Positions 1 through 64,000 of a stretch of 64,000 bases of DNA are shown piece after piece. Below the pieces are notes generated by a model. The model did not search any database and was not told where the DNA came from. It worked only from the letters and a program-made list of their open reading frames with translations. The stretch lies in assembly GCA_963779415.1 (NCBI GenBank), contig CAVZYA010000001.1:832001-896000 (forward strand). Reading direction: 5' to 3'. Source of the stretch: an uncultured Acidobacteriota bacterium. GTDB lineage: Bacteria; Acidobacteriota; Thermoanaerobaculia; UBA5066. Made by a program: the position numbers and the translations under genes. Position 1 is the first letter of the stretch. Every line of letters starts with the position of its first letter.

Positions 1-1190
1 CAGAAGACGCCGAGGTCGAACGTCGCGACGGCGACCGGCGTCCGCGTGTCGTGGAGGGCGTAGAACGCCTGCGTCAGGATCTTCACCCCCGCCGCGGCGA
101 AGAGGCCGAGGGAGAAGAAGAGAACGGCGAGGGACGTCTGCGTCACGTCGGCGGCGTCGAACTTCCCGCGCCGGAAGATGACGTCGATGATCGGCCGGGC
201 CACGAGGAGGAGCCCGATCATCGACGGGATCGTCACGAACCCGACGAGGCGGAGGGCGAGCGCGAGCGTTCCCCGGTAGGCCTCCCGCCCCGCGACGAGC
301 GCCTGGTCGGAGAGCGACGGGAGGACGGCGCGCGTCAGGGAGACGACGAAGCCGCCGAGGACGAAGTCGACGACGCGGAAGGCACAGAAATTGAACGTGA
401 CGAAGGCGTCTCCGAGGGCCGCGAGCGTCCGGGTGGAGACGAGGAAGGAGAGCTGGCCGACGCCGTATCCGTAGAGGCGCGGGGCGATCAGCAGGACGGT
501 CTCTTTCACCTCGGGGTCGCCGAACGGGGAGCCTCCGGCGCGGAAGCCGAGCCGCCGGGCCGCCGGAAGCTGGAGAAGCGCCTGCGCCGCGCCGCCGAGG
601 AGCACGCCGACCACGAGCGCCGTCGTCGGCGCGACGCCTGCCGGGGCGAGAAGCCAGACGGCGGCGACGATCGCGAGATTGAACGCCACGGGGGTCGCCG
701 CGGAGAGCTGGAAGCGTCCCTGCGTGTTGAGGAACGCCTCGAGGAGGGCCGCCACGGAGACGAGGAGGATGTACGGGAAGAGCCAGCGCGTCAGCGTCAC
801 CGTGAGCTCGAATTTCCCGGGGACGGAGCGAAAGCCCGACGCGAAAAGGACCACGAGGAAAGGCGCGAAGAGAATCCCGAGAGCCGTCAGCCCTGCGAGT
901 ACCAGAAGGAGGAGAGCGAGGACGCGTCCCGCGTAGGCCCCTTCCTCCCCCGGCCTCGCGCGCGCCACGCGCCGTGCCATCGGGACGAACGCCCCCGGGA
1001 GCCCCCCCTCCCCGACGATCGCGCGGAAGGTGTTCGGGATCCGGAACGCCGTGTAGAAGGCGTCCGAGAGGGCCGAGGCGCCGAGAAAACGGGCGATCGT
1101 CGCGTCGCGCAGCACGCCGGCGAGGCGCGAAAGCGTCGTCCACGCCGTGATCCCCCAGGTGGCCCGCACGACCTTCCGGGCGTCGCTCAA
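1..1190 (-). CDS. murJ: Lipid II flippase MurJ (MviN), runs off the window start
   Basis: Manual translation from TTG at 1190: MSDARKVVRATWGITAWTTLSRLAGVLRDATIARFLGASALSDAFYTAFRIPNTFRAIVGEGG...AFVP, and later QAFYALHDTRTPV; these are MurJ signatures. Confidence 0.93.
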   Translation of the reverse strand, partial: MSDARKVVRATWGITAWTTLSRLAGVLRDATIARFLGASALSDAFYTAFRIPNTFRAIVGEGGLPGAFVPMARRVARARPGEEGAYAGRVLALLLLVLAGLTALGILFAPFLVVLFASGFRSVPGKFELTVTLTRWLFPYILLVSVAALLEAFLNTQGRFQLSAATPVAFNLAIVAAVWLLAPAGVAPTTALVVGVLLGGAAQALLQLPAARRLGFRAGGSPFGDPEVKETVLLIAPRLYGYGVGQLSFLVSTRTLAALGDAFVTFNFCAFRVVDFVLGGFVVSLTRAVLPSLSDQALVAGREAYRGTLALALRLVGFVTIPSMIGLLLVARPIIDVIFRRGKFDAADVTQTSLAVLFFSLGLFAAAGVKILTQAFYALHDTRTPVAVATFDLGVF

Positions 1191-1263
1191 CTCGCCGCGA
1201 TTGTAAGGGCGCCACGCGCCCCCTTTGGTAGGATCGCCTTTCACACGGAATCGGAGGTTTCTC

Positions 1264-1680
1264 ATGGCGGGATCCGTCAACAAGGTCATCCTGATCGGCC
1301 ACCTCGGCGCCGACCCCGAAATGCGCCAGACGACCGCCGGCGTTCCGATCGCGCGCCTGCGCATCGCGACGACGGAAACCTGGAACGACCGGAACACGGG
1401 GCAGAAGCAGGAGCGGACCGAGTGGCACACGGTCATCGCCTACGACAAGCTCGCCGGAATCTGCGAACGGTATCTCGCGAAGGGGCGCCTCGTCTACATC
1501 GAGGGGGCGCTCCAGACCCGCTCGTGGGACGACAAGGAGACGGGGCAGAAGCGCTACGCCACGGAGATCAAGGCACGCGACATGAAGATGCTCGGCGCGC
1601 GTCCCGAGGGCTCCTCCGGCGTCGGTCCGGCCGTCTCCGAGCCGGCCGCCGGCGAAGCCGACGACGACGTCCCCTTCTAA
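1264..1680 (+). CDS. ssb: Single-stranded DNA-binding protein
   Basis: MAGSVNKVILIGHLGADPE...ERTEWH...; C-terminal DDDVPF tip; GGAGG RBS upstream. Confidence 0.97.
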   Translation: MAGSVNKVILIGHLGADPEMRQTTAGVPIARLRIATTETWNDRNTGQKQERTEWHTVIAYDKLAGICERYLAKGRLVYIEGALQTRSWDDKETGQKRYATEIKARDMKMLGARPEGSSGVGPAVSEPAAGEADDDVPF

Positions 1681-1723
1681 GAAAAGAGCTTGCAGCTCGC
1701 TTCGCTCGCTGAACCCGTAGCTC

Positions 1724-1796
1724 TCGGCTGACCGGTGTCAAGGGTCATCGACCGCTGCGCGGCGCGCGAAGCGCGCCCTTGACTCCGGTCAGCCGA
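1724..1796. repeat. Intergenic long inverted repeat (REP/MITE-like hairpin)
   Basis: TCGGCTGACCGGTGTCAAGGG (1724-1744) and CCCTTGACTCCGGTCAGCCGA (1776-1796) form a 21-bp inverted repeat with 1 mismatch; alternative inner hairpin GGCGCGC-GAA-GCGCGCC. Confidence 0.75.
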
Positions 1797-1814
1797 CAGC
1801 ACGTTTTCCTCTAT

Positions 1815-1838
1815 CGGCGGCTGCACAGGCAGCCGCCG
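1815..1838. terminator. Hairpin between convergent ssb and nagZ, possible terminator
   Basis: Perfect 10-bp stem CGGCGGCTGC-ACAG-GCAGCCGCCG abutting the nagZ stop; no clear U-tract. Confidence 0.45.
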
Positions 1839-2903
1839 CTATAAGAACTCTCCGTCTTTCTTTCGCTCTCTCGGCTTTTCGAGTTTCTCGAGGAAGACCT
1901 TGACCTCGTCGGCGAGTGAGGCCCATGCCTGCGGCGTGAAGGGGAGGCGGGGGGAGAAGCGGCAGCGGGATCGGAGGTTCGCGATTCGGCTCTCCGAGTC
2001 CTCCGCCGAATCCTTGATCTCCCCGACGCGGGCGACGCACTCCGCGTAGTCGTCGATCCCGCGGGCCGCGACGAGAACGTCGGCGCCGGCCGCGGCCGAC
2101 CGGGCGGCGCGCTCGGCGAGGCTTCCGGCGAGCGCTCCCATCGTCAGGTCGTCGGTGTAGACGACGCCGGCAAAGCCGATCCGGCTCCGGAGCAGGTCGT
2201 AGAAAAACGGAGAGCCCGAGGCCGGCACGCTCTCGCCCGTGAAGCCGGGGTAGGCCGCGTGGCCGACCATCACGCCGTCGGCCGTCCGCGCGAGCTTCTC
2301 GAAAGGATGGACGTCGGTCACCATCAGGTCGACGTCGTGTGCGTCGACGACCGGAAGTTGGAAGTGTGAGTCGACGGGTCCGCGCCCGAGCCCGGGGAAG
2401 TGCTTGAGGCAGGTCGCCACTCCGGCGCGCGCGAGGCCGTGGAGGAAGACGGTCCCGGCGAGCGTGACGTCCTCCGGATGAAAGCCGAAGCAGCGCCCCT
2501 CGAGAATCGTGGCCCCCGTTCCAGGCTGCGCGAGGTCGAGAACCGGGGCGAAGTCGACGTCGAATCCGAGGAGTCTTGCGGCGCGCCCCATCAGGAAGGC
2601 CGACTCGTGGACGAAGTCGGTCCCTTTCGCGGCGACCGCCTCGGCCGACGGAAACGGCGCTCCGAGAAGCGGTCCGATCCGGTCGACCGTCCCCCCCTCC
2701 TGGTCGACATAGAGAAGAGGCGATGGAGTCGAGAACCGGCGCAGCTCCTCTATCAGCGTGACGACCCGGGAGGGGGAAGAAAGATTTCTTCCAGAGAGAA
2801 TGAAACCGAGAGGCGGATTTCGGGAGAAGAACGCCCGTTCCCGCTCCTCGAGCTCGGCCCCTTCGAGCCCGAACACGAATCGCTCTGATGCCCGAAAAAC
2901 CAC
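1839..2903 (-). CDS. nagZ: Beta-N-acetylhexosaminidase, GH3 (NagZ-like)
   Basis: VDQEGG, FAPVLD, KHFPGLG..VDSH and TDDLTM motifs. Confidence 0.88.
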   Translation of the reverse strand: MVFRASERFVFGLEGAELEERERAFFSRNPPLGFILSGRNLSSPSRVVTLIEELRRFSTPSPLLYVDQEGGTVDRIGPLLGAPFPSAEAVAAKGTDFVHESAFLMGRAARLLGFDVDFAPVLDLAQPGTGATILEGRCFGFHPEDVTLAGTVFLHGLARAGVATCLKHFPGLGRGPVDSHFQLPVVDAHDVDLMVTDVHPFEKLARTADGVMVGHAAYPGFTGESVPASGSPFFYDLLRSRIGFAGVVYTDDLTMGALAGSLAERAARSAAAGADVLVAARGIDDYAECVARVGEIKDSAEDSESRIANLRSRCRFSPRLPFTPQAWASLADEVKVFLEKLEKPRERKKDGEFL

Positions 2904-2977
2904 CGTTCTCTCCCCCCTCTAGGAAATCTCTCTTTGCAGACCATGACCCCCGGGAGGACGTGACCCGGTACGCCGGG

Positions 2978-5614
2978 TCATTCCTCGCCCCGCAGTCGGA
3001 CCTTGAACGTCGCGAGGAGCTGAAGCGCGGCGAGCGGCGTCATTCCGTCGACGTCGAGCTTCCCGATCGCGTCGAGGACGAGCTCCCCCTGCCCGCGGAA
3101 GAGGTCGAGCTGCGTCTCCTTCGGCGCCGGCTCCCCGGCGTGCTCGGCGAGTCGCGGCCGGCCCCCCACGTCCAGCTGCTGCCTCTCGAGGTTGTGAAGG
3201 ATCTCCCGGGCGCGGGCGAGAACCGGCTCCGGGATTCCCGCGAGGCGCGCCACCTGCACGCCGTAGGAGCGGTCGGCCGTCCCGTCCGCGACCTTCCTGA
3301 GGAAGACGACCTCGCCCTGCCACTCCTTCGCAGTCATCATCCGGTTCTTCGCGTCGCGCTTGACGAGCGCGATCTCGGTCAGCTCGTGATAGTGCGTGGC
3401 GAAAAGGACGCGCGAGACACTCCCCTTCCCGCTGCCGTCCTCGCCGTCGTGAAGCCGCTCCGCGATGGCCCACGCGAGGGAGAGGCCGTCGAAGGTGGCC
3501 GTGCCGCGGCCGATCTCGTCGAGGATGACGAGGCTCCGCCGCGTCGCGTGCCGAAGAATGTGCGCCGTCTCGGCCATCTCGACGAGAAATGTCGACTCGC
3601 CCCGGACGAGGGAGTCCGACGCTCCGACGCGCGTGAAGATCCGGTCCGCGAGCCCCACGGTGACGGATGCCGCCGGAACGAAGGAGCCGGCGTGGGCGAG
3701 GAGGACGATCAGGGCGTTCTGGCGCAGGTAGGTCGACTTCCCCCCCATGTTCGGCCCGGTCAGGATGACGAGCCGCTCTCCTTCCCCCCCGAGGGAGGTG
3801 TCGTTCGGGATGAACGGCTCGCGGGGTCGGAGCGCCTCGACGACGGGGTGGCGGCCGTCCGTGACGAGGAGGACCGGCTCCTCGACGATCCGCGGGCGCG
3901 TCCATCGTCCGGCGCGCGCGACGCGGGCGAGGGCCGCGAGCGCATCCAGGCGCCCCAGCCGTCCCGCCGCTTCGAGGATCGCCGGAGCCTCGGCCACGAT
4001 CTCGGCCACGAGTGCCCGGAACAGCTCCGCTTCCTTCTCGAACAGCCGCGCGTCGGCCGTCCGGAGCTTCTCGTCCAGATCCACGAGCTCCGGCGTCGCG
4101 TATCGCTCGACACTCGCGAGGGTCTGCCGCTTCAGGGCCCCCTCCGGGATCTTCGCCCGCGCGGAGCCCGGGACCTCGAAGACGTGGCCGAAGACCTGGT
4201 TGAACTTGACCCGCAGGGTCGGGACGCCACGCTCCACTCTCTCCTTCGCCTCGAGGGCGGAGAGGAGGCTCGAGGCGTCCCGCCGGAGAGCGCGGATTTC
4301 GTCCACTCCCGCGTCGACGCCGTCCCGGAAGATCCCCCCCTCCCGCGCCGTCGCCGGAAGATCGGGCGCGAGTCGCGCCGCGACTCCCGCGCCGAGAGCC
4401 GACGGAACGCCGGCCGGAGACGCCTCTCCCGATCCGCGAAGGGCCCCGGCCCGGACTCCTTCGAGGAGAGGCCCGATCGCTTCTCCTTTCACGAGCCCCG
4501 CCGCGAGGCCCGCCACCTCGCGGGGCGTTGCGGAGCCGACCGCGAGGCGCGAAAGGACGCGCGGGAGGTCCGGGATCTCCCGGAGCTTCTTCTCGATCCT
4601 CTCCAGCCGCTCGGAGGACTCCATCAGCTCCTCGACGGCGTCGAGCCGGGCCTCGATCGCGCCCGCGTTCGAGAGCGGCCGTTCGAGGAGCCGCCTGAGG
4701 GCACGCGCGCCGAAAGCCGTTCCCGTCCTGTCGAGGACGTCGAGAAGCGTCCCCGCCCGCCCGCCGTCCCGGAGCGAGCGGAAGAGCTCGAGGTGCCCCG
4801 CCGTGATGGCGTCGACGACGAGCCCTTCTTCGGCCGGCTCGCTCCGGAGGGAGGTGACGTGCGCGCAGTCGGAGCGCTGCGTCCTCTGGACGTAGTGAAG
4901 GAGCGCCGCCGCCGCGTCGACCGCGGGGCCGGCTTCGGGCAAGCCGAACGGCGAAAGCGACGAGGTGCGGAAGTGCCGCTCGAGAAGCTCCGCCGCGCCC
5001 CTTCCCCGCGGCGCGGACGAAACCGGCGAGAGGATCGGCGGCTCGGCGGAGAGCGCCGGGAGCCATGCCGAGACCGTCTCTCGATCCCCCTCGAAACAGA
5101 CCATCTCCGTCGGGACCCGCCGCTTCAGCCATTCGGCGGCCGCCGCGTGCCCGGAGAGGCGGACGACGGAGAACTCGCCCGTCGAGAGGTCGAGGAAGGC
5201 GAGCGCGGCCTCCGAGGCGTCCCACGCGACGGCGGCAAGCTCGTTGGCCCGCCGGGCATCGAGCCGGTCCGGGTCGAGGAGGGTGCCCGGCGTGACGATC
5301 CGGACGATCTTCCGCTCGACGAGGGTTTTCCCCCGGAGCGCCGGCTCCGCCTGGTCCGCGATGGCGACCTTCTTCCCGGCCGCGACGAGACGGGCGACGT
5401 ACGTGTCGAGCTGGTGCCACGGGATGCCGCACATCGGGGCCTCGATGTCGCTGTCCCGGTGCCGCGCCGTCAGGACGAGGCCGAGGAGCGGCGCCGCCGT
5501 CTCGGCGTCTTCGAAGAACATCTCGTAGAAATCGCCGAGCCGGTAGAGAAGGATGGCGCCTTCGGCCTCGCGCTTGAGGCTCCAATACTGCTCGAGCATC
5601 GGCGTCGTGCGCAT
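2978..5614 (-). CDS. mutS: DNA mismatch repair protein MutS
   Basis: TPMLEQY, GDFYEMF, TGPNMGGKSTYLRQ, DEIGRGT, FATHYHEL, SYGVQVA; C-terminal clamp-binding QLDLF. Confidence 0.97.
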   Translation of the reverse strand: MRTTPMLEQYWSLKREAEGAILLYRLGDFYEMFFEDAETAAPLLGLVLTARHRDSDIEAPMCGIPWHQLDTYVARLVAAGKKVAIADQAEPALRGKTLVERKIVRIVTPGTLLDPDRLDARRANELAAVAWDASEAALAFLDLSTGEFSVVRLSGHAAAAEWLKRRVPTEMVCFEGDRETVSAWLPALSAEPPILSPVSSAPRGRGAAELLERHFRTSSLSPFGLPEAGPAVDAAAALLHYVQRTQRSDCAHVTSLRSEPAEEGLVVDAITAGHLELFRSLRDGGRAGTLLDVLDRTGTAFGARALRRLLERPLSNAGAIEARLDAVEELMESSERLERIEKKLREIPDLPRVLSRLAVGSATPREVAGLAAGLVKGEAIGPLLEGVRAGALRGSGEASPAGVPSALGAGVAARLAPDLPATAREGGIFRDGVDAGVDEIRALRRDASSLLSALEAKERVERGVPTLRVKFNQVFGHVFEVPGSARAKIPEGALKRQTLASVERYATPELVDLDEKLRTADARLFEKEAELFRALVAEIVAEAPAILEAAGRLGRLDALAALARVARAGRWTRPRIVEEPVLLVTDGRHPVVEALRPREPFIPNDTSLGGEGERLVILTGPNMGGKSTYLRQNALIVLLAHAGSFVPAASVTVGLADRIFTRVGASDSLVRGESTFLVEMAETAHILRHATRRSLVILDEIGRGTATFDGLSLAWAIAERLHDGEDGSGKGSVSRVLFATHYHELTEIALVKRDAKNRMMTAKEWQGEVVFLRKVADGTADRSYGVQVARLAGIPEPVLARAREILHNLERQQLDVGGRPRLAEHAGEPAPKETQLDLFRGQGELVLDAIGKLDVDGMTPLAALQLLATFKVRLRGEE

Positions 5615-5654
5615 GGGAAGGGGACGGGGATGCTAGCATCGCCAAAGCGCCGTG

Positions 5655-6264
5655 ATGCGTGTTCTCGCCCTCGACACGGCTTCTCCACGCCCGGCCCTGG
5701 CCCTGCTCGAAGTATCGGAGGGGGGCGGGGAGCGCATCTGGCTGCGTCCGCTCCCCCTCTCGGCCGCCGAGGCGCGTCGCCCCGGAGCTGGACGCGCTCC
5801 TTCGCGAAGCCGGCCTCTCGGCACGCGATCTCTCGCGCGTCGCCGTCCTCTCCGGTCCCGGCTCCTTCACGGGGCTTCGCGCGGGGACCGCGTTCGCCCG
5901 CGGGGTCGCTCGCGCGCTCGGCATCCCCTTCGTCGCCATCGGGACGTTCGACGCCGCGGCAGCGGCGCTCCCGGAGCTTGCCGAAGCCGTTTTCGTCCTC
6001 GACGCCGGCCGGGGGGAGGTCCACCGGGCCCGCCTCCGCCGCGGCCGGCTCGACGTGGACGCCTCACCCGTCCCTCTCGCCGTCGCGCGCGCCGAGGCCG
6101 AAGCCGGGGCGACGCCCGTCGTCGACCTCGCGCTTTCTCGAGGCTCCCTCGCCCTCGCCGCGGCCCGCCTCGCGCGGGCGGGAGAGCCGGGAGCCGGAGA
6201 GGCGAACCCGGCGTACGGCCGCCGGAGCGCCGCGGAGGAGAAGCTGGAGAGAGGACGGCCGTGA
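5655..6264 (+). CDS. tsaB: tRNA threonylcarbamoyladenosine biosynthesis protein TsaB; frameshift near 5775
   Basis: MRVLALDTAS in one frame, GPGSFTGLR and DAGRGEVH in the next; located before rimI. Confidence 0.85.
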
Positions 6265-6786
6265 GCGCTCTCGCCCTCCGCGTCGACATCCGGGAAGCCC
6301 GCCGGTCGGACCTCGACGCGGTCGCCGACCTGGAGCGGGCCTCCTTCCCGGTCCCCTGGAAGCGGGAGTACTTCGAGGCGGAGGTCGGCGCGCCGTTCCG
6401 GCGGAACCTCGTCGCCCGCGACGAGCGGGGCCGGCTGGCCGGCTACGTCTTCTGCGCCTTCGCCGGGGGCGAGATCCACGTCAACAAGATCGCCGTCTGA
6501 CCCGGCCGCGCGGCGGCAGCGGCTCGCCACGCGCCTCATGGACGAGATCCTCCGCTTCGCGGACGAGATCCGGGCCGAGGAGATCTACCTCGAGGTGAGG
6601 GTCTCGAACGCCCCGGCCCGACGGTTCTACGAAGGGCTCGGCTTCGTCGAGGCGGGCTGCCGGGCCCGGTACTATCTGGACGGCGAGGACGCTCTCGTCA
6701 TGGTTTACAGAATGCCGATCCGGCGTCTTGACGCGGTCCCCCGCGAAAAGGGAGACTCCGGAGAGTCTCCTGGATCTCCCTCCTAA
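6261..6786 (+). CDS. rimI: Ribosomal-protein-alanine N-acetyltransferase RimI; one extra base near 6498
   Basis: LERASFPVPW...EIHVNKIAV, then after the shift DPAARRQRLATRLM...LEVRVSNAPARRFYEGLGF...RARYY...EDALVM. Confidence 0.87.
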
Positions 6787-6796
6787 GGAGGTGCCG

Positions 6797-7033
6797 ATGA
6801 CGACCCTGACCGAAGAGTTGAAGCGCCAGCTCACCGACTCGCACGACGAGTTCCGGACCCTGATGAAGAGCCACCGCGAACACGAGCGCCGGCTCGCGGA
6901 GCTGGCATCCAAGACCTTCCTGACGACCGACGAGGAGATGGAAGAAAAGCGCCTGAAGAAGGAGAAGCTTCACCTCAAGGACCGAATGGAAGAAATCGGG
7001 CGCGAGCATCGCGCACGCGTTTCGGCGCACTAG
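6797..7033 (+). CDS. DUF465/YdcH-family small coiled-coil protein
   Basis: AAGGAGG RBS; EFRTLMKSH...RLKKEKLHLKD motif. Confidence 0.8.
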   Translation: MTTLTEELKRQLTDSHDEFRTLMKSHREHERRLAELASKTFLTTDEEMEEKRLKKEKLHLKDRMEEIGREHRARVSAH

Positions 7034-7074
7034 AAGAGAAGTTCCGGGGAAGCCGGGAAGGCGACCCCGTTTTC

Positions 7075-7860
7075 ATGTCCGAGCAGCCAACCGGGAAGCC
7101 CCACCGCGGCGTGCGGAGGGGGATCTACGTCCTCCCCGCGCTCTTCACGGTCGGGAACATCTTCTGCGGCTACCTCTCCATCGACTACGCCCTGAAGGGG
7201 AGCTTCGTGATGGGCGCCGCGCTCGTCTTCGTTGCGGCGTTCCTCGACGGGATCGACGGGCGCGTGGCCCGGATGACGCGGACGACGTCTGCCTTCGGCG
7301 AGCAGCTCGACTCGCTGGCCGACGTCGTCTCGTTCGGCGTCGCCCCCTCGTTCCTCGTCTACCGCTGGGGGCTCTCGACCTTCGACCGGCTCGGCCTCGC
7401 CGTCTCCTTCCTCTTCCTCGTCTGCGGCGCCTGTCGCCTGGCCCGCTTCAATGTGCAGGTGCACGTCGTGGACAAGAGGTTCTTCGTCGGCCTTCCGATC
7501 CCGGCGGCCGCGGGGACCCTCTCCGCGCTCATCTGGACCTTCTCCGAGAGCCCCGCCGACGAGGTGAAGGCGGCGTTCCTGCCGGTCACCGTCCTCCTTT
7601 CGTTCCTGATGGTCTCCACGTTCCGCTACCGGTCGTTCAAGGACATCGACCTCCGGTCCCGGCGCTCCGCGCTCCTCGTGCCGCTCGTGGGACTCGTCCT
7701 CGCGGCGATCCTCTGGCGGCCGCAGTGGGCCTTCGGCGCCCTCCTCGTCGTCTACTCGCTCTCGGCTCCCGTGACGAGGCTTCTCACCCTGCGTCCTTCG
7801 TTCCTCTCGCGGAAGGCTTCCGGGCCGGGCGAGAAGACCCCGATCCCGCCGTCCGGCTGA
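7075..7860 (+). CDS. pssA: CDP-diacylglycerol--serine O-phosphatidyltransferase
   Basis: DGIDGRVAR...FGEQLDSLADVVSFGVAP CDP-alcohol phosphotransferase motif; RLARFN; FVGLPIP. Confidence 0.92.
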   Translation: MSEQPTGKPHRGVRRGIYVLPALFTVGNIFCGYLSIDYALKGSFVMGAALVFVAAFLDGIDGRVARMTRTTSAFGEQLDSLADVVSFGVAPSFLVYRWGLSTFDRLGLAVSFLFLVCGACRLARFNVQVHVVDKRFFVGLPIPAAAGTLSALIWTFSESPADEVKAAFLPVTVLLSFLMVSTFRYRSFKDIDLRSRRSALLVPLVGLVLAAILWRPQWAFGALLVVYSLSAPVTRLLTLRPSFLSRKASGPGEKTPIPPSG

Positions 7861-7876
7861 AGGAGCGGGCCGCGAG

Positions 7877-8878
7877 ATGACCCCCTCGTCGTCCCCCCGC
7901 GGCCTCGTCGTCGCCGTGCTCGAACCGATGACGCTCCTCGGGCGCGACGTCCTGGCCGTCCTCAAGGAGCGCGGCTTTCCGGCCTCCCGCACACTTCTCT
8001 TCCACACCCGCGGCCCCGACGGGCTCCTCGCCGAGGAGGAGGGCGAGGCCGCCTTCGTCGCCCCCGCGACGCCCGACGCGCTGGAGACGGCCGACGTCGC
8101 CTTCTTCTGCGGGAAAGCCGCCGACACGGCTCGCTTTCTCGAGGCCCGGACTCCCGACGCCTGTATCGCGATCGACCTCTCCGGTCTCCGGAGCGGCGGC
8201 ATCTTCACCCGCCCGGACGATTCGCCGGGAGCCCCGCCCCTTCCCGGGGGAAACCTCTTTCTCACCTTCGAGCCGGTCGCCTCCGTCCTCGCCGAAGCGG
8301 TTTCCGTCGTCGACGCCCTCGTTCCCGTCGCGGCTCTCACGGCCGCCGTCGACCGGCCGGCAAGCGAGCTGGGGAAGGAGGCGCTCGACGAGCTGTTCCG
8401 CCAGGCGATCGCGATCGCCCGGTTCGAAGCGCCACCAAAGGAGAAATTCGGGACCCAGGTCGCGTTCAACGCGCACTTCCCCGCCGACACGGCCGGGTAC
8501 GAGTCGCGGGTCGCGGAGGACGTCGCGCGACTTCTCGGGCGGCCCCTCCCGACCACGATCCTCTCCGTCCGCAGCGGCGTCTTTCACGGTCATCTCCTCC
8601 GCCTCGAGATCCGAACGAACGGCCCCGCGCCGGACGCCGGCGACATCCGCACCGCTTTCCGGAAGAAGGCTTCCTTCGAGGAGAGCGACCCCGAGAGCCT
8701 CTCCGGGCCCGTCGAGGCCGCCGGACGCGACGAGACGCTCCTTTTGCACGCGGACTCCTCGGGGACGTCGGTCCGGCTCGGCCTGGCGAGCGACCATCTC
8801 CGCCACGCGGGCGCCGTCATGGCCGTCCGCCTCGCGGAGCAGGCCGTCCGCGAGCGCGGCCTCCTCGCCGACGCCTGA
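7877..8878 (+). CDS. Aspartate-semialdehyde dehydrogenase-family protein, degenerate (Usg-like)
   Basis: Asd-like segments DVAFFC, ASELGKEALDEL, QVAFN, GVFHGH; lacks the GATG nucleotide motif and the NPNC catalytic Cys. Confidence 0.7.
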   Translation: MTPSSSPRGLVVAVLEPMTLLGRDVLAVLKERGFPASRTLLFHTRGPDGLLAEEEGEAAFVAPATPDALETADVAFFCGKAADTARFLEARTPDACIAIDLSGLRSGGIFTRPDDSPGAPPLPGGNLFLTFEPVASVLAEAVSVVDALVPVAALTAAVDRPASELGKEALDELFRQAIAIARFEAPPKEKFGTQVAFNAHFPADTAGYESRVAEDVARLLGRPLPTTILSVRSGVFHGHLLRLEIRTNGPAPDAGDIRTAFRKKASFEESDPESLSGPVEAAGRDETLLLHADSSGTSVRLGLASDHLRHAGAVMAVRLAEQAVRERGLLADA

Positions 8879-8882
8879 AACC

Positions 8883-10385
8883 CTAGCGGCGGCCGGGCTT
8901 CGGCGACTGTGCGGCGAAGACCGCCTCCGTCTCGGGACCGTCGAAGATCTTCCCGTCGGGTCCCGTCAGGTGCCAGCTCACGAAGACCTTCGGCCGCGAG
9001 CCGCTCACCCGGATCGCATCGGTCTCCTTCACCTCTTCGGGAGCGAAGAGGTTCTCGAAGAGCCGCGCGACGACGGCATGCCCGAGGTTCGCGGGACGGT
9101 ACCCTTCCGCCTGAGACGAGAGGAGCTCGAAGCGGTCGAAGTCCCCGAGACGGACGGCCGAGAAGACTCCCCCTTCGACGCGCACCTGGACCCAGTTGTT
9201 GAGGCGCGAGAGGTCCGACGGAGTCACGGACGGATTCGCCACGCGCAGGGAGAATTCGGTCCAACCGGCGCCCGAGCTTCCGGAGAGCGCCTCGACCTGC
9301 AGCCTCAGATCGAGCGGCTTTCCGGTCAGGAGGTCGCGAACGGCCGAATAGCCGACGAGATGAGGATCGCGCGGGATCCCTTCGATCAGAAAGACGCGCC
9401 CGAGAAGCCGCGGAGCGTTCCAGCGGGAGGCGAGGCCGAGGAGCCGGACCGCCTCGGAAAAGCTGAGAAGCTGGAATCGCGCGGAGCCGCCGTCCGACGC
9501 GAGCCGGGAGTCCGCGAGGCGCGCGCCCGGCCGGATCCGGAAGGTGTAGAGGCTTCCCGCCTCCTCGGAGAGGACCTGCCCGAAGGAGAAGTCGAGCGAT
9601 CGGTCGGAGGAGAGCCCCGCCATTTCGCCGTCCGGAAGCCAGCGTCCGAGAAACGCCTTGCCGTCGCCGGCCCGGCCGAAGCCCCCCGGAGCGATCAGGA
9701 GGCGGAACGGAAGCGGCATCTCCTTCGCCGTCTCGTCGCTGATCTCGGGAACGAGACGGTCTCCCAGCTCGGGCCTTCGTCCGAAGGAGAAGAGCAGAGC
9801 CTCGTCGGCGACTCCAGCGAGCGGCTTCCACGAAGCCGGGGGCTCCGTCCCGCGCAGTGTCACCGACACCGGAAGGCCGCCGAGGCCGGACTTCATTGCC
9901 CGAATGGCGTCGGCGAGAGCCGATGCGTTCTCCGGAAGCGGATCGAGATGAAGGTGGATCCCCGCGATCTCCCCCCACCCCTTCGCCTCGGCGAGAATCG
10001 GAACGAGGGACCTGGCCCAGCTCTGCCCGAGGATGTCGCCTCCGCCCGAAGCGAGGACGGCCGCGGCCGAAGGTTCTCCGATGACGGAAAGGAAAACGGG
10101 ACGGGAGATCTTCGTGGGAGGCGGCGGCAGCGGCACGAGCTTCCCGTCCTTCCGGAGGGCGGCTGCGGCGACGTAGAGTCTCCCGATCCCCATCGCCGAT
10201 AGCTCCGTGTCGTTCTCGTCCGGCACCCAGGCCGGCGCGGCGGCGAGGAAGAGGGCGTCCCCCGTCGCCTTCGCCCCCCCGGAGGAGCGTCCCGGCGTCG
10301 CTCCCCGGCGGCACCCCGGGATGAACAGAAGAAGCACGGCCGCGGCGAGAGCCGCGGCCCGAAGCCGCCGCCGCAAGATCGTCAC
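8883..10385 (-). CDS. Hypothetical lipoprotein (500 aa)
   Basis: Basic N-terminus, hydrophobic stretch and lipobox-like IPGC; coding-like codon pattern; follows the kinase after a 7-bp gap. Confidence 0.65.
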   Translation of the reverse strand: MTILRRRLRAAALAAAVLLLFIPGCRRGATPGRSSGGAKATGDALFLAAAPAWVPDENDTELSAMGIGRLYVAAAALRKDGKLVPLPPPPTKISRPVFLSVIGEPSAAAVLASGGGDILGQSWARSLVPILAEAKGWGEIAGIHLHLDPLPENASALADAIRAMKSGLGGLPVSVTLRGTEPPASWKPLAGVADEALLFSFGRRPELGDRLVPEISDETAKEMPLPFRLLIAPGGFGRAGDGKAFLGRWLPDGEMAGLSSDRSLDFSFGQVLSEEAGSLYTFRIRPGARLADSRLASDGGSARFQLLSFSEAVRLLGLASRWNAPRLLGRVFLIEGIPRDPHLVGYSAVRDLLTGKPLDLRLQVEALSGSSGAGWTEFSLRVANPSVTPSDLSRLNNWVQVRVEGGVFSAVRLGDFDRFELLSSQAEGYRPANLGHAVVARLFENLFAPEEVKETDAIRVSGSRPKVFVSWHLTGPDGKIFDGPETEAVFAAQSPKPGRR

Positions 10386-10392
10386 GAAACGA

Positions 10393-13300
10393 TCATAGCG
10401 CCGGGAGAATGAATCCGACGACGAGGCCGCCCCCCTCTGCCGGGGCGGCGAAGACCGTGCCGCCGTGCCGCTCCACGGACCGCCGCACCGTCGCCAGACC
10501 CACGCCCGACCCTCGGGACTTCGTCGAAAAGGCCGGCTCGAAGAGCCGGTCTAGGCTGTCCCGCGTCAGGCCGGGCCCGTCGTCGGCGCAGGCGAAGCGA
10601 ATCCCTCTTCCACCGCTCGACAGCGTTGCCGGCGAGGCCGAGAGACGGATCGTCCCGGGCCGCGGGCCGATCGCTTCGAGCGCGTTCACGACGAGATTCG
10701 TCAGCGCGTCGCGGACGAGGATCGGGTCGGCGGCGACGGCGGGGAGATCCTCGGAGGCCTCGACGACGAGCCGGACGCTCTCGACGCCGGCGTAGTCCGA
10801 CGCGAGCCCCGAAAGAAGCGCCTTGACGCCCGCGGCGCCGAGAGGCCGGGGCTCGAGTGCGGAAGGGTCCGAGAAGCGGGCGAGCCGCCCGATCCGTTCC
10901 GTCAGGATCGCCACCTGGCGGAGAATGCTGGAGCCTGCCTCCGCGACCGCGCCGGGGGAAATCCCCCCGTCGCGGGCCGAGAGACGGACAAGCCGCTCGG
11001 CGGCGAGCCGGACGGGCGTGAGTGGGTTCTTCACGTCGTGCGCCACGGCGCGGGCCGCGTCGACCCACGCACCGAGCCGGTCCGCGCGGACGAACTCCGT
11101 CAGGTCCTCGAGAAGGAGGAGGGCTCGCGGGCCCGACTCGTCGGGCGACAGCTCCATCGCGACGACACGGAAGACGTGCCGCTTGCCGCCCGCGGCCACG
11201 GCAATCCGGCGCTCGACGGGCTCGCGCCGGCGCGCGGCTTCCTGGACGATCTCCCGGATCGGCTCCCAGGACGGATCGGCGAGCTTATCCGGAAGGGTCG
11301 CGCCGGGGATCAGGTCGTCGGCGGCGGGATTCGAGAGAAGGATCGTGCCGTCGGCGCGCCGGAAGAGAAGGACCGCAGCCGTCAGATTCGCCAGGAGGCC
11401 GACAGCCGTCTCGCGCTCGCGGGCGAGCGACTCCGTCCGCTCGCGCACGCGGGCGCCCATCGCCTCGAACGCCTCGACGAGACGCCGGAGGTCGACGTTG
11501 CGCGGGGGCTCGAGGGGCGGCGGCGCCGAGCCGGAGCCGATCTGCTCCGCGGCTCCGATCAGATCCTCGATCGGCTTGCCGAGCGCGAGGGCGGCCCGGC
11601 CGCCGAAGCCGAACGCGAGAAGCGCGACGGCCACGGCGAACAGGACGATCCCGTCCAGGGCCCCCCGCGCCGCCTCGTCCTCGGCGACGACGACGGCCAG
11701 GGAGTCCCTTGCCTCACTGTCCAGCGCTTCGGCCGCCTGGACGACGCGCGGCCCGGAACGCGTCCGCCGGAGGGCCGGAGAGGAAGCCTCGCGCTTGCCT
11801 TCAGCGAGCGCCTCGGCGACGGAGGCCTCGAGACGCCCCTCGGCCACCTCGGCGGTGACGGGAACGGCTCGCGAGGCGAAGGCCCTCGCGCCATCCCGAT
11901 AGAGGAAGAGGTCGCTGCCGACGACGGCGGCGGCCCGGTTCAGCTCTGCGGGCCCCGCGACGCCTGCGGGCTGCGCTTCGAGCGCCCGCCGTCCCTCGGC
12001 AAGGAGGTTCCGGGCCCGGAGGACGGTATCCCGGGCGGAGTGGCGGTCGAGCGCGAGTCGGATGACGACGACGCTCCCTGCGAGCGGCAGCGCGCCGAAG
12101 AGGACGACGAGGGTCACGAGGCGCGCGCGATAGGTCCGGAGAAGCGGCCCACGATCCCGTCCGACCCGCCGACCCGGCCCGGTCCCGGCCACGAGCACGA
12201 GAAAGACGATCGGGAGGGCCGATTCCGCCGCCGCCACGGCGGCGCCGAGCGAGAGGAGGACCGGCTCGCCGGGAGCCACGAACGCCACGAACCCCGGAGA
12301 GCGCTCCCGGACGCGGAGGCGGAGGAGCCCCTCGGACGTGAAAAGCTGGCCGAGCGCGAGGCCCTTTCGCCGTGCCTCCTCGCACAGCCGTTCCGGAAGC
12401 TCGACCGGATCGGCGCGCGTGACCCCGCTCGCCCGCCCGGCCGCGTCGTACTCGAACCGCTCGACGAGAACCGGCGACAGGAGAGGGTCCGCGGCCACGT
12501 CCGCCAGAAGCGGATCGCGGTCCAACTCGCGCGGCCACGGCACCCGCACCCACTCGGCCGCGAACGGAACCGGGAGCCGGGCGCTCTCGAGCGTGCCGCG
12601 CGAGTCCGCTCCCGGACGCGTGACGCCGAACGCGGAGACGACCTTCCCCCCGGAGTCGCGAAGGCGAAGGACGTCGCCCGGACCGGGGAACGACTCCGAG
12701 GCCCCGCGGACGAAGAGAGCGCGTGCGAGGTCGGAGACGAGCGTCCGCCGGCCCGCCGGAAGCCAGATATCCGGCCCGGACGTTCGAAGCCGCTCCTCCC
12801 ACTCCCGCACCGCCGCGCCTCCATCCCCGCCCGGGTCCCTGCCGTCCGCCTCTTCGAGCGCCGCGTCGATCCGCCTCATCTTCCCGTGGGAAAGGCCGAC
12901 GCCGGCCGAGGCGGCGGCCCCGGCGACGAGGAACGCCGCCGTCGCGGCGCGACCGAGGAGGTCGCGTCCGCCGTCGGAATGTCGCCGACGCGCCAGGACG
13001 AGGCCGAGTGTCACCCCGCCGAGGCCCGCGAAGAGCGCGCCGGAGCGCGTCGCCTCGCTTCCTCCGGCGACGACGAGGAGAGTGGTCCCCGCGGCGAGAA
13101 GGAGTCCCGGCTTCAGCCGGCCGGCGAAGCGGCTCCAGAGAAGCGCCGTCGCGCCGACGGAGCTCGTCGCGAGAAGAAGGCCTCCGGACTGAAGGAAAAA
13201 GACAGCCGCGCTCTCCGGCACGAGGTCCATCGACGAGAAGAGGTCCGGGAAGAGCTCGCCGACGGCGCGGCCGAGGAGATAAGGAAGGAGCGCCAGCGGA

Positions 13301-14266
13301 AGTCCCGCGAGGAGGCGGACCGGCGCACGCCACGCGACGCGCCGGCCGTCCCCCCAGGCGATGCGGAGCAGGGCAAGCGCGAGGAGCCCGGTGAGAAAGA
13401 CGTCGGCGGGAGTCGCGAGGAGCCCGAAGTCGAGGGAGCCCGCGGAGCCGAGCGACCGCCAGAGACCCGACTCCCCGCGAGGGGCGCCGAAAAGAAGGGC
13501 GAGGCGCGACAGGAGAAGGGACGGCGCGAGGCGTCGCGCGGCGAGGCCGAATGCGATCCAGAGCGCTGCCGCCCCCAGCGCAGGGATGCGGGCGCGAGCA
13601 CGCTCGGCATCGTCGCGAAGAAGCGCGGGATCCGAAGGCTCCGAAAAGAGCCGGACCAGCCGTCCCGCGACGCCCGAGGCGGCGGCATGGATCCGGGCAC
13701 GCGTCGGCGAGCCCGGGAGATCGAAGAACTCGATCAGGTCCGGGCGGAGCAGGCCGGTCGGGTAGCGCCGGGAGACGATGAGAAGGCCGCGTCGCTCACC
13801 CGCCACGATTCGAACCGAGCTCCACGCCACGGTGAAGCGAACCGAATGGAACGAGGCGGCGACTCCTCCGTTCGCGGCGTCCGAGGTCCTCCTCGATCTC
13901 GACCGGCTCGCCCGCCCAGGCGACCGCGCGATCCGTGGCGTCCGCGAAGAGGATCCCCCAGCCCGGTCCCGTGGGGAGCGCGCCGGCAAGGATCGAGAAG
14001 AGCCTCGCGGGGCGCACTTCCGCGCCCCCTCCGTCCACGACCCCGGCGAAAGCGGGCGATCTCTGGAGGGAGGAAGCGACCTCCGCCATCCGCTTCGCGT
14101 CGCCGTCGAGCGCGGCGCCCGCCTCGCGGAGGAACCGCTCCTCGCGGTCCCGAAGAGTCGCCTCGGAGACCGGCAGGACGCGAGCCACCGCCGCCGCCAG
14201 AAGTGCGAGAACGGCGGCCGCGAGGAGCCGGGCGTGGCGGGGGCGCCCGCCGGGGGCGCCGCTCAA
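10393..14266 (-). CDS. Large multi-TM sensor histidine kinase (NtrY-like, HAMP-PAS-HisKA-HATPase); frameshift near 13880
   Basis: H-box [11 protein letters not shown]-box NLVVNA, DDGPG, FSTK..GSGVGL; the N-terminal [12 protein letters not shown]...VAWAGEP segment lies in another frame starting at TTG 14266, overlapping the hutU stop. Confidence 0.82.
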
Positions 14267-15948
14267 CGGCGCATCGGGACGACGAGACCGGTTCGCGCGG
14301 CGCACGCGATCGCCTCCGGATACCCGGCGTCCGCATGCCGAAGGACGCCCGTGGCCGGGTCCGTCGAGAGGACGCGCGCGAGGCGCCGCGAGGCGCCCTC
14401 CGTGCCGTCGGCCACGACGACCATCCCCGCGTGCACCGAGTAGCCGATCCCGACGCCGCCTCCGTGATGGATGGAGACCCACGTCGCTCCGGCGGCGGTA
14501 TTCACGAGCGCGTTGAGAAGCGGCCAGTCGGCGATGGCGTCGCTCCCGTCGCGCATCCCCTCCGTCTCCCGGTTCGGAGACGCGACGGAGCCGGCGTCGA
14601 GGTGGTCGCGCCCGATCACGATCGGCGCCTTCACGCGCCCCGACCGGACCAGTTCGTTGAAGGCGAGGCCGGCCTTGGCCCTCTCGCCGTATCCGAGCCA
14701 GCAGATCCGCGCCGGAAGGCCCTGATAGGCGACCCGCTCGCGGGCGAGCCGGATCCACCGGGCGAGGGCCTCGTTCGCCGGGAAAAGATCGAGGACCGCG
14801 CGGTCCGTCGCCTCGATGTCGGCGGGGTCCCCGGAGAGCGCCGCCCAGCGGAACGGCCCTTTCCCTTCGCAGAAGAGGGGACGGATGTACCGGGGAACGA
14901 ACCCCTCGATCTCGAAGGCGCGCTTCTCGCCCGCCTTCTCGGCCTGCCCGCGGAGGTTGTTGCCGTAGTCGAAGGTGACGGCCCCGCGCGCCTTGAGCAC
15001 CAGCATCGCCGCCACGTGCGCCGCCATCGACCGGCCGGCGCGGCGCCGGTACTCCTCCGGGTCGGCCGAACGGAGCCGCAGTGCCTCCTCGTAGGGGAGG
15101 CCGTGGGGGACGTAGCCGTTCAGCTCGTCGTGGGCCGAGGTCTGGTCCGTCAGGATGTCGGGGACGATTCCGCGTGCGATGAGCCGCTCGAGAAGGTCGA
15201 CGGCGTTGGCCCGGACTCCGACCGAGACCGCCTCTCCCCCGTCGCGTGCCGCGAGCGCGCGGTCGATCGCCGCGTCGAGGTCGTCGAGGCGTTCGTCGAG
15301 GTACCGCGTCGCGCGGCGCTTCTCGATCCGGGCGGCGTCCACTTCGGCGATGAGCGCGGATCCCCCGTTCATCGTGACGGCGAGCGGCTGGGCGCCTCCC
15401 ATGCCGCCGAGCCCCGCCGTCACGGTGAGGCGGCCCCGGAGCGATCCGTCCGCCGACCCGAGGTCCTTCCGTCCGGCCGCGGCGAACGTCTCGAAAGTCC
15501 CCTGCAGGATCCCCTGGGTCCCGATGTAGATCCACGACCCCGCCGTCATCTGGCCGAACATGGTCAGCCCGAGCGCCTCGAGCCGCCGGAACTCGTCCCA
15601 CGTCCCCCACTTCGGGACGAGGTTCGCGTTCGCGATCAGGACGCGCGGCGCGTCGGCGTGCGTCGCGAGAACGCCGACCGGTTTTCCCGACTGGACGAGG
15701 AGCGTCTCGTCGTCCCCCAGCTGCCGCAGCTCCCGGAGGATCGCCTCGAGGCACTCCGGATTACGGGCGGCCTTCCCCGAGCCGCCGTAGACGACGAGGT
15801 CTTCCCGCCGCTCGGCCACCTCGGGATCGAGGTTGTTCAGGAGCATCCGGTACGCCGCTTCGGTCGACCAGGAACGGCAGGTGCGGACGGTCCCCCTCGG
15901 ACATACCGGCGGGGCATACCGAACGGGGAGCGAGGCGGCATGGCTCAT
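14263..15948 (-). CDS. hutU: Urocanate hydratase
   Basis: [56 protein letters not shown]. Confidence 0.97.
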
Positions 15949-16009
15949 CTGTCCCTCCGCTCCGATGTTAGTCGCCGAAGCCCCGCCGTGAAGCGACGCG
16001 AAGGAGCCC

Positions 16010-16037
16010 TTGACTTTTTTACGCGACGCGTTATATT
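16010..16037 (+). promoter_or_regulatory. Sigma70-type promoter for the phaR-like gene
   Basis: TTGACT (16010-16015), 16-bp spacer, TATATT (16032-16037), 8 nt before ATG 16046. Confidence 0.65.
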
Positions 16038-16045
16038 GTCCGGCA

Positions 16046-16657
16046 ATGGCTAACCCGACTGTCCGCCGGATCGTCCGGTACCGCAACCGCAAGCTCTACG
16101 AGTCCTCCGAGCGTCGCTTCGTCACGATCCACGACCTCGCCCGCAGCGTCTCGGAAGGGAACCGGGTGGAGGTCATCGACGCCGACAGCGGCGGCGACAT
16201 CACCGCGAAGATCCTTTCGCGGGCCCTCGCGTCGGGGAAGTCCCCCGTCACGGCGACGACGGACACGCTCACGCGCATCCTGCAGGCCGGGAGCGACGCC
16301 GCCCAGACGGTGGCCGAGGTCGTCGAGAAGGTCGGCGGAACCCGCGTGGCCGAGACCGTCCGCCGGGCCGCGCAGCCCGACCGGCTCGCCGAGACCCTCT
16401 CCCCCATCACGCGCCGCATCGACGAGGCGCGGCGTGACATGGAGCGCCTTGTCGGCGGCCTCGTCGAGAAGGGCCGCCTGAGCTGGGACGAGGCGAGCCT
16501 TCACAAGGAGATCGCCGAGCTGAAGCTCCGTCTCGCGCAGCTCGAGGCCATCGCCGGAGAGGCGCGGCGTCGCAAGGCACCCGTCGTCCCCCACGTTCCG
16601 AACCGGGAATCCGGACGCGACGCGTCCCTCCCGAAGTCACGAAGGAGAACCGCATGA
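16046..16657 (+). CDS. PHA synthesis regulator (PhaR-type DNA-binding domain) with coiled-coil C-terminus
   Basis: [37 protein letters not shown] matches the PhaR N-terminal domain pattern. Confidence 0.82.
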
Positions 16658-17052
16658 GAAAGCCGATGCACAAGTCCGCCCCCCTTCCCGAGATCGTCGC
16701 CAGCTCCCTCGACGGCGCCCTCAAGGCCGCGACCGAGAAGGTCGAGGTCCTCTCGGCCGACGCCAAGGCAGCGGCCACGAAGGTCGAGAAGAGCGTCCGC
16801 ACCGTGGCGAACCGCCTCAACTTCGACGTGAACAAGGCCCGGCGCGGTGCGGCCCGCTATGCCGAGGACCTGACGAAGAAGGTGAACGGCACCTTCGAAG
16901 GCCTGATTTCCGAGACCCTCCACCGCCTCAACGTCCCGACGCGCCGGGAGCTGAAGGACCTGACCAACAAGGTCGAAGTCCTCGGCCGGAAGATCGACGG
17001 CCTCGCCGCGGTCCGCCGCGGCGCGATGAAGCGCGTTCGCCGCGCCGCCTGA
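16654..17052 (+). CDS. Phasin / poly-granule-associated protein (PhaF/PhaI-like)
   Basis: Amphipathic helical protein ending LHRLNVPTRRELKDLTNKVEVL; ATGA-coupled to the regulator. Confidence 0.75.
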   Translation: MRKPMHKSAPLPEIVASSLDGALKAATEKVEVLSADAKAAATKVEKSVRTVANRLNFDVNKARRGAARYAEDLTKKVNGTFEGLISETLHRLNVPTRRELKDLTNKVEVLGRKIDGLAAVRRGAMKRVRRAA

Positions 17053-17081
17053 TCGCGGCGGCAGAAATCGACTACACTCGC

Positions 17082-17118
17082 GGGCGCTGGCTTCGGAGAA
17101 AAGCAGCGCCCTTTTTTT
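17082..17118 (+). terminator. Rho-independent terminator after the phasin
   Basis: Stem GGGCGCTG...CAGCGCCC followed by T7. Confidence 0.8.
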
Positions 17119-17123
17119 ATCGC

Positions 17124-18410
17124 GTGGCGAACCGTCGAGCACGACGTCCCCTGCAGCTTGTACCGGGTCTTCAGCCGAAGGACCCGATCGGCCGGCCTTC
17201 CGCTCCCGTCCGGGGCCGCCTGGCCGTCGCATGCGCCGGGGGCGGCGTGACGGGCGCCATTTACGAGATCGGCGTCCTCGCGGCCCTCGAGGAGCGCCTC
17301 GAGAACGCCTCGCTGACCGACTTCGACGTCTTCATCGGCGTGTCCGCGGGCGCCTATATCAGCGCCCTCCTGGCCAACGGCATCACGCCCGGCGTCCTCT
17401 ACCGGAACGTCACGCGAGCCGCCCGGTCCCGGACCGACATCGACGACCTCGCCCTTTTCCGTCTCAACACCCAGGAGATCCTGCTCCGCCTCGTGAAGGC
17501 GCCGGTCACGATCCTCGACGCGGCCTGGGACTACTACAAGAACAGTCACGAAACGACCCTCACCGACGTCGTCTCGTCTCTCGGGGCGCTCCTCCCCTCC
17601 GGTATCTTCAGCAACGAGGGACTGGAGTCCTGGCTCGCGACGTGGCTCGACCATCCGGGCCGGACGAACGACTTCCGGAAGCTGAAGAAGACCCTCCGGA
17701 TCGTCGCCGTCGACCTCAACACCGGCGAGGCCGCCACGTTCGGCGCGCCCGGACTCGACGCCGTCCCGATCTCGAAGGCCGTCGCCGCCTCGTGCGCCGT
17801 TCCCGGTCTCTACAAGCCGGTCCGGATCGACGGCGTCGACTACATCGACGGGGGCGTCCGTAAGACGGCTCACCTCTCCCTCGCGTTCCAGGAACGCTGC
17901 GGGCTGGCGATCTGCGTGAACCCGATCGTCCCTCTCCGCTTCCTCCCGCCGGGCGAAGCGTCCGGCACGAACGGACGGAGCGATCTGAAGCAGGGAGGCC
18001 TCGCGACGATTTTCGATCAGGTGTTCCGCGTGACCCTCCATTCGAGGATGAACTACGGGATGTCGCGCTACCGGCGCGAAGACCCCGAAGCCGACATCCT
18101 CCTGTTCGAGCCGCGGGCGGAGGATCTTCCCCGGGTCATGCGGAACATCATGCGCACGTCCGGCCGGATCCGGATCGCCGAGTACGCCTATCGGACGACG
18201 ATGCAGACGATCGAAGCCGATTACCCCCGGCTCCGGCGGCTCTTCGCCCGCCACGGGCTGAAGCTCCGGCCGGCCTCGGCCGTCGACGGCTCTCGAATCA
18301 ACCTTCAGGCCGACCGCTCCGAGGAGGCCGTTCCCGTCCGCCTCCGGGCGCAGCTCGAGACGCTGGAGCAGGACCTCAACAGGCTGGCGGCCGACGCCGG
18401 ACGGCGCTGA
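17124..18410 (+). CDS. Patatin-like phospholipase/esterase
   Basis: GGGVTG oxyanion loop, GVSAG nucleophile, DGG motif. Confidence 0.88.
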   Translation: MANRRARRPLQLVPGLQPKDPIGRPSAPVRGRLAVACAGGGVTGAIYEIGVLAALEERLENASLTDFDVFIGVSAGAYISALLANGITPGVLYRNVTRAARSRTDIDDLALFRLNTQEILLRLVKAPVTILDAAWDYYKNSHETTLTDVVSSLGALLPSGIFSNEGLESWLATWLDHPGRTNDFRKLKKTLRIVAVDLNTGEAATFGAPGLDAVPISKAVAASCAVPGLYKPVRIDGVDYIDGGVRKTAHLSLAFQERCGLAICVNPIVPLRFLPPGEASGTNGRSDLKQGGLATIFDQVFRVTLHSRMNYGMSRYRREDPEADILLFEPRAEDLPRVMRNIMRTSGRIRIAEYAYRTTMQTIEADYPRLRRLFARHGLKLRPASAVDGSRINLQADRSEEAVPVRLRAQLETLEQDLNRLAADAGRR

Positions 18411-18419
18411 CCCCGGCGC

Positions 18420-19100
18420 TCAGAGTTCGCCTCCCCCCGCGATCTCCTCGATCCGGTCCACCTCGAAGACGTGCGCCCCGGCGATTGCCTGCCGCGCGAC
18501 CGCGACCATCGCCTTCGCGACGTCGGCGGCCGCGACCGCCCGGAACCGGCGGAGGGGGCCCACCATGGCGAATGAGAGGGCGGAGACTGCCGCCACGCCG
18601 ATCCGTTCGAGGGGACGATTCTCCGCCCGCTTCCCGGCGAGAAGCGAGGGACGGAAGATCTGGATCCCGGCGAACGGAAGCTTCCGGACGGCCTCTTCGG
18701 CCTCGCCCTTCACACGGCTGTAAAAGAGGTTCGAAGAGGGATCGGCTCCGAGCGCGCTGACGAGGAGAAACTGCTGTGCGCCGCTGACCGCCGCAAGGCG
18801 CGCCGTCTCGGCGACATAGGTGAAATCCACCTTGTGAAACTCGCGCTGCGATCCGGCCGCGGCGATCGTCGTGCCGAGAGCGCAGAAGACGTCCGTCACG
18901 CGCGGGAATCCGGAAAGCTGGCCGAGCCGGTCGAAGTCGACCAGCCGGGCGACGAGCTTCGGATGGGTCCCCGGAACCCGGCGTCTCGCCAGGACGACGA
19001 CCTGACTCCAGGTGTCGTCCTCGAGAAGAAGCCGGAGGCAGTGCCCGCCGACGAGTCCCGTCGCCCCCACGAGCAGGGCGGTCCGGCGGGAGCGTGTCAC
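18420..19100 (-). CDS. NAD(P)-binding oxidoreductase (TIP30/YraR-like)
   Basis: GATGLVG, FCALGTT, YSRVKGEAE, RPSLL. Confidence 0.82.
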   Translation of the reverse strand: MTRSRRTALLVGATGLVGGHCLRLLLEDDTWSQVVVLARRRVPGTHPKLVARLVDFDRLGQLSGFPRVTDVFCALGTTIAAAGSQREFHKVDFTYVAETARLAAVSGAQQFLLVSALGADPSSNLFYSRVKGEAEEAVRKLPFAGIQIFRPSLLAGKRAENRPLERIGVAAVSALSFAMVGPLRRFRAVAAADVAKAMVAVARQAIAGAHVFEVDRIEEIAGGGEL

Positions 19101-20245
19101 TCGCCCGTAAAGAGATCCCCTCGGCGGGTCAGGCGCGAGTCGATCATGGTCTGAAGAGTCGTTCGGACCTTGTCGGCGAGCTCGTTAACGATCATCGGCC
19201 GCTCCGCGAGACCCGGCTGGCGGTCGAAGACGATCGGCTTTCCGAAATCGATCCACCATTTCGTCGGGAGCGGGACCGTCCCGAGAAGCCCGAGCGCAGG
19301 GAAGAACGGCGTGACGGGAAAGTACGGAAGGCCGATCGGCCGTCCGACGAAGTCGAGCCTCATGAGGTTCGGGTAGATTTCCTCCGCCCCGACGACGGAG
19401 ACCGGAATGATCGGCGCTCCCGTCCGGAGCGCCAGCCGGACGAACCCGCCGCGGCCGAAGCGCGCGAGGCGGTACCGGTCGCGGAAGAGCTTCCCTACCC
19501 CCTTGATCCCTTCCGGAAAGACGCCCACCAGCTCGTCGCGCGCGAGAAGACGCTCGGCGTTCTCGGGGCACGCCCGGACCTCCCCCATTTGACGAAGCCA
19601 CGGCTGGAGGAACGGAAGCGTCGTGAACATGTCGAGGACCAGCATCCTCGCCTCGCGACGCGAGGGATGCTCGAGCCTCAGCCCCGTCTTGACCATTGCT
19701 CCGTCCCACGGCAGGACGCCCGAGTGGTTCGCGACGAGAAGCGCGCGGCCCGTCCCGGGGACGTTCTCAAAACCGGAGGAGGTGACGCGCCACCAGACCC
19801 GGTAGAGAAACTCGAAGAGGGGCCACCAGGTCTTCGCGGCCGGTTCGTCGAAGCCGAAGTCGTCGAGGTCCAGCGTCCGGGCGCGGTGGCGGAAGAGATT
19901 CCAGAGGTCGACGGCCGAACGGGGTGAGTCGACCGAAGGGTGGTCCCGCACGAATCGGGCGGCCTCGCCGAGCAGTTCGGCGAGGAATCCTTCCGGCAGC
20001 CGGTCGAGAAGGCTCGGCGTGAAGGGGACCGCCCGCGGCGAACGCTCTCCGACATGGCGCGGGCGCGCCGTCAGATGCTCCGAGGGGCGCCGCGGAAGGG
20101 TCGCCGGCCTCCGGACCGGGGGGGACGCCGGGGCTTCCGGCGGGGAGATCGGCGTCTTCGGCTGGAGGAGCTTCGACCCCTCGAACGGATCGTCCGATCC
20201 CGGATCCGGCGCGCCCGCGGCGCGCCTTCCTGCCGCCTCGCTCAC
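19097..20245 (-). CDS. Lysophospholipid/glycerol acyltransferase (PlsC superfamily, Rv0502-like)
   Basis: ANHSGVLPWD, VFPEG, GRGGFVRLAL; GTG start at 20245 overlaps the upstream stop. Confidence 0.85.
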   Translation of the reverse strand: MSEAAGRRAAGAPDPGSDDPFEGSKLLQPKTPISPPEAPASPPVRRPATLPRRPSEHLTARPRHVGERSPRAVPFTPSLLDRLPEGFLAELLGEAARFVRDHPSVDSPRSAVDLWNLFRHRARTLDLDDFGFDEPAAKTWWPLFEFLYRVWWRVTSSGFENVPGTGRALLVANHSGVLPWDGAMVKTGLRLEHPSRREARMLVLDMFTTLPFLQPWLRQMGEVRACPENAERLLARDELVGVFPEGIKGVGKLFRDRYRLARFGRGGFVRLALRTGAPIIPVSVVGAEEIYPNLMRLDFVGRPIGLPYFPVTPFFPALGLLGTVPLPTKWWIDFGKPIVFDRQPGLAERPMIVNELADKVRTTLQTMIDSRLTRRGDLFTGE

Positions 20246-21456
20246 GACGCCGCCTCCGAGAGCTCCCCGTGCCCGGAATCCCGCCGCCGCTCCCGGCGCG
20301 TCAACGGCACCGCGGCAGAAGCCCTCGTGATGCCCTCCGGGCCCGGCGGCTTGACGCGGAAGTCGTAATGGAAGTTCGCCGTCCGGGCGATCTCGAAGAG
20401 TTTTTCGAAGTCGAGGAGCCCCGTGCCGCCACGCCGCGCCTCCGCGACCTCGAGGACGACGTCGAGGGTGCTCCTCTGCGGCGCAAAGCCGAGGACTCGC
20501 CGCGCCTTCCGGTTGTCGGCAACGCAGAGATACCGGAGATAGTGCGCGTGGATTCCCGGCATCAGCCCGACGCCCATCTCCCACACCGTCTCGTAGAGGG
20601 CATACGCGAGAGCGTGGGGAACGGGGAGGGAGAGCGACCCGAAGAGGAGGCGGGCCGTCGAGATCGGCAGGACCCCTTCCGGCGCGATGTTGAAGGCCCC
20701 CGTCGCCTCCGGGCGGTCGAGGGAAAGGAGGATCGCCTGCACGGCGTCGTCCGTGTGGAGGGCCTGGAAGAGCGGGTCGTACCCCATCAGGCTCACCGAA
20801 ACGGGCGCGGCCAGGGTCTTCGCCCGGTAGTCGCGCACGTCGGCCGACATGAACGGCGCGAAACGGAGGATCGTCACTTTCGCTTCCGGATGGCGCCGGG
20901 CGTGCGAGCGCGCGTGCCCTTCGGCCTCGACGAAATCGCGGACGAAGCGGTCGGCCGGATCGGGCCTCAGGGGATGCTCTTCGGTCAAATGGTTCGGGTT
21001 GTCGCCCCGCGCCCCGTAGACGAGCGTCGTGGAGCCGAGAATGATGCGGTTCACCTTCGTCTCGCCGGCCGCGGCGAGAACGTGAAGTGATCCGATGGCG
21101 TTCAGCTCGTGGACGTAGGTTTCATGCCGGGACGGGCTCCGGATCTGCGCGAGGTGGACGATCGCGTCCGGACGCTCCTCGAGGAGCATCTTGTAGACCG
21201 TCCCGTCGGCGTGCGGGAGGTTCAGGTCGAGGAAGCGGTGGCGAACGTCGGGAGGGGCATCGGGCGGCGGGACGAGGTCGAGGACGACGATCTCGTGTGT
21301 CTCCCGGGCCGCCAGGGCGCGGACGAGCCGGGCGCCGAGCGGCCCCGCGCCTCCCGTGACGACGAGCCTCGGTCGCCGCGGTCCCGGCGTGAACTCCACG
21401 ACGCGCCCCGCGGGGCGGCGCCGCCTGCGCCCCTTCTCCGATGCGGTCTCGGGCAT
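20242..21456 (-). CDS. NAD-dependent epimerase/dehydratase-family (extended SDR) protein
   Basis: VVTGGAGPLG, IVHLA, STTLVYGA, GYDPLFQALH. Confidence 0.8.
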   Translation of the reverse strand: MPETASEKGRRRRRPAGRVVEFTPGPRRPRLVVTGGAGPLGARLVRALAARETHEIVVLDLVPPPDAPPDVRHRFLDLNLPHADGTVYKMLLEERPDAIVHLAQIRSPSRHETYVHELNAIGSLHVLAAAGETKVNRIILGSTTLVYGARGDNPNHLTEEHPLRPDPADRFVRDFVEAEGHARSHARRHPEAKVTILRFAPFMSADVRDYRAKTLAAPVSVSLMGYDPLFQALHTDDAVQAILLSLDRPEATGAFNIAPEGVLPISTARLLFGSLSLPVPHALAYALYETVWEMGVGLMPGIHAHYLRYLCVADNRKARRVLGFAPQRSTLDVVLEVAEARRGGTGLLDFEKLFEIARTANFHYDFRVKPPGPEGITRASAAVPLTRRERRRDSGHGELSEAAS

Positions 21457-21460
21457 GAAG

Positions 21461-21742
21461 CTACTTCTTCTTGCTCCGCCGGGCCGGGGCCGCCTTCGCC
21501 TTGAGATCGGCGATCTCGGCCTCGAGGAGGGCGAGACGGTGTTCGAGGCGGCCCACTTCCTTCCGCGTCGCGAGGTTCATCGTCTTGAGCACCTCCGCGA
21601 CCCGGCCGTCCACCTCTTCCTTGACGGCGACGCCTTTTTTCAGGACCTCGATGAAGGCCGGGTTCGCCATGAGGCGGTTCGAGATCTCGGTCAGAAACTC
21701 CTCGCCACGGGACTTGAGCTGGGAGAACAGCGCTTCGACCAT
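21461..21742 (-). CDS. Small phasin-like coiled-coil protein
   Basis: LKTMNLATRKEVGRLEHRLALLE resembles the phasin C-terminal motif; GGAGG RBS. Confidence 0.6.
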   Translation of the reverse strand: MVEALFSQLKSRGEEFLTEISNRLMANPAFIEVLKKGVAVKEEVDGRVAEVLKTMNLATRKEVGRLEHRLALLEAEIADLKAKAAPARRSKKK

Positions 21743-21780
21743 TTTTCGCCTCCCTGCGGACGGCTGCTAGAGTGGGGATT

Positions 21781-22221
21781 ATGGCTCCTTTCACGAGCCC
21801 TGCGGAATTCCGCCGGATCTTCGACGAACTCTTCACTCTCCTCTCGCGGGACCGGGAGACGGGCCCCCGTCTCCGGGCCCGGCACTGCCCCCAGCGGTAT
21901 CTCTTCCCCGACGTCGGCGAGGTCCTGAACGTCCGGGACGCCGACGAGAAGAGAGCGAAGAAGGGGGACCATCTCGTCTGGGTCTGGGGGGACGCGAAAC
22001 GGACCTGGGAGCCGAAAGTGACGCTGGAGATGACTTCGGAGATCGCGAACCGCTACTTCCAGGGAAGGGAAAACGTCCCGCTCGCGGCGGCAAGGGGACG
22101 GATCCGGATCGTCGACGGAGACCTGCGGGACGTGCTCGACCTCCTCCCGATCGTCCTCCCCTTCCACCCGAAGTGGGTTCGCCACCTCCGTTCCGCCGGG
22201 CATTTCCACCTCATCGTCTGA
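21781..22221 (+). CDS. SCP2 sterol/lipid carrier domain protein
   Basis: PKVTLEMTSEIANRYFQGRENVPLAAARGRIRIVDG is an SCP2-fold pattern. Confidence 0.72.
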   Translation: MAPFTSPAEFRRIFDELFTLLSRDRETGPRLRARHCPQRYLFPDVGEVLNVRDADEKRAKKGDHLVWVWGDAKRTWEPKVTLEMTSEIANRYFQGRENVPLAAARGRIRIVDGDLRDVLDLLPIVLPFHPKWVRHLRSAGHFHLIV

Positions 22222-22223
22222 AC

Positions 22224-24203
22224 GTGAGCGACGACGGGGTCCTTCCGGGCGGGCTCTTCGACCGGAGGCTCCTCGTGGTGTCGGGAAAGGGGGGCGTCGG
22301 CAAGACGACGGTCGCGTCGGCTCTCGCCGCCCTCCCGGCCCGGAAGGGGCGGCGCGTCCTCCTCGTCTCTGAAGGCGGCCGCGGAGACGCGGCCCCGCTC
22401 TTCGGCAAGGCCGATCGGGGCTATGTCGAAGCCGAGCTCGCCTCTTCGCTCCACGGCCTGACGGCGGACTTCGACTCGCTCCTTTCGGATTTCGTCCGGA
22501 CGGTCGCGCCGCTGGCCGTCGTCGCGGACCGGATCCTCGCCTCCTCGACCTTCCGCTACTTCACGCGTGCCACGCCGGGTCTGGCCGACCTCCTCCTCCT
22601 CGGCAAGATCCGCGAGCTCCTCAAGCGGACGAAAGGCTCGCGGAAAGCCCCCGCATACGACCTCATCGTCCTCGACGCGCCGGCCACGGGCCACGCCCTC
22701 TCGCTCGTGAAGATCCCGCGGGCGATCCTCGCGACGACGCCGGCCGGCCCGCTCCGCCGGATCGCCGCGGACCTCGACCGGCTCCTCGCGGACCCGGAAG
22801 CCTCGGCGCTCGTCGTCGTGGCCGAGCCGGCCGAGTTCGCCGCCCGCGAAGCCGAGGAGCTTTCGGCCGCGGCGCAGGCGGAGTCGGGCCTCGTGACCGC
22901 CCTCGTCGTCGTGAACCGGATCGGCCGGAGCGGGCGGCCCGAGACGCTGCCCGACACCTCGGCGCCCGTTCTCCGGATGCCCGAGATCGCCTGGGACGCG
23001 GAGGACGACACGGCGCGGCCGACGCGTCACGCAAAGCTCGAAGAGCACGATTCTTCTAAAGGAAATGAGGGACCGAAAACCGCCTCCGCCGCGGCGTTCT
23101 TCGAGGAGTTTCTCTTCACCTTCGAAGAAAACGCAGCCGCGCCGAAGCGAAAGGTCCGGGGCGCGGCGCCGGCCCATCGACCCGAACGGGAAGCAGCAAA
23201 ATCCTTCTCCCGGATTTCTACCGATCATTTTCCGCGTCCGCTCGATCTCGCCCCGTGGCTCGACGAGGCTCCGCTCATCGTCCTCGCGGGGCCCGGCGGC
23301 GTCGGCAAGACGACGCTCTCGGCCGCCGTCGGGATCGCCGCGGCGCGCCGCGGGCGCCGCGTCCTCGTCCTGACCGTCGACCCGGCCCGCCGGCTCGCGC
23401 AGGCTCTCGGACTCCCGGAGACGAAGACGCCGCCGGCGCGGCCGACCCCGGTACCCCTCGCCGGGCTGCCGAGAGGGGCCTCACTCGAGGCGCTCCAGAT
23501 CGACCCGAAGGCCACCTTCGAGCGGCTCCTCGCGCGCGTCGCCTCCCCCTCCGCGCTCGAGAGGATCCACCGGAACCGGCTCTACGCCGGCCTCGTCGAC
23601 TCCCTTCCCGGCGTCCTCGAGTACATGGGGGTCGAGGCGCTGCACGAGCACGTCTCCGACGAGGGGATCGACCTGCTCGTTCTCGACACGCCTCCCGCGG
23701 CCCGCGGCCTCGACTTCCTCGCCGCGCCCGGCCGGATGGTGGAGCTGCTCGAGAACGACGCTCTCCGCTGGTTCCTCCGGAGCGACTCGCTCCTCTCGCG
23801 CGCGCTCTCCGGCGCCTCGCGCGGGGCCGCCGCCGTCCTGAAGCTGGCCGACAACGTCCTCGGCTTCGGCTTCCTTTCGGACCTCGGCGATTTCTTCCGC
23901 GCCTTCGACGGTCTCTACGACGGTTTCCGGGAGCGGAGCCGCGTGATCTCCGCGATGCTCCTCTCCGGCCGGTATCTCGTCGTCTCGTCCCCCGACTCCT
24001 CGCCCCTCGCCGGCGCGGGGGGGACGGCGGAGGCTCTCCTTTCGCGCGGCGTCACGCCCGCGCTCCTCCTCAACCGCGTCCGGCAGGGACGGGCGCTCCC
24101 GGAGCTGCCGCGCCCGCTGGACGGGCTGCGCGTCCGCGCGCTCGCCGAGAGCGACCTCCCCGCCGCGGCCCTTCCCGAGGCGCTCGCCGCGCTCCTCGCC
24201 TGA
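22224..24203 (+). CDS. Fused tandem ArsA/Get3-like ATPase (Rv3679/Rv3680-like halves)
   Basis: Domain 1 SGKGGVGKTT...DAPATGH; domain 2 GPGGVGKTT...TVDPARRLAQALG...DTPP. Confidence 0.85.
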   Translation: MSDDGVLPGGLFDRRLLVVSGKGGVGKTTVASALAALPARKGRRVLLVSEGGRGDAAPLFGKADRGYVEAELASSLHGLTADFDSLLSDFVRTVAPLAVVADRILASSTFRYFTRATPGLADLLLLGKIRELLKRTKGSRKAPAYDLIVLDAPATGHALSLVKIPRAILATTPAGPLRRIAADLDRLLADPEASALVVVAEPAEFAAREAEELSAAAQAESGLVTALVVVNRIGRSGRPETLPDTSAPVLRMPEIAWDAEDDTARPTRHAKLEEHDSSKGNEGPKTASAAAFFEEFLFTFEENAAAPKRKVRGAAPAHRPEREAAKSFSRISTDHFPRPLDLAPWLDEAPLIVLAGPGGVGKTTLSAAVGIAAARRGRRVLVLTVDPARRLAQALGLPETKTPPARPTPVPLAGLPRGASLEALQIDPKATFERLLARVASPSALERIHRNRLYAGLVDSLPGVLEYMGVEALHEHVSDEGIDLLVLDTPPAARGLDFLAAPGRMVELLENDALRWFLRSDSLLSRALSGASRGAAAVLKLADNVLGFGFLSDLGDFFRAFDGLYDGFRERSRVISAMLLSGRYLVVSSPDSSPLAGAGGTAEALLSRGVTPALLLNRVRQGRALPELPRPLDGLRVRALAESDLPAAALPEALAALLA

Positions 24204-25737
24204 TCAGGCGAGGGACGCGAGAAGGTCGGAGAGCCCTTCCTCAAGGACGTCTCGCGCCCCTTCGATCGCCGGCGCGGCCGTCCGGTCCGCGTCCCAGAAG
24301 GGGACCTTCGCGCGGAGGCGCCGGTGGGCCTCCTCGAGAACGGCCGAGGTCCGGAGCGGGCGCCGAAGGTCGATCGCCTGGGCCGCGGCGAGGTACTCGA
24401 TCGCGAGGACCGTCTCCAGCATCTCCACGTTCCGGGCGAGCTTCCGCGCCGCGATGGGACCCATCGAGACGTGGTCTTCCTTCCCGGCCGAGGTCGGAAT
24501 CGAGTCGACCGAGGCCGGAAAAGAGTTCGTCTTGCACTCCGAGACGAGGGCCGCCGCCGTCACGTGGATCATCATGAGCCCGGAGTTCAGTCCTCCCTCC
24601 GTCACGAGGAAGGCCGGGAGGTCCCCCGAGAGGGCGGGGTTCACGAGACGCTCCGTCCGCCGCTCCGAGATCGAAGCGAGGTCGGTCGCGGCCGCGGTGA
24701 GCAGGTCGAAGACCAGCGCCACCGGCGCCGCGTGGAAGTTCCCGCCCGAGATCACTTCGCCCTGCCCCGTCGACCCCCCCGGGAAGACCATCGGGTTGTC
24801 CGTGGCCGCGTTCATCTCGATCTCCACCACGCGCCGCGCATGGCAGACGGCGTCCCGGACGGCGCCGTGGACCTGCGGCACGCAGCGGAGCGCATAGGCG
24901 TCCTGCACGGCGTGGCAGTCGCGGTGACTCTCTCGGATCGTGGATCCCGCGAGGAGAAGCCGCAGGTTCGCGGCCGAGGCGGTCTGCCCGGGGTGCGGGC
25001 GTGCCGCCTGGATCCGCGCGTCGAACGCGGCGTCCGTCCCCTTGAGCGCGTCGACCGTCATCGCCGCGACGAGATCGGCCGAGGGAAGAAGCGCGAGGAG
25101 ACGCGCGAGGGCGAGCGCCCCGACGGCCGTCGTCAGCTGCGTGCCGTTGATCAGGGCCAGCCCCTCCTTCGCCTCCAGTACGGCGGGCGCAAGCCCGGCC
25201 TCGCGGAGCGCCTCCGCGGCCCCGTGCCGCTTCCCGCGGTAGACCACCTCGCCTTCGCCGACGAGCGCGAGGGCGAGGTGGGCGAGGGGCGCGAGATCGC
25301 CCGAGGCTCCGACCGAACCCTGCGACGGGATCACGGGGTGGACGTCCGCGTTCAGGAGGGCGACGAGCGCCTCGAGCGTGGCGCGCCGGACCCCCGAGTA
25401 CCCTTTAGCCAGGCAGTTCGCCCGGAGAAGCATCAGCGCGCGGACGGCCTCCTCGGGAATCGGCTCGCCGACGCCGGCCGCGTGACTCCGGACGAGGTTC
25501 CGCTGCAGCTCGGCGAGCTTCCCGTGCGGGATGACGACGTCGGCGAACTTCCCGAAGCCGGTCGTCACGCCGTAGACAACGCGGTCCTCCGCAATGGCGC
25601 GCTCGATGACGGCCCGGCGCCGCCTCGACGCGCGCGACGGCCTCCGGCGAGAGCGCGACGCGTTCGTGCCGCCGCGCGACGGCGACGAGGTCCTCGAGGG
25701 TCAGATGATCACCGGTGAGCAGAATGGTGCCGGTCAC
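24204..25737 (-). CDS. hutH: Histidine ammonia-lyase; one extra base near 25617
   Basis: YGVTTGFG, GASGDLAPL (MIO), KEGLALINGTQ, QDAYALRC, EDHVSMG; N-terminus MTGTILLTGDHLTLEDL in the shifted frame. Confidence 0.93.
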
Positions 25738-25767
25738 GCCCTCCGATTCTCGCAGACGCGCGTCCCC

Positions 25768-27213
25768 CTAGCCGGGCGGGCGGTAGCGCGGCACGAGTTC
25801 CTCGACGGATGCCGAGCGCGAGATCAGGTCCGTCCACGCCGTCGTTTCGAACCACTCCCGAAAGAGCCGACGGGCTCCATCGCCGCCGAGGAGCGCCGCC
25901 CGCGCGGCTAGGTCCGACGCGCGGCCTCCGCGCTCCCGGCTCTCGGCGATAAAGCCTCGGAGGATCGCGTCGAAGGTCTCGTCGCCGACCGTCTGGTGAA
26001 GGAGGTAGAAGAGAAGACCTCCGACCGTGTAGGAGTAGTCGGTCATGTCCTCCTTCCCGTAATCGCGCATCGGCACGCGTCCGAGCCGGGGGTCCGCGCC
26101 GAGCTTCCCCCGGAGGAACGCGGCCAGCCGGTCCGCGCGCTCCCGGACGCTCCCCCGTCCATCCAGCCGCTCCGCGAGGAGGTCCTCGAGAAACGTCGCG
26201 AGGCCCTCGTTCCACCGGCTGTCCGGACGGTCGAGCGACGGCGGGTTCCAGAGATGCGTCAGCTCGTGGTACAGCTCCCGCGTCCTCGCCGGATCCCGGA
26301 AAGCCGCGGCCGACTGGATGATCGCCGCCTCGCTCGCCTGCGAGCCCCATCCGTCCGGAATCTCGATGACGGCGAGCCCGCCGGCGCCGGGACGCGGGCC
26401 GAACCGGCGCTCGAGGTCTGCGAGCCCGGCCGTCCCCGCCTTGAGGAGCCGCTCGGCGCCGGGCGCGTCGCCGGGGAGGGAGTAGATCCGGAGCGGCGCC
26501 TTTTCGACGATCGTGTAACGCGCGATCGCGAAGTCCAGACGCCAGGCAGGCCGGACGCCACGGTAGACGGACGTCGTCCATCCATCCTTCGTCACGCGCT
26601 CGACGAGTTCCCCGCCCGAGGCGACGACGTGCGTGGACGGTACGGTGATCCGGGCGGCCCAGTCGAACGTAGGGAGTCCCGCCTCACGGCGGCCCCGGTT
26701 CGAGGCCGGGCCGACCGTCGGATAGGCCTCGCCGTCCTCTCTCACGATCGTGAACTCCTCCGAGATCCGGTCCTTGATGTAAAGGGAACCGGTCTCGACA
26801 TAGCCGGCGAGGAATCCCCCGTAAGCGATCTCCACCGCCGCCGTCTCGCCCGGTGCGAGGGGCTGCGGGAGCGCGACGACGGCGCGTGTGACCTGTTTGC
26901 GCGGCTCGTCCTCGAAGGCGATGACCTGCTGCGTGAACGGCAGCGGGGCGCCGCCGCAGTCCCGGACGCCCTGGACGGTCAGGAGGCGGTAGAGGAGAAA
27001 CGGGAGTTCCCGGGCCGGGGCGGTCCCATCGTTCCGGACCGTCAGCCGCGCCGTTCCGTCCAGGCGCTCTTCGGCCAGATCCACGCGAAGATCCAGCTCC
27101 GTGCGGAGAGTCCGGAACCGCTCGGCCGGCCCGGAGACCCCGGGCACCGCCGAAACAGCCGGCTCCGCAGCCAGGAGAATGGCCGCGACCGCGAGGAAAG
27201 CAATCGGCGACAT
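25768..27213 (-). CDS. Secreted M1-family (gluzincin) metallopeptidase-like protein
   Basis: Signal peptide MSPIAFLAVAAILLA; HELTHLW...NEGLA zinc motif. Confidence 0.78.
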   Translation of the reverse strand: MSPIAFLAVAAILLAAEPAVSAVPGVSGPAERFRTLRTELDLRVDLAEERLDGTARLTVRNDGTAPARELPFLLYRLLTVQGVRDCGGAPLPFTQQVIAFEDEPRKQVTRAVVALPQPLAPGETAAVEIAYGGFLAGYVETGSLYIKDRISEEFTIVREDGEAYPTVGPASNRGRREAGLPTFDWAARITVPSTHVVASGGELVERVTKDGWTTSVYRGVRPAWRLDFAIARYTIVEKAPLRIYSLPGDAPGAERLLKAGTAGLADLERRFGPRPGAGGLAVIEIPDGWGSQASEAAIIQSAAAFRDPARTRELYHELTHLWNPPSLDRPDSRWNEGLATFLEDLLAERLDGRGSVRERADRLAAFLRGKLGADPRLGRVPMRDYGKEDMTDYSYTVGGLLFYLLHQTVGDETFDAILRGFIAESRERGGRASDLAARAALLGGDGARRLFREWFETTAWTDLISRSASVEELVPRYRPPG

Positions 27214-27303
27214 GACCACCTCCGCCGGGACCAGGTCCCGACAGGATACGGTGCCTCCGGCGGCAAGGTTACGGCGCGCCACGGCCTCGGTTAACATCGT
27301 CTC

Positions 27304-28638
27304 GTGAGAGACGTCCGCGGTTCCGCCGTCGTCGTCGTGGGCGGCCAGTGGGGCGACGAGGGAAAAGGAAAGATCGTCGACCTGATCACCCCGTCGTTCG
27401 ATCTCGTGGCCCGATACCAGGGGGGACACAACGCCGGCCACACGGTCAAGTACGGCGACAAGCACTTCGCCCTCCGTCTCGTCCCGTCCGGCATCTGCCG
27501 CCCGGACGTCGTCAACATCATCGGGAACGGCCTCGTCATCGACCCGAGCGCCCTCCTCTCGGAGATCGACGGCCTGCGGACGAGCGGCATCTCGGTCGGC
27601 GAAAACCTGAAGCTCTCCGACAGGGCGCACGTCATTCTCCCCACGCACGCCCTCCTCGACGGCGCACGCGAAAAAGCGCTGGCCGGGGCCAACATCGGGA
27701 CGACCTCCCGCGGCATCGGACCGACGTACGAGACGAAGGCGAACCGGACGGGAATCCGGATCGCGGACCTCGTCGACCCCGTCCGGTTCCGGGCCATCGC
27801 GCGGCCGCTCCTCTCGTACCACACGTCGGTCCTGTCGCACTTTTTCGGCGTCGCCGCGCCCGACGTCGAGGAGACGCTGGACACTTACGTCGACTACGGC
27901 CGGCAGCTCACCCGCTACGTCACGAACACGAGCGCCTACCTCGACGAGCGCCTCCGCGACGGCGCGCGACTTCTCTGCGAGGGGGCGCAAGGGGCCATGC
28001 TGGACGTGGACCACGGGACCTACCCCTTCGTCACCTCCTCTTCCTGCAGCGCGGGGGGCGCCGCGGTCGGCCTCGGCATCGCGCCGAGGGTCCTCTCCGT
28101 CGTCGTCGGCGTCATGAAGGCCTACACGACCCGCGTCGGCTCCGGTCCCTTCCCGACGGAGCTCTTTGACGCCACGGGCGAACGGATCCGGGCCAAGGGG
28201 CACGAGTTCGGCACCGTCACCGGGCGGCCTCGGCGCGTCGGCTGGTTCGACGCCGTCGTCGCGAAGACGGCCGTCCGTCTGTCGGGGATCGAGGCCCTCG
28301 CGCTGACGAAGCTCGACGTCCTCGACGAGTTCCCGGAGATCCGGATCGCCATCGGCTACGAGATCGACGGGAAGACCGTCACGGAGATCCCGGCCCGCGC
28401 CGACCTCTACGAGCGGGCGCAGCCGGTCTACCGCAGCTACCCCGGGTGGGAGGCTCCCACCACCGGAATCTCTTCGTTCGACGCACTCCCGATGCGAGCC
28501 CGCGAGTACGTTCTCGCCCTCGAGGCGATCGTCGGGGCGAATGTGGCGCTCCTCTCGAACGGCGCGAAGCGGAACGAGACCATCCTCCGCCCCGGGACGC
28601 CGCTCGACCCCTGGATGAAACATGGTCTCAGCGCCTGA
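27304..28638 (+). CDS. purA: Adenylosuccinate synthetase
   Basis: GGQWGDEGKGK, GGHNAGHT, EGAQG..LDVDHGTYPFVTSS, GTVTGRPRRVGW. Confidence 0.98.
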   Translation: MRDVRGSAVVVVGGQWGDEGKGKIVDLITPSFDLVARYQGGHNAGHTVKYGDKHFALRLVPSGICRPDVVNIIGNGLVIDPSALLSEIDGLRTSGISVGENLKLSDRAHVILPTHALLDGAREKALAGANIGTTSRGIGPTYETKANRTGIRIADLVDPVRFRAIARPLLSYHTSVLSHFFGVAAPDVEETLDTYVDYGRQLTRYVTNTSAYLDERLRDGARLLCEGAQGAMLDVDHGTYPFVTSSSCSAGGAAVGLGIAPRVLSVVVGVMKAYTTRVGSGPFPTELFDATGERIRAKGHEFGTVTGRPRRVGWFDAVVAKTAVRLSGIEALALTKLDVLDEFPEIRIAIGYEIDGKTVTEIPARADLYERAQPVYRSYPGWEAPTTGISSFDALPMRAREYVLALEAIVGANVALLSNGAKRNETILRPGTPLDPWMKHGLSA

Positions 28639-28668
28639 TCCCTCCGGCGCTGATAGACTGGCGGGGGC

Positions 28669-28744
28669 GAGCCCTTAGCTCAGTCGGTAGAGCATCTGCC
28701 TTTTAAGCAGGGGGTCGTGGGTTCGAGTCCCACAGGGCTCACCA
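28669..28744 (+). tRNA. tRNA-Lys (TTT)
   Basis: Acceptor GAGCCCT/AGGGCTC, anticodon loop CTTTTAA, GTTCGAGT T-loop, encoded CCA; extended -10 TGaTAGACT upstream. Confidence 0.96.
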
Positions 28745-28784
28745 CTTCCTTTTCGCGCTACCATCCGCCGTCCGACGTCCGGTT

Positions 28785-28861
28785 GCCCCCATCGTCTAGC
28801 GGCCCAGGACGCCACCCTTTCAAGGTGGAGATCGCGGGTTCGAATCCCGCTGGGGGTACCA
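28785..28861 (+). tRNA. tRNA-Glu (TTC)
   Basis: Acceptor GCCCCCA/TGGGGGT, anticodon arm CCACC-CTTTCAA-GGTGG, GTTCGAAT T-loop, encoded CCA. Confidence 0.96.
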
Positions 28862-29083
28862 ACATTCCCGTCCGCGTCGCCCTCCCCTTCCGCCCGGCGG
28901 GCATAGAATTCCTCCCGTAACACCACAACGGGCCGCCGGAACGAGCGCCGCCGCGCCGGGGGGCACGACCCGCCCCTTCCTTCGACCCGGGGAGGCAGAC
29001 GGATTGAGCCTCTCCGAGGGGACGAAGCCGGATCTTCCCGGATCTCTCTTAGAGCTGTGCGCCTTCACGAGAGGAGTGCCGTC

Positions 29084-32000
29084 ATGAGTCACGGTTCTTT
29101 TCCTTCATGGAAGGTGGGGGCCCTCGCCCCGTTCGTTCTTGCCCTCTCGACGCTTTTCTCCCCTCGTGCCTCCGCCCAGAAGCTCACGATCACGACCTTC
29201 GCCGGAGCGGCCGTGGAGAAAGGGTCCATTGACGGAACCGGCGGGGAAGCCCGCTTCTATTCGCCGCCGGGAGTGGCCATGGACGGGAGCGGAAACCTCT
29301 ACGTCGCGGACGGCGGAAACAACACGATCCGGCGGATCAGGCCCGGCGGGTCCGTCACGACCTTGGCCGGGCTCGACGGAAGCCCCGGCTCGTCGGACGG
29401 CGCCGGAAGCACAGCCCGGTTCGATGGCCCGTCGGGGGTCGCGGCCGACGGCCTCGGGAACGTCTTCGTGGCGGACACGAACAACCACACGATCCGGAAG
29501 ATCGTCGTGGCGACGGGCGCGGTGACGACGCTGGCCGGTTCGTCCGGACAAGCAGGCAATACCAACGGGACCGGGCCTGCGGCGCGGTTCTACCAGCCGT
29601 TCGGCCTCGCGGCTGACGCCTCCGGCAACGTCTATGTGGCCGAGCCCGCTTACAACACGATCCGGAAGATCGTGGTGGCAACCGGCGAGGTCACCGCGCT
29701 GGCAGGCTGGCCGGGACTGAAAGGAACGTCCGACGGGAAGGGGATGGCGGCGCAGTTCAACGGCCCGCGCGGCGTCGCGGCGGACGGCTCGGGGAACCTC
29801 TATGTGGCGGACACCGGCAACCACACGATCCGGCAGATCGTCCTGACCACGGCGGTCGTTTCGACGGTGGCGGGGCTGGCGAGAACAAGCGGCAGCGCGG
29901 ACGGAACCGGGACCGCCGCACTCTTTGCCGGCCCTTCGGGTGTCGCGGCGGACGGGTCGGGGAACGTCTACGTGGCGGACACCGGCAACAGCACGATCCG
30001 GAGGATGGTCGCCGCCACGAAGGTGGTCACGACCCTGGCGGGGCAACCGGGAAGCACCGGTGGCTCGGACGGAACGGGGATCGCCGCGCGGTTCAACCTC
30101 CCCACGGGTGTCACCGTGGGCGGCAGCGGAGACGTCTACGTCGCGGACCGCGCCAGCGACACGATCCGGAAGGTCACGGCCGGAGGCGTCGTGACGACGT
30201 GGGCCGGGCTGTGGGGGGGCTCGCGCACCGGCTCTTCGGACGGGACAGGCAGCCAGGCCCGCTTCCATACGCCTTACGGAGCCGCAGCGGACGGCAGCGG
30301 GAACGTCTTCATCGCGGATTCCGAGAACCACGTCATCCGGAAGATCACGCCGGAGGGCGCCGTGACGACCTTCGCCGGGACGGCGGGGAGCCCCGGCCTG
30401 GTGGACGGCACGGGAAGCGCGGCCCGGTTCAACTTCCCGATCTCCGTGGCGGTGGACGGGAGCGGGAACGTCTTCGTCGCGGATTCCGAGAACAGGACCA
30501 CCCGGAAGATCACGCCGGACGGGGTCGTGACGACGTTCGCCGGGAGCCCGGCGGATTTCTACGCGCCCAGCGCCATCGCGGCGGACAAGGCCGGAAACGT
30601 CTTCGTGGCCGATCTCGGCAACCACACCATCAAAATGATCACGCCCGCCGGAGTTCTCTCGACTCTCGCGGGGCGGGTGAATTCCGCCGGCAGTCTGGAC
30701 GGGGTCGGATCCCTCGCGAGGTTCAATCACCCGCGCGGAGTCGCCGCGGACGGATCGGGAAATCTCTACGTGGCCGACAATGACAACCACACCATCCGGA
30801 AGATCGTCGTGGCGTCCGGTCTGGTGTCGACGCTCGCGGGTTCGGCAGGAAACAGCGGCAGCGCGGACGGTACGGGGAGCGCCGCGCGGTTCAACCACCC
30901 GTGGGGTCTCACCGTGGACAGCTCGGGGTCCCTCTACGTCGTGGACGGCGAGAACCTCACGATCCGGCGGATCACGATCGCCGGCGTCGTGACGACCGTT
31001 GCCGGCTCTCCCGGAAATCGCGGATTCGCGGATGGCACGGGGAGCGATGCCCGCTTCGACATGCCGTCGGGAATCGCGGCGGCCGGCGGGAAGATCTACA
31101 TCGCCGACACGACCAATGCCGCGATCCGGATCGGCCGCCCGGCCCTTGCCGACGTCGCCACCATCGACGCGGCGACCGGCCCGACGGGCGGGATCCGCCT
31201 GCTCGATACCGCGCCCCGCACGGCGACGCGCTGGCTCTGGGAAGAGGTCCGGCGCCCCACGAACTCCATGGCGGACCTCTCCTCGACGACGATCCGCAAC
31301 CCGACCTTCGCGCCCGACGTGCCCGACGTCTACGTCTTCCGCCTGACGGCGAGCGACGAGTCTGGCCTCCAGACGATCTCGACGGTCACCCTGACCGCGA
31401 CGGTCCCGGCGGGTGGACCGGCTCTCTCCCGTCTCCTCCCCACCGTCATCGACGTCTCGAGCGGATCCATCCACTACACCACGGAGATGGCCCTGACGAA
31501 CAACACGTTCCGCGCTCTTTCGCTCTCGATGCTCTACACGGCCTCGCTCGGCTCGAGACGGGGCTCGGGCACGGTCATCGACGCGCTGGCACCGGGCGAG
31601 CAGAGGGCGATCCCCGACGTCCTCTCGTACCTCCGGGACAAGGGGCTCGCCATCCCGCCGTCGGCAGAACAGCCCTCGCAGGGAGGGACTCTTCTGGTGA
31701 CCTTCCAGGGGAACGACACCATCGACCCGAAGCTCGTCTCGGTGACCGCCCGGACCGCGGCACTCACGACGGCGCCGCAGCCGGCAGGCCGGGCGGGCCT
31801 CGCCTACTCCGGCCTTCTGGCAACCGAGTCGTCGACCTCCAGCGTGACGCTCTATGGCCTTCGCTCCACATCCACCGACCGGACCAACGTGGCCGTCTTC
31901 AATACCTCGGCGCAGGAGGTGACTCTGAGGGTGACGGTCACTTCAGGGAGCGGAGACGGGAAGTCCGTCGTCTTCAAGGCCGCAGAGACACTGCCTGCTT

Positions 32001-32899
32001 ACGGGTGGTTGCAGTACGGATCGGCCCAGATCCTGGACGTAAACGGAATCGCGAAGGGATGGGTCACCATCGAGCGGACCTCCACGACCGGCTCCTTCAG
32101 CGCCTACGCCGTCATCAACGACTTCGCGACGAACGACGGGTCCTTCGTCCTGCCGGTGGGAGACGCCGTCACCGGCTCGACGCTGACCGTGCCCGTTCTC
32201 TCAGAGACGCCGCAGTTCCGGAGCGAGCTGATCCTCGCCAACAGGAGCGCCTCGGCGGCCACGCTGACGCTGGACTATGTCGAGGCCTTGACGCCCGGCT
32301 CCGGCGTCGGCGGTTCGATACCCGTCACGCTGGCCCCGTTCGACGAACAGATCATCCCCGAAGCGGTCGACTACCTCCGGACGAACGGCGTCAACATCGG
32401 AGCCAAGGACGCGGCCCCTTATGTCGGTGCGCTTCGAGTCACGGTTTCCGGAAGCTCGGCCCAGAACGTCTTCGCCGGTGCACGGACGGCTTCGCAGTCA
32501 CTGGCCGGCGGGCAGTTCGGCCTCTTCACACCCTGCGTCTACGGGGGCCAGGAGGCATCGGCCGAGGCGTATCTCTACGGCCTGAGAGCGGATTCCGAGA
32601 ACCGGACCAACGTGGCCGTGGTGAACGCCGGGAGCGACTCGGCCGGCCCGATCCTCCTCCAGCTCCAGGCCTACGACGGCGACGCCGGCGGCGTGCCGAA
32701 GGGAGATCCCGTTTCCGTCCCCCTCGCCCCCGGCCAATGGGCGCAGCCGGCCAACTTCTTCAAGAACTCCGGCGTCGCCAACGGCTGGGTGAAGGTGACG
32801 CGGATGTCCGGCACCGCCCCCTGGATCGCCTACGCCGTCGTCAACGACGGAGGCAAGGCCGGCGAGCGGACCGGCGACGGGGCCTACGTGCCGATGTAG
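29084..32899 (+). CDS. Secreted NHL-repeat protein (12 repeats) with PKD-like domain and duplicated C-terminal module
   Basis: Signal peptide (...RASA-Q); 12 ARFxxPxGVAxDGSGNxYVADxxNxTIRKI repeats; two homologous C-terminal blocks. Confidence 0.88.
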   Translation: MSHGSFPSWKVGALAPFVLALSTLFSPRASAQKLTITTFAGAAVEKGSIDGTGGEARFYSPPGVAMDGSGNLYVADGGNNTIRRIRPGGSVTTLAGLDGSPGSSDGAGSTARFDGPSGVAADGLGNVFVADTNNHTIRKIVVATGAVTTLAGSSGQAGNTNGTGPAARFYQPFGLAADASGNVYVAEPAYNTIRKIVVATGEVTALAGWPGLKGTSDGKGMAAQFNGPRGVAADGSGNLYVADTGNHTIRQIVLTTAVVSTVAGLARTSGSADGTGTAALFAGPSGVAADGSGNVYVADTGNSTIRRMVAATKVVTTLAGQPGSTGGSDGTGIAARFNLPTGVTVGGSGDVYVADRASDTIRKVTAGGVVTTWAGLWGGSRTGSSDGTGSQARFHTPYGAAADGSGNVFIADSENHVIRKITPEGAVTTFAGTAGSPGLVDGTGSAARFNFPISVAVDGSGNVFVADSENRTTRKITPDGVVTTFAGSPADFYAPSAIAADKAGNVFVADLGNHTIKMITPAGVLSTLAGRVNSAGSLDGVGSLARFNHPRGVAADGSGNLYVADNDNHTIRKIVVASGLVSTLAGSAGNSGSADGTGSAARFNHPWGLTVDSSGSLYVVDGENLTIRRITIAGVVTTVAGSPGNRGFADGTGSDARFDMPSGIAAAGGKIYIADTTNAAIRIGRPALADVATIDAATGPTGGIRLLDTAPRTATRWLWEEVRRPTNSMADLSSTTIRNPTFAPDVPDVYVFRLTASDESGLQTISTVTLTATVPAGGPALSRLLPTVIDVSSGSIHYTTEMALTNNTFRALSLSMLYTASLGSRRGSGTVIDALAPGEQRAIPDVLSYLRDKGLAIPPSAEQPSQGGTLLVTFQGNDTIDPKLVSVTARTAALTTAPQPAGRAGLAYSGLLATESSTSSVTLYGLRSTSTDRTNVAVFNTSAQEVTLRVTVTSGSGDGKSVVFKAAETLPAYGWLQYGSAQILDVNGIAKGWVTIERTSTTGSFSAYAVINDFATNDGSFVLPVGDAVTGSTLTVPVLSETPQFRSELILANRSASAATLTLDYVEALTPGSGVGGSIPVTLAPFDEQIIPEAVDYLRTNGVNIGAKDAAPYVGALRVTVSGSSAQNVFAGARTASQSLAGGQFGLFTPCVYGGQEASAEAYLYGLRADSENRTNVAVVNAGSDSAGPILLQLQAYDGDAGGVPKGDPVSVPLAPGQWAQPANFFKNSGVANGWVKVTRMSGTAPWIAYAVVNDGGKAGERTGDGAYVPM

Positions 32900-32918
32900 C
32901 AGAGAAGGAGGCAAGCGC

Positions 32919-35880
32919 ATGGGCCTCTCCACCGGGACAAAGCTCGGCCCTTACGAGATCCTCTCTCCCCTCGGCGCGGGTGGGATGGGCGAGGTCTGGA
33001 AGGCGCGGGATACGCGGCTGGGGCGGTACGTCGCGATCAAAGTCCTTCCCGATGACGTCGCAGCCGATCCTCGCACCCTGGGGCGTTTCGAGTCCGAGGC
33101 GCGAGCCGTCGCCGCCCTCTCGCATCCGAATATCCTCGCCCTCTTCGACGTCGGCGAGGCGCTCGGCGTCCACTTCGCCGTCACCGAGCTACTCGAAGGC
33201 GAGACGCTGCGAGAAGTGATCCGGGAGGGGCCACTCCCTCCCCGAAAGGCCATCGAGTACGGCGTCGAGATCGCCGATGGCCTCGCCTCCGCCCACGAGA
33301 AGGGGATTGTCCACAGGGATCTCAAGCCCGAGAACCTGTTCCTCACGAGAGACGGTCGGGTCAAGATCCTCGACTTCGGCCTCGCGCGGCATCTGGCCTT
33401 CCCCTCCAGGGTCGACCCGGACTCGCCGACCGAGGCGAGGGCCACGACGCCCGGCGAGGTCCTCGGGACGGTCGGGTACCTCTCTCCCGAGCAGATCCGG
33501 GGTCTTCCGGCCGACGCGCGAAGCGACATCTTCGCGTTCGGATGCGTTCTCTACGAGATGCTTTCGGGCGTCCGCGCCTTCCGCAGGGAAACGTCGGCCG
33601 AGACGATGACCGCCATCCTGCGCGAAGACCCTCCTCCGATTTCAGGCGCGGGGCGGGCGATCCCCCCGGCGCTTCTCTCCATCGTTCGGCGCTGCATGGA
33701 AAAGCGTCCGGAGGACAGGTTCTCGTCGGCGCACGATCTCCGCTTCGCCCTCATGGCCCTTTCGGGATCGGAAGAGAGTGTGTCGGGCCAGATCGCCCCG
33801 ACTGTAGCGGCCACGCAAACGACGTTCGTGCCGAAGACCCGGACGGACGATCCTTCGCCCGGCCGTTTTGGTTCCCGTTGCCCTCGTTCTCGCGCTCGCA
33901 GGGGTCTTCGGCAGCCGCTTGATCCAGCGCCGTCAGAAGGCGGAGTGGGCGACGAAGCAGGCGATCCCCGAGATCATGCGTCTCGCCGACCGGCAGGATT
34001 ACTGGGCGGCGTTCCTCCTCGCGCAGAAAGTGGAGGCCGCATTTCCCGGCGAACCGACCCTCTCCAAGCTCTGGCCGCAGTTCGCCGCCGAGATCCTCTG
34101 GCAGGTGAGGCCGGCTGGCGCCGACGTCTTCGTGAGAAGCCAGAAGGGGCCGAGCCGCGACTGGGTGCGCCTCGGCCGGGCCGACGAGAAACCGCTCTGG
34201 ACGCCGATCGGGTGCATGGAGTTTCAGGTCGCGAAGAAGGGCTACGAGACGCATACGTTCGCGATGTCGCTCGTTTACGGAAAAGGAACCATGCCTCTCT
34301 CGCTCGCGGCGACGGGCGAGCTGCCGCCGGGAATGGTCCGCGTCGACCCACCCGACACCTCCGCGGCCGTCTATCTGAACTTTCTGCGCTACGAAGGAGG
34401 CCCGCTTTCGGAACAGGTCGGCAGCTTCCTGATCGACACGCACGAGGTGACCAACCGGCAGTTCAAGGAGTTCGTGGACGGGGGCGGGTACCGCCGTCGC
34501 GAGCTCTGGAAGCACGAGTTCGTCCGGAACGGGAAGGTGATCCCGTGGGAGCAAGGCATCTCCTCATTCGTGGATGCCACAGGGCGGCCGGGGCCGGCGA
34601 CCTGGGAGTTGGGAACGTATCCCGAAGGGAAGGGAGACTTCCCGGTGACCGGGGTGAGCTGGTACGAGGCGACGGCGTTCTCGGAATCGGCCGGGAAGAG
34701 GCTTCCGACCTCGTACCACTGGTCAGCCGCGAGCGGTGCCGCGAACAGCGGATGCATCATCGGCGGCAGCAACTTCTCCGGGAAGCTGGCCGCCGTGGGG
34801 AGCTTCGAGGGGAGCCTGAACCTTCGTGGCCTCTACGACATGCCGGGCAACGCCCGGGAGTGGTGCTCCAACGCCTCCGACGGGGAACGGATCATTCGTG
34901 GCGGTTCCTTCGACAGTCCGGGATACCGGTTCCACGAAACCGAGTACCAGCCCCCGATCGAGCGGAATCCTGCGACCGGATTCCGGAGCATCAAGCTGCT
35001 GGACTCGAAACCTCTCTCCGCGGAGCTGGAGGCCCCCGTCGCACGCTCCATACCGGACTGGAGCCGCGAGGAGCCGTTCCCTGATTCCGTCTGGAAGACC
35101 TGGCTCTCCTTCCTCTCCTACACAAGGTCGCCGCTCAACGCGAAGGTCGAGCTGACGAACGACACGGCGCCGTACTGGCGAATGGAGAAGGTCTCGTTCG
35201 ACGCCGCCTACGCTGGAGAGCGAATGGTGGGCTACCTCTATCTCCCCAGGTCTGCGCCCCCGCCGTATCAGGTCGTGGTCTTCGGGCCGGGAGCGCTCGC
35301 GGTGCGCTCGACCTCGACGGAGAACGGACAGAACGTGAGCGACTCGAGGGTCTGGGGCTACCTCGTAAAGGACGGCCGCGCCGTTTTCTATCCCGTCGTG
35401 AAAGGCACCTACGAGCGGGGCGGTGCCCAGGGCCTCGGGCGGGCATCCACGATGGACGTCTGGGTCCTGCGGGCGAAGGACATCTTTCGTTCGCTCGACT
35501 ACCTCGAGAGCCGCCCCGACATCGCGAAGGAACGCGTCGCATATCTCGGGTTCAGCTTCGGCACCTATCTGGGCGCTCTACCCTGCGCGGCGGACAGACG
35601 TTTCAAGGTCGTCATCTTTCAGGCCGGCGGCGTCGCATTCCGCGAAGAGCTCGGCTGGGCTCGCCGGATCACGATTCCCGTCCAGATGATCAACGGGCGT
35701 TACGACACCATTTTCCCGCCTCAGACGAGTCAGCTCCCCCTCTTCCATGCCCTCGGAACTCCCGAGAAGGACAAACGTCACATTCTCCTGGAGACGGACC
35801 ACGACCTGAGCGGCTGCCAGAAGGACGTCGTGAAGGCGAACCTGGAGTGGCTCGACAGGTATCTCGGGCCGGTGAGATGA
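32919..35880 (+). CDS. Ser/Thr protein kinase - TM - FGE/SUMF1-like - alpha/beta hydrolase fusion; frameshift about 33780-33850
   Basis: GAGGMGEV, HRDLKPEN, DFG, YLSPEQ in frame 1; TM AVLVPVALVLALAGVF, HEVTNRQF, GNAREW, RGGSF and GFSFG/GRYD/DH triad in frame 2. Confidence 0.8.
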
Positions 35881-36016
35881 GGTGGTCATCAAGGTCCTGC
35901 CCGGGAGGTTCTTTGATGAGAGATGCCCGCACGGCGTGTTCCGGCATCCTTCCGCGATCTCGCTGGGATATCTGCATCATTCCCCTCGCCGGCAGCTGTT
36001 TCTACGGTGACACCGG

Positions 36017-36250
36017 GTGCAGAAAACAAGGGAGGTCCATGAGGCGTTTCTGCTCTGGCGGAAGCGCGCCTCGGTGAAGGGCGTCGTCCGGGAGGAGAGG
36101 TGCTCCGTCGACCACCTCGGCGAGGACTTCTACGAGCTGCGCATCCTGCGCGGGCAGGAGCTGCTCCTGAACGAGTCCTTCCGGGACCTGGACAAGCTCA
36201 TGGTCCGCGCCGAGGAGCTGCGTACGAAAAAGAGGGTCCGTCGGGCCTGA
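36017..36250 (+). CDS. Small hypothetical protein (start uncertain; possible indel after ATG 36039)
   Basis: Coding-like codons LLWRKR...FYELRILRGQELLLNESF; GGAGG precedes an out-of-frame ATG. Confidence 0.45.
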   Translation: MQKTREVHEAFLLWRKRASVKGVVREERCSVDHLGEDFYELRILRGQELLLNESFRDLDKLMVRAEELRTKKRVRRA

Positions 36251-36305
36251 CGACGATTTCACGCCCCGCGGCACGCGATCGCACGGCATACGAAGGAGGA
36301 AAGGA

Positions 36306-37706
36306 ATGATCACGTTCGCCCCCGGGAATCTCAGAGTCCCGAAGTGGACGCGGCCTGTCTACATGGTGGCGGCCGGCACGACCGACTTCCGGAAGCGCTA
36401 TCCCGAGAAGAAGCTCGACGAGCTCTGCATGATGGCGTTCCGGATGCTCCTCGAGGAGAACGACCTCAAGATGGACCCGCTCGAGGTGAAGGGGCTCGTC
36501 AACTTCGCCTCCTACGGGGAGTTCGCCGACCACTTCCAGGACCAGCTCCTCTGCGAGGCGAAGGTCCACGACTACCTCGGCCTCGACCCGCTCCCCAACG
36601 TCGGCGTCAAGACCGGCGGCGCCACCGGCGGCTCCACGATGCTCGTCGGCGCCACCACCATCGCGAGCGGCCTCTCCGACTGCACGCTCGTTCTGGGCTG
36701 GGAGCGGATGGACGAGGTGAAGACCTGGACCGGCAACTTCTACATCGCCTCGGCGGCCTGCAAGGACTTCGAGACCCGGCTGGCCCGCAACTACGCGAGC
36801 TACTACGCGCCGATGGCCCGCCGCTTCCAGGAGATGTACCACGTCGACGAGAGGGTGCGCGCCGAGATCGCCGTGAAGAACCGGCGGTACGCCTGCTCGT
36901 CGCCTTACGCCCAGCAGCCGGGGAAGCACACGATCGAAGAGGTGCTGAAGGGCGAGATCGTCTCCGACCCGCTCCGGTTCCTCGAGTGCTGCGCGATGAG
37001 CGTCGGCTCGGCAGCCGCGCTCCTCTGCTCCGAGGAGCTGGCGTACAAGCTGACGGACAAGCCCGTCCGCCTCTACATCGCGGGGGGCTCCCACACGCTC
37101 CGGACCGGCGACCGCCGGCCGATGCGGATTCCCCTCCTGCCGCACGAGACGGAGGAGGGGTACAAGTGGCTCTACGACGAGATGGCGAAGCACGACGGGC
37201 GCTGGCCGGGGTTCGAGAGCTTCGGCGCGACGCGCTTTGCGGCGTACATGGTCTACCGGATGGCCGGCATCAAGGTCCCCATCGAAGACCTCGATCTCGT
37301 CGAGACGCACGACGCATTCACCATCTCCGACCTCCAGACGTACGGCGACGTCGGCCTGACCCTCTACGGCAAGGAGCAGGACTACGTCACCTCCGGCGAC
37401 TGCTACCTGAAGAACCCGCGGACCGGAAAGCCCGGAAAGTGTCCCGCCAACCTCTCGGGGGGCCTCCTCGGGACGATGCACGCCGTGGGGGCGACGGGAA
37501 TCTTCCAGATCGACGAGGTCTTCTGGCAGCTCCAGGGAAAGTACGACAAGTTCCACGGCGACCCGAAGATCTGGGAGCGGTACGGAAAGAAGAAGCCGGC
37601 CGACTGGGAGAGCCTCCAGGCCGCCAGTCCGCGCCGGGGCCTCTCGATCTCGCACGCGGGCGTGGGAAGCCACGTGACCTGCGCCGTACTCGAGAAGGGC
37701 TGGTAG
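36306..37706 (+). CDS. Thiolase-like protein (SCP-x/archaeal type)
   Basis: VKNRRYA, VETHDAF, NLSGGLLGTMHAVGATG; canonical CASG replaced by GGATGG. Confidence 0.85.
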   Translation: MITFAPGNLRVPKWTRPVYMVAAGTTDFRKRYPEKKLDELCMMAFRMLLEENDLKMDPLEVKGLVNFASYGEFADHFQDQLLCEAKVHDYLGLDPLPNVGVKTGGATGGSTMLVGATTIASGLSDCTLVLGWERMDEVKTWTGNFYIASAACKDFETRLARNYASYYAPMARRFQEMYHVDERVRAEIAVKNRRYACSSPYAQQPGKHTIEEVLKGEIVSDPLRFLECCAMSVGSAAALLCSEELAYKLTDKPVRLYIAGGSHTLRTGDRRPMRIPLLPHETEEGYKWLYDEMAKHDGRWPGFESFGATRFAAYMVYRMAGIKVPIEDLDLVETHDAFTISDLQTYGDVGLTLYGKEQDYVTSGDCYLKNPRTGKPGKCPANLSGGLLGTMHAVGATGIFQIDEVFWQLQGKYDKFHGDPKIWERYGKKKPADWESLQAASPRRGLSISHAGVGSHVTCAVLEKGW

Positions 37707-37716
37707 GAGGCATCCG

Positions 37717-38229
37717 ATGAGCGAGACCGCCGTTCCGAAGATCGCGCCTTCGAAGATCGACGTTAAGGGCGACGCCTGGATCCTCCACTTCCCCCGCTTC
37801 GGCGAGGAGGGGACTCACTTCCACACCTACGGGCTCCTCACCCCCTACTTCAAGGGGCTGACGGAAGGGAAGCTGATGGGGACCCGCTGCGTCAACCCCA
37901 AGTGCCCCGTCAGCAAAGGCGACGGAGAACTCTGGCTTCCTCCGCGGGCCGACTGCCCCGATTGCCACCGGCCGATGGTCTGGAAAGCGGTCGCGAAGCC
38001 AAGGGGCTACGTCTATGCCTACACCCACGTCGTGCGCGGGGGAACCGGCCTCGAGATTCCCTGCCCCTACTACCAGATCGACGTGAAGATCAAAGGGGTC
38101 TGCACGATCGTGAAGAGCTATCTACTCGGGGCCGGGCCCGTGAAGATCGGCGACAAGGTGAAGGCCCGCTTCCGGACGGGCACCAAGGCGACGCACACCT
38201 GTCTCGACCTCTTCTGGGAGCCGGAGTAG
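37717..38229 (+). CDS. DUF35 Zn-ribbon/OB-fold protein
   Basis: GKLMGTRC..C...PPRADCPDC, then an OB-fold ending VKIGDKVKARF; adjacent to the thiolase. Confidence 0.85.
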   Translation: MSETAVPKIAPSKIDVKGDAWILHFPRFGEEGTHFHTYGLLTPYFKGLTEGKLMGTRCVNPKCPVSKGDGELWLPPRADCPDCHRPMVWKAVAKPRGYVYAYTHVVRGGTGLEIPCPYYQIDVKIKGVCTIVKSYLLGAGPVKIGDKVKARFRTGTKATHTCLDLFWEPE

Positions 38230-38238
38230 GTCGAGCCG

Positions 38239-38865
38239 TCACTTCGTCGTTGGGGGCGTGGGCCGGGTCGCCTCGAGCCGGATCGAGAGGGTGACGTCGT
38301 CGGACATGACGTAGCCCCCCTGGTCGAAGAGGCGGCTCCAGTTGAGGCCGTAGTCTTTCCGGTTGAGGGTGAGCGGGGCTTCGAAGACGGCCCGCTCCCG
38401 CTCCCAGCTGTCCCGAGTGATTCCTTTGAAGGTCACAGGAAGCGTGACCTCTTTAGTCACGCCGCGGATCGTCAGGTCGCCGACGACGTCGTAGGTCGCG
38501 TCGCTCTTCGGGATGACCTTCCTGCTGACGAACCGGATCTCGGGAAACTGCTCGGCGTCGAAGAAGTCCGGCTCTTTGAGGTGGGCGTCGCGATTCGGCT
38601 CGTTCGTGTCGACGCTCGCGACCTTCACCGTGAGTTCCACGGACGACTTCTCGGGCTTTGCCGAGTCGAGCCGGACGACGCCGGAGAAGTCGGTGAACCG
38701 GCCGCGGATGTCCGCCACGAAGTGGTGGATCTGGAAGCCGACATTCGAGTGCGCCTTGTCGACGCTCCACGTGCCGGTCGCGCCGGCGGGAAGTCCGGCC
38801 GCGCGGGAAACCGCGCCTGCGGCAAGGACGACGAGGGCGAAGGCGGGGACGGCGAAACGCCTCAT
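38239..38865 (-). CDS. YceI-family polyisoprenoid-binding protein
   Basis: Signal peptide; WSVDKAHS, RDAHL..DFFDA, GDLTIRGVTKEV, LNRKDYG. Confidence 0.9.
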   Translation of the reverse strand: MRRFAVPAFALVVLAAGAVSRAAGLPAGATGTWSVDKAHSNVGFQIHHFVADIRGRFTDFSGVVRLDSAKPEKSSVELTVKVASVDTNEPNRDAHLKEPDFFDAEQFPEIRFVSRKVIPKSDATYDVVGDLTIRGVTKEVTLPVTFKGITRDSWERERAVFEAPLTLNRKDYGLNWSRLFDQGGYVMSDDVTLSIRLEATRPTPPTTK

Positions 38866-38970
38866 ACGACCTCCCCGCCTACGTGATAACCCCCTCGAGC
38901 ATGCCTGTCGTTAATGCGCCCGCATCAGACGGCGGGCGGCGAGGGAGAATGAGGCCGAGGGAGGTCCGCC

Positions 38971-39555
38971 ATGTCGAAGAAGATCCTGATGCTCGTGGGC
39001 GACTTCGTCGAGGACTACGAGGTGATGGTGCCGTTCCAGGCGCTCCAGATGGTCGGGCACACCGTCCACGCCGTCTGCCCGGGGAAGAAGGCGGGCGAGA
39101 AGGTGCGGACGGCCATCCACGACTTCGAGGGAGATCAGACCTACAGCGAGAAGCCGGGGCACAACTTCGCCCTGAACCTCTCCTTCGACGACGTGAAGGA
39201 GGCCGGGTACGACGCGCTCGTCATCCCCGGAGGGCGCGCGCCGGAGTACCTGCGGCTGAATCCCCGGATCCTCGAGATCGTCCGGCACTTCATGGCGAGC
39301 GGAAAGCCGGTGGCGGCGATCTGTCACGGCGCGCAGATCCTCGCGGCCGCTGGAGTGCTCGAAGGGAGAAAGTGCTCGGCCTACCCGGCGGTCGGCCCGG
39401 AGGTGACCCGGGCCGGAGGCCGCTACGTCGAGATCGCCGTCGATCAGGCCGTCACGGACGGGAATCTCGTCACGGCGCCCGCGTGGCCGGCGCATCCCGT
39501 CTGGCTGTCGCAGTTCACGAAGCTCCTCGAGTCGCGCGTCCCGGCCCATTCGTGA
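38971..39555 (+). CDS. DJ-1/PfpI family protein (deglycase/glyoxalase III-like)
   Basis: [24 protein letters not shown]. Confidence 0.92.
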
Positions 39556-39606
39556 ACCGTCCCGAAAGGGTCGGGTAAGATTCCCCTCAGCAGAGGACCG
39601 TCACCG

Positions 39607-40068
39607 ATGGCGATTTTCGGCGGGAAGAAGGAAGAGCGGGGCCTCCGGGCCGGCTTCCGCGACATGAAGTGGGGAGAACCCCCGCGCCCGGGGATGGACC
39701 TCCTCGAGGAGACCCTCGAGGACCGGTTCTACACGATCACCGGAGACGACCTCGAATTCGGCGGCGCCCCTCTGAACCGGATCGTCTACAAGTACTACCA
39801 GAAGAGGCTCGCGGAGGTGCAGATCGAGGTCCCTCCCGCGTCCGTCGACCCCGTCTTCCGGCACCTCACGAGCGAATGGGGAAAGCCCGTGCAGCCGAAC
39901 CGTTTCATCGAGGATTACTCCTGGCAGAACGACAAGCAGGGAGTCGAGGGAACGAACGCCTCGTTCAACAAGAATCCGAACACGCGGGCGGCGATCCTTC
40001 TGATCCAGAGCCGGTACATCCAGACGAAGCGGACGCTCGTCCCTCCCGACGCCCCCGCGAAACGCTGA
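39607..40068 (+). CDS. Hypothetical protein
   Basis: Clean ORF with GC3-biased codons and an AGGA RBS; GFRDMKWG motif. Confidence 0.6.
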   Translation: MAIFGGKKEERGLRAGFRDMKWGEPPRPGMDLLEETLEDRFYTITGDDLEFGGAPLNRIVYKYYQKRLAEVQIEVPPASVDPVFRHLTSEWGKPVQPNRFIEDYSWQNDKQGVEGTNASFNKNPNTRAAILLIQSRYIQTKRTLVPPDAPAKR

Positions 40069-40071
40069 AGC

Positions 40072-40752
40072 TCAGCTTTCGGGCTTCTCTCCGGGACAGC
40101 TCTCCCCGACCGACTCGATCTCCGCTTCCGGGCGCCCGAGCGTCCGCCAGTTCCCCTCCAGCGAGACGCTTCCGCTCACCGGGCCGTTCCCGGGCGCCTT
40201 CGGGCTGAACGATCCGACGACTCCGGGAGGAACCTGAACCGATATGGCGAAGCTGGAGCTCTTTCCGGGCTGCAGGATCGGCTCGTCAGCCTTCACGACG
40301 GCAGAGACGAGGTAGTTGCCGTGGTCGTCGTAGAGCCGGACGGCCACCGCGACGTCGCAGGCCGGAACGGTTCCCACGTTCCTCACGGACCCTTCCACCC
40401 GCACCTGTCCGTTCGCGTCGACGGAGCGGTTGTGCTGGACGGCGTCGACGACGACCGTCGGAGGGACTCGCTCCGCCCCGGGAGTCACCGTCCCCGTCGG
40501 CGTCGGGCTCGCCGAGGCGCCGGCTCCCCCGCTCCCGGACGCGACGCTGACGCTCCCCTTCTTCGGCGACTTCTCCCCCGCCGCCGCTTTCAGCTTCCGT
40601 TCGCGGGCGACGTCGGAGAGCGTCCGGGTTCCCCCGTAGGCTGCCGCGCCGGCCGTCGTCGCCGTCGGACGGGGGGTTGGCGTCGGCGCGGGTGTCGGCG
40701 TCGGAGCGGCCGCGGCCGTCTGGAAGAGGAGGAGGGCGACGACGAGGAACAT
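40072..40752 (-). CDS. Secreted protein with Pro/Thr linker and FxLYD-type domain
   Basis: Signal-like N-terminus, PTPT repeats, VEGSVRNVG...VAVRLYDDHG. Confidence 0.65.
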   Translation of the reverse strand: MFLVVALLLFQTAAAAPTPTPAPTPTPRPTATTAGAAAYGGTRTLSDVARERKLKAAAGEKSPKKGSVSVASGSGGAGASASPTPTGTVTPGAERVPPTVVVDAVQHNRSVDANGQVRVEGSVRNVGTVPACDVAVAVRLYDDHGNYLVSAVVKADEPILQPGKSSSFAISVQVPPGVVGSFSPKAPGNGPVSGSVSLEGNWRTLGRPEAEIESVGESCPGEKPES

Positions 40753-40776
40753 TCCGGGAATTATGACAGCCGGGCG

Positions 40777-42369
40777 TCAGGAGACGAGGCGGAGCCGCGG
40801 CACTTCCCGCGGAACGGCGGGGGGGCGCGCGCGGAACCGCCCGAGTCGCAGGACGACCCTCTTGCCGAATACCCTTTCGAAAAGGTCGGCCTTCTCCCGG
40901 GCGGACCAGATCTCGAGATCGGCGGGGCCCCGAGCCGCCACCGTGACGACGACCTTCTTCCGCCGGATCTCGAGGCGGACGTCCATGACATGGCCGCGGT
41001 GCGTCCGGTCGAGTCCGTCAGCGAGCCGGAGGAGAGCCGAGAGCTTCTCGACGACCGGCTTCTTCCACGGATCGAGCCGCCGGAACGGCTGGTGCCTCTC
41101 CGAGGGGAGCGCTTTGCGGTGATAGCGGGCCACCTGCGCGATCACCTCCACCTCGTCGCGGGAGAACCCCTTCAGCCCGCCGTGGGCGATGAGGTAGTAC
41201 GAATGATGGTGGTGCCGCTGGTAGGCGATCGAGAGGCCGACGTCGTGGAGGAGCGCCGCGTGCTCCAGCCACTCGCGTTCGAGCGGCGTGAGCTGGTGGA
41301 GGCTGTGCGTCACGTCGAAGAGGCGGAGGGCGAGGTCGCGAACCCGCGCCGCGTGGCCGTTCACCCCTCCCGAGCGCTTCGCGAGCCTCTCGACGGAGGC
41401 GTGCCGGGCGTCCCGTTCGTCTCCCGGCCGCGAAGCCGAAGGCGACTCGAGGACGAGGCTGTCGCGCAGCGACCTCTCGGAGACCAGCAGGGTCCCGATT
41501 CCGAACGTCTCCATGATCTCGAGCAGAAGGATGCCCCCCGCGGTGATGATGTCGCGCCGCTCGGGCTCCAGCTCCTGGATCTTCGCTTTCTCCTTGAGCG
41601 TCGTCTTCCGGAGGAGCTTCACCGCCCTCGCGAGCTCCTCGCGGGTCACCGAGAGATGCCCGGCACCGTCCCGGACCCGTCCCCGGAGCGCGCGGGCGAT
41701 CCCGCCGAGCGCGAGGATCGTCCCGGAGGTGCCGACTGCCGTCCGGAACCGCGTCTTCCGGACCCGCTTCTTCAGCTTCCCGAGCCGGCTCCGGATCGTC
41801 CGGACGAGCTTCTCTTCGTCATTCTTCGAGAGAGGCGCGCTCCGGACGAAGCGCTCGGTCAGCCGGACGGCGCCGAGGTCGAGGCTCTCGGCCAGCTCGA
41901 GGGCGTCTCCGCTCGCAACCGCCACCTCCGTCGACCCGCCTCCGATGTCCACGACGAGAAGCGGATCGCACGAGGCCGGAAGGTCCAGCCGGACGGCGCG
42001 CATCGTCAGCCGCGCCTCCTCCTCCCCCGAGATGGCGACCGCCCGGATCCCCGTCTCCTTCCGGATCCGCCTCAGGAACTCGGGGCCGTTCTCCGCCTCG
42101 CGGACGGCGCAGGTGGCCACGGCCGTGATCCGTCCCGCCCCGGACGCGCGGGCCAGCGCCGCAAAGCGCTCCACGCAGTCGACCCCGTCGGCCATCGCCT
42201 CCTCCGAGAGGAGGCCGGTCGTCAACGTCTCCTGCGCCAGCCGGATCATCTCCTTCTCGCGCAGAATCTCGTCGTAATGATCGGGGTCTTCCGGGTCGAG
42301 GCGCGCCACGAGCAGCTTGATCGAGTTCGATCCGATGTCGATCGTGGCGACGGTGCGTGGGTCGGTCAT
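40777..42369 (-). CDS. ppx: Exopolyphosphatase Ppx/GppA with HD domain
   Basis: IDIGSNS, ATCAVREA, ISGEEEA, DIGGGSTE, LLHDVG, RLADGLD. Confidence 0.92.
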   Translation of the reverse strand: MTDPRTVATIDIGSNSIKLLVARLDPEDPDHYDEILREKEMIRLAQETLTTGLLSEEAMADGVDCVERFAALARASGAGRITAVATCAVREAENGPEFLRRIRKETGIRAVAISGEEEARLTMRAVRLDLPASCDPLLVVDIGGGSTEVAVASGDALELAESLDLGAVRLTERFVRSAPLSKNDEEKLVRTIRSRLGKLKKRVRKTRFRTAVGTSGTILALGGIARALRGRVRDGAGHLSVTREELARAVKLLRKTTLKEKAKIQELEPERRDIITAGGILLLEIMETFGIGTLLVSERSLRDSLVLESPSASRPGDERDARHASVERLAKRSGGVNGHAARVRDLALRLFDVTHSLHQLTPLEREWLEHAALLHDVGLSIAYQRHHHHSYYLIAHGGLKGFSRDEVEVIAQVARYHRKALPSERHQPFRRLDPWKKPVVEKLSALLRLADGLDRTHRGHVMDVRLEIRRKKVVVTVAARGPADLEIWSAREKADLFERVFGKRVVLRLGRFRARPPAVPREVPRLRLVS

Positions 42370-42404
42370 CGAAGCGGCTTTTATCGTACCGTCGTTCAGA
42401 CCGG

Positions 42405-43719
42405 ATGAAGATTTCTCCCTTCCCGTTTCCGGACCGCCCGCGCCTCTTCGGCGTCGCCGTCTCGCACTACCAGGTCGAGGGGAACGACCGCTGCGACTGG
42501 ACCGAGTGGGAGGCGGCCGGACGGACGCGAGGCGGCCCCTGCGGCCGTGCGGCCGGCTCGTGGGATCGATACGAGGAGGACGCGGTCCTGGCGGCCTCCC
42601 TCGGCGCGAATGCGTTTCGCTTCTCGGTCTCGTGGAGCCGTGTGGAGCCTCTCCGGGGAGCGTTCGACGTCCACGCGCTCGGCCGGTACCGCCGCTTCGT
42701 CGAGCGGCTCACCGCGCTCGGGATCGAGCCGGTCGTCACCCTCCTTCATTACACCCACCCGGCGTGGTTCCATCGTGAGACCCCCTGGACGTCGCCCGCT
42801 TCCGTCGGCGCGTTCGCCCGGTTCGCGCGAACCGTGGCCGACGCCCTCTCGCCGCACGTGAGGCTCTGGGCGGTCCTCAACGAGCCGCTCGTCCTCGTTC
42901 TCGGAGGCTTCCTGGACGGGCAGATCCCGCCGGGCATCGCCGACACGGGGTCCGCCCGCCGCGCGCTGGACCATCTCTTCGCCGCTCACGCCGAGGCGGC
43001 CGCCGCCATCCGCGAGGAGGCCCCCGGCTCCGCGATCGGAGTCGCTCACAACATGATGGGATTCGCGCCGGAGCGGAAAGGTCATCCGCTGGACCGGGTC
43101 GTCTCCCGTGCGGCGCACGACTTCTACAACCGGGGACTCCTCGAGGCCTTCGCGACGGGCCGGTGGAACCTCTGGCTTCCCCCCTTCAGCCGCCTCTCGG
43201 GACGGCGGGACGATCTCCCTTCCTCCCTCGACGTCATGGGGGTGAACTTCTATTCGCGGCTCCACCTCCGCGCTTCCGGACGGGGTCGCACGGGGGCCGA
43301 CTTCGCTTATCGGGACCGGACCGGGCGAGGGCTGACGGACAACGGGTGGGAGATCGTTCCGGAAGCAATCGGGCCTCTCCTCTCCGAGGCCGCGGCGCTC
43401 GGCAAGCCCCTCCTCGTCACCGAAAGCGGCCTCGCCGACGAGACCGACGCGAGGCGCGGCCTGTTTCTTCGCGAACACGTCGGGGCCGTCGTCGAGGCGG
43501 TCGCGCAAAGGGCTCCCCGTTCACGGCTTCTTCTACTGGTCTCTCGTCGACAACTACGAGTGGCTCGACGGCTTCGGCCCCAAGTTCGGCCTCTTTTCCG
43601 TCGACCCCCGGACGCTCGCGAGGCGGCCGAGGCCGTCGGCGGAGGTCTTCCGGCAGCTCAGCCGCGAGTTCCTGGCCTCCCCGTCCCCGGCCGATGCACA
43701 GAAATCTGTGCAGATTTAA
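42405..43719 (+). CDS. Glycoside hydrolase family 1; one extra base near 43503
   Basis: YQVEG, FRFSVSWSRVEP, NEP acid/base, VTESG nucleophile; YWSLVDNYEW..G..KFGL in the shifted frame. Confidence 0.88.
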
Positions 43720-43744
43720 CGGAATCCGAACAGCCCGTTCACGG
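43716..43744 (+). promoter_or_regulatory. Putative Pho box upstream of the PHP gene
   Basis: TTAACGG (43716), CGAACAG (43727), TTCACGG (43738) at an 11-bp period, resembling the repeats before pstS. Confidence 0.55.
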
Positions 43745-43790
43745 CGTTCTGTCGCCCGGAGCCCATCTTCCCGGGGCAGGAGGCGACACG

Positions 43791-44582
43791 ATGCTCCTGG
43801 CCGACTTCCACGTCCACTCCACCTGGTCCGACGGATCGCTTTCGATCCCCGAGGTGGTCGACCTGTTCGGGAAGTCCGGGCACGACGTCATCGCGATCAC
43901 GGATCACATCGTGAATTCCGACTCGTTCCTCGGCAAGGCCGCGCACCGCCTGAAGCTGAGCGTCACGCGCGAGAATTTCGACGCCTACCGTGCCGAGATC
44001 GACCGGGAGGCGCGGCGTGCCTGGGACCGCTACCGGATGATCGTCCTCGCCGGGTGCGAGCTGACCCGGAACGCGGCCACGGGCTCCCGCTCGGCGCACG
44101 CCCTCGCGATCGGGCTCGACCGGTTCGTCTCCGCGGACGGCCCGATGGAGGAAGTCCTCGTACGGGCCCGGGACGCCGGAGCCGTCACGGTCGCCTGTCA
44201 TCCTAACGAGCAGTCCGACTGGTTCGGGAACACTTTCTATCTCTGGAAGCGGCGCCGCGAGATCGGGGCCCTCGTCGACCGTTGGGAGCTGGCCTGCCGC
44301 TGGGACCTCTTCCCCCCCGTCGCGCGCGCCCGGCTCCCGTACGTCGCCAGCAGCGACTTTCACAAGCCGGCCCACCTCTGGGCCTGGAAGACGCTCCTCG
44401 CGTGCGACCGAAAGCCCGAAGCCGTCTTCGCCGCGCTTCGCTCCAACGCGGAGCTGGGCGCCACGAGGCTCCCGGCGCCACTCCGGCACGAGGTCCCTTC
44501 CGACGAGACGCCACACCGGCGGCTGCGATCTCTTTCCCGGCCTCACGGCGCCACAGCCCGCATGACGGGAGATGACAGATGA
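43791..44582 (+). CDS. PHP-domain phosphoesterase
   Basis: AGGAGG RBS; DFHVHSTWSDG, ITDH, GCE, CHP and SSDFH metal ligands. Confidence 0.87.
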   Translation: MLLADFHVHSTWSDGSLSIPEVVDLFGKSGHDVIAITDHIVNSDSFLGKAAHRLKLSVTRENFDAYRAEIDREARRAWDRYRMIVLAGCELTRNAATGSRSAHALAIGLDRFVSADGPMEEVLVRARDAGAVTVACHPNEQSDWFGNTFYLWKRRREIGALVDRWELACRWDLFPPVARARLPYVASSDFHKPAHLWAWKTLLACDRKPEAVFAALRSNAELGATRLPAPLRHEVPSDETPHRRLRSLSRPHGATARMTGDDR

Positions 44583-45795
44583 TCGTCTCCTCCTGCTCGT
44601 CTTCGCCAGCATCGGAGCCGTTCTGACCACCGTCCAGGTGCTCCTCGTCGCCCGTCTCCGGAGGCGCCGCCCCCTTTCGCGCCGGGCGGCCCCGGAGGAA
44701 GGGCCGCTTTCCGGCCGGCCGGTTCTTCGGCGGTCCCCCGCCTCTCCATCCTCAAGCCCCTCTCGGGTCTCGATGACGGGCTCGAGGAGAACCTCGGTTC
44801 GTTCGCGAACCTTCGGGGCATCCACTACGAAGTGATTTTCTCGGCCGCCCGGCCGGACGACCCGGCGGTGGAGGTCGCCCGGAGCGTGATGAGGCGCTTC
44901 CCCGCCGCGCCCCTGCGCCTCGTCGTCGGTGGGCCGGCGTTCGCCGGCGCCGTGAACCGGAAGGTGGAGCGGCTCGTCGCGGCCGCGCGCGAGGCTTCCG
45001 GCGAGATCCTCCTCGTCTCCGACTCGAACGTCCGGGTCTCCCCCGACGATGTCGCCGGGACACTCGCCCTCGTTCGACGACCGGCGTGTCGGCTGCGTCT
45101 CGAACCTCTTCGTCGGCGAGGGAGCGCGCTCCTTCGGTTCCGCCGTGGAATCGCTGCATCTCCTCACCTTCGTCGCCACGGGAACGGCCTTCGGCGAGGC
45201 CTCCGGAGTCCCCTGCGTCGTGGGAAAGTCGATGGCGATCTCCCGCGCCGCGCTCGAAGCGATCGGGGGCTTCCCGGCGTTTCTCGGACGTCCTCGCGCG
45301 AGGATCAGGCGATCGGCGTCGCCGTCCGGAAGGCAGGCTTCTTCGTCGTCGTCTCTCCCGTAGTCGTCCGGAACGTCACGATCAAGCGCTCTCTCGGAGC
45401 CGCTCTCGCCCGGCAGGTTCGCTGGAACAAGATCCGCTGGTCCTTCTCGAGATCCCTCTACACGGGCGAACTCCTCCTCAATCCCTTCCCCGTTTCCCTC
45501 CTCGCCTGCGGAGCGTCGGCGTTTTCCTCGCCCGCCATCCTTCCCGCCGCCGCCGTCTCCGCAGGCCTTCTTCTCCTTCTCCGAGTGGCGCAGGCAGCCG
45601 CCCTCGCGAAGCTCCTCGGCGCCGCCGTTCCGCTCGCGGCAGCTCGCGCTGATGCCCGTAAAGGACCTCCTCCAGTTCGGGGCCCAGTTCGTCCCGCTTC
45701 TCTCGCGCGAGGTCACGTGGCACGGGCACCGGGCACGGCTCGGGCCCGGGACGGTCCTCCTGCCGTCGCGCCGGAGCGCCGCGATCGCGGCCTGA
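44572..45795 (+). CDS. Ceramide glucosyltransferase/HpnI-like glycosyltransferase (GT21/GT2); about 5 frameshifts
   Basis: Stitched across frames: N-terminal TM, LSILKPLSGLDDGLEENL, NRKV, SDSNV, GKSMA, LAEDQ, RQVRW, VTWHG. Confidence 0.8.
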
Positions 45796-45899
45796 AGCCG
45801 ATCCGGGCGTGACCCGCCGGGCGGGGAGAAGGCGCGCCCGCGCGATCCGGAAGGGGTGAGATATCCTCCCGACGGACTTCAAACAGAGAGGTTCATGTA

Positions 45900-46520
45900 G
45901 TGAAGCTTCTGCCCCGCGAAGAGAACTTCCTTCCCCAGTTCAACCGGACGGCCGAGATCATCCTGGAGGCCGCGAAAGCCCTCGACGACATCGCGAACGA
46001 CTTCTCGGACGTCGAGGTGAAGGTCGCGAAGATCAAGCACCTCGAGCACGAGGGGGACCAGGTCACCCACCAGAGCTTCGCCCTGCTGTCGCGGACCTGG
46101 ATCACGCCGATCGACCGCGAGGACATTCACGACCTGACGAAGCAGCTGGACGACGTCCTCGACCTGCTCGACGCGGCCGCCGCACGACTCGTCCTGTTCA
46201 AGATCCCCGCCCCGACGCCCGAGCTGAAGGCCTTCACGAAGCTGCTCGTCCAGTCGGCCCAGGCCATCCAGCGGGCCATGGGTCTCTTGAGCGACCTGAA
46301 GAACTCGAGGGCGATCCTCGACGCCTGTATCGAGATCAACCGGCTGGAAAACGAGGGGGACACACTGAACCGGATGGCGATCAGCCGGCTCTTCGAGAAT
46401 GCGAAGGATCCCTTCACCCTCCTGAAGTGGAAGGAGATCTACGAGGTGCTCGAAACGGCGACCGACGCCTGCGAGGACGTGGCGAACGTCCTCGAGCAGA
46501 TCGTCCTCAAGTCGTCCTAG
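45900..46520 (+). CDS. DUF47 phosphate transport regulator (Pit accessory)
   Basis: LEHEGD, ITPIDREDI, LENEGD, LETATDACED. Confidence 0.9.
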   Translation: MKLLPREENFLPQFNRTAEIILEAAKALDDIANDFSDVEVKVAKIKHLEHEGDQVTHQSFALLSRTWITPIDREDIHDLTKQLDDVLDLLDAAAARLVLFKIPAPTPELKAFTKLLVQSAQAIQRAMGLLSDLKNSRAILDACIEINRLENEGDTLNRMAISRLFENAKDPFTLLKWKEIYEVLETATDACEDVANVLEQIVLKSS

Positions 46521-46526
46521 AGCGCC

Positions 46527-47540
46527 ATGGTCTTCGTCCTCCTCGTCGTCGTCATGGCCCTGGCCTTCGACTTCGTGAACGGTTTTCACGACGCCGCGAA
46601 CTCGATCGCCACCGTCGTCGGCACGCGCGTCCTCACGCCGCGGATCGCGGTGATCTGGGCCGCGTTCTTCAACTTCGTCGCCGCCTTCGCTTTCGAGACC
46701 CGCGTCGCCAACACGATCGGAAAGGACATCGTCGACCCGTCCATCGTCGACCCGGTGCTGATCCTCGCAGGCCTCCTCGGCGCCATCGTCTGGAATCTCC
46801 TGACGTGGTGGTGGGGCCTCCCGTCCTCGTCGTCGCACGCTCTCATCGGGGGCTTCGCCGGCGCGGCGGTGATGAAAGCGGGCGTCGGAGTGCTCATCCC
46901 GAGGGGCCTGGAGAAGACGGTCGTCTTCATCGTTCTTTCGCCGCTCCTCGGCATGGTCCTCGGCTTTCTCTTCTTCCTCTCCGTCATCTGGATCTTCCGG
47001 AGGACGCGGCCGGAGCCCGTGGACCGCCTCTTCCGAAAGGTCCAGCTCTTCTCCGCGGCCTCCTTCTCGTTCGGCCACGGCCTGAACGACGCGCAGAAGA
47101 CGATGGGGATCATCGCCGTGCTGCTCTTCTCGGCCGGTTATCTGCCACGCGTCATGATCCCCTTCTGGATCATCCTTCTCTGCCACGCCGCTATCGCACT
47201 CGGAACGCTGGCGGGCGGCTGGCGGATCGTCCGGACGATGGGAATGCGGATCACTCACCTGAAGCCCGTGGGGGGCTCGTGCGCCGAGTTTGCCGGCGCC
47301 TGCACCCTCTTCGGAGCTTCGTGGGCGGGGATCCCGGTCTCCACGACGCACACGATCACCGGGGCCATCATGGGCGTCGGGTCGGTCCAGCGCTTCTCGG
47401 CCGTCCGCTGGGGGATCGCACGGAACATCGTCGTCGCATGGATCCTGACGATTCCGGCGGCCGCCGCCGTGGGCGCTATTTCGTGGAAGGCTCTCGCCGC
47501 TCTGAACGGCCTCGTCGGTTTCTATCTCGTTCGCCCTTAG
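46527..47540 (+). CDS. pit: Inorganic phosphate transporter (Pit family)
   Basis: NGFHDAAN, GLPSSSSHAL, HGLNDAQK, GIPVSTTH. Confidence 0.93.
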   Translation: MVFVLLVVVMALAFDFVNGFHDAANSIATVVGTRVLTPRIAVIWAAFFNFVAAFAFETRVANTIGKDIVDPSIVDPVLILAGLLGAIVWNLLTWWWGLPSSSSHALIGGFAGAAVMKAGVGVLIPRGLEKTVVFIVLSPLLGMVLGFLFFLSVIWIFRRTRPEPVDRLFRKVQLFSAASFSFGHGLNDAQKTMGIIAVLLFSAGYLPRVMIPFWIILLCHAAIALGTLAGGWRIVRTMGMRITHLKPVGGSCAEFAGACTLFGASWAGIPVSTTHTITGAIMGVGSVQRFSAVRWGIARNIVVAWILTIPAAAAVGAISWKALAALNGLVGFYLVRP

Positions 47541-47552
47541 CGGATTCTCCTC

Positions 47553-47581
47553 TTTACACCGTCTTCACACGGGTCTCACGG
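47553..47581 (+). promoter_or_regulatory. Putative Pho box upstream of pstS
   Basis: TTTACAC (47553), TTCACAC (47564), CTCACGG (47575) at an 11-bp period. Confidence 0.7.
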
Positions 47582-47646
47582 AAACAACGCGACCGGCCCG
47601 GAGACTCGGCGCCGAAGCGATGAAACTTCAAGAGCAAGGAGGATTC

Positions 47647-48675
47647 ATGAGCAGCATGTGGAAAACGGCCCTGGCCGCGGCGGCGGCAGGGGTGCTTCTG
47701 GCCGGAAGCGCCTCGGCCCAGGTCAACCAGATCAACGGCGCCGGCGCCACCTTTCCCTTCCCGATCTACTCGAAGTGGTTCGACGTCTACGGCCATCTCC
47801 ATCCGGGCGTCCAGATCAACTACCAGTCGATCGGCTCCGGCGGCGGAATCCGCCAGCTCACGAACGAGACCGTCTTCTTCGGAGCGTCCGACGGCCCGAT
47901 GACGGACGAACAGCTCAAGTCCGCGCCCGGCCCCGTTCTTCACTTCCCGACCGTCCTCGGCGGCGTCGTCCCGGTCTACAACATTCCCGGGGTGACGGCC
48001 GACCTGAAATTCAACGGGAAAGTACTGGCGGACGTCTACCTCGGAAAGATCACGAAATGGAACGACCCGGCCATCACGGGCCTTAACCCCGGCGTCACGC
48101 TTCCGGGGACGGACATCGCGGTCGTCCACCGGTCGGACGGCTCCGGCACGACCTACATCTGGGTCGACTACCTCTCGAAGGTCTCCCCGGAGTTCAAGAA
48201 CAAGGTCGGCGTGTCGACTTCGGTCAACTGGCCGACCGGCGTCGGCGGCAAGGGAAACGAGGGAGTCGCCGGCCTCGTCAAGCAGACGCCCGGAGCGATC
48301 GGCTACGTCGAGCTGATCTACGCCATCCAGAACAAGATCAGCTACGGTGACGTGCAGAACCACGACGGGAAGTTCCTGCGCGCTACGCTTGCGACCGTCA
48401 CGGAGGCCGCCGCCGGAGCCGCCCGGGCCATGCCCGCCGATTTTCGCGTCTCGATCACGAATGCGCCGGGTGCCAACGCCTACCCGATCTCGTCCTTCAC
48501 CTGGATGCTCTTCTACGAGAACCCGAAGGACAAGGCGCGCGCCCGGATCATGGTCGACTTCTTCCGGTGGGCGCTCACGGACGGTCAGAAGTACTGCGCC
48601 GAGCTGGGCTATGCTCCGCTCCCCAAGGAGGTCGTGGCTCTGGAGATGGAGGCGCTGAAGAGGATCAAGCTCTGA
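47647..48675 (+). CDS. pstS: Phosphate ABC transporter substrate-binding protein
   Basis: GAGATFP, YQSIGSGGG, FGASD, RSDGSGTT, GKGNEGV. Confidence 0.96.
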   Translation: MSSMWKTALAAAAAGVLLAGSASAQVNQINGAGATFPFPIYSKWFDVYGHLHPGVQINYQSIGSGGGIRQLTNETVFFGASDGPMTDEQLKSAPGPVLHFPTVLGGVVPVYNIPGVTADLKFNGKVLADVYLGKITKWNDPAITGLNPGVTLPGTDIAVVHRSDGSGTTYIWVDYLSKVSPEFKNKVGVSTSVNWPTGVGGKGNEGVAGLVKQTPGAIGYVELIYAIQNKISYGDVQNHDGKFLRATLATVTEAAAGAARAMPADFRVSITNAPGANAYPISSFTWMLFYENPKDKARARIMVDFFRWALTDGQKYCAELGYAPLPKEVVALEMEALKRIKL

Positions 48676-48699
48676 GGACCTCCTCCGGGTAGCCTCTCG

Positions 48700-49671
48700 A
48701 TGACTGCCAGCCCGTCCCCTCGTCGGGGCGGCGAAGACCGCCTGTTCCGGCTGGGGACGGGTTTTTTCGCCTTCCTCGTCGCCCTCCTCGTGGCTGGAAT
48801 CGCTTTCGAGTTGTGGCGGGAGTCCCGCCTGTCGATCGAGAAGTTCGGCCTCGGCTTCTGGAAAACGAGCATCTGGGACCCGGTGGCCGGGAACTTTGGC
48901 GCTCTCCCGTTCATCTGGGGGACGCTCTACTCGTCGTTCCTGGCGCTCCTGATCGCAACGCCGGTGGCCCTCGGCATCGCCGTCTTTCTCTCCGAGCTGT
49001 CGCCCAGGTCCCTTCGGACTCCCCTGGCGTTCCTGACCGAGCTTCTCGCCGCGATCCCTTCGATCGTCTATGGCCTCTGGGGCGTCTTCGTTCTGGTGCC
49101 TCTGGTGAGGAAGCTGGAAGTCCTGACGCCCAACTGGATGCGAAAGCTCCCGCTCTTCTCGGGGCCGCCGCTCGGCGTCGGCATGCTCGCGGCGGCGCTC
49201 ATTCTCGCCGTCATGGTCATCCCCTTCACCTCGTCGGTGGCGCGCGAGGTTCTGAAGGCCGTTCCGGCCACGCAGCGCGAGGCGGCCTATGCCCTCGGGG
49301 CCACCCGCTGGGAGGCGATCCGCGTCGCGATGCGTTACGGGCGGACGGGGATCCTCGGGGCCGTCATCCTGGGTCTCGGGCGCGCCATCGGCGAGACGAT
49401 GGCCGTCACGATGGTGATCGGGAACAGCCCGACCGTTACCCCGTCGCTCTTCGCCCCCCAGTACACGATGGCCGCCGTCATCGCCAACGAGTTCACCGAG
49501 GCCGCGGACGACCTCTATCTCTCGGCTCTCGTCGAGATCGGCCTCGTCCTCTTCGCGATCACTCTGATCATCAACATCCTCTCCCGCCTTCTGATCTGGA
49601 GCGTGAACCGGGAGGTCCGGGTCGAGGAGCCGAAAGGCGCGGTCCGGGCGCCCGAGAGGGCCGCGGCATGA
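48700..49671 (+). CDS. pstC: Phosphate ABC transporter permease
   Basis: [33 protein letters not shown]. Confidence 0.95.
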
Positions 49672-50516
49672 ACCGGAACTCCCGCCGGAAGCTCCTCTCG
49701 AACTTCGTCGTCTTTCTCTGCGGAGCGTCCGTCGTCGTGGCGCTCGTTCCGCTCTGCTTCATCTTCCTCTACGTCATCCAGCAGGGGTTTTCGTCGCTGA
49801 GCTGGGATTTCTTCACGAAGATGCCGAAGCCGGTCGGCGAATCCGGCGGCGGCATGGCCAACGCCATCGTCGGGACGCTGATCCTGATCGGCCTCGCGTC
49901 ACTCCTCGCTGTCCCGGTCGGCCTGATCTCAGGCATCTACCTCTCGGAGTACCCGAAGTCGGGTCTGGCCTCCGCGGTCCGTTTCACGGCCGACGTCCTG
50001 AACGGCATCCCCTCGATCGTCATCGGTATCTTCGCCTACGGCCTCGCGGTCCTCCCGGTGAAGCACTTCAGCGCGCTGGCCGGCGGAATGGCGCTCGGAT
50101 TCATGATGGTCCCGATCATCACCCGGACGACCGAGGAGCTTCTGAACCTCGTGCCGCCCACCCTCCGCGAAGGGGCCCTCGCGCTCGGTGCGACCCGCGC
50201 CCGGGCCGCCTTCACGGTGATGCTCCCCGCGGCTTTGCCCGGCATCATGACCGGAATCCTCGTCTCGCTGGCCCGCATCGCCGGAGAGACCGCCCCGCTC
50301 CTCTTCACGGCGTTCTCGAACCGGTTCTGGTCCACGTCGCTGACGCAGCCGATTGCGTCGTTGACCGTTCAGATCTACACGTACGCCATCTCGCCCTACG
50401 ACGACTGGCACCGGCAGGCCTGGGCGGGGGCGTTCGTCCTCGTCGCCGTGGTCTTCATCTTCTCGGTTCTCTCCCGAGTCGTCACGAGACGGCTGGAAAG
50501 GATGCACCGGACATGA
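49668..50516 (+). CDS. pstA: Phosphate ABC transporter permease
   Basis: ATG 49668; [28 protein letters not shown]. Confidence 0.95.
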
Positions 50517-51373
50517 CGGAGACGGTCCTGACCCCCGGCGAGCCCAGTCCGGGAGGGCTCGCCGTGCCGGCGCCGGTGCCCGCGGAGCCGAGGCCCTCGC
50601 GGGGGCTGGAGTTCGGCACCCCGGTCCGGATGGAGGCCGGGCACATCGACTTCTGGTACGGGCGAAGCCAGGCTCTCTTCGACATCTCGATCCGGATTCC
50701 CGAGAGGTCCGTGACCGCGCTCATCGGACCGTCGGGCTGCGGAAAGTCGACGTTCCTCCGCTGCCTGAACCGGATGAACGACATCATCCCCGACACGCGG
50801 GTCGAGGGGAGCCTTTTGCTGGACGACAAGGACATCTACGGGGCCGGCATCGACATCGTCGACCTCAGGCGCCGGGTCGGCATGGTCTTCCAGAAATCGA
50901 ACCCCTTCCCGAAGTCGATCTTCGACAACGTCGCCTACGGCCTCCGGATCAACGGCTCGCCGAGCGCCTCGGAGCTGGCGGAGAGGGTCGAGCTGGCGCT
51001 CCAGCAGGCCGCTCTCTGGGACGAGGTGAAGGATCGACTCAAGACCTCCGCGCTCGGCCTCTCCGGGGGGCAGCAGCAGCGGCTCTGCATCGCGCGGGCC
51101 CTCGCTGTGGAGCCCGAGGTCCTTCTGATGGACGAGCCCTGCTCGGCTCTCGATCCGATCGCCACCTCCAAGGTGGAGGAGCTGATCTTCGACCTGAAGG
51201 AACGCTACACGATCGTCATCGTGACGCACAACATGCAGCAGGCGGCGCGGGTTTCGGACCAGACCGCCTTCTTCATGCTGGGAAAAATGATCGAGTACGA
51301 CAGGACGGATACCATCTTCACCAAGCCGACCATGAAGACGACCGAGGATTACATTACCGGGAGGTTTGGTTGA
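50513..51373 (+). CDS. pstB: Phosphate ABC transporter ATPase
   Basis: [38 protein letters not shown]. Confidence 0.97.
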
Positions 51374-52068
51374 CCGGAAAGAGCGCCGCTCCGCGCACCC
51401 GGATCGCCATCGTCGAGGACGACGACGATCTCGCCTTCACTCTCTCCTACAACCTGAAGAAGGACGGGAGGTACGAGGTGGAGCGGTTCGCCGGAGGCCT
51501 CGTCGCGCTCGACGCCCTGCTCGCGCACCCCCCCGACCTCGTCCTCCTCGACCTGAACCTCCCGGACGTGGACGGACTCACGATCTGCCGCGAGCTTCGA
51601 AAGGGGGAGGAGACGCGGAAGATTCCGATCCTGATGCTGACGGCACGCGTCGAGGAGCGGGACAAGCTTCTCGGCTTCGAGCTGGGGGCCGACGACTACG
51701 TCACGAAACCCTTCTCGATGAAGGAGCTGATGGCCCGGATCACGGCGCACCTCCGCCGCGCAAGTGCGACGGAGGCGGGCGAGGATCTCTGGGAGAACGG
51801 CCGGCTCCGGATCGACCGCGGCCGTCATCTCGTCCTCCGGGACGGCAGGCCCGTCCACCTGACAAAGAAGGAGTTCGATCTCCTCTGGCTTCTCATTCGG
51901 AGCGGGGGGCGTGTCGTGAGCCGCGAGACGATCCTTTCCCGGCTCTGGGACTACGCCGCCGACATCGAGACCCGCACGGTCGACGTCCACATCCGTTCGC
52001 TCCGGAAGAAGGTGGGCGAGGAGATGATCGAGACCGTCGTCGGGGTGGGCTACAGGTTCGCGAAATGA
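51370..52068 (+). CDS. phoB: OmpR/PhoB-family response regulator
   Basis: [34 protein letters not shown]; in the pst operon. Confidence 0.85.
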
Positions 52069-53885
52069 GCCGGCCCCTGAAACGATCGATCCTGCCGGTT
52101 CTCGCCGGGCTCGCCGTCGGAGGCGTCTTCGCGGTCCTTCTCGGCCGGGTCCTCGACGGCGCCGTCGCCGAGCGGACTCACCGCGACCTCGAGGGGCGGC
52201 TCGCCAACCTCTCCGAGGAGTTCGTGACCGATTTCCTCCCGGGGGCCCGTCCCGACGAGAAGGTCCGACTCTTCGCACGCGAGGCCGGGGCCCGGATCAC
52301 CCTCATCGCGCCAGACGGCCTCGTCCTCGCGGACAGCGAGGTGCCCCCGGAGAAGGTGCCGTCGATGGAGAATCACGGCGCCCGTCCCGAGATCGTCGAG
52401 GCGCGGCGCTCCGGACTGGGGTTCGACCAGCGCAGCTCGGCCACCGTCGGCATTCCGTTCGTCTACGTCGCGAGGCGCGTGGGAACCGAAGGCGCCCCCG
52501 TTGGCTTCGTCCGGCTCGCGATCAGCCGGCGGGTGCTCGATGCGCAGGAGGCGCCGTTCCGGGGGACGATCGAGAAGATCTCGCTGGGGGCGGGCGTCCT
52601 GGTGGCCCTCCTCTTCCTCGCCGTCCGCCAGCGTCATCGCCGCGAGCTCTCCCGCGTCATGTTGGGAATCGCGGATGCCGCCGAGGGGCGTTCGCCGCAT
52701 CTCCCTCAGGGAGCCTCCGAGGAGACGGAGGAGGTGATCCGGGCGCTCTCGAGGTTCGCCCGCCTCGTCGCCTCCCAGCGCGAGGGGAGCGAGAGGGCCC
52801 GCCTCCTTTCGCGGACCGTCTTCGAGCAGGTTCCCGTCGGCCTCATCGTCGTGGACGAGGCGCTCGACCTCCTCGACGCGAACCCGGCCGCCCTCGCGCT
52901 CTTCCGGGCGCCCGCCGGCATTCCGCGCCGGGCTCTCGTCGATCTCGTCCGGGAGACGGCCATCCTGAGGCTATTCGAAGCCGGAAGCGCAGCGGTGAAG
53001 GGGACGGCCCATGCGAGCGAGATCCTCCGCGTCGCCTCCGACGCGGTCCCCGAGCGGGTCCTCGAGGTGACCGTGCGGGCCCTCCCCCACGCCGAGAGGA
53101 GCGGCGAGCCGGCCGCGATCGGAGTCGTCCGGGACGTGACCGAGCACGAAAAGACCGAGGCGATGCGCCGCCGGTTCGTCTCGGACGTCTCCCACGAGCT
53201 GCGGACCCCGGTGGCCGCCATCCGGGCGGCGACCGAGACCCTGGCCGTCGAGGAGTCGCTCCCGCCCGACCTCGCCCGGCTTCTCGACATTCTCAAGCGG
53301 CAGTCGGCGCAGCTTCAGGACCTCGTCTCGGACCTGACCGATCTGTCGCAGATCGAGTCGGGGGCGGTGACGCTCGCCACGGAGGAGATTCCGGTGAGGA
53401 CGCTCCTCTCCGGGGTCGTCAACGACCTCGCGGCCTTCGCGGCCGCGCGGGGGGTCACGGTGGCGATCGAGGCCCCCGAGGAGCTTCTCGCCGCGGGGGA
53501 CCGGCGCCGGCTGGCCCAGGTCTTCCGGAACCTGATCGACAACGCCGTCAAGTTCTCCCCGGCCGGGAGCCGCGTGGACGTCCTCGCGGAACCGCTCGCC
53601 GCTGCCGCGGGAGGGCTGCGCCGCGTCGTCGTCCACGTCATCGACCGTGGCATCGGAATCCCGCGGGCCGAGCTCGACAACATCTTCCAGCGCTTCTACC
53701 GGGTCGACCCCTCGCGGGCGAAGTCCGTTCCCGGAACGGGGCTCGGGCTCGCCATCGTCAAGCACCTTCTCATCCTTCACCGCGGGTCGATCGCGGTCGA
53801 TTCGGAGCTTGGCAAGGGGAGCCGTTTCAGCGTGACCCTTCCTGCCGCGGCGCCTTCTAAGGCGGCCGCCCTGGAGACGAAATGA
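52065..53885 (+). CDS. phoR: Phosphate regulon sensor kinase
   Basis: Two TMs, MENHGARPEI, FVSDVSHELRTP, NLIDNAVKF, GTGLGLAIVKH. Confidence 0.88.
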   Translation: MSRPLKRSILPVLAGLAVGGVFAVLLGRVLDGAVAERTHRDLEGRLANLSEEFVTDFLPGARPDEKVRLFAREAGARITLIAPDGLVLADSEVPPEKVPSMENHGARPEIVEARRSGLGFDQRSSATVGIPFVYVARRVGTEGAPVGFVRLAISRRVLDAQEAPFRGTIEKISLGAGVLVALLFLAVRQRHRRELSRVMLGIADAAEGRSPHLPQGASEETEEVIRALSRFARLVASQREGSERARLLSRTVFEQVPVGLIVVDEALDLLDANPAALALFRAPAGIPRRALVDLVRETAILRLFEAGSAAVKGTAHASEILRVASDAVPERVLEVTVRALPHAERSGEPAAIGVVRDVTEHEKTEAMRRRFVSDVSHELRTPVAAIRAATETLAVEESLPPDLARLLDILKRQSAQLQDLVSDLTDLSQIESGAVTLATEEIPVRTLLSGVVNDLAAFAAARGVTVAIEAPEELLAAGDRRRLAQVFRNLIDNAVKFSPAGSRVDVLAEPLAAAAGGLRRVVVHVIDRGIGIPRAELDNIFQRFYRVDPSRAKSVPGTGLGLAIVKHLLILHRGSIAVDSELGKGSRFSVTLPAAAPSKAAALETK

Positions 53886-54565
53886 AAGAGCACTTCTCCG
53901 AACTCCTCGAGAACCTCCGCCGCCAGCTGATCGGGATGGGCGCCGAGGTCGAGAACCAGATCCGCCTCGCCATGGACGCCCTCGTGGAGGCCGACGCCGT
54001 GAAGGCCCGCCGGGTCATCGAGCACGACCGGACGATCGACGAGCTGGAAGTGAAGAACGAGGACGACACGATCCACCTCCTCGCCACGCAGCAGCCCGTC
54101 GCGAGCGACCTGCGGCTTCTCGTCGCCGGCCTGAAGATCAACTCCGATCTCGAGCGGATCGGCGACCACGCCGTCAACATCGCGGAGGCCGCCGAGCGGA
54201 TGTCCCACGTCCGGCCGTTCAAGCCCTGGATCGACATCCCCTACATGGCCGAGATCGCCCGCGGGATGTTGCGCGACTCGCTCGACGCCTTCGTGAGGCG
54301 TGACTCGGGCCTCGCCCTCGAGGTCTGCCGGCGGGACGACCTCCTCGACGAGAAGAACAAGTCTCTCATCCGGGAGCTCCTGACCTACATGGCCGAGAAC
54401 CCCGCCCTCATCTCGGCGTCGATCGAGATCATGGGGATCTCGAAGAACCTCGAGCGCGTCGGCGACCTCTCGACGAACATCGCCGAGGAGACGATCTTCA
54501 TCGCCGAGGGCCAGAACATCAAGCACGTCTTCAAGACCCAGCCGCCGGGCTCCAATCCCGCCTGA
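53882..54565 (+). CDS. phoU: Phosphate signalling protein PhoU
   Basis: QQPVASDLR, DLERIGDHAVNIAE, LERVGDLSTNIAE. Confidence 0.96.
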   Translation: MKEHFSELLENLRRQLIGMGAEVENQIRLAMDALVEADAVKARRVIEHDRTIDELEVKNEDDTIHLLATQQPVASDLRLLVAGLKINSDLERIGDHAVNIAEAAERMSHVRPFKPWIDIPYMAEIARGMLRDSLDAFVRRDSGLALEVCRRDDLLDEKNKSLIRELLTYMAENPALISASIEIMGISKNLERVGDLSTNIAEETIFIAEGQNIKHVFKTQPPGSNPA

Positions 54566-54602
54566 TCGCTTCCCGCCGCCCGGCGTGCTACAACCGTCTT
54601 CC

Positions 54603-55829
54603 ATGTCCTCCCTCGCCGGGAAGCGGATTCTCCTCGGCGTGACCGGCTCCATCGCCGCATACAAGGCGGCGGACCTCGCGAGCCGCCTGACGCAGGAGGG
54701 AGCGCTCGTCGACGCCGTCCTGACGGCGGCGGCCGTCCGGTTCGTCTCGCCCCTGACCTTCCGCTCCGTCACCGGCCGGAAGGCCCTGACCGACCTCTGG
54801 AGCGACGAAGCTCACGTCGCCCACGTCGCGGTCGGTCGGGAGGCGGACCTGCTCCTCGTCGCCCCCGCGACGGCCGACATCCTCGCGAAGCTGGCCCACG
54901 GCCTCGCGGACGACCTCCTCTCGGTAGCCGCCCTCGCTTCCCGCGCGCCGCTCGTCCTCTGTCCCGCCATGGACGCGGGGATGTGGGAGCACCCGGCCAC
55001 CCGGGCGAACGTCGAGACGCTGAAGGGGCGCGGCGCCCTCTTCTTCGGGCCGGCGGAAGGGCGGATGGCGAGCGGCCTCATCGGGACCGGCCGCCTCGTC
55101 GAGCCCGAGGAGATCGTCGGCCGCCTCCGGACGCTTCTCGGGGCGAAGGGACCCCTCGCGGGCCGGACGGTCGTCGTCTCGGCCGGCCCGACGTACGAGC
55201 CGATCGACCCCGTCCGGTTCGTCGGGAACCGCTCCTCGGGGAGACAGGGCTTCGCCCTCGCCCGGGCGGCGCTCGACCGCGGGGCGCGGGTGGTCCTCGT
55301 CGCCGGCCCCTCGCCGCTCCCGACGCCGGCAGGCGCCGAGCGTGTCGACGTCGGGACCGCCGCCGAGATGCGCGAAGCGGTCCTCGCGGCCTCCGCGAAG
55401 GCGGACGCCCTCGTCATGGCCGCCGCCGTCGCCGACTACAGGCCCGAGAAGGCGGCCGGCACCAAGCTGAAGAAGGGATCGAAGGATCGCCTCCCGTTCC
55501 GACTCGTCGCGACCGCGGACATCCTCGCGGAAATCGGCGCGCGCCGGCGGAAGACTAAGCGCCCGCGCGTTCTCGTCGGCTTCGCGGCCGAGACGGGAGA
55601 TCCGTCCGCCGAGGCGAAGCGGAAGCTCGTCGCCAAGGGGCTCGACCTCGTCGTCGCGAACGACGTGACCTCCCCCGGCGCCGCTTTCGGCGGACCGACG
55701 AACCACGTCGTCCTCGTCGACGCCTCGGCGGTGGAACGCCTGCCTCTGATGTCGAAGGACGACGTCGCCGGAGCGGTGATGGACCGGATCGTCCGGCTCC
55801 TCCCGAACAGGAGTCGACACGTCGAGTGA
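54603..55829 (+). CDS. coaBC: Bifunctional phosphopantothenoylcysteine decarboxylase/synthase
   Basis: GVTGSIAAYK, APATA, PAMD, GPTYEPIDPVR, AAVADY, VGFAAET. Confidence 0.95.
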   Translation: MSSLAGKRILLGVTGSIAAYKAADLASRLTQEGALVDAVLTAAAVRFVSPLTFRSVTGRKALTDLWSDEAHVAHVAVGREADLLLVAPATADILAKLAHGLADDLLSVAALASRAPLVLCPAMDAGMWEHPATRANVETLKGRGALFFGPAEGRMASGLIGTGRLVEPEEIVGRLRTLLGAKGPLAGRTVVVSAGPTYEPIDPVRFVGNRSSGRQGFALARAALDRGARVVLVAGPSPLPTPAGAERVDVGTAAEMREAVLAASAKADALVMAAAVADYRPEKAAGTKLKKGSKDRLPFRLVATADILAEIGARRRKTKRPRVLVGFAAETGDPSAEAKRKLVAKGLDLVVANDVTSPGAAFGGPTNHVVLVDASAVERLPLMSKDDVAGAVMDRIVRLLPNRSRHVE

Positions 55830-55848
55830 ACGTTCCTGTCGTGCGGCC

Positions 55849-56481
55849 GTGACGGAGAAGAAAGGCTCCTCCGAGAGTCTCGCCCCGGCGACCCGCCCCC
55901 ACGTCTGCCCCGCCTGGGCGGGGCCGCTCCTCTGCTGCCCTCTACGTCGTCTGTTTGAACGGCAGGAAAAGCTCCTCGGCAACTACGTAACGGCGGGAAT
56001 GACCGCTCTCGAGCCGGGCTGTGGCATGGGGTACTTCACCCTGCCGATCGCCCGAATGACGGGTCCGGCCGGCAAGGTGGTCGCCGCCGATCTCCAGCCG
56101 AAGATGATCGAAGGCCTGAAGCGACGCGCTCGTCGCGCCGGCCTCCTCGAACGGATCGAGGCCATTGCCTGCGACGACGACGACCTCCGCCTCGAAGGCT
56201 GGTCGGGGCTCATCGACGTGGCGATCGCGATCCACGTCCTCCACGAAGTCCGCGACCGCCGGCGGTTCCTCGAGCAGATGTTGGAAGCCCTGCGGCCGGG
56301 AGGCCGGTTGCTCCTCCTCGAGCCGAAGGGACACGTCTCCCGCGAGGCGCTCGAGGGCGAACTGGCTCTCGCGGAGCTGGTCGGGTTCCGCCGGGTCGAG
56401 GCCCCGCTCCACCGGAGGAGCCACGGGGCGCTGCTGGAGAAGGCGGCGAGGGAAGGGAGTAGTCGTTCCTACGTGGCGTAA
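55849..56481 (+). CDS. Class I SAM-dependent methyltransferase
   Basis: [18 protein letters not shown]. Confidence 0.82.
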
Positions 56482-56614
56482 GGCCGCGCATGAAGAGCGA
56501 GCCAGCTGTCGCGAATCCGTTTCCGACCGGGCAGGCACCCGGTGGCTTCGTCCCTTGACCCGATTCGCTCTCGCCCGGGTTCCGATGCCCGCCATCGCCA
56601 CGGAGGAGACACGC

Positions 56615-57082
56615 ATGACCGATCTCGCCCTCGAAAGCGGCCCCCGCAAGCGGATCGCCCTCGTCGCTCACGACAACAAGAAGAAGGACCTCCTGGAGTG
56701 GGCCACGTTCAATCGCGACCTTCTCGTGAAGCACGATCTCTTCGCCACCGGCACGACGGGCGCGATGATCGAGAAGGCGCTCGGCACGACCGTCGTCAAG
56801 CTTCAGAGCGGCCCGCTCGGGGGAGACCAGCAGATCGGCGCCAAGATCGCGGAGGGGACGGTGGACTTCGTCATCTTCTTCTGGGACCCGCTGGAGCCGC
56901 AGCCCCATGACCCGGACGTCAAGGCGCTCCTCCGGATCGCGGTCGTCTGGAACGTCCCGGTCGCCTGCAACCGGGCCAGCGCGGACTTCATGATCTCTTC
57001 CCCGCTGATGGACTCCCCTTACGAGAGGATCCTTCCGGACTACGAGGGCTACCGCGACCGGCTCAAAGCCACGGACCTCTGA
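56615..57082 (+). CDS. mgsA: Methylglyoxal synthase
   Basis: [35 protein letters not shown]. Confidence 0.96.
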
Positions 57083-57246
57083 TCGAATCGGACTCCCCCG
57101 AGCGCACCGCGGGACGCGTATCGTCGGACGGGCTTCCCGGAGCGAGGTGAATATGAATGCCGAAACGAAGCGGGAGTCGGGTTGGCCCTGACGTGGGGCC
57201 TCGCGCACTTCGCCATCGTCGGCCGGCGAGCCGGGACGATCCCCGG

Positions 57247-57567
57247 CTACGACCGCGCAACTTTCTCGATCTCTTTCCAGGCAGCCGCGATCGGTCTTCG
57301 CTGAAGGTCGTACTTCGGAGCAAGGTGGTCGAGCGAGAAGAGCAGCGACGAGACGAGCTCCGGCACCGCCTCGAGGAGATGCGGGGATCGCGTGACCTCC
57401 GGCAGGAGGCGCCGGAAGACGCTCCTCGCGTCCCGGCTTATCGCGGGCTCGTCGGCGTGGAAGAGAGGCTCCACGGCTCGGCCAAGATCCTTCAGCATCG
57501 CCTCCGTGGCGGGATTCAGCGGAAGCGGGACCGTCGATACCGGGCCATTACGAAGCAGCTTTTCCAC
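57247..57567 (-). CDS. Hypothetical protein (doubtful)
   Basis: Only plausible ORF in the gap; no recognisable motif. Confidence 0.35.
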   Translation of the reverse strand: MEKLLRNGPVSTVPLPLNPATEAMLKDLGRAVEPLFHADEPAISRDARSVFRRLLPEVTRSPHLLEAVPELVSSLLFSLDHLAPKYDLQRRPIAAAWKEIEKVARS

Positions 57568-57644
57568 GTTCGTCGGCGCCGCTCTCTGTCTATTCCAGTC
57601 CTGTTAAGACGAAATGAAGACGATGCCGGACGCGGCGCCCGGCG

Positions 57645-58409
57645 TCAGACGTTCAGAGCGTGGATGACGCGGAGGCCGTCGAGCGTCAGCCACGGCGCGA
57701 CGTTCTCCAGAACCGCCGTCTCCCGGGCGATCAGCTCGCTGTAGCCCCCCGTCGCGATCACCTTCGTCTCCGGGCCGAGTTCGGCGCGGAACCGCGCGAC
57801 CATCCCCTCCACGAGGCCGACGTAGCCGAAGACGAGCCCCGACTGCAGCGCGTGCTCGGTGTTCCGCCCGATGGCGAAAGGAGGCCGGACGAGATCGACC
57901 CGCGGGAGCTTGGCGGCCCGCACGTGGAGGGCTTCCGCGGCGATGCCGATCCCCGGCGCGATCGCCCCTCCGAGATACTCGCCCCGCGAGGAGAGCGCGT
58001 CGAACGTCGTCCCGGTCCCGAAATCGACGATGCAGGCCGGGCCGCCCCAGAGCGCCTTGACGGCGGCGGCATTCACGATCCGGTCGGCGCCCACCTGCTT
58101 CGGGTCGTCGTAGAGGACCCGGATTCCCGTCTTCACGCCCGCCTCGACCACGAGCGGATCGACGCCGAGCGACCGGCGGCAGACCTCCACCCACGTTCCC
58201 GTCAGCGGCGGCACGACGGACGAGAGAGCCGCGGTCGAGATCTCTCTCTTCGAGAGGCCCTCGTTCGCGAGGAGCGCGAGGAGCATCAGGCCGTACTCGT
58301 CGGCGAGACGGGTCCGGACCGTTTCGAGGCGCCAGCGCGGGCCGGGCTTCTCCCCGTCCCAGAGGCCGATCGTGATCGTCGTGTTTCCGATGTCGAGGGC
58401 CAGAAGCAT
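57645..58409 (-). CDS. coaX: Type III pantothenate kinase
   Basis: LDIGNT, SSVVP, GADRIVN, VDFGT, GGAIAPG, IATGG. Confidence 0.95.
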   Translation of the reverse strand: MLLALDIGNTTITIGLWDGEKPGPRWRLETVRTRLADEYGLMLLALLANEGLSKREISTAALSSVVPPLTGTWVEVCRRSLGVDPLVVEAGVKTGIRVLYDDPKQVGADRIVNAAAVKALWGGPACIVDFGTGTTFDALSSRGEYLGGAIAPGIGIAAEALHVRAAKLPRVDLVRPPFAIGRNTEHALQSGLVFGYVGLVEGMVARFRAELGPETKVIATGGYSELIARETAVLENVAPWLTLDGLRVIHALNV

Positions 58410-58426
58410 CGAGGCCTCCCCTTTCG

Positions 58427-59275
58427 TCAGAGCGCGGAGCCTTCCGGCAGGACGAGATTGTCCAGAAGCCGGGTCGATCCGAACCGGACGGCCATCGAGA
58501 CGAGCACCCGGCCGGCCGCCGTCTCGATCTCGACGAGCGTCTCCGGATCGGCCGCCGAGACGTAGTCCACGGACGCGAGCGGCTCGGCGGCGAGAATCGC
58601 GAGCGCGGGCTCGCGGAGCCGCGGGCCGCGGCGTTCGCCCGCGAGCCACGCCGCCGAGACGGCCCGAAGGGAGCGGTAGAGGACCGGCGCCGCCCGCCGC
58701 TCTTCCGGGGTGAGATAGGCGTTCCGGCTGCTCATCGCGAGGCCGTCCGGCTCGCGGACGATCGGGCAGACGACGATCTCGACGGGGAGGTCGAGGTCGG
58801 CGGCCATTCTCCGGATGATCACCGCCTGCTGGGCGTCCTTCTGGCCGAAGTAGGCCCGGTCCGGCTCGATCACGTGCAGGAGCTTCGACACGACGGTCAG
58901 GACGCCGCGAAAGTGTCCCGGACGGCGCTCCCCTTCGAGCGTCCCGGCAAGCGCGCCCGGAACGACCCATGTCTGAAAGCCCGGCGGAAAGACGGACGCC
59001 GCCTCCGGCGCGAAGACGAGGTCGACCCCTTCCGCCTCGAGAAGCGCGAGATCTCCCTCGAGGTTCCGCGGGTACTTCGCGAGATCCTCCTGCGGGCCGA
59101 ACTGCGTCGGGTTGACGAAGATGCTCGCGAGGGCGGCGTCGCTCTCGGCGCGCGAGCGCCGGACGAGCGACAGGTGCCCGTCGTGCAGCGCTCCCATCGT
59201 CGGGACGAATCCGACCCGGCCCCGAAGTCCGCGCCGGAGGCGCCGCGCCTCGCGGGAGTCCGTGACGACCTTCAT
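58427..59275 (-). CDS. panC: Pantoate--beta-alanine ligase
   Basis: FVPTMGALHDGH, SIFVNPTQF, RPGHF, FGQKDAQQ, GLAMSSRN, RLLDN. Confidence 0.96.
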   Translation of the reverse strand: MKVVTDSREARRLRRGLRGRVGFVPTMGALHDGHLSLVRRSRAESDAALASIFVNPTQFGPQEDLAKYPRNLEGDLALLEAEGVDLVFAPEAASVFPPGFQTWVVPGALAGTLEGERRPGHFRGVLTVVSKLLHVIEPDRAYFGQKDAQQAVIIRRMAADLDLPVEIVVCPIVREPDGLAMSSRNAYLTPEERRAAPVLYRSLRAVSAAWLAGERRGPRLREPALAILAAEPLASVDYVSAADPETLVEIETAAGRVLVSMAVRFGSTRLLDNLVLPEGSAL

Positions 59276-60170
59276 GCCGCACCCTTCTCGTCCAGCGCGC
59301 GGACCGCGAGCCAGAGGCTCTCGTTCACCGGCGCCGGGACACCGAGCCGCCGGGCCTTCGCGACGACCGCGCCGTTGATCGCGTCCACTTCCGTCGGGGC
59401 TCCACGCCGGACGTCCTGGAGCATCGACGAGACGTTTCCGGCCGTCGCGAGGGCCACGCGCCGTGCCGCCTCCCCGGGATCGCCAGCCGGAAGCTCGATC
59501 CCGGCCGCCGCCGCCGTCGCGACGACCTCCCGGGCCGCGGAATCGAGAAGGGCCACGGCGGACGGGCGGCGCAGGATCTCGCCGTTGGCGACGTCGAGCA
59601 GCGCCGTCAGCGGAAGAAGAGGCGCCGTGACCGAGAGCTTCTCCCAGACGAGGCGATTCGCATCCGGAACGATCGAGACCTCGAAGCCCGCCCGCGAGAG
59701 AAGCTCCTCGACGCGCGCGGCCTTCGGATGGGCGGCGAGAGAGATCCGCCTCCCTCCGCCGGAGCGGGCGTGCCCGGGCGACACGAGCGTCGCGCCGACC
59801 TCGGCCGCTCCCGTCACGACACGCTCCGGACCGAGCGCGGCGCCGAGCGTCTCGGAATTTCCCGAGGCCGTTCTGAAGGGTCACGGCGACGCCGTCCTTC
59901 TCGAGAAACGACCGGATCGCTTCGGCGGCCCGCCCCGTCGCCCCCGCCTTCACGAGGACGAAGGCGATCCGCGCGCCACGGCATTCCTCCGGAGAGACGG
60001 TGGCCGCCACTGATGCGGAGAACGTCCCGTCTTCGGAGTCGAGGGTCGCGCCGTGGAGACGAAAGCTCCGGATCGCCTCGGCCCACGTCCCGAGAAGGGT
60101 GACGGGGACGAGCGCCGCCGAGCCGGGCGGCGAAGAGCGTCGCCAGAGCGCCGGTCCCGACGACCGTCAC
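59272..60170 (-). CDS. panE: 2-dehydropantoate 2-reductase; frameshifts near 60110 and 59858
   Basis: [38 protein letters not shown] across three frames. Confidence 0.85.
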
Positions 60171-61076
60171 CAAGCAACCGGCTCCTTCCGCTTCGCCGTG
60201 CGAAGAGGGTTCTCCTCGAGGTCGCGCCGGAGCTTCTCCCACTCCTCGTCCGGAATCGGGTAGGTGTGCTCTGGCCCCGGAAATCGCCGATCGAGGACCT
60301 CTCGCCGGTAGGTCTCGAGAGCTTTCTGCGCCTCCTCCAAGAGGCTCGCGTAGCGCTTCACGAAGCGCGGCGCGAGGCTGTCCTGGAGCCCGAGGAGATC
60401 GTGGAAGACGAGCACCTGTCCGTCGCATGCCGACCCCGAGCCGATGCCGATCGTCGGAATCCGGAGGTTCCTCGAGAGGAGCGCCGCCACGCGGTCCGGG
60501 ACCGCCTCCAGAACGAGGGAGAAACAGCCGGCCTCTTCGAGAAGCAACGCGTCCTCGAGGAGCTTCCGGGCCGCCGGAGCCGTCCCCCCCTGCGCGCGGT
60601 ACCCGCCGAGGGCGCGGATCGACTGAGGCTGAAGGCCGATGTGCCCCATGACGGGAATCCCGGCCTCCACGAGGGCCCGGACGGTCGCCGAGCGCTCGCG
60701 TCCCCCCCTCCAGCTTCACGGCGTCCATTCCGCCTTCGGCCAGGAAACGCCCCGCGTTGCGGATCGCCTCTTCGACCGAGACCTGATAGGTAAGAAACGG
60801 CAGGTCGCCCACCCGGAGCGCCCGGCTCTTCGCGCGCGCCACGGCCCGGGCGTGGTGGAGCATTTCGTCCAACGTCACCGAGAGCGTGTCCTCGTAGCCG
60901 AGGACGACCATGCCGAGCGAATCGCCCACGAGAAGGACGTCGATCCCGGCCCGGTCCCCGGCGAGGGCGGACGGGTAATCGTAGGCCGTGACCATCGTGA
61001 CCGGCTCGCCGCGCGCCTTTCGTGCGAGGAGGCTCTGCGGCGTGACGCGGGAGCGGGCGGGAGAAGGGGTACTCAT
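60167..61076 (-). CDS. panB: 3-methyl-2-oxobutanoate hydroxymethyltransferase; extra base in the homopolymer at about 60702-60708
   Basis: [21 protein letters not shown], then [21 protein letters not shown] in the shifted frame. Confidence 0.93.
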
Positions 61077-61080
61077 GCGC

Positions 61081-61160
61081 TGTCTCCTTCTTCGAGAAGT
61101 GAGAGGCGTCGGAATCGGACCCTGGGATCGAACCGGTCTCCCCCGGAATCTCCGGTGGAA
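61081..61160 (-). promoter_or_regulatory. Structured 5' leader of panB, candidate pan-motif-like RNA
   Basis: Transcript GAGACCGGUUCGAUCCCAGGGUCCGAUUCCGACGCCUCUC can fold as a bulged hairpin; CUUC..GAAG hairpin overlaps the RBS. Confidence 0.4.
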
Positions 61161-61210
61161 GCGAAAGAGACGTTAACACGGGAGGCGGGGGCTCCTGCGA
61201 GAATCGGCCC

Positions 61211-61819
61211 GTGCCCGGGATTCCGCTGCTTTCGGCCGCTCCGCTCCTTCTTGCCGCGGCCCTCTCGGTACGCGTCCTCCTTCCCTTCGCCCTCGACGCA
61301 TTCGCGAGCGACCCCGAGACGCGGATCGAGGACGCCTACAAGTGGCTTTTCCAGGCCGCGAACGGTGGCGAGCATGCCATCCCGGACGAGGAGTCGGCGC
61401 GGGAGTGGCTCGGGAAGGAGTGGGGTTCGCTCGGCGAGGCCCTTCCGGGCGAGCCCCTCCTCGTCCCGCTCCGGCCGGACGGCGCCCTCGTCCGACTGAA
61501 TCTCCGCCCCTACCGCGACCGCGGCGGAAAGCCCGAGGATCTCCTCGCGGCCTTCCTCGCGGGAGCCCGGGCGTTCCGCCCGGACCCCTCCCTCTTCCGG
61601 GAGTCGTGGATCGCCCTCGGCGAGCGGCTCGCCGCTCGGCCGCTTGGGCCGCTGAATCGGGCGGAATGGAATCGTCTCGACGCCGCCATGCGGCCGAAAG
61701 GCTATCCGGCCGCTCGTCACAGCGACGGCTTCACCCGTGCGCGCCGCCCCGCCTATCGCGTCCTGACCGGAGACGAGGCCGGCCTTCTCGTTCGGGCGCT
61801 CGAGAAGAATCCGCGGTGA
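61211..61819 (+). CDS. Hypothetical protein
   Basis: Hydrophobic N-terminus; conserved-looking motifs EDAYKWLFQA..GGEH, RLNLRPY, HS..F...RPAYRV. Confidence 0.65.
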   Translation: MPGIPLLSAAPLLLAAALSVRVLLPFALDAFASDPETRIEDAYKWLFQAANGGEHAIPDEESAREWLGKEWGSLGEALPGEPLLVPLRPDGALVRLNLRPYRDRGGKPEDLLAAFLAGARAFRPDPSLFRESWIALGERLAARPLGPLNRAEWNRLDAAMRPKGYPAARHSDGFTRARRPAYRVLTGDEAGLLVRALEKNPR

Positions 61820-61894
61820 GGAGCCGCTTCGGTACGATACTCGCGCTCCGGACCGCACCCCCCGCACGAACGACGAAACAGGAGATTGCCCACC

Positions 61895-62809
61895 ATGATC
61901 TTCCTCACAGGTGTCACCGGCTACATCGGCCAGCGGATCGCCCGCCGCCTCACGCGGGCCGGACACTCCATCCGCGGCCTCGTTCCGCCGGACGAGCCCC
62001 TTCCTGCCGGCCTTCCGGGCGTCGAATTCGTCCGGGGCGACCTCCTCGCGCCCGACAGCCTCACGTCGCTGGGCGCGGACGTCACGGCGATCGTCCATTC
62101 CGCCGCCGCCATGCTGCCGAATCCGGCCGAGAAGATACGGACGGTCAACATCGAGGGGACGAGAAACCTCCTCGCGGCCGCCCGCGGCTGGGGAGGCGTT
62201 TCGCGCTTCGTCTATCTCTCGGCGGTCTCGGCCGCTTACGCCGTGAAGAACTGTTATGGCGAGTCGAAGATGGAAGCCGAGCGCCTCATCGCGGCCTCGG
62301 GGCTCCCCTGGGTCGTTCTCCGGCCGACGATGGTCTACGGAGAAGGAGGCGGCCTCCATTTCGCCCGGCTCGTGGACCTGGTCCGGAAAGCTCCGGGCTT
62401 TTTTCCCGTCTTCGGTCCCGGGACGGCGAAGCTGCAGCCGGTGCACGTCCAGGACGTCGCCGACGGCGTCGAGCTCGCCCTCTCCCACCCGGCGGCGCTC
62501 GGGAAGATCTGGGGGGTCGCCGGCGCCACGGTCGTCACGTTCGACGAGCTGGTCCGCCGGATCGGCGCGGGGCTCGGAATCAGCCGTCGCCTCGTCCACG
62601 TGCCTCTCCCGCTCGCGATGGGGGTGGCCCGGACCGCGGTCAGGATCTCTCCCACGTTCTTCCTCACCCCCGAAGCCCTCACCGGCCTGAATCAGGACGC
62701 CGACCTCGACTACCGTCCGTTCGAGGCCGCCTGCGGCTTCAAACCCCGACCGCTGGACGAGGGGCTTTCGGCCGAGTTCGGCCGGCCCGTCACGTTGCCG
62801 GCTTCGTAG
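61895..62809 (+). CDS. NAD-dependent epimerase/dehydratase-family protein
   Basis: TGVTGYIG, NIEGT, YGESK, LRPTMVYG, QPVHVQD. Confidence 0.85.
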   Translation: MIFLTGVTGYIGQRIARRLTRAGHSIRGLVPPDEPLPAGLPGVEFVRGDLLAPDSLTSLGADVTAIVHSAAAMLPNPAEKIRTVNIEGTRNLLAAARGWGGVSRFVYLSAVSAAYAVKNCYGESKMEAERLIAASGLPWVVLRPTMVYGEGGGLHFARLVDLVRKAPGFFPVFGPGTAKLQPVHVQDVADGVELALSHPAALGKIWGVAGATVVTFDELVRRIGAGLGISRRLVHVPLPLAMGVARTAVRISPTFFLTPEALTGLNQDADLDYRPFEAACGFKPRPLDEGLSAEFGRPVTLPAS

Positions 62810-62895
62810 CCGCCACCCGCCGGACGATCCGCAGCAGACCGGCCGGCTACCCGTCTCCCCTGCGTCCTGAGCGAAAGGAAAATAGACTCCTGTCG

Positions 62896-64000
62896 ATGAG
62901 AAGAGCTTTCGAACTGGCCCTCGCCACCTCCTTTCTCGCCGCGCTTCCGCTCGCGGCCCAGACGCCCGCCCCGGCACCCGACCCTCTCGAAGCCTCCGTG
63001 GCGGCGCTGACGAAGGTCGCCTCGGCCACCTCGCCGAGCCTTTCGCCGGATGGAAAGAGGATCGTCTTCGTCTCGAACGAGAGCGGCCTCCCGCAGGCGT
63101 GGATCGTCCCGGCCTCCGGCGGGAAGCCGGTGCGCCTGACGAAGAGCGAGGATCCGGTGGGCGGCGTGGAGTGGTCGCCGGACGGCTCCCGGATCGCTTA
63201 CACGATCGCGCCGGGAGGCGGGATGAACACGCAGATCTGGCTCGTGGCGCCGGACGGGGCGGATCCGAAGAGGATCACCGACGGAAAGGACGAGACGAAC
63301 CGTCTCGGCCCCTTCCGCCGGGACGGGAAGACGCTGGCGCTCGCGTCGAACCGGCGCTACCGGGCCCGGATCGAGGGATGGATCTACGACCTCGCGACGG
63401 GCTCGTTCACTCTCGCCGCTGAGAACAAGGGCTCCGGCGCCATTCTCGACATGACGCCGGACGGCCGGAAGCTCCTCGTCCTCCGGACGCCGCAGCGGGG
63501 CTTCTCCGATCTCTATCTGGTCGACGCCGTGTCGAAGGCCGAGACGCTCCTGACGCCTCACGAAGGGACCGCGTCGTTCGACGGCCGCCTCTCGCGCGAC
63601 GGGAAGAGCGTTCTCGTCTCGACGAACGCGGGACGGGAGAGGACCGCTTTCGGCCGGGTCGATCTCTCGGGGGAGAAGCCCGGGCCGGTCGAGATCCTCG
63701 ATTCACGCGAGGACGCCGATCTCCTCTCCTTCGTCGTGAACGAGGCGGGAACGCGCGCCGTGCTCCTCTGGAACGTCGCCGGGCGAAGCGACCTCTCCTT
63801 CTACGACCTGAAGGAGGGAAAGCCGACCGCCGGGCCGAAGCTCCCCGGTGAGATCGCCTCCGGCCTCTCCCTCTCGAAGGACGGAAGGACGCTGGCGCTC
63901 GCCGTGACGGGCGCGGCGCTCCCGAGCGACATCTGGGCCCTGCACCTCGCGAGCGGGCGCTTCACGCAGGTCACGTTCAGCCCGCACGACGGCGTCGACC
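62896..64000 (+). CDS. Secreted beta-propeller protein, probably S9 acylaminoacyl/dipeptidyl peptidase; runs off the window end
   Basis: Signal peptide MRRAFELALATSFLAALPLAA; repeated SPDG/WSPDG PD40-like blades; PSDIW..QVT precedes the usual S9 catalytic domain. Confidence 0.72.
   Translation, partial: MRRAFELALATSFLAALPLAAQTPAPAPDPLEASVAALTKVASATSPSLSPDGKRIVFVSNESGLPQAWIVPASGGKPVRLTKSEDPVGGVEWSPDGSRIAYTIAPGGGMNTQIWLVAPDGADPKRITDGKDETNRLGPFRRDGKTLALASNRRYRARIEGWIYDLATGSFTLAAENKGSGAILDMTPDGRKLLVLRTPQRGFSDLYLVDAVSKAETLLTPHEGTASFDGRLSRDGKSVLVSTNAGRERTAFGRVDLSGEKPGPVEILDSREDADLLSFVVNEAGTRAVLLWNVAGRSDLSFYDLKEGKPTAGPKLPGEIASGLSLSKDGRTLALAVTGAALPSDIWALHLASGRFTQVTFSPHDGVD

Follow-up and report, generated by a model that had tools for sequence, protein, structure and literature searches.

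The window, which is the whole 64-kb stretch of DNA analyzed here, carries at 42405–45795 on the plus strand three co-oriented, tightly spaced genes encoding a GH1 beta-glycosidase (PF00232, 147.8 bits), a PHP-fold phosphoesterase (PF02811) and a GT21-type membrane glycosyltransferase that PF13506 matches in pieces. This arrangement had been described in a first-pass annotation, together with a position of the cassette between ppx on one side and DUF47-pit-pstSCAB-phoBR-phoU on the other, and both are borne out by the Pfam matches. The exopolyphosphatase gene ppx (40777–42369, minus strand) is a single ORF of 530 aa that matches Ppx-GppA with 200.7 bits and additionally domain III and HD, and it is divergent from GH1 with the two start codons 35 nt apart. 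On the other side follow, all on the plus strand, DUF47 (PhoU_div; 45900–46520; PF01865, 104.4 bits) and pit (PHO4; 46527–47540; PF01384, 331.1 bits), and, as placed by Pfam matches and frame tracking, pstS (47620–48675), pstC (48700–49671), pstA (about 49668–50516), pstB (50513–51373), phoB (51370–52068), phoR (about 52065–53885) and phoU (53882–54565). A scan of 42000–47800 for sigma-70 promoters and terminators gave 0 promoter-like and 2 terminator-like sites in total, fewer than in shuffled sequences, and no site of either type in the cassette.

The GH1 gene (42405–43719, plus strand) matches positions 10–395 of its Pfam profile, ends with a TAA stop at 43717–43719 and encodes a protein without a signal peptide. 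Members of this family have a TIM barrel with an acid/base glutamate in the motif NEP and a nucleophilic glutamate in (T/I)E(N/S)G. The protein has both catalytic motifs, as LNEP and TESG, which pair with FNEP and TENG in the alignment to the solved structure 1vff, and this places it in GH1. The C-terminal 50 residues lie in the next frame (NCBIfam profile 376–427), and the score for the BGL equivalog TIGR03356 is split over two frames (188.8 and 48.6 bits) and falls short of 478.5 bits; none of the three proteins of the cassette matches an NCBIfam model above its cut-off. The closest solved relative is 1vff, which we take to be BGPh, the GH1 beta-glycosidase of Pyrococcus horikoshii, with a narrow lead over the next PDB match in the window (E 2.5e-45 vs. 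2.3e-43) and a wide one for the intact GH1 of a related locus, L004 (E 3.5e-80 vs. 7e-66). BGPh is reported to be membrane-associated with a preference for long-alkyl glucosides, and its relatives to hydrolyze steryl glucosides (PMC4687101). The cassette GH1 is thus likely related to a membrane-associated beta-glycosidase favoring long-chain aglycones, which would fit a lipid glycoside as its substrate, although BGPh itself is archaeal and is not known to be connected with either phosphate or a glycolipid synthase. A perfect 7-nt inverted repeat, TGCACAG-AAAT-CTGTGCA, is located at the 3' end of GH1 (43695–43712, plus strand).

The second gene (43791–44582 as sequenced, plus strand) is preceded by the ribosome binding site GGAGG at 43779–43783. 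The PHP superfamily is characterized by an N-terminal HxH motif and further His/Asp/Glu ligands of a trinuclear metal site; the protein belongs to it with a PF02811 score of 26.8 bits (cut-off 26.4), profile positions 1–64 alone being matched. More specifically, it falls into the family of Thermotoga maritima TM0559 (PDB 2ANU; E 6.5e-46, residues 2–223 against 20–239 of the chain) with all metal-binding motifs aligned, and the nine metal ligands H7, H9, D14, H39, E90, H103, H137, D189, and H191 are invariant or at least 90% conserved in 25 sequences. TM0559 was deposited as a 'hypothetical protein' without an assigned function. The 976 relatives reach a top identity of 87%, and a search of the ESM Atlas returned just PHP clusters that are named 'hypothetical' or carry generic automatic names. 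The substrates best known for PHP enzymes are nucleotides, histidinol phosphate, phosphotyrosine, and cyclic phosphates rather than lipids. A Metallophos (calcineurin-like) match is absent from the protein in Pfam, which places it outside the PlcP family, and its resemblance to PlcP is one of functional analogy rather than of membership. The overlap of the PHP and GT genes seen in the first-pass annotation holds for the ORF as sequenced, which ends at 44582, 11 nt into the GT gene starting at 44572, but the frame that matches the homologues stops at 44563–44565 and leaves a spacer of 6 nt. A predicted complex of PHP (A1, residues 1–238) with GT21 (A3) scored 0.01, which we count neither way. 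A second PHP gene at L004 was set aside, as it lies on the opposite strand and encodes an ordinary histidinol phosphatase (304.6 bits vs. 202).

The GT21 gene (44572–45795, plus strand; stop TGA at 45793–45795) is present as six in-frame pieces and is of the ceramide-glucosyltransferase/HpnI-like fold type. This family combines a GT-A domain and motifs including a (Q/R)xxRW region with flanking transmembrane helices. PF13506 matches in two frames with 48.5 and 42.1 bits and is found in the intact relatives too, and the pieces retain SDSN, AED, and RQVRW (RxxRW), motifs that are invariant in 25 GT21 homologues. Over 395 aligned residues they are 84.8% identical to an intact homologue of 404 aa (P0121), whose nearest solved structure is a ceramide glucosyltransferase (E 9.5e-27). 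Although HpnI (TIGR03472 equivalog) is the top NCBIfam model, the pieces score 110.2 and 35.1 bits against its cut-off of 310, and intact relatives remain below it as well (197.7 bits for P0121 and 250.1 bits for the protein of L009).

The gene-neighborhood search proposed in the first-pass annotation covered 52 loci with a PHP match at E ≤ 3e-27, out of 79 fetched, and was positive. PHP with GT21, in part with GH1, is conserved in Acidobacteriota, Nitrospirota, Myxococcota/Thermodesulfobacteriota, and Bdellovibrionota and repeatedly adjoins pst, pho, ppx, or ppk genes, and this conserved linkage rules out a chance adjacency of GH1, PHP, and GT21. A glycosyltransferase gene lies next to PHP in 41 of the 52 loci, 17 with GT21, 13 with GT28 and 11 with a GT2 of approximately 245 aa, while the remaining 11 loci are without an adjacent one, so that members of the PHP family can occur uncoupled. 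A GH1 gene is present at 14 of the 17 GT21 loci, at one of the 13 GT28 loci and at none of the 11 GT2 loci. Two further partners lend independent support to the glycolipid remodeling suggested in the first-pass annotation: in Verrucomicrobiota the family is fused to a GT28 that resembles diglucosyl-diacylglycerol synthase, and in Vicinamibacterales it is paired with the small GT2. Of these, 12 of the 13 GT28 loci encode GT28-PHP as one continuous ORF of 660–770 aa, and MGDG-synthase/GT28 domains precede PHP in 9 of 24 scanned proteins, representatives chosen by length or rank. At scores below the cut-off (121–166 vs. 500 bits), the best match of the GT28 part is 'diglucosyl diacylglycerol synthase', and the small GT2 shows weak similarity to glucosyl-3-phosphoglycerate synthase, far below the cut-off (E 2e-7 to 5e-6). 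Two proteins, P0242 and P0274, look like PHP-GT21 fusions but are incomplete in both domains and were not counted as such. The partner type maps cleanly onto a 50-row PHP tree, in which GT28 and GT2 each make up a single starred clade, and all labels take 6 changes against a mean of 27.4 after shuffling (0 of 200 shuffles as low). Phosphate markers (PstS/C, PstB at ≥50% identity, PhoU, Pit, DUF47, Ppx, Ppk1, PhoX, alkaline phosphatase, and PsiE) occur within the fetched flanks of at least 21 of the 52 loci, many of these loci being short contigs. Further genes for phosphorus-free lipids are found close by, namely an OlsF-like aminolipid synthase directly after GT21 in the Nitrospirota loci L008 and L009 and OlsB-like genes at L010, L019, L028, L029, and L037. 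A PAP2 lipid phosphatase gene is present at L002 and L003 and could be the diacylglycerol-forming step there, in which case PHP would have another role.

A Pho-box-like triple direct repeat with an 11-bp period is located upstream of pstS (47553–47581, plus strand; TTTACAC cgtc TTCACAC gggt CTCACGG). Its first two units, TTTACACCGTCTTCACAC at 47553–47570, match TTYACAC-N4-TTYACAC exactly and the third follows, so that the periodic repeat reported earlier at pstS is real, and it is the sole match with 0 mismatches in 64 kb. A similar repeat had been claimed before PHP, and this stands in part. The degenerate repeat found there (43715–43744, plus strand; TTAACGG-N4-CGAACAG-N4-TTCACGG), 47–76 nt before the ATG, lines up with far better-formed boxes that occupy this position in the related loci L001, L003, L004, and L005, but is itself unmatched at ≤3 mismatches. 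The best dimer within 150 nt upstream of PHP has 4 mismatches, which is no better than chance, compared to 6 upstream of GH1 and 0 upstream of pstS; in this window the Pho box in front of PHP lacks significance, and the dimer search gave none before GH1. Across the loci, TTYACA-N5-TTYACA dimers with ≤1 mismatch occur ≤250 nt upstream of module genes at 6 of 52, a number reached by 0 of 179 composition-matched permuted hexamers (mean 0.84, maximum 5). When ≤2 mismatches were allowed in the 150 nt upstream, coding-strand dimers were found at 11 of 51 loci vs. 2.1% of random 150-nt segments, a control that contains coding DNA and therefore somewhat overstates the enrichment.

As sequenced, the cassette contains seven single-base frame breaks, one in GH1, one in the tail of PHP, and five in the GT gene. 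The indels of the latter, noticed before, are confirmed by tblastn against P0121 as five frame changes near 44667, 45069, 45286, 45299, and 45633. Newly recognized are the break in GH1 near 43504 and one that takes the last approximately 20 codons of PHP out of frame from about 44509, with a homologous C-terminus in the next frame. We regard these breaks as more likely sequencing or assembly errors than true decay, because at least four other genes of the window are broken and because one base is added in 10 of 11 window frame breaks (one-sided binomial about 0.006). The other broken genes include the housekeeping genes panB, panE, and probably rimI with the same kind of break, and natural bacterial indels lean towards deletions. 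Were the breaks real mutations, GH1 and GT21 would be pseudogenes and the module non-functional in this organism, which we consider unlikely, even though the concentration of the breaks speaks for it: 7 of about 11–12 frame breaks in 64 kb fall within the 3.4 kb of the cassette vs. 4–5 in the other approximately 60 kb, a density approximately 20-fold that elsewhere in the window, GC content accounts neither for their position nor for their excess, and the Pho-box-like repeat in front of PHP is more degenerate than those at the same position in the four loci named above. Against decay, in-frame stops and large deletions are absent from the genes and no motif is lost, and the GT pieces are 70–85% identical to intact homologues at a PHP identity of 87%, a divergence no greater than among intact orthologues (GT 66–71% at PHP 82–86%; proteins paired as presumed to be of the same contig). 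Similar split genes occur at other MAG loci of the set, e.g., L004. The CTCG/CGAG context of four GT insertions was rejected as their cause, since this tetramer starts at 3% of positions and the link is a weak, post hoc one.

A major way in which microbes respond to scarce phosphate is to replace phospholipids by lipids free of phosphorus, and to our knowledge the first step of this replacement is known essentially only via PlcP. In Sinorhizobium, SAR11, Roseobacter, and Pseudomonas, PlcP and a downstream glycosyltransferase, Agt, are reported to form an operon-like pair that belongs to the Pho regulon and converts phospholipids to glycosyl-diacylglycerols, so that a phosphoesterase gene adjoins a glycolipid glycosyltransferase gene as in the cassette (PMC4796936; PMC8231724). 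PlcP is a Mn metallophosphoesterase of the calcineurin-like type and Agt a retaining GT4 enzyme, whereas the cassette combines a PHP-fold protein, with phosphoesterase as its predicted role, with GT21, GT28, or GT2 and has GH1 attached. The GT21 enzymes Pgt are reported to make glycosyl-diacylglycerols, including di- and triglycosyl forms, with a role during phosphate deprivation in Mesorhizobium (M. loti) (PMC8231724). Pgt of M. loti and Agrobacterium tumefaciens shares the GT21 family with the cassette enzyme and is set alongside it by description only. Pgt is not known to have a PHP or GH1 partner, and a literature search on PHP/TM0559 found none. Plants respond to phosphate starvation with the phosphoesterases NPC/PAH, type-B MGDG synthases (GT28), and the GH1 galactolipid transgalactosidase SFR2. 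There, too, a GT28 enzyme glycosylates phospholipid-derived diacylglycerol and a GH1 protein remodels glycolipid head groups, but the phosphoesterases are unrelated proteins and the system is eukaryotic and separately encoded.

By analogy to PlcP-Agt, we lean towards reading GH1-PHP-GT21 as a conserved Pho-linked cassette that would swap phospholipids for phosphorus-free glycolipids under phosphate scarcity. For the PHP enzyme, the acceptor of the GT, and the 'reverse' step ascribed to GH1 in the first-pass annotation, we infer the following roles. The soluble TM0559-type PHP may cleave the phosphate-bearing head group off a glycerophospholipid, or the phosphate off phosphatidate, which would free phosphorus and leave diacylglycerol. 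The polytopic GT21, judged by its family, would move a hexose from a nucleotide sugar to diacylglycerol to give a beta-glycosyl lipid and is possibly processive like Pgt, and the cytoplasmic GH1 might trim, recycle or transglycosylate the beta-glycolipid head groups. Co-expression of a synthase and a hydrolase for one linkage would, however, be futile unless they are regulated apart.

The order of the two central steps might also be reversed, with the GT glycosylating a phosphorylated acceptor and PHP then stripping the phosphate, the product being perhaps a glycoside or an unusual glycolipid instead of a phospholipid replacement. In trehalose-, sucrose-, and glucosylglycerate-phosphate synthase/phosphatase pairs the GT acts first and the phosphatase second, fusions of this logic are classical, the GT28-PHP domain order follows it, and the small GT2 resembles, weakly, glucosyl-3-phosphoglycerate synthase. 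We nevertheless consider a reversed order improbable, as the GT21 and GT28 partners are membrane-lipid enzymes by their best matches (ceramide glucosyltransferase and diglucosyl-diacylglycerol synthase), families that are not known to accept a phosphorylated lipid carrying a free hydroxyl, and as OlsF and the Pho context suit lipid replacement. Even less probable is the absence of a shared pathway, with PHP as a phosphate-scavenging phosphatase or nuclease of the Pho regulon (e.g., for pAp, UDP, or RNA ends) and GT21 as an HpnI-like hopanoid or ceramide GT. The weak NCBIfam matches of the PHP N-terminus are indeed nucleotide-acting PHP enzymes, and some relatives bear the source labels '3',5'-nucleoside bisphosphate phosphatase' or 'ceramide glucosyltransferase', but these matches span only the HxH region (residues 2–54) and are far below cut-offs. 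HpnI being the best model of GT21 is offset by the shortfall of the intact homologue (197.7 vs. 310), and Pfam scans of the window ORFs gave no hopanoid (hpn) or sphingolipid genes. Moreover, the covalent fusion with GT28 and the pairing with three GT families in five or more phyla are hard to explain without a shared pathway.

In agreement with the first-pass annotation, which knew of no description of this combination, the literature search found none, nor a paper tying TM0559 or PHP proteins to lipid remodeling, and none of the papers it found to mention TM0559 is on lipids as judged by titles and abstracts. A study of phosphate limitation in D. alaskensis names agt and olsF, while the terms PHP, phosphoesterase, and phospholipase do not occur in it, and the single mention of PHP in the lipocone paper concerns a different neighborhood. 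Returning to the phospholipid-replacing cassette, we tentatively propose, at somewhat less than even confidence, that TM0559-type PHP proteins are widespread, unrecognized lipid phosphoesterases of phosphate starvation in Acidobacteriota, Nitrospirota, Verrucomicrobiota, Myxococcota/Thermodesulfobacteriota, and Bdellovibrionota, which would replace PlcP non-homologously and feed diacylglycerol to the GT21, fused GT28 or GT2 of the respective lineage, the GT21 version adding a dedicated GH1 lipid beta-glycosidase or transglycosidase. If PHP does this lipid job, the solved protein 2ANU would gain a role, and lipid remodeling would reach abundant, hard-to-culture phyla of soil and freshwater as well as gut-associated ones. 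PHP beside or fused with a glycolipid synthase would then be a simple metagenome marker of phosphorus stress, and the GH1 partner would indicate an active turnover or elongation of bacterial beta-glycolipids.

In the window, which has a G+C content of about 69% and whose genes find their best protein matches among sequences labelled Thermoanaerobaculia (Acidobacteriota), three plus-strand genes lie between the divergent exopolyphosphatase gene ppx (40777-42369, minus strand) on one side and DUF47-pit-pstS-pstC-pstA-pstB-phoB-phoR-phoU (45900-54565, plus strand) on the other. They encode a family-1 glycoside hydrolase (GH1; 42405-43719), a phosphoesterase with a PHP fold (ATG at 43791, preceded by GGAGG) and a GT21-type membrane glycosyltransferase (ATG at 44572, TGA at 45793-45795), and the coordinates and identities assigned to this cassette in the first-pass annotation were correct. 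Elsewhere in the window, a lipid- and storage-related neighbourhood (15992-21576) holds PhaR, phasin and two epimerase/dehydratase genes, together with a patatin-like phospholipase gene at about 17.2-18.4 kb and an acyltransferase gene at about 19.4-19.8 kb (minus strand); a CDP-alcohol phosphatidyltransferase gene is found at 6787-7857.

The PHP protein has 976 relatives in a 90%-clustered collection, the best being 87% identical, and 915 in a 50%-clustered library at E <= 0.001, 80 of them at <= 1e-30. The one relative with a solved structure, 2ANU (E 6.5e-46), is TM0559 from Thermotoga maritima, deposited as a 'hypothetical protein'; no NCBIfam model matched at cut-off, and matches to nucleotide-acting PHP enzymes were confined to the HxH region. 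Conservation extends to all nine residues that an active PHP enzyme is expected to use as metal ligands. When 24 library representatives, picked by length or rank, were scanned for domains, nine carried an MGDG-synthase/GT28 domain N-terminal of PHP and one a fusion with a response regulator and histidine kinase. The library protein P0289 (646 aa) joins a PHP-family domain N-terminally to a response-regulator receiver and histidine kinase, a hint that the role of some family members is in sensing or signalling and not in lipid remodelling.

The neighbourhood check proposed with the first-pass annotation was carried out on one genome per species with 10-kb flanks and gave 79 loci (numbered with the prefix L), 52 of which contain clear PHP family members (E <= 3e-27). 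GT21 lies downstream of PHP in 17 of the 52, from Thermoanaerobaculia and other Acidobacteriota, Nitrospirota, deltaproteobacteria labelled Myxococcota or Thermodesulfobacteriota, and one Bdellovibrionales locus. In 13 loci, mostly of Verrucomicrobiota, GT28 precedes PHP, 12 of them having a single continuous ORF of 660-770 aa, and in 11 further loci, all Acidobacteriota (mainly Vicinamibacteria), a GT2 of about 245 aa stands ahead of PHP, its end lying 21-27 nt from the start of the PHP match in 9/11. No adjoining glycosyltransferase was found in the remaining 11/52, which come from Bdellovibrionota, Chlorobiaceae, a spirochaete, Patescibacteria, a nanoarchaeon and Thiomargarita. PHP is followed in Chlorobiaceae by a gene (L041:1303-2535 and L044:1146-2216) for a protein of 357-411 aa that gave no Pfam match in either locus and no NCBIfam match in L041; it is possibly an unrecognised PHP partner.

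On a maximum-likelihood tree of PHP (50 rows; L048, L051 and L052, whose PHP match is split or short, were omitted), the GT28 set and the GT2 set each form one well-supported clade, and the partner labels require 6 changes compared with 27.4 when shuffled. Two GT28-PHP fusions nested within the Verrucomicrobiota clade, L014 (labelled Bifidobacteriaceae) and L028 (labelled Klebsiella), stem probably from mis-binned contigs. Each partner family includes lipid glycosyltransferases, because the nearest model of the GT28 part is 'diglucosyl diacylglycerol synthase' (below cut-off), the nearest structures of GT21 are those of ceramide glucosyltransferase, and GT21 Pgt enzymes are described as producing glycosyl-diacylglycerols (PMC8231724).

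Specific phosphate-metabolism genes occur inside the fetched flanks of 21/52 PHP loci, where a rough guess would put a random gene at a few per cent. The cassette is preceded directly by ppx-phoU and followed by pstSC in L004 and L005, pstSCAB-phoU comes immediately after GT21 in L048, pstS is divergent from GH1 in L002 and ppk1 follows GT21 in L003; PhoX (L034) and alkaline phosphatase (L030) stand beside GT2-PHP pairs, and PsiE is nearby in L007 and L009. TTYACAC-type dimers are commoner upstream of cassette genes than in controls: with <=1 mismatch and <=250 nt upstream they occur in 6/52 loci, a count reached by 0/179 permuted-hexamer controls, and with <=2 mismatches in 11/51 loci versus 2.1% of random segments. 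Their placement recurs too: in GT21-type loci they stand 60-100 nt ahead of PHP, and where GT28 and PHP are fused they lie about 30-40 nt upstream of the fusion gene. The 11-bp repeat reported earlier ahead of PHP in the window held up only in part: the pstS promoter region does carry an exact triple TTYACAC repeat with this period, but the site before PHP (43715-43744) is degenerate and not significant. Just ahead of this Pho-box-like site, at the GH1 end, lies a perfect inverted repeat (TGCACAG-AAAT-CTGTGCA, 43695-43712), and L003 carries TTCACAAGAAATCTACA at the matching place.

GH1 is present in 14/17 GT21 loci, 1/13 GT28 loci and none of the 11 GT2 loci; the window's protein lacks a signal peptide and retains both catalytic glutamates. 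Its closest solved relative is 1vff, which we take to be the P. horikoshii GH1 enzyme, and since that enzyme favours long alkyl glucosides, a lipid beta-glycoside would be a plausible substrate by analogy, whether for hydrolysis, recycling or transglycosylation. The P. horikoshii enzyme is described as membrane-associated and favouring long-alkyl-chain glucosides, while relatives cleave steryl glucosides (PMC4687101).

Further lipid genes adjoin the cassette in other genomes. In the Nitrospirota loci L008 (6623-8470) and L009 (6545-8395), GT21 is directly followed by an OlsF-like bifunctional acyltransferase (aminolipid synthase) matching at 395 bits where the cut-off is 620, so that each is a combined locus for glycolipid and aminolipid; five further loci have OlsB-like genes in the vicinity of PHP. 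Ornithine-type lipids, like glycolipids, are phosphorus-free substitutes (PMC5193443; PMC12971839). Genes for PAP2 lipid phosphatases adjoin the cassette in two Thermoanaerobaculia loci, L002 (6284-6790) and L003 (3678-4262, minus strand), and a MIP/aquaglyceroporin gene (3162-3929) lies between GH1 and PHP in L002.

As sequenced, none of the three window genes is contained in a single frame. The GH1 frame shifts near 43504, its final ~50 residues, a conserved C-terminal block, lying in the next frame; the catalytic domain of PHP is intact, and the protein's C-terminal tail, from about 44509 on, fits homologues only when read in the next frame. Because this homologous frame stops at 44563-44565, the 11-nt PHP/GT overlap noted in the first-pass annotation exists as sequenced but is a by-product of the break. 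The GT indels mentioned there are confirmed in the sequence as it stands, amounting to five frame changes relative to intact 404-aa homologues: a C lost from a C-run near 44667, and a single extra G or C each at about 45069, 45286, 45299 and 45633. A CTCG/CGAG tetramer, which starts at 3% of positions, accompanies all four insertions, a post hoc observation that could reflect motif-linked base-calling error. Outside the cassette, Pfam together with a Viterbi frame tracker based on codon usage located breaks at 59275-61050 (minus strand), about 6496 (plus) and about 33847 (plus): in panB, profile positions 1-118 and 115-258 fall in different frames, the N and C domains of panE do not share a frame, and breaks are probable in rimI and between the Ser/Thr kinase and FGE-sulfatase domains of a further gene.

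Whether the window's copy has truly decayed has to be weighed against sequencing or assembly error. Decay would fit the packing of 7 of about 11 breaks into 3.4 of 64 kb, for which GC content does not account. By frame arithmetic, however, one base is added in 10/11 breaks and in every one outside the cassette, which suggests an error-prone assembly; the GT pieces keep every family motif at 70-85% identity to intact homologues, and GT divergence relative to PHP is not above that among intact orthologues. Error is thus favoured, because housekeeping genes are broken too, insertions dominate and other signs of decay are absent, and we regard it as distinctly the likelier explanation, a substantial minority chance being left to decay.

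By analogy with the PlcP-Agt operon, the simplest account would be a Pho-linked cassette turning phospholipid into glycolipid, the same logic as that of PlcP-Agt (PMC8231724), from which it would differ in that the proposed phosphoesterase, PHP, is non-homologous. PHP is predicted to make a phospholipase C-like or phosphatidate phosphatase-like cut, before or after the glycosyltransferase step, which GT21 would perform and for which GT28 or GT2 would substitute in other lineages, GH1 being an accessory particular to the GT21 version. Alternatives keep some weight, since PAP2 is present in two loci. Among the rival readings, besides true decay of this copy, glycosyl transfer might come before a phosphatase, or PHP might merely scavenge phosphate beside an HpnI-like glycosyltransferase, against which stands the failure of the intact GT homologue to reach the HpnI cut-off.

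In main-text literature with few subscription papers, nothing was found that connects PHP proteins of the TM0559 type with lipid remodelling or with glycolipid synthases. Phosphate-starvation lipid remodelling as such is well known; the PHP family as the proposed enzyme of its first step, the GT28-PHP fusions and the pairing with GH1 seem not to have been described before.
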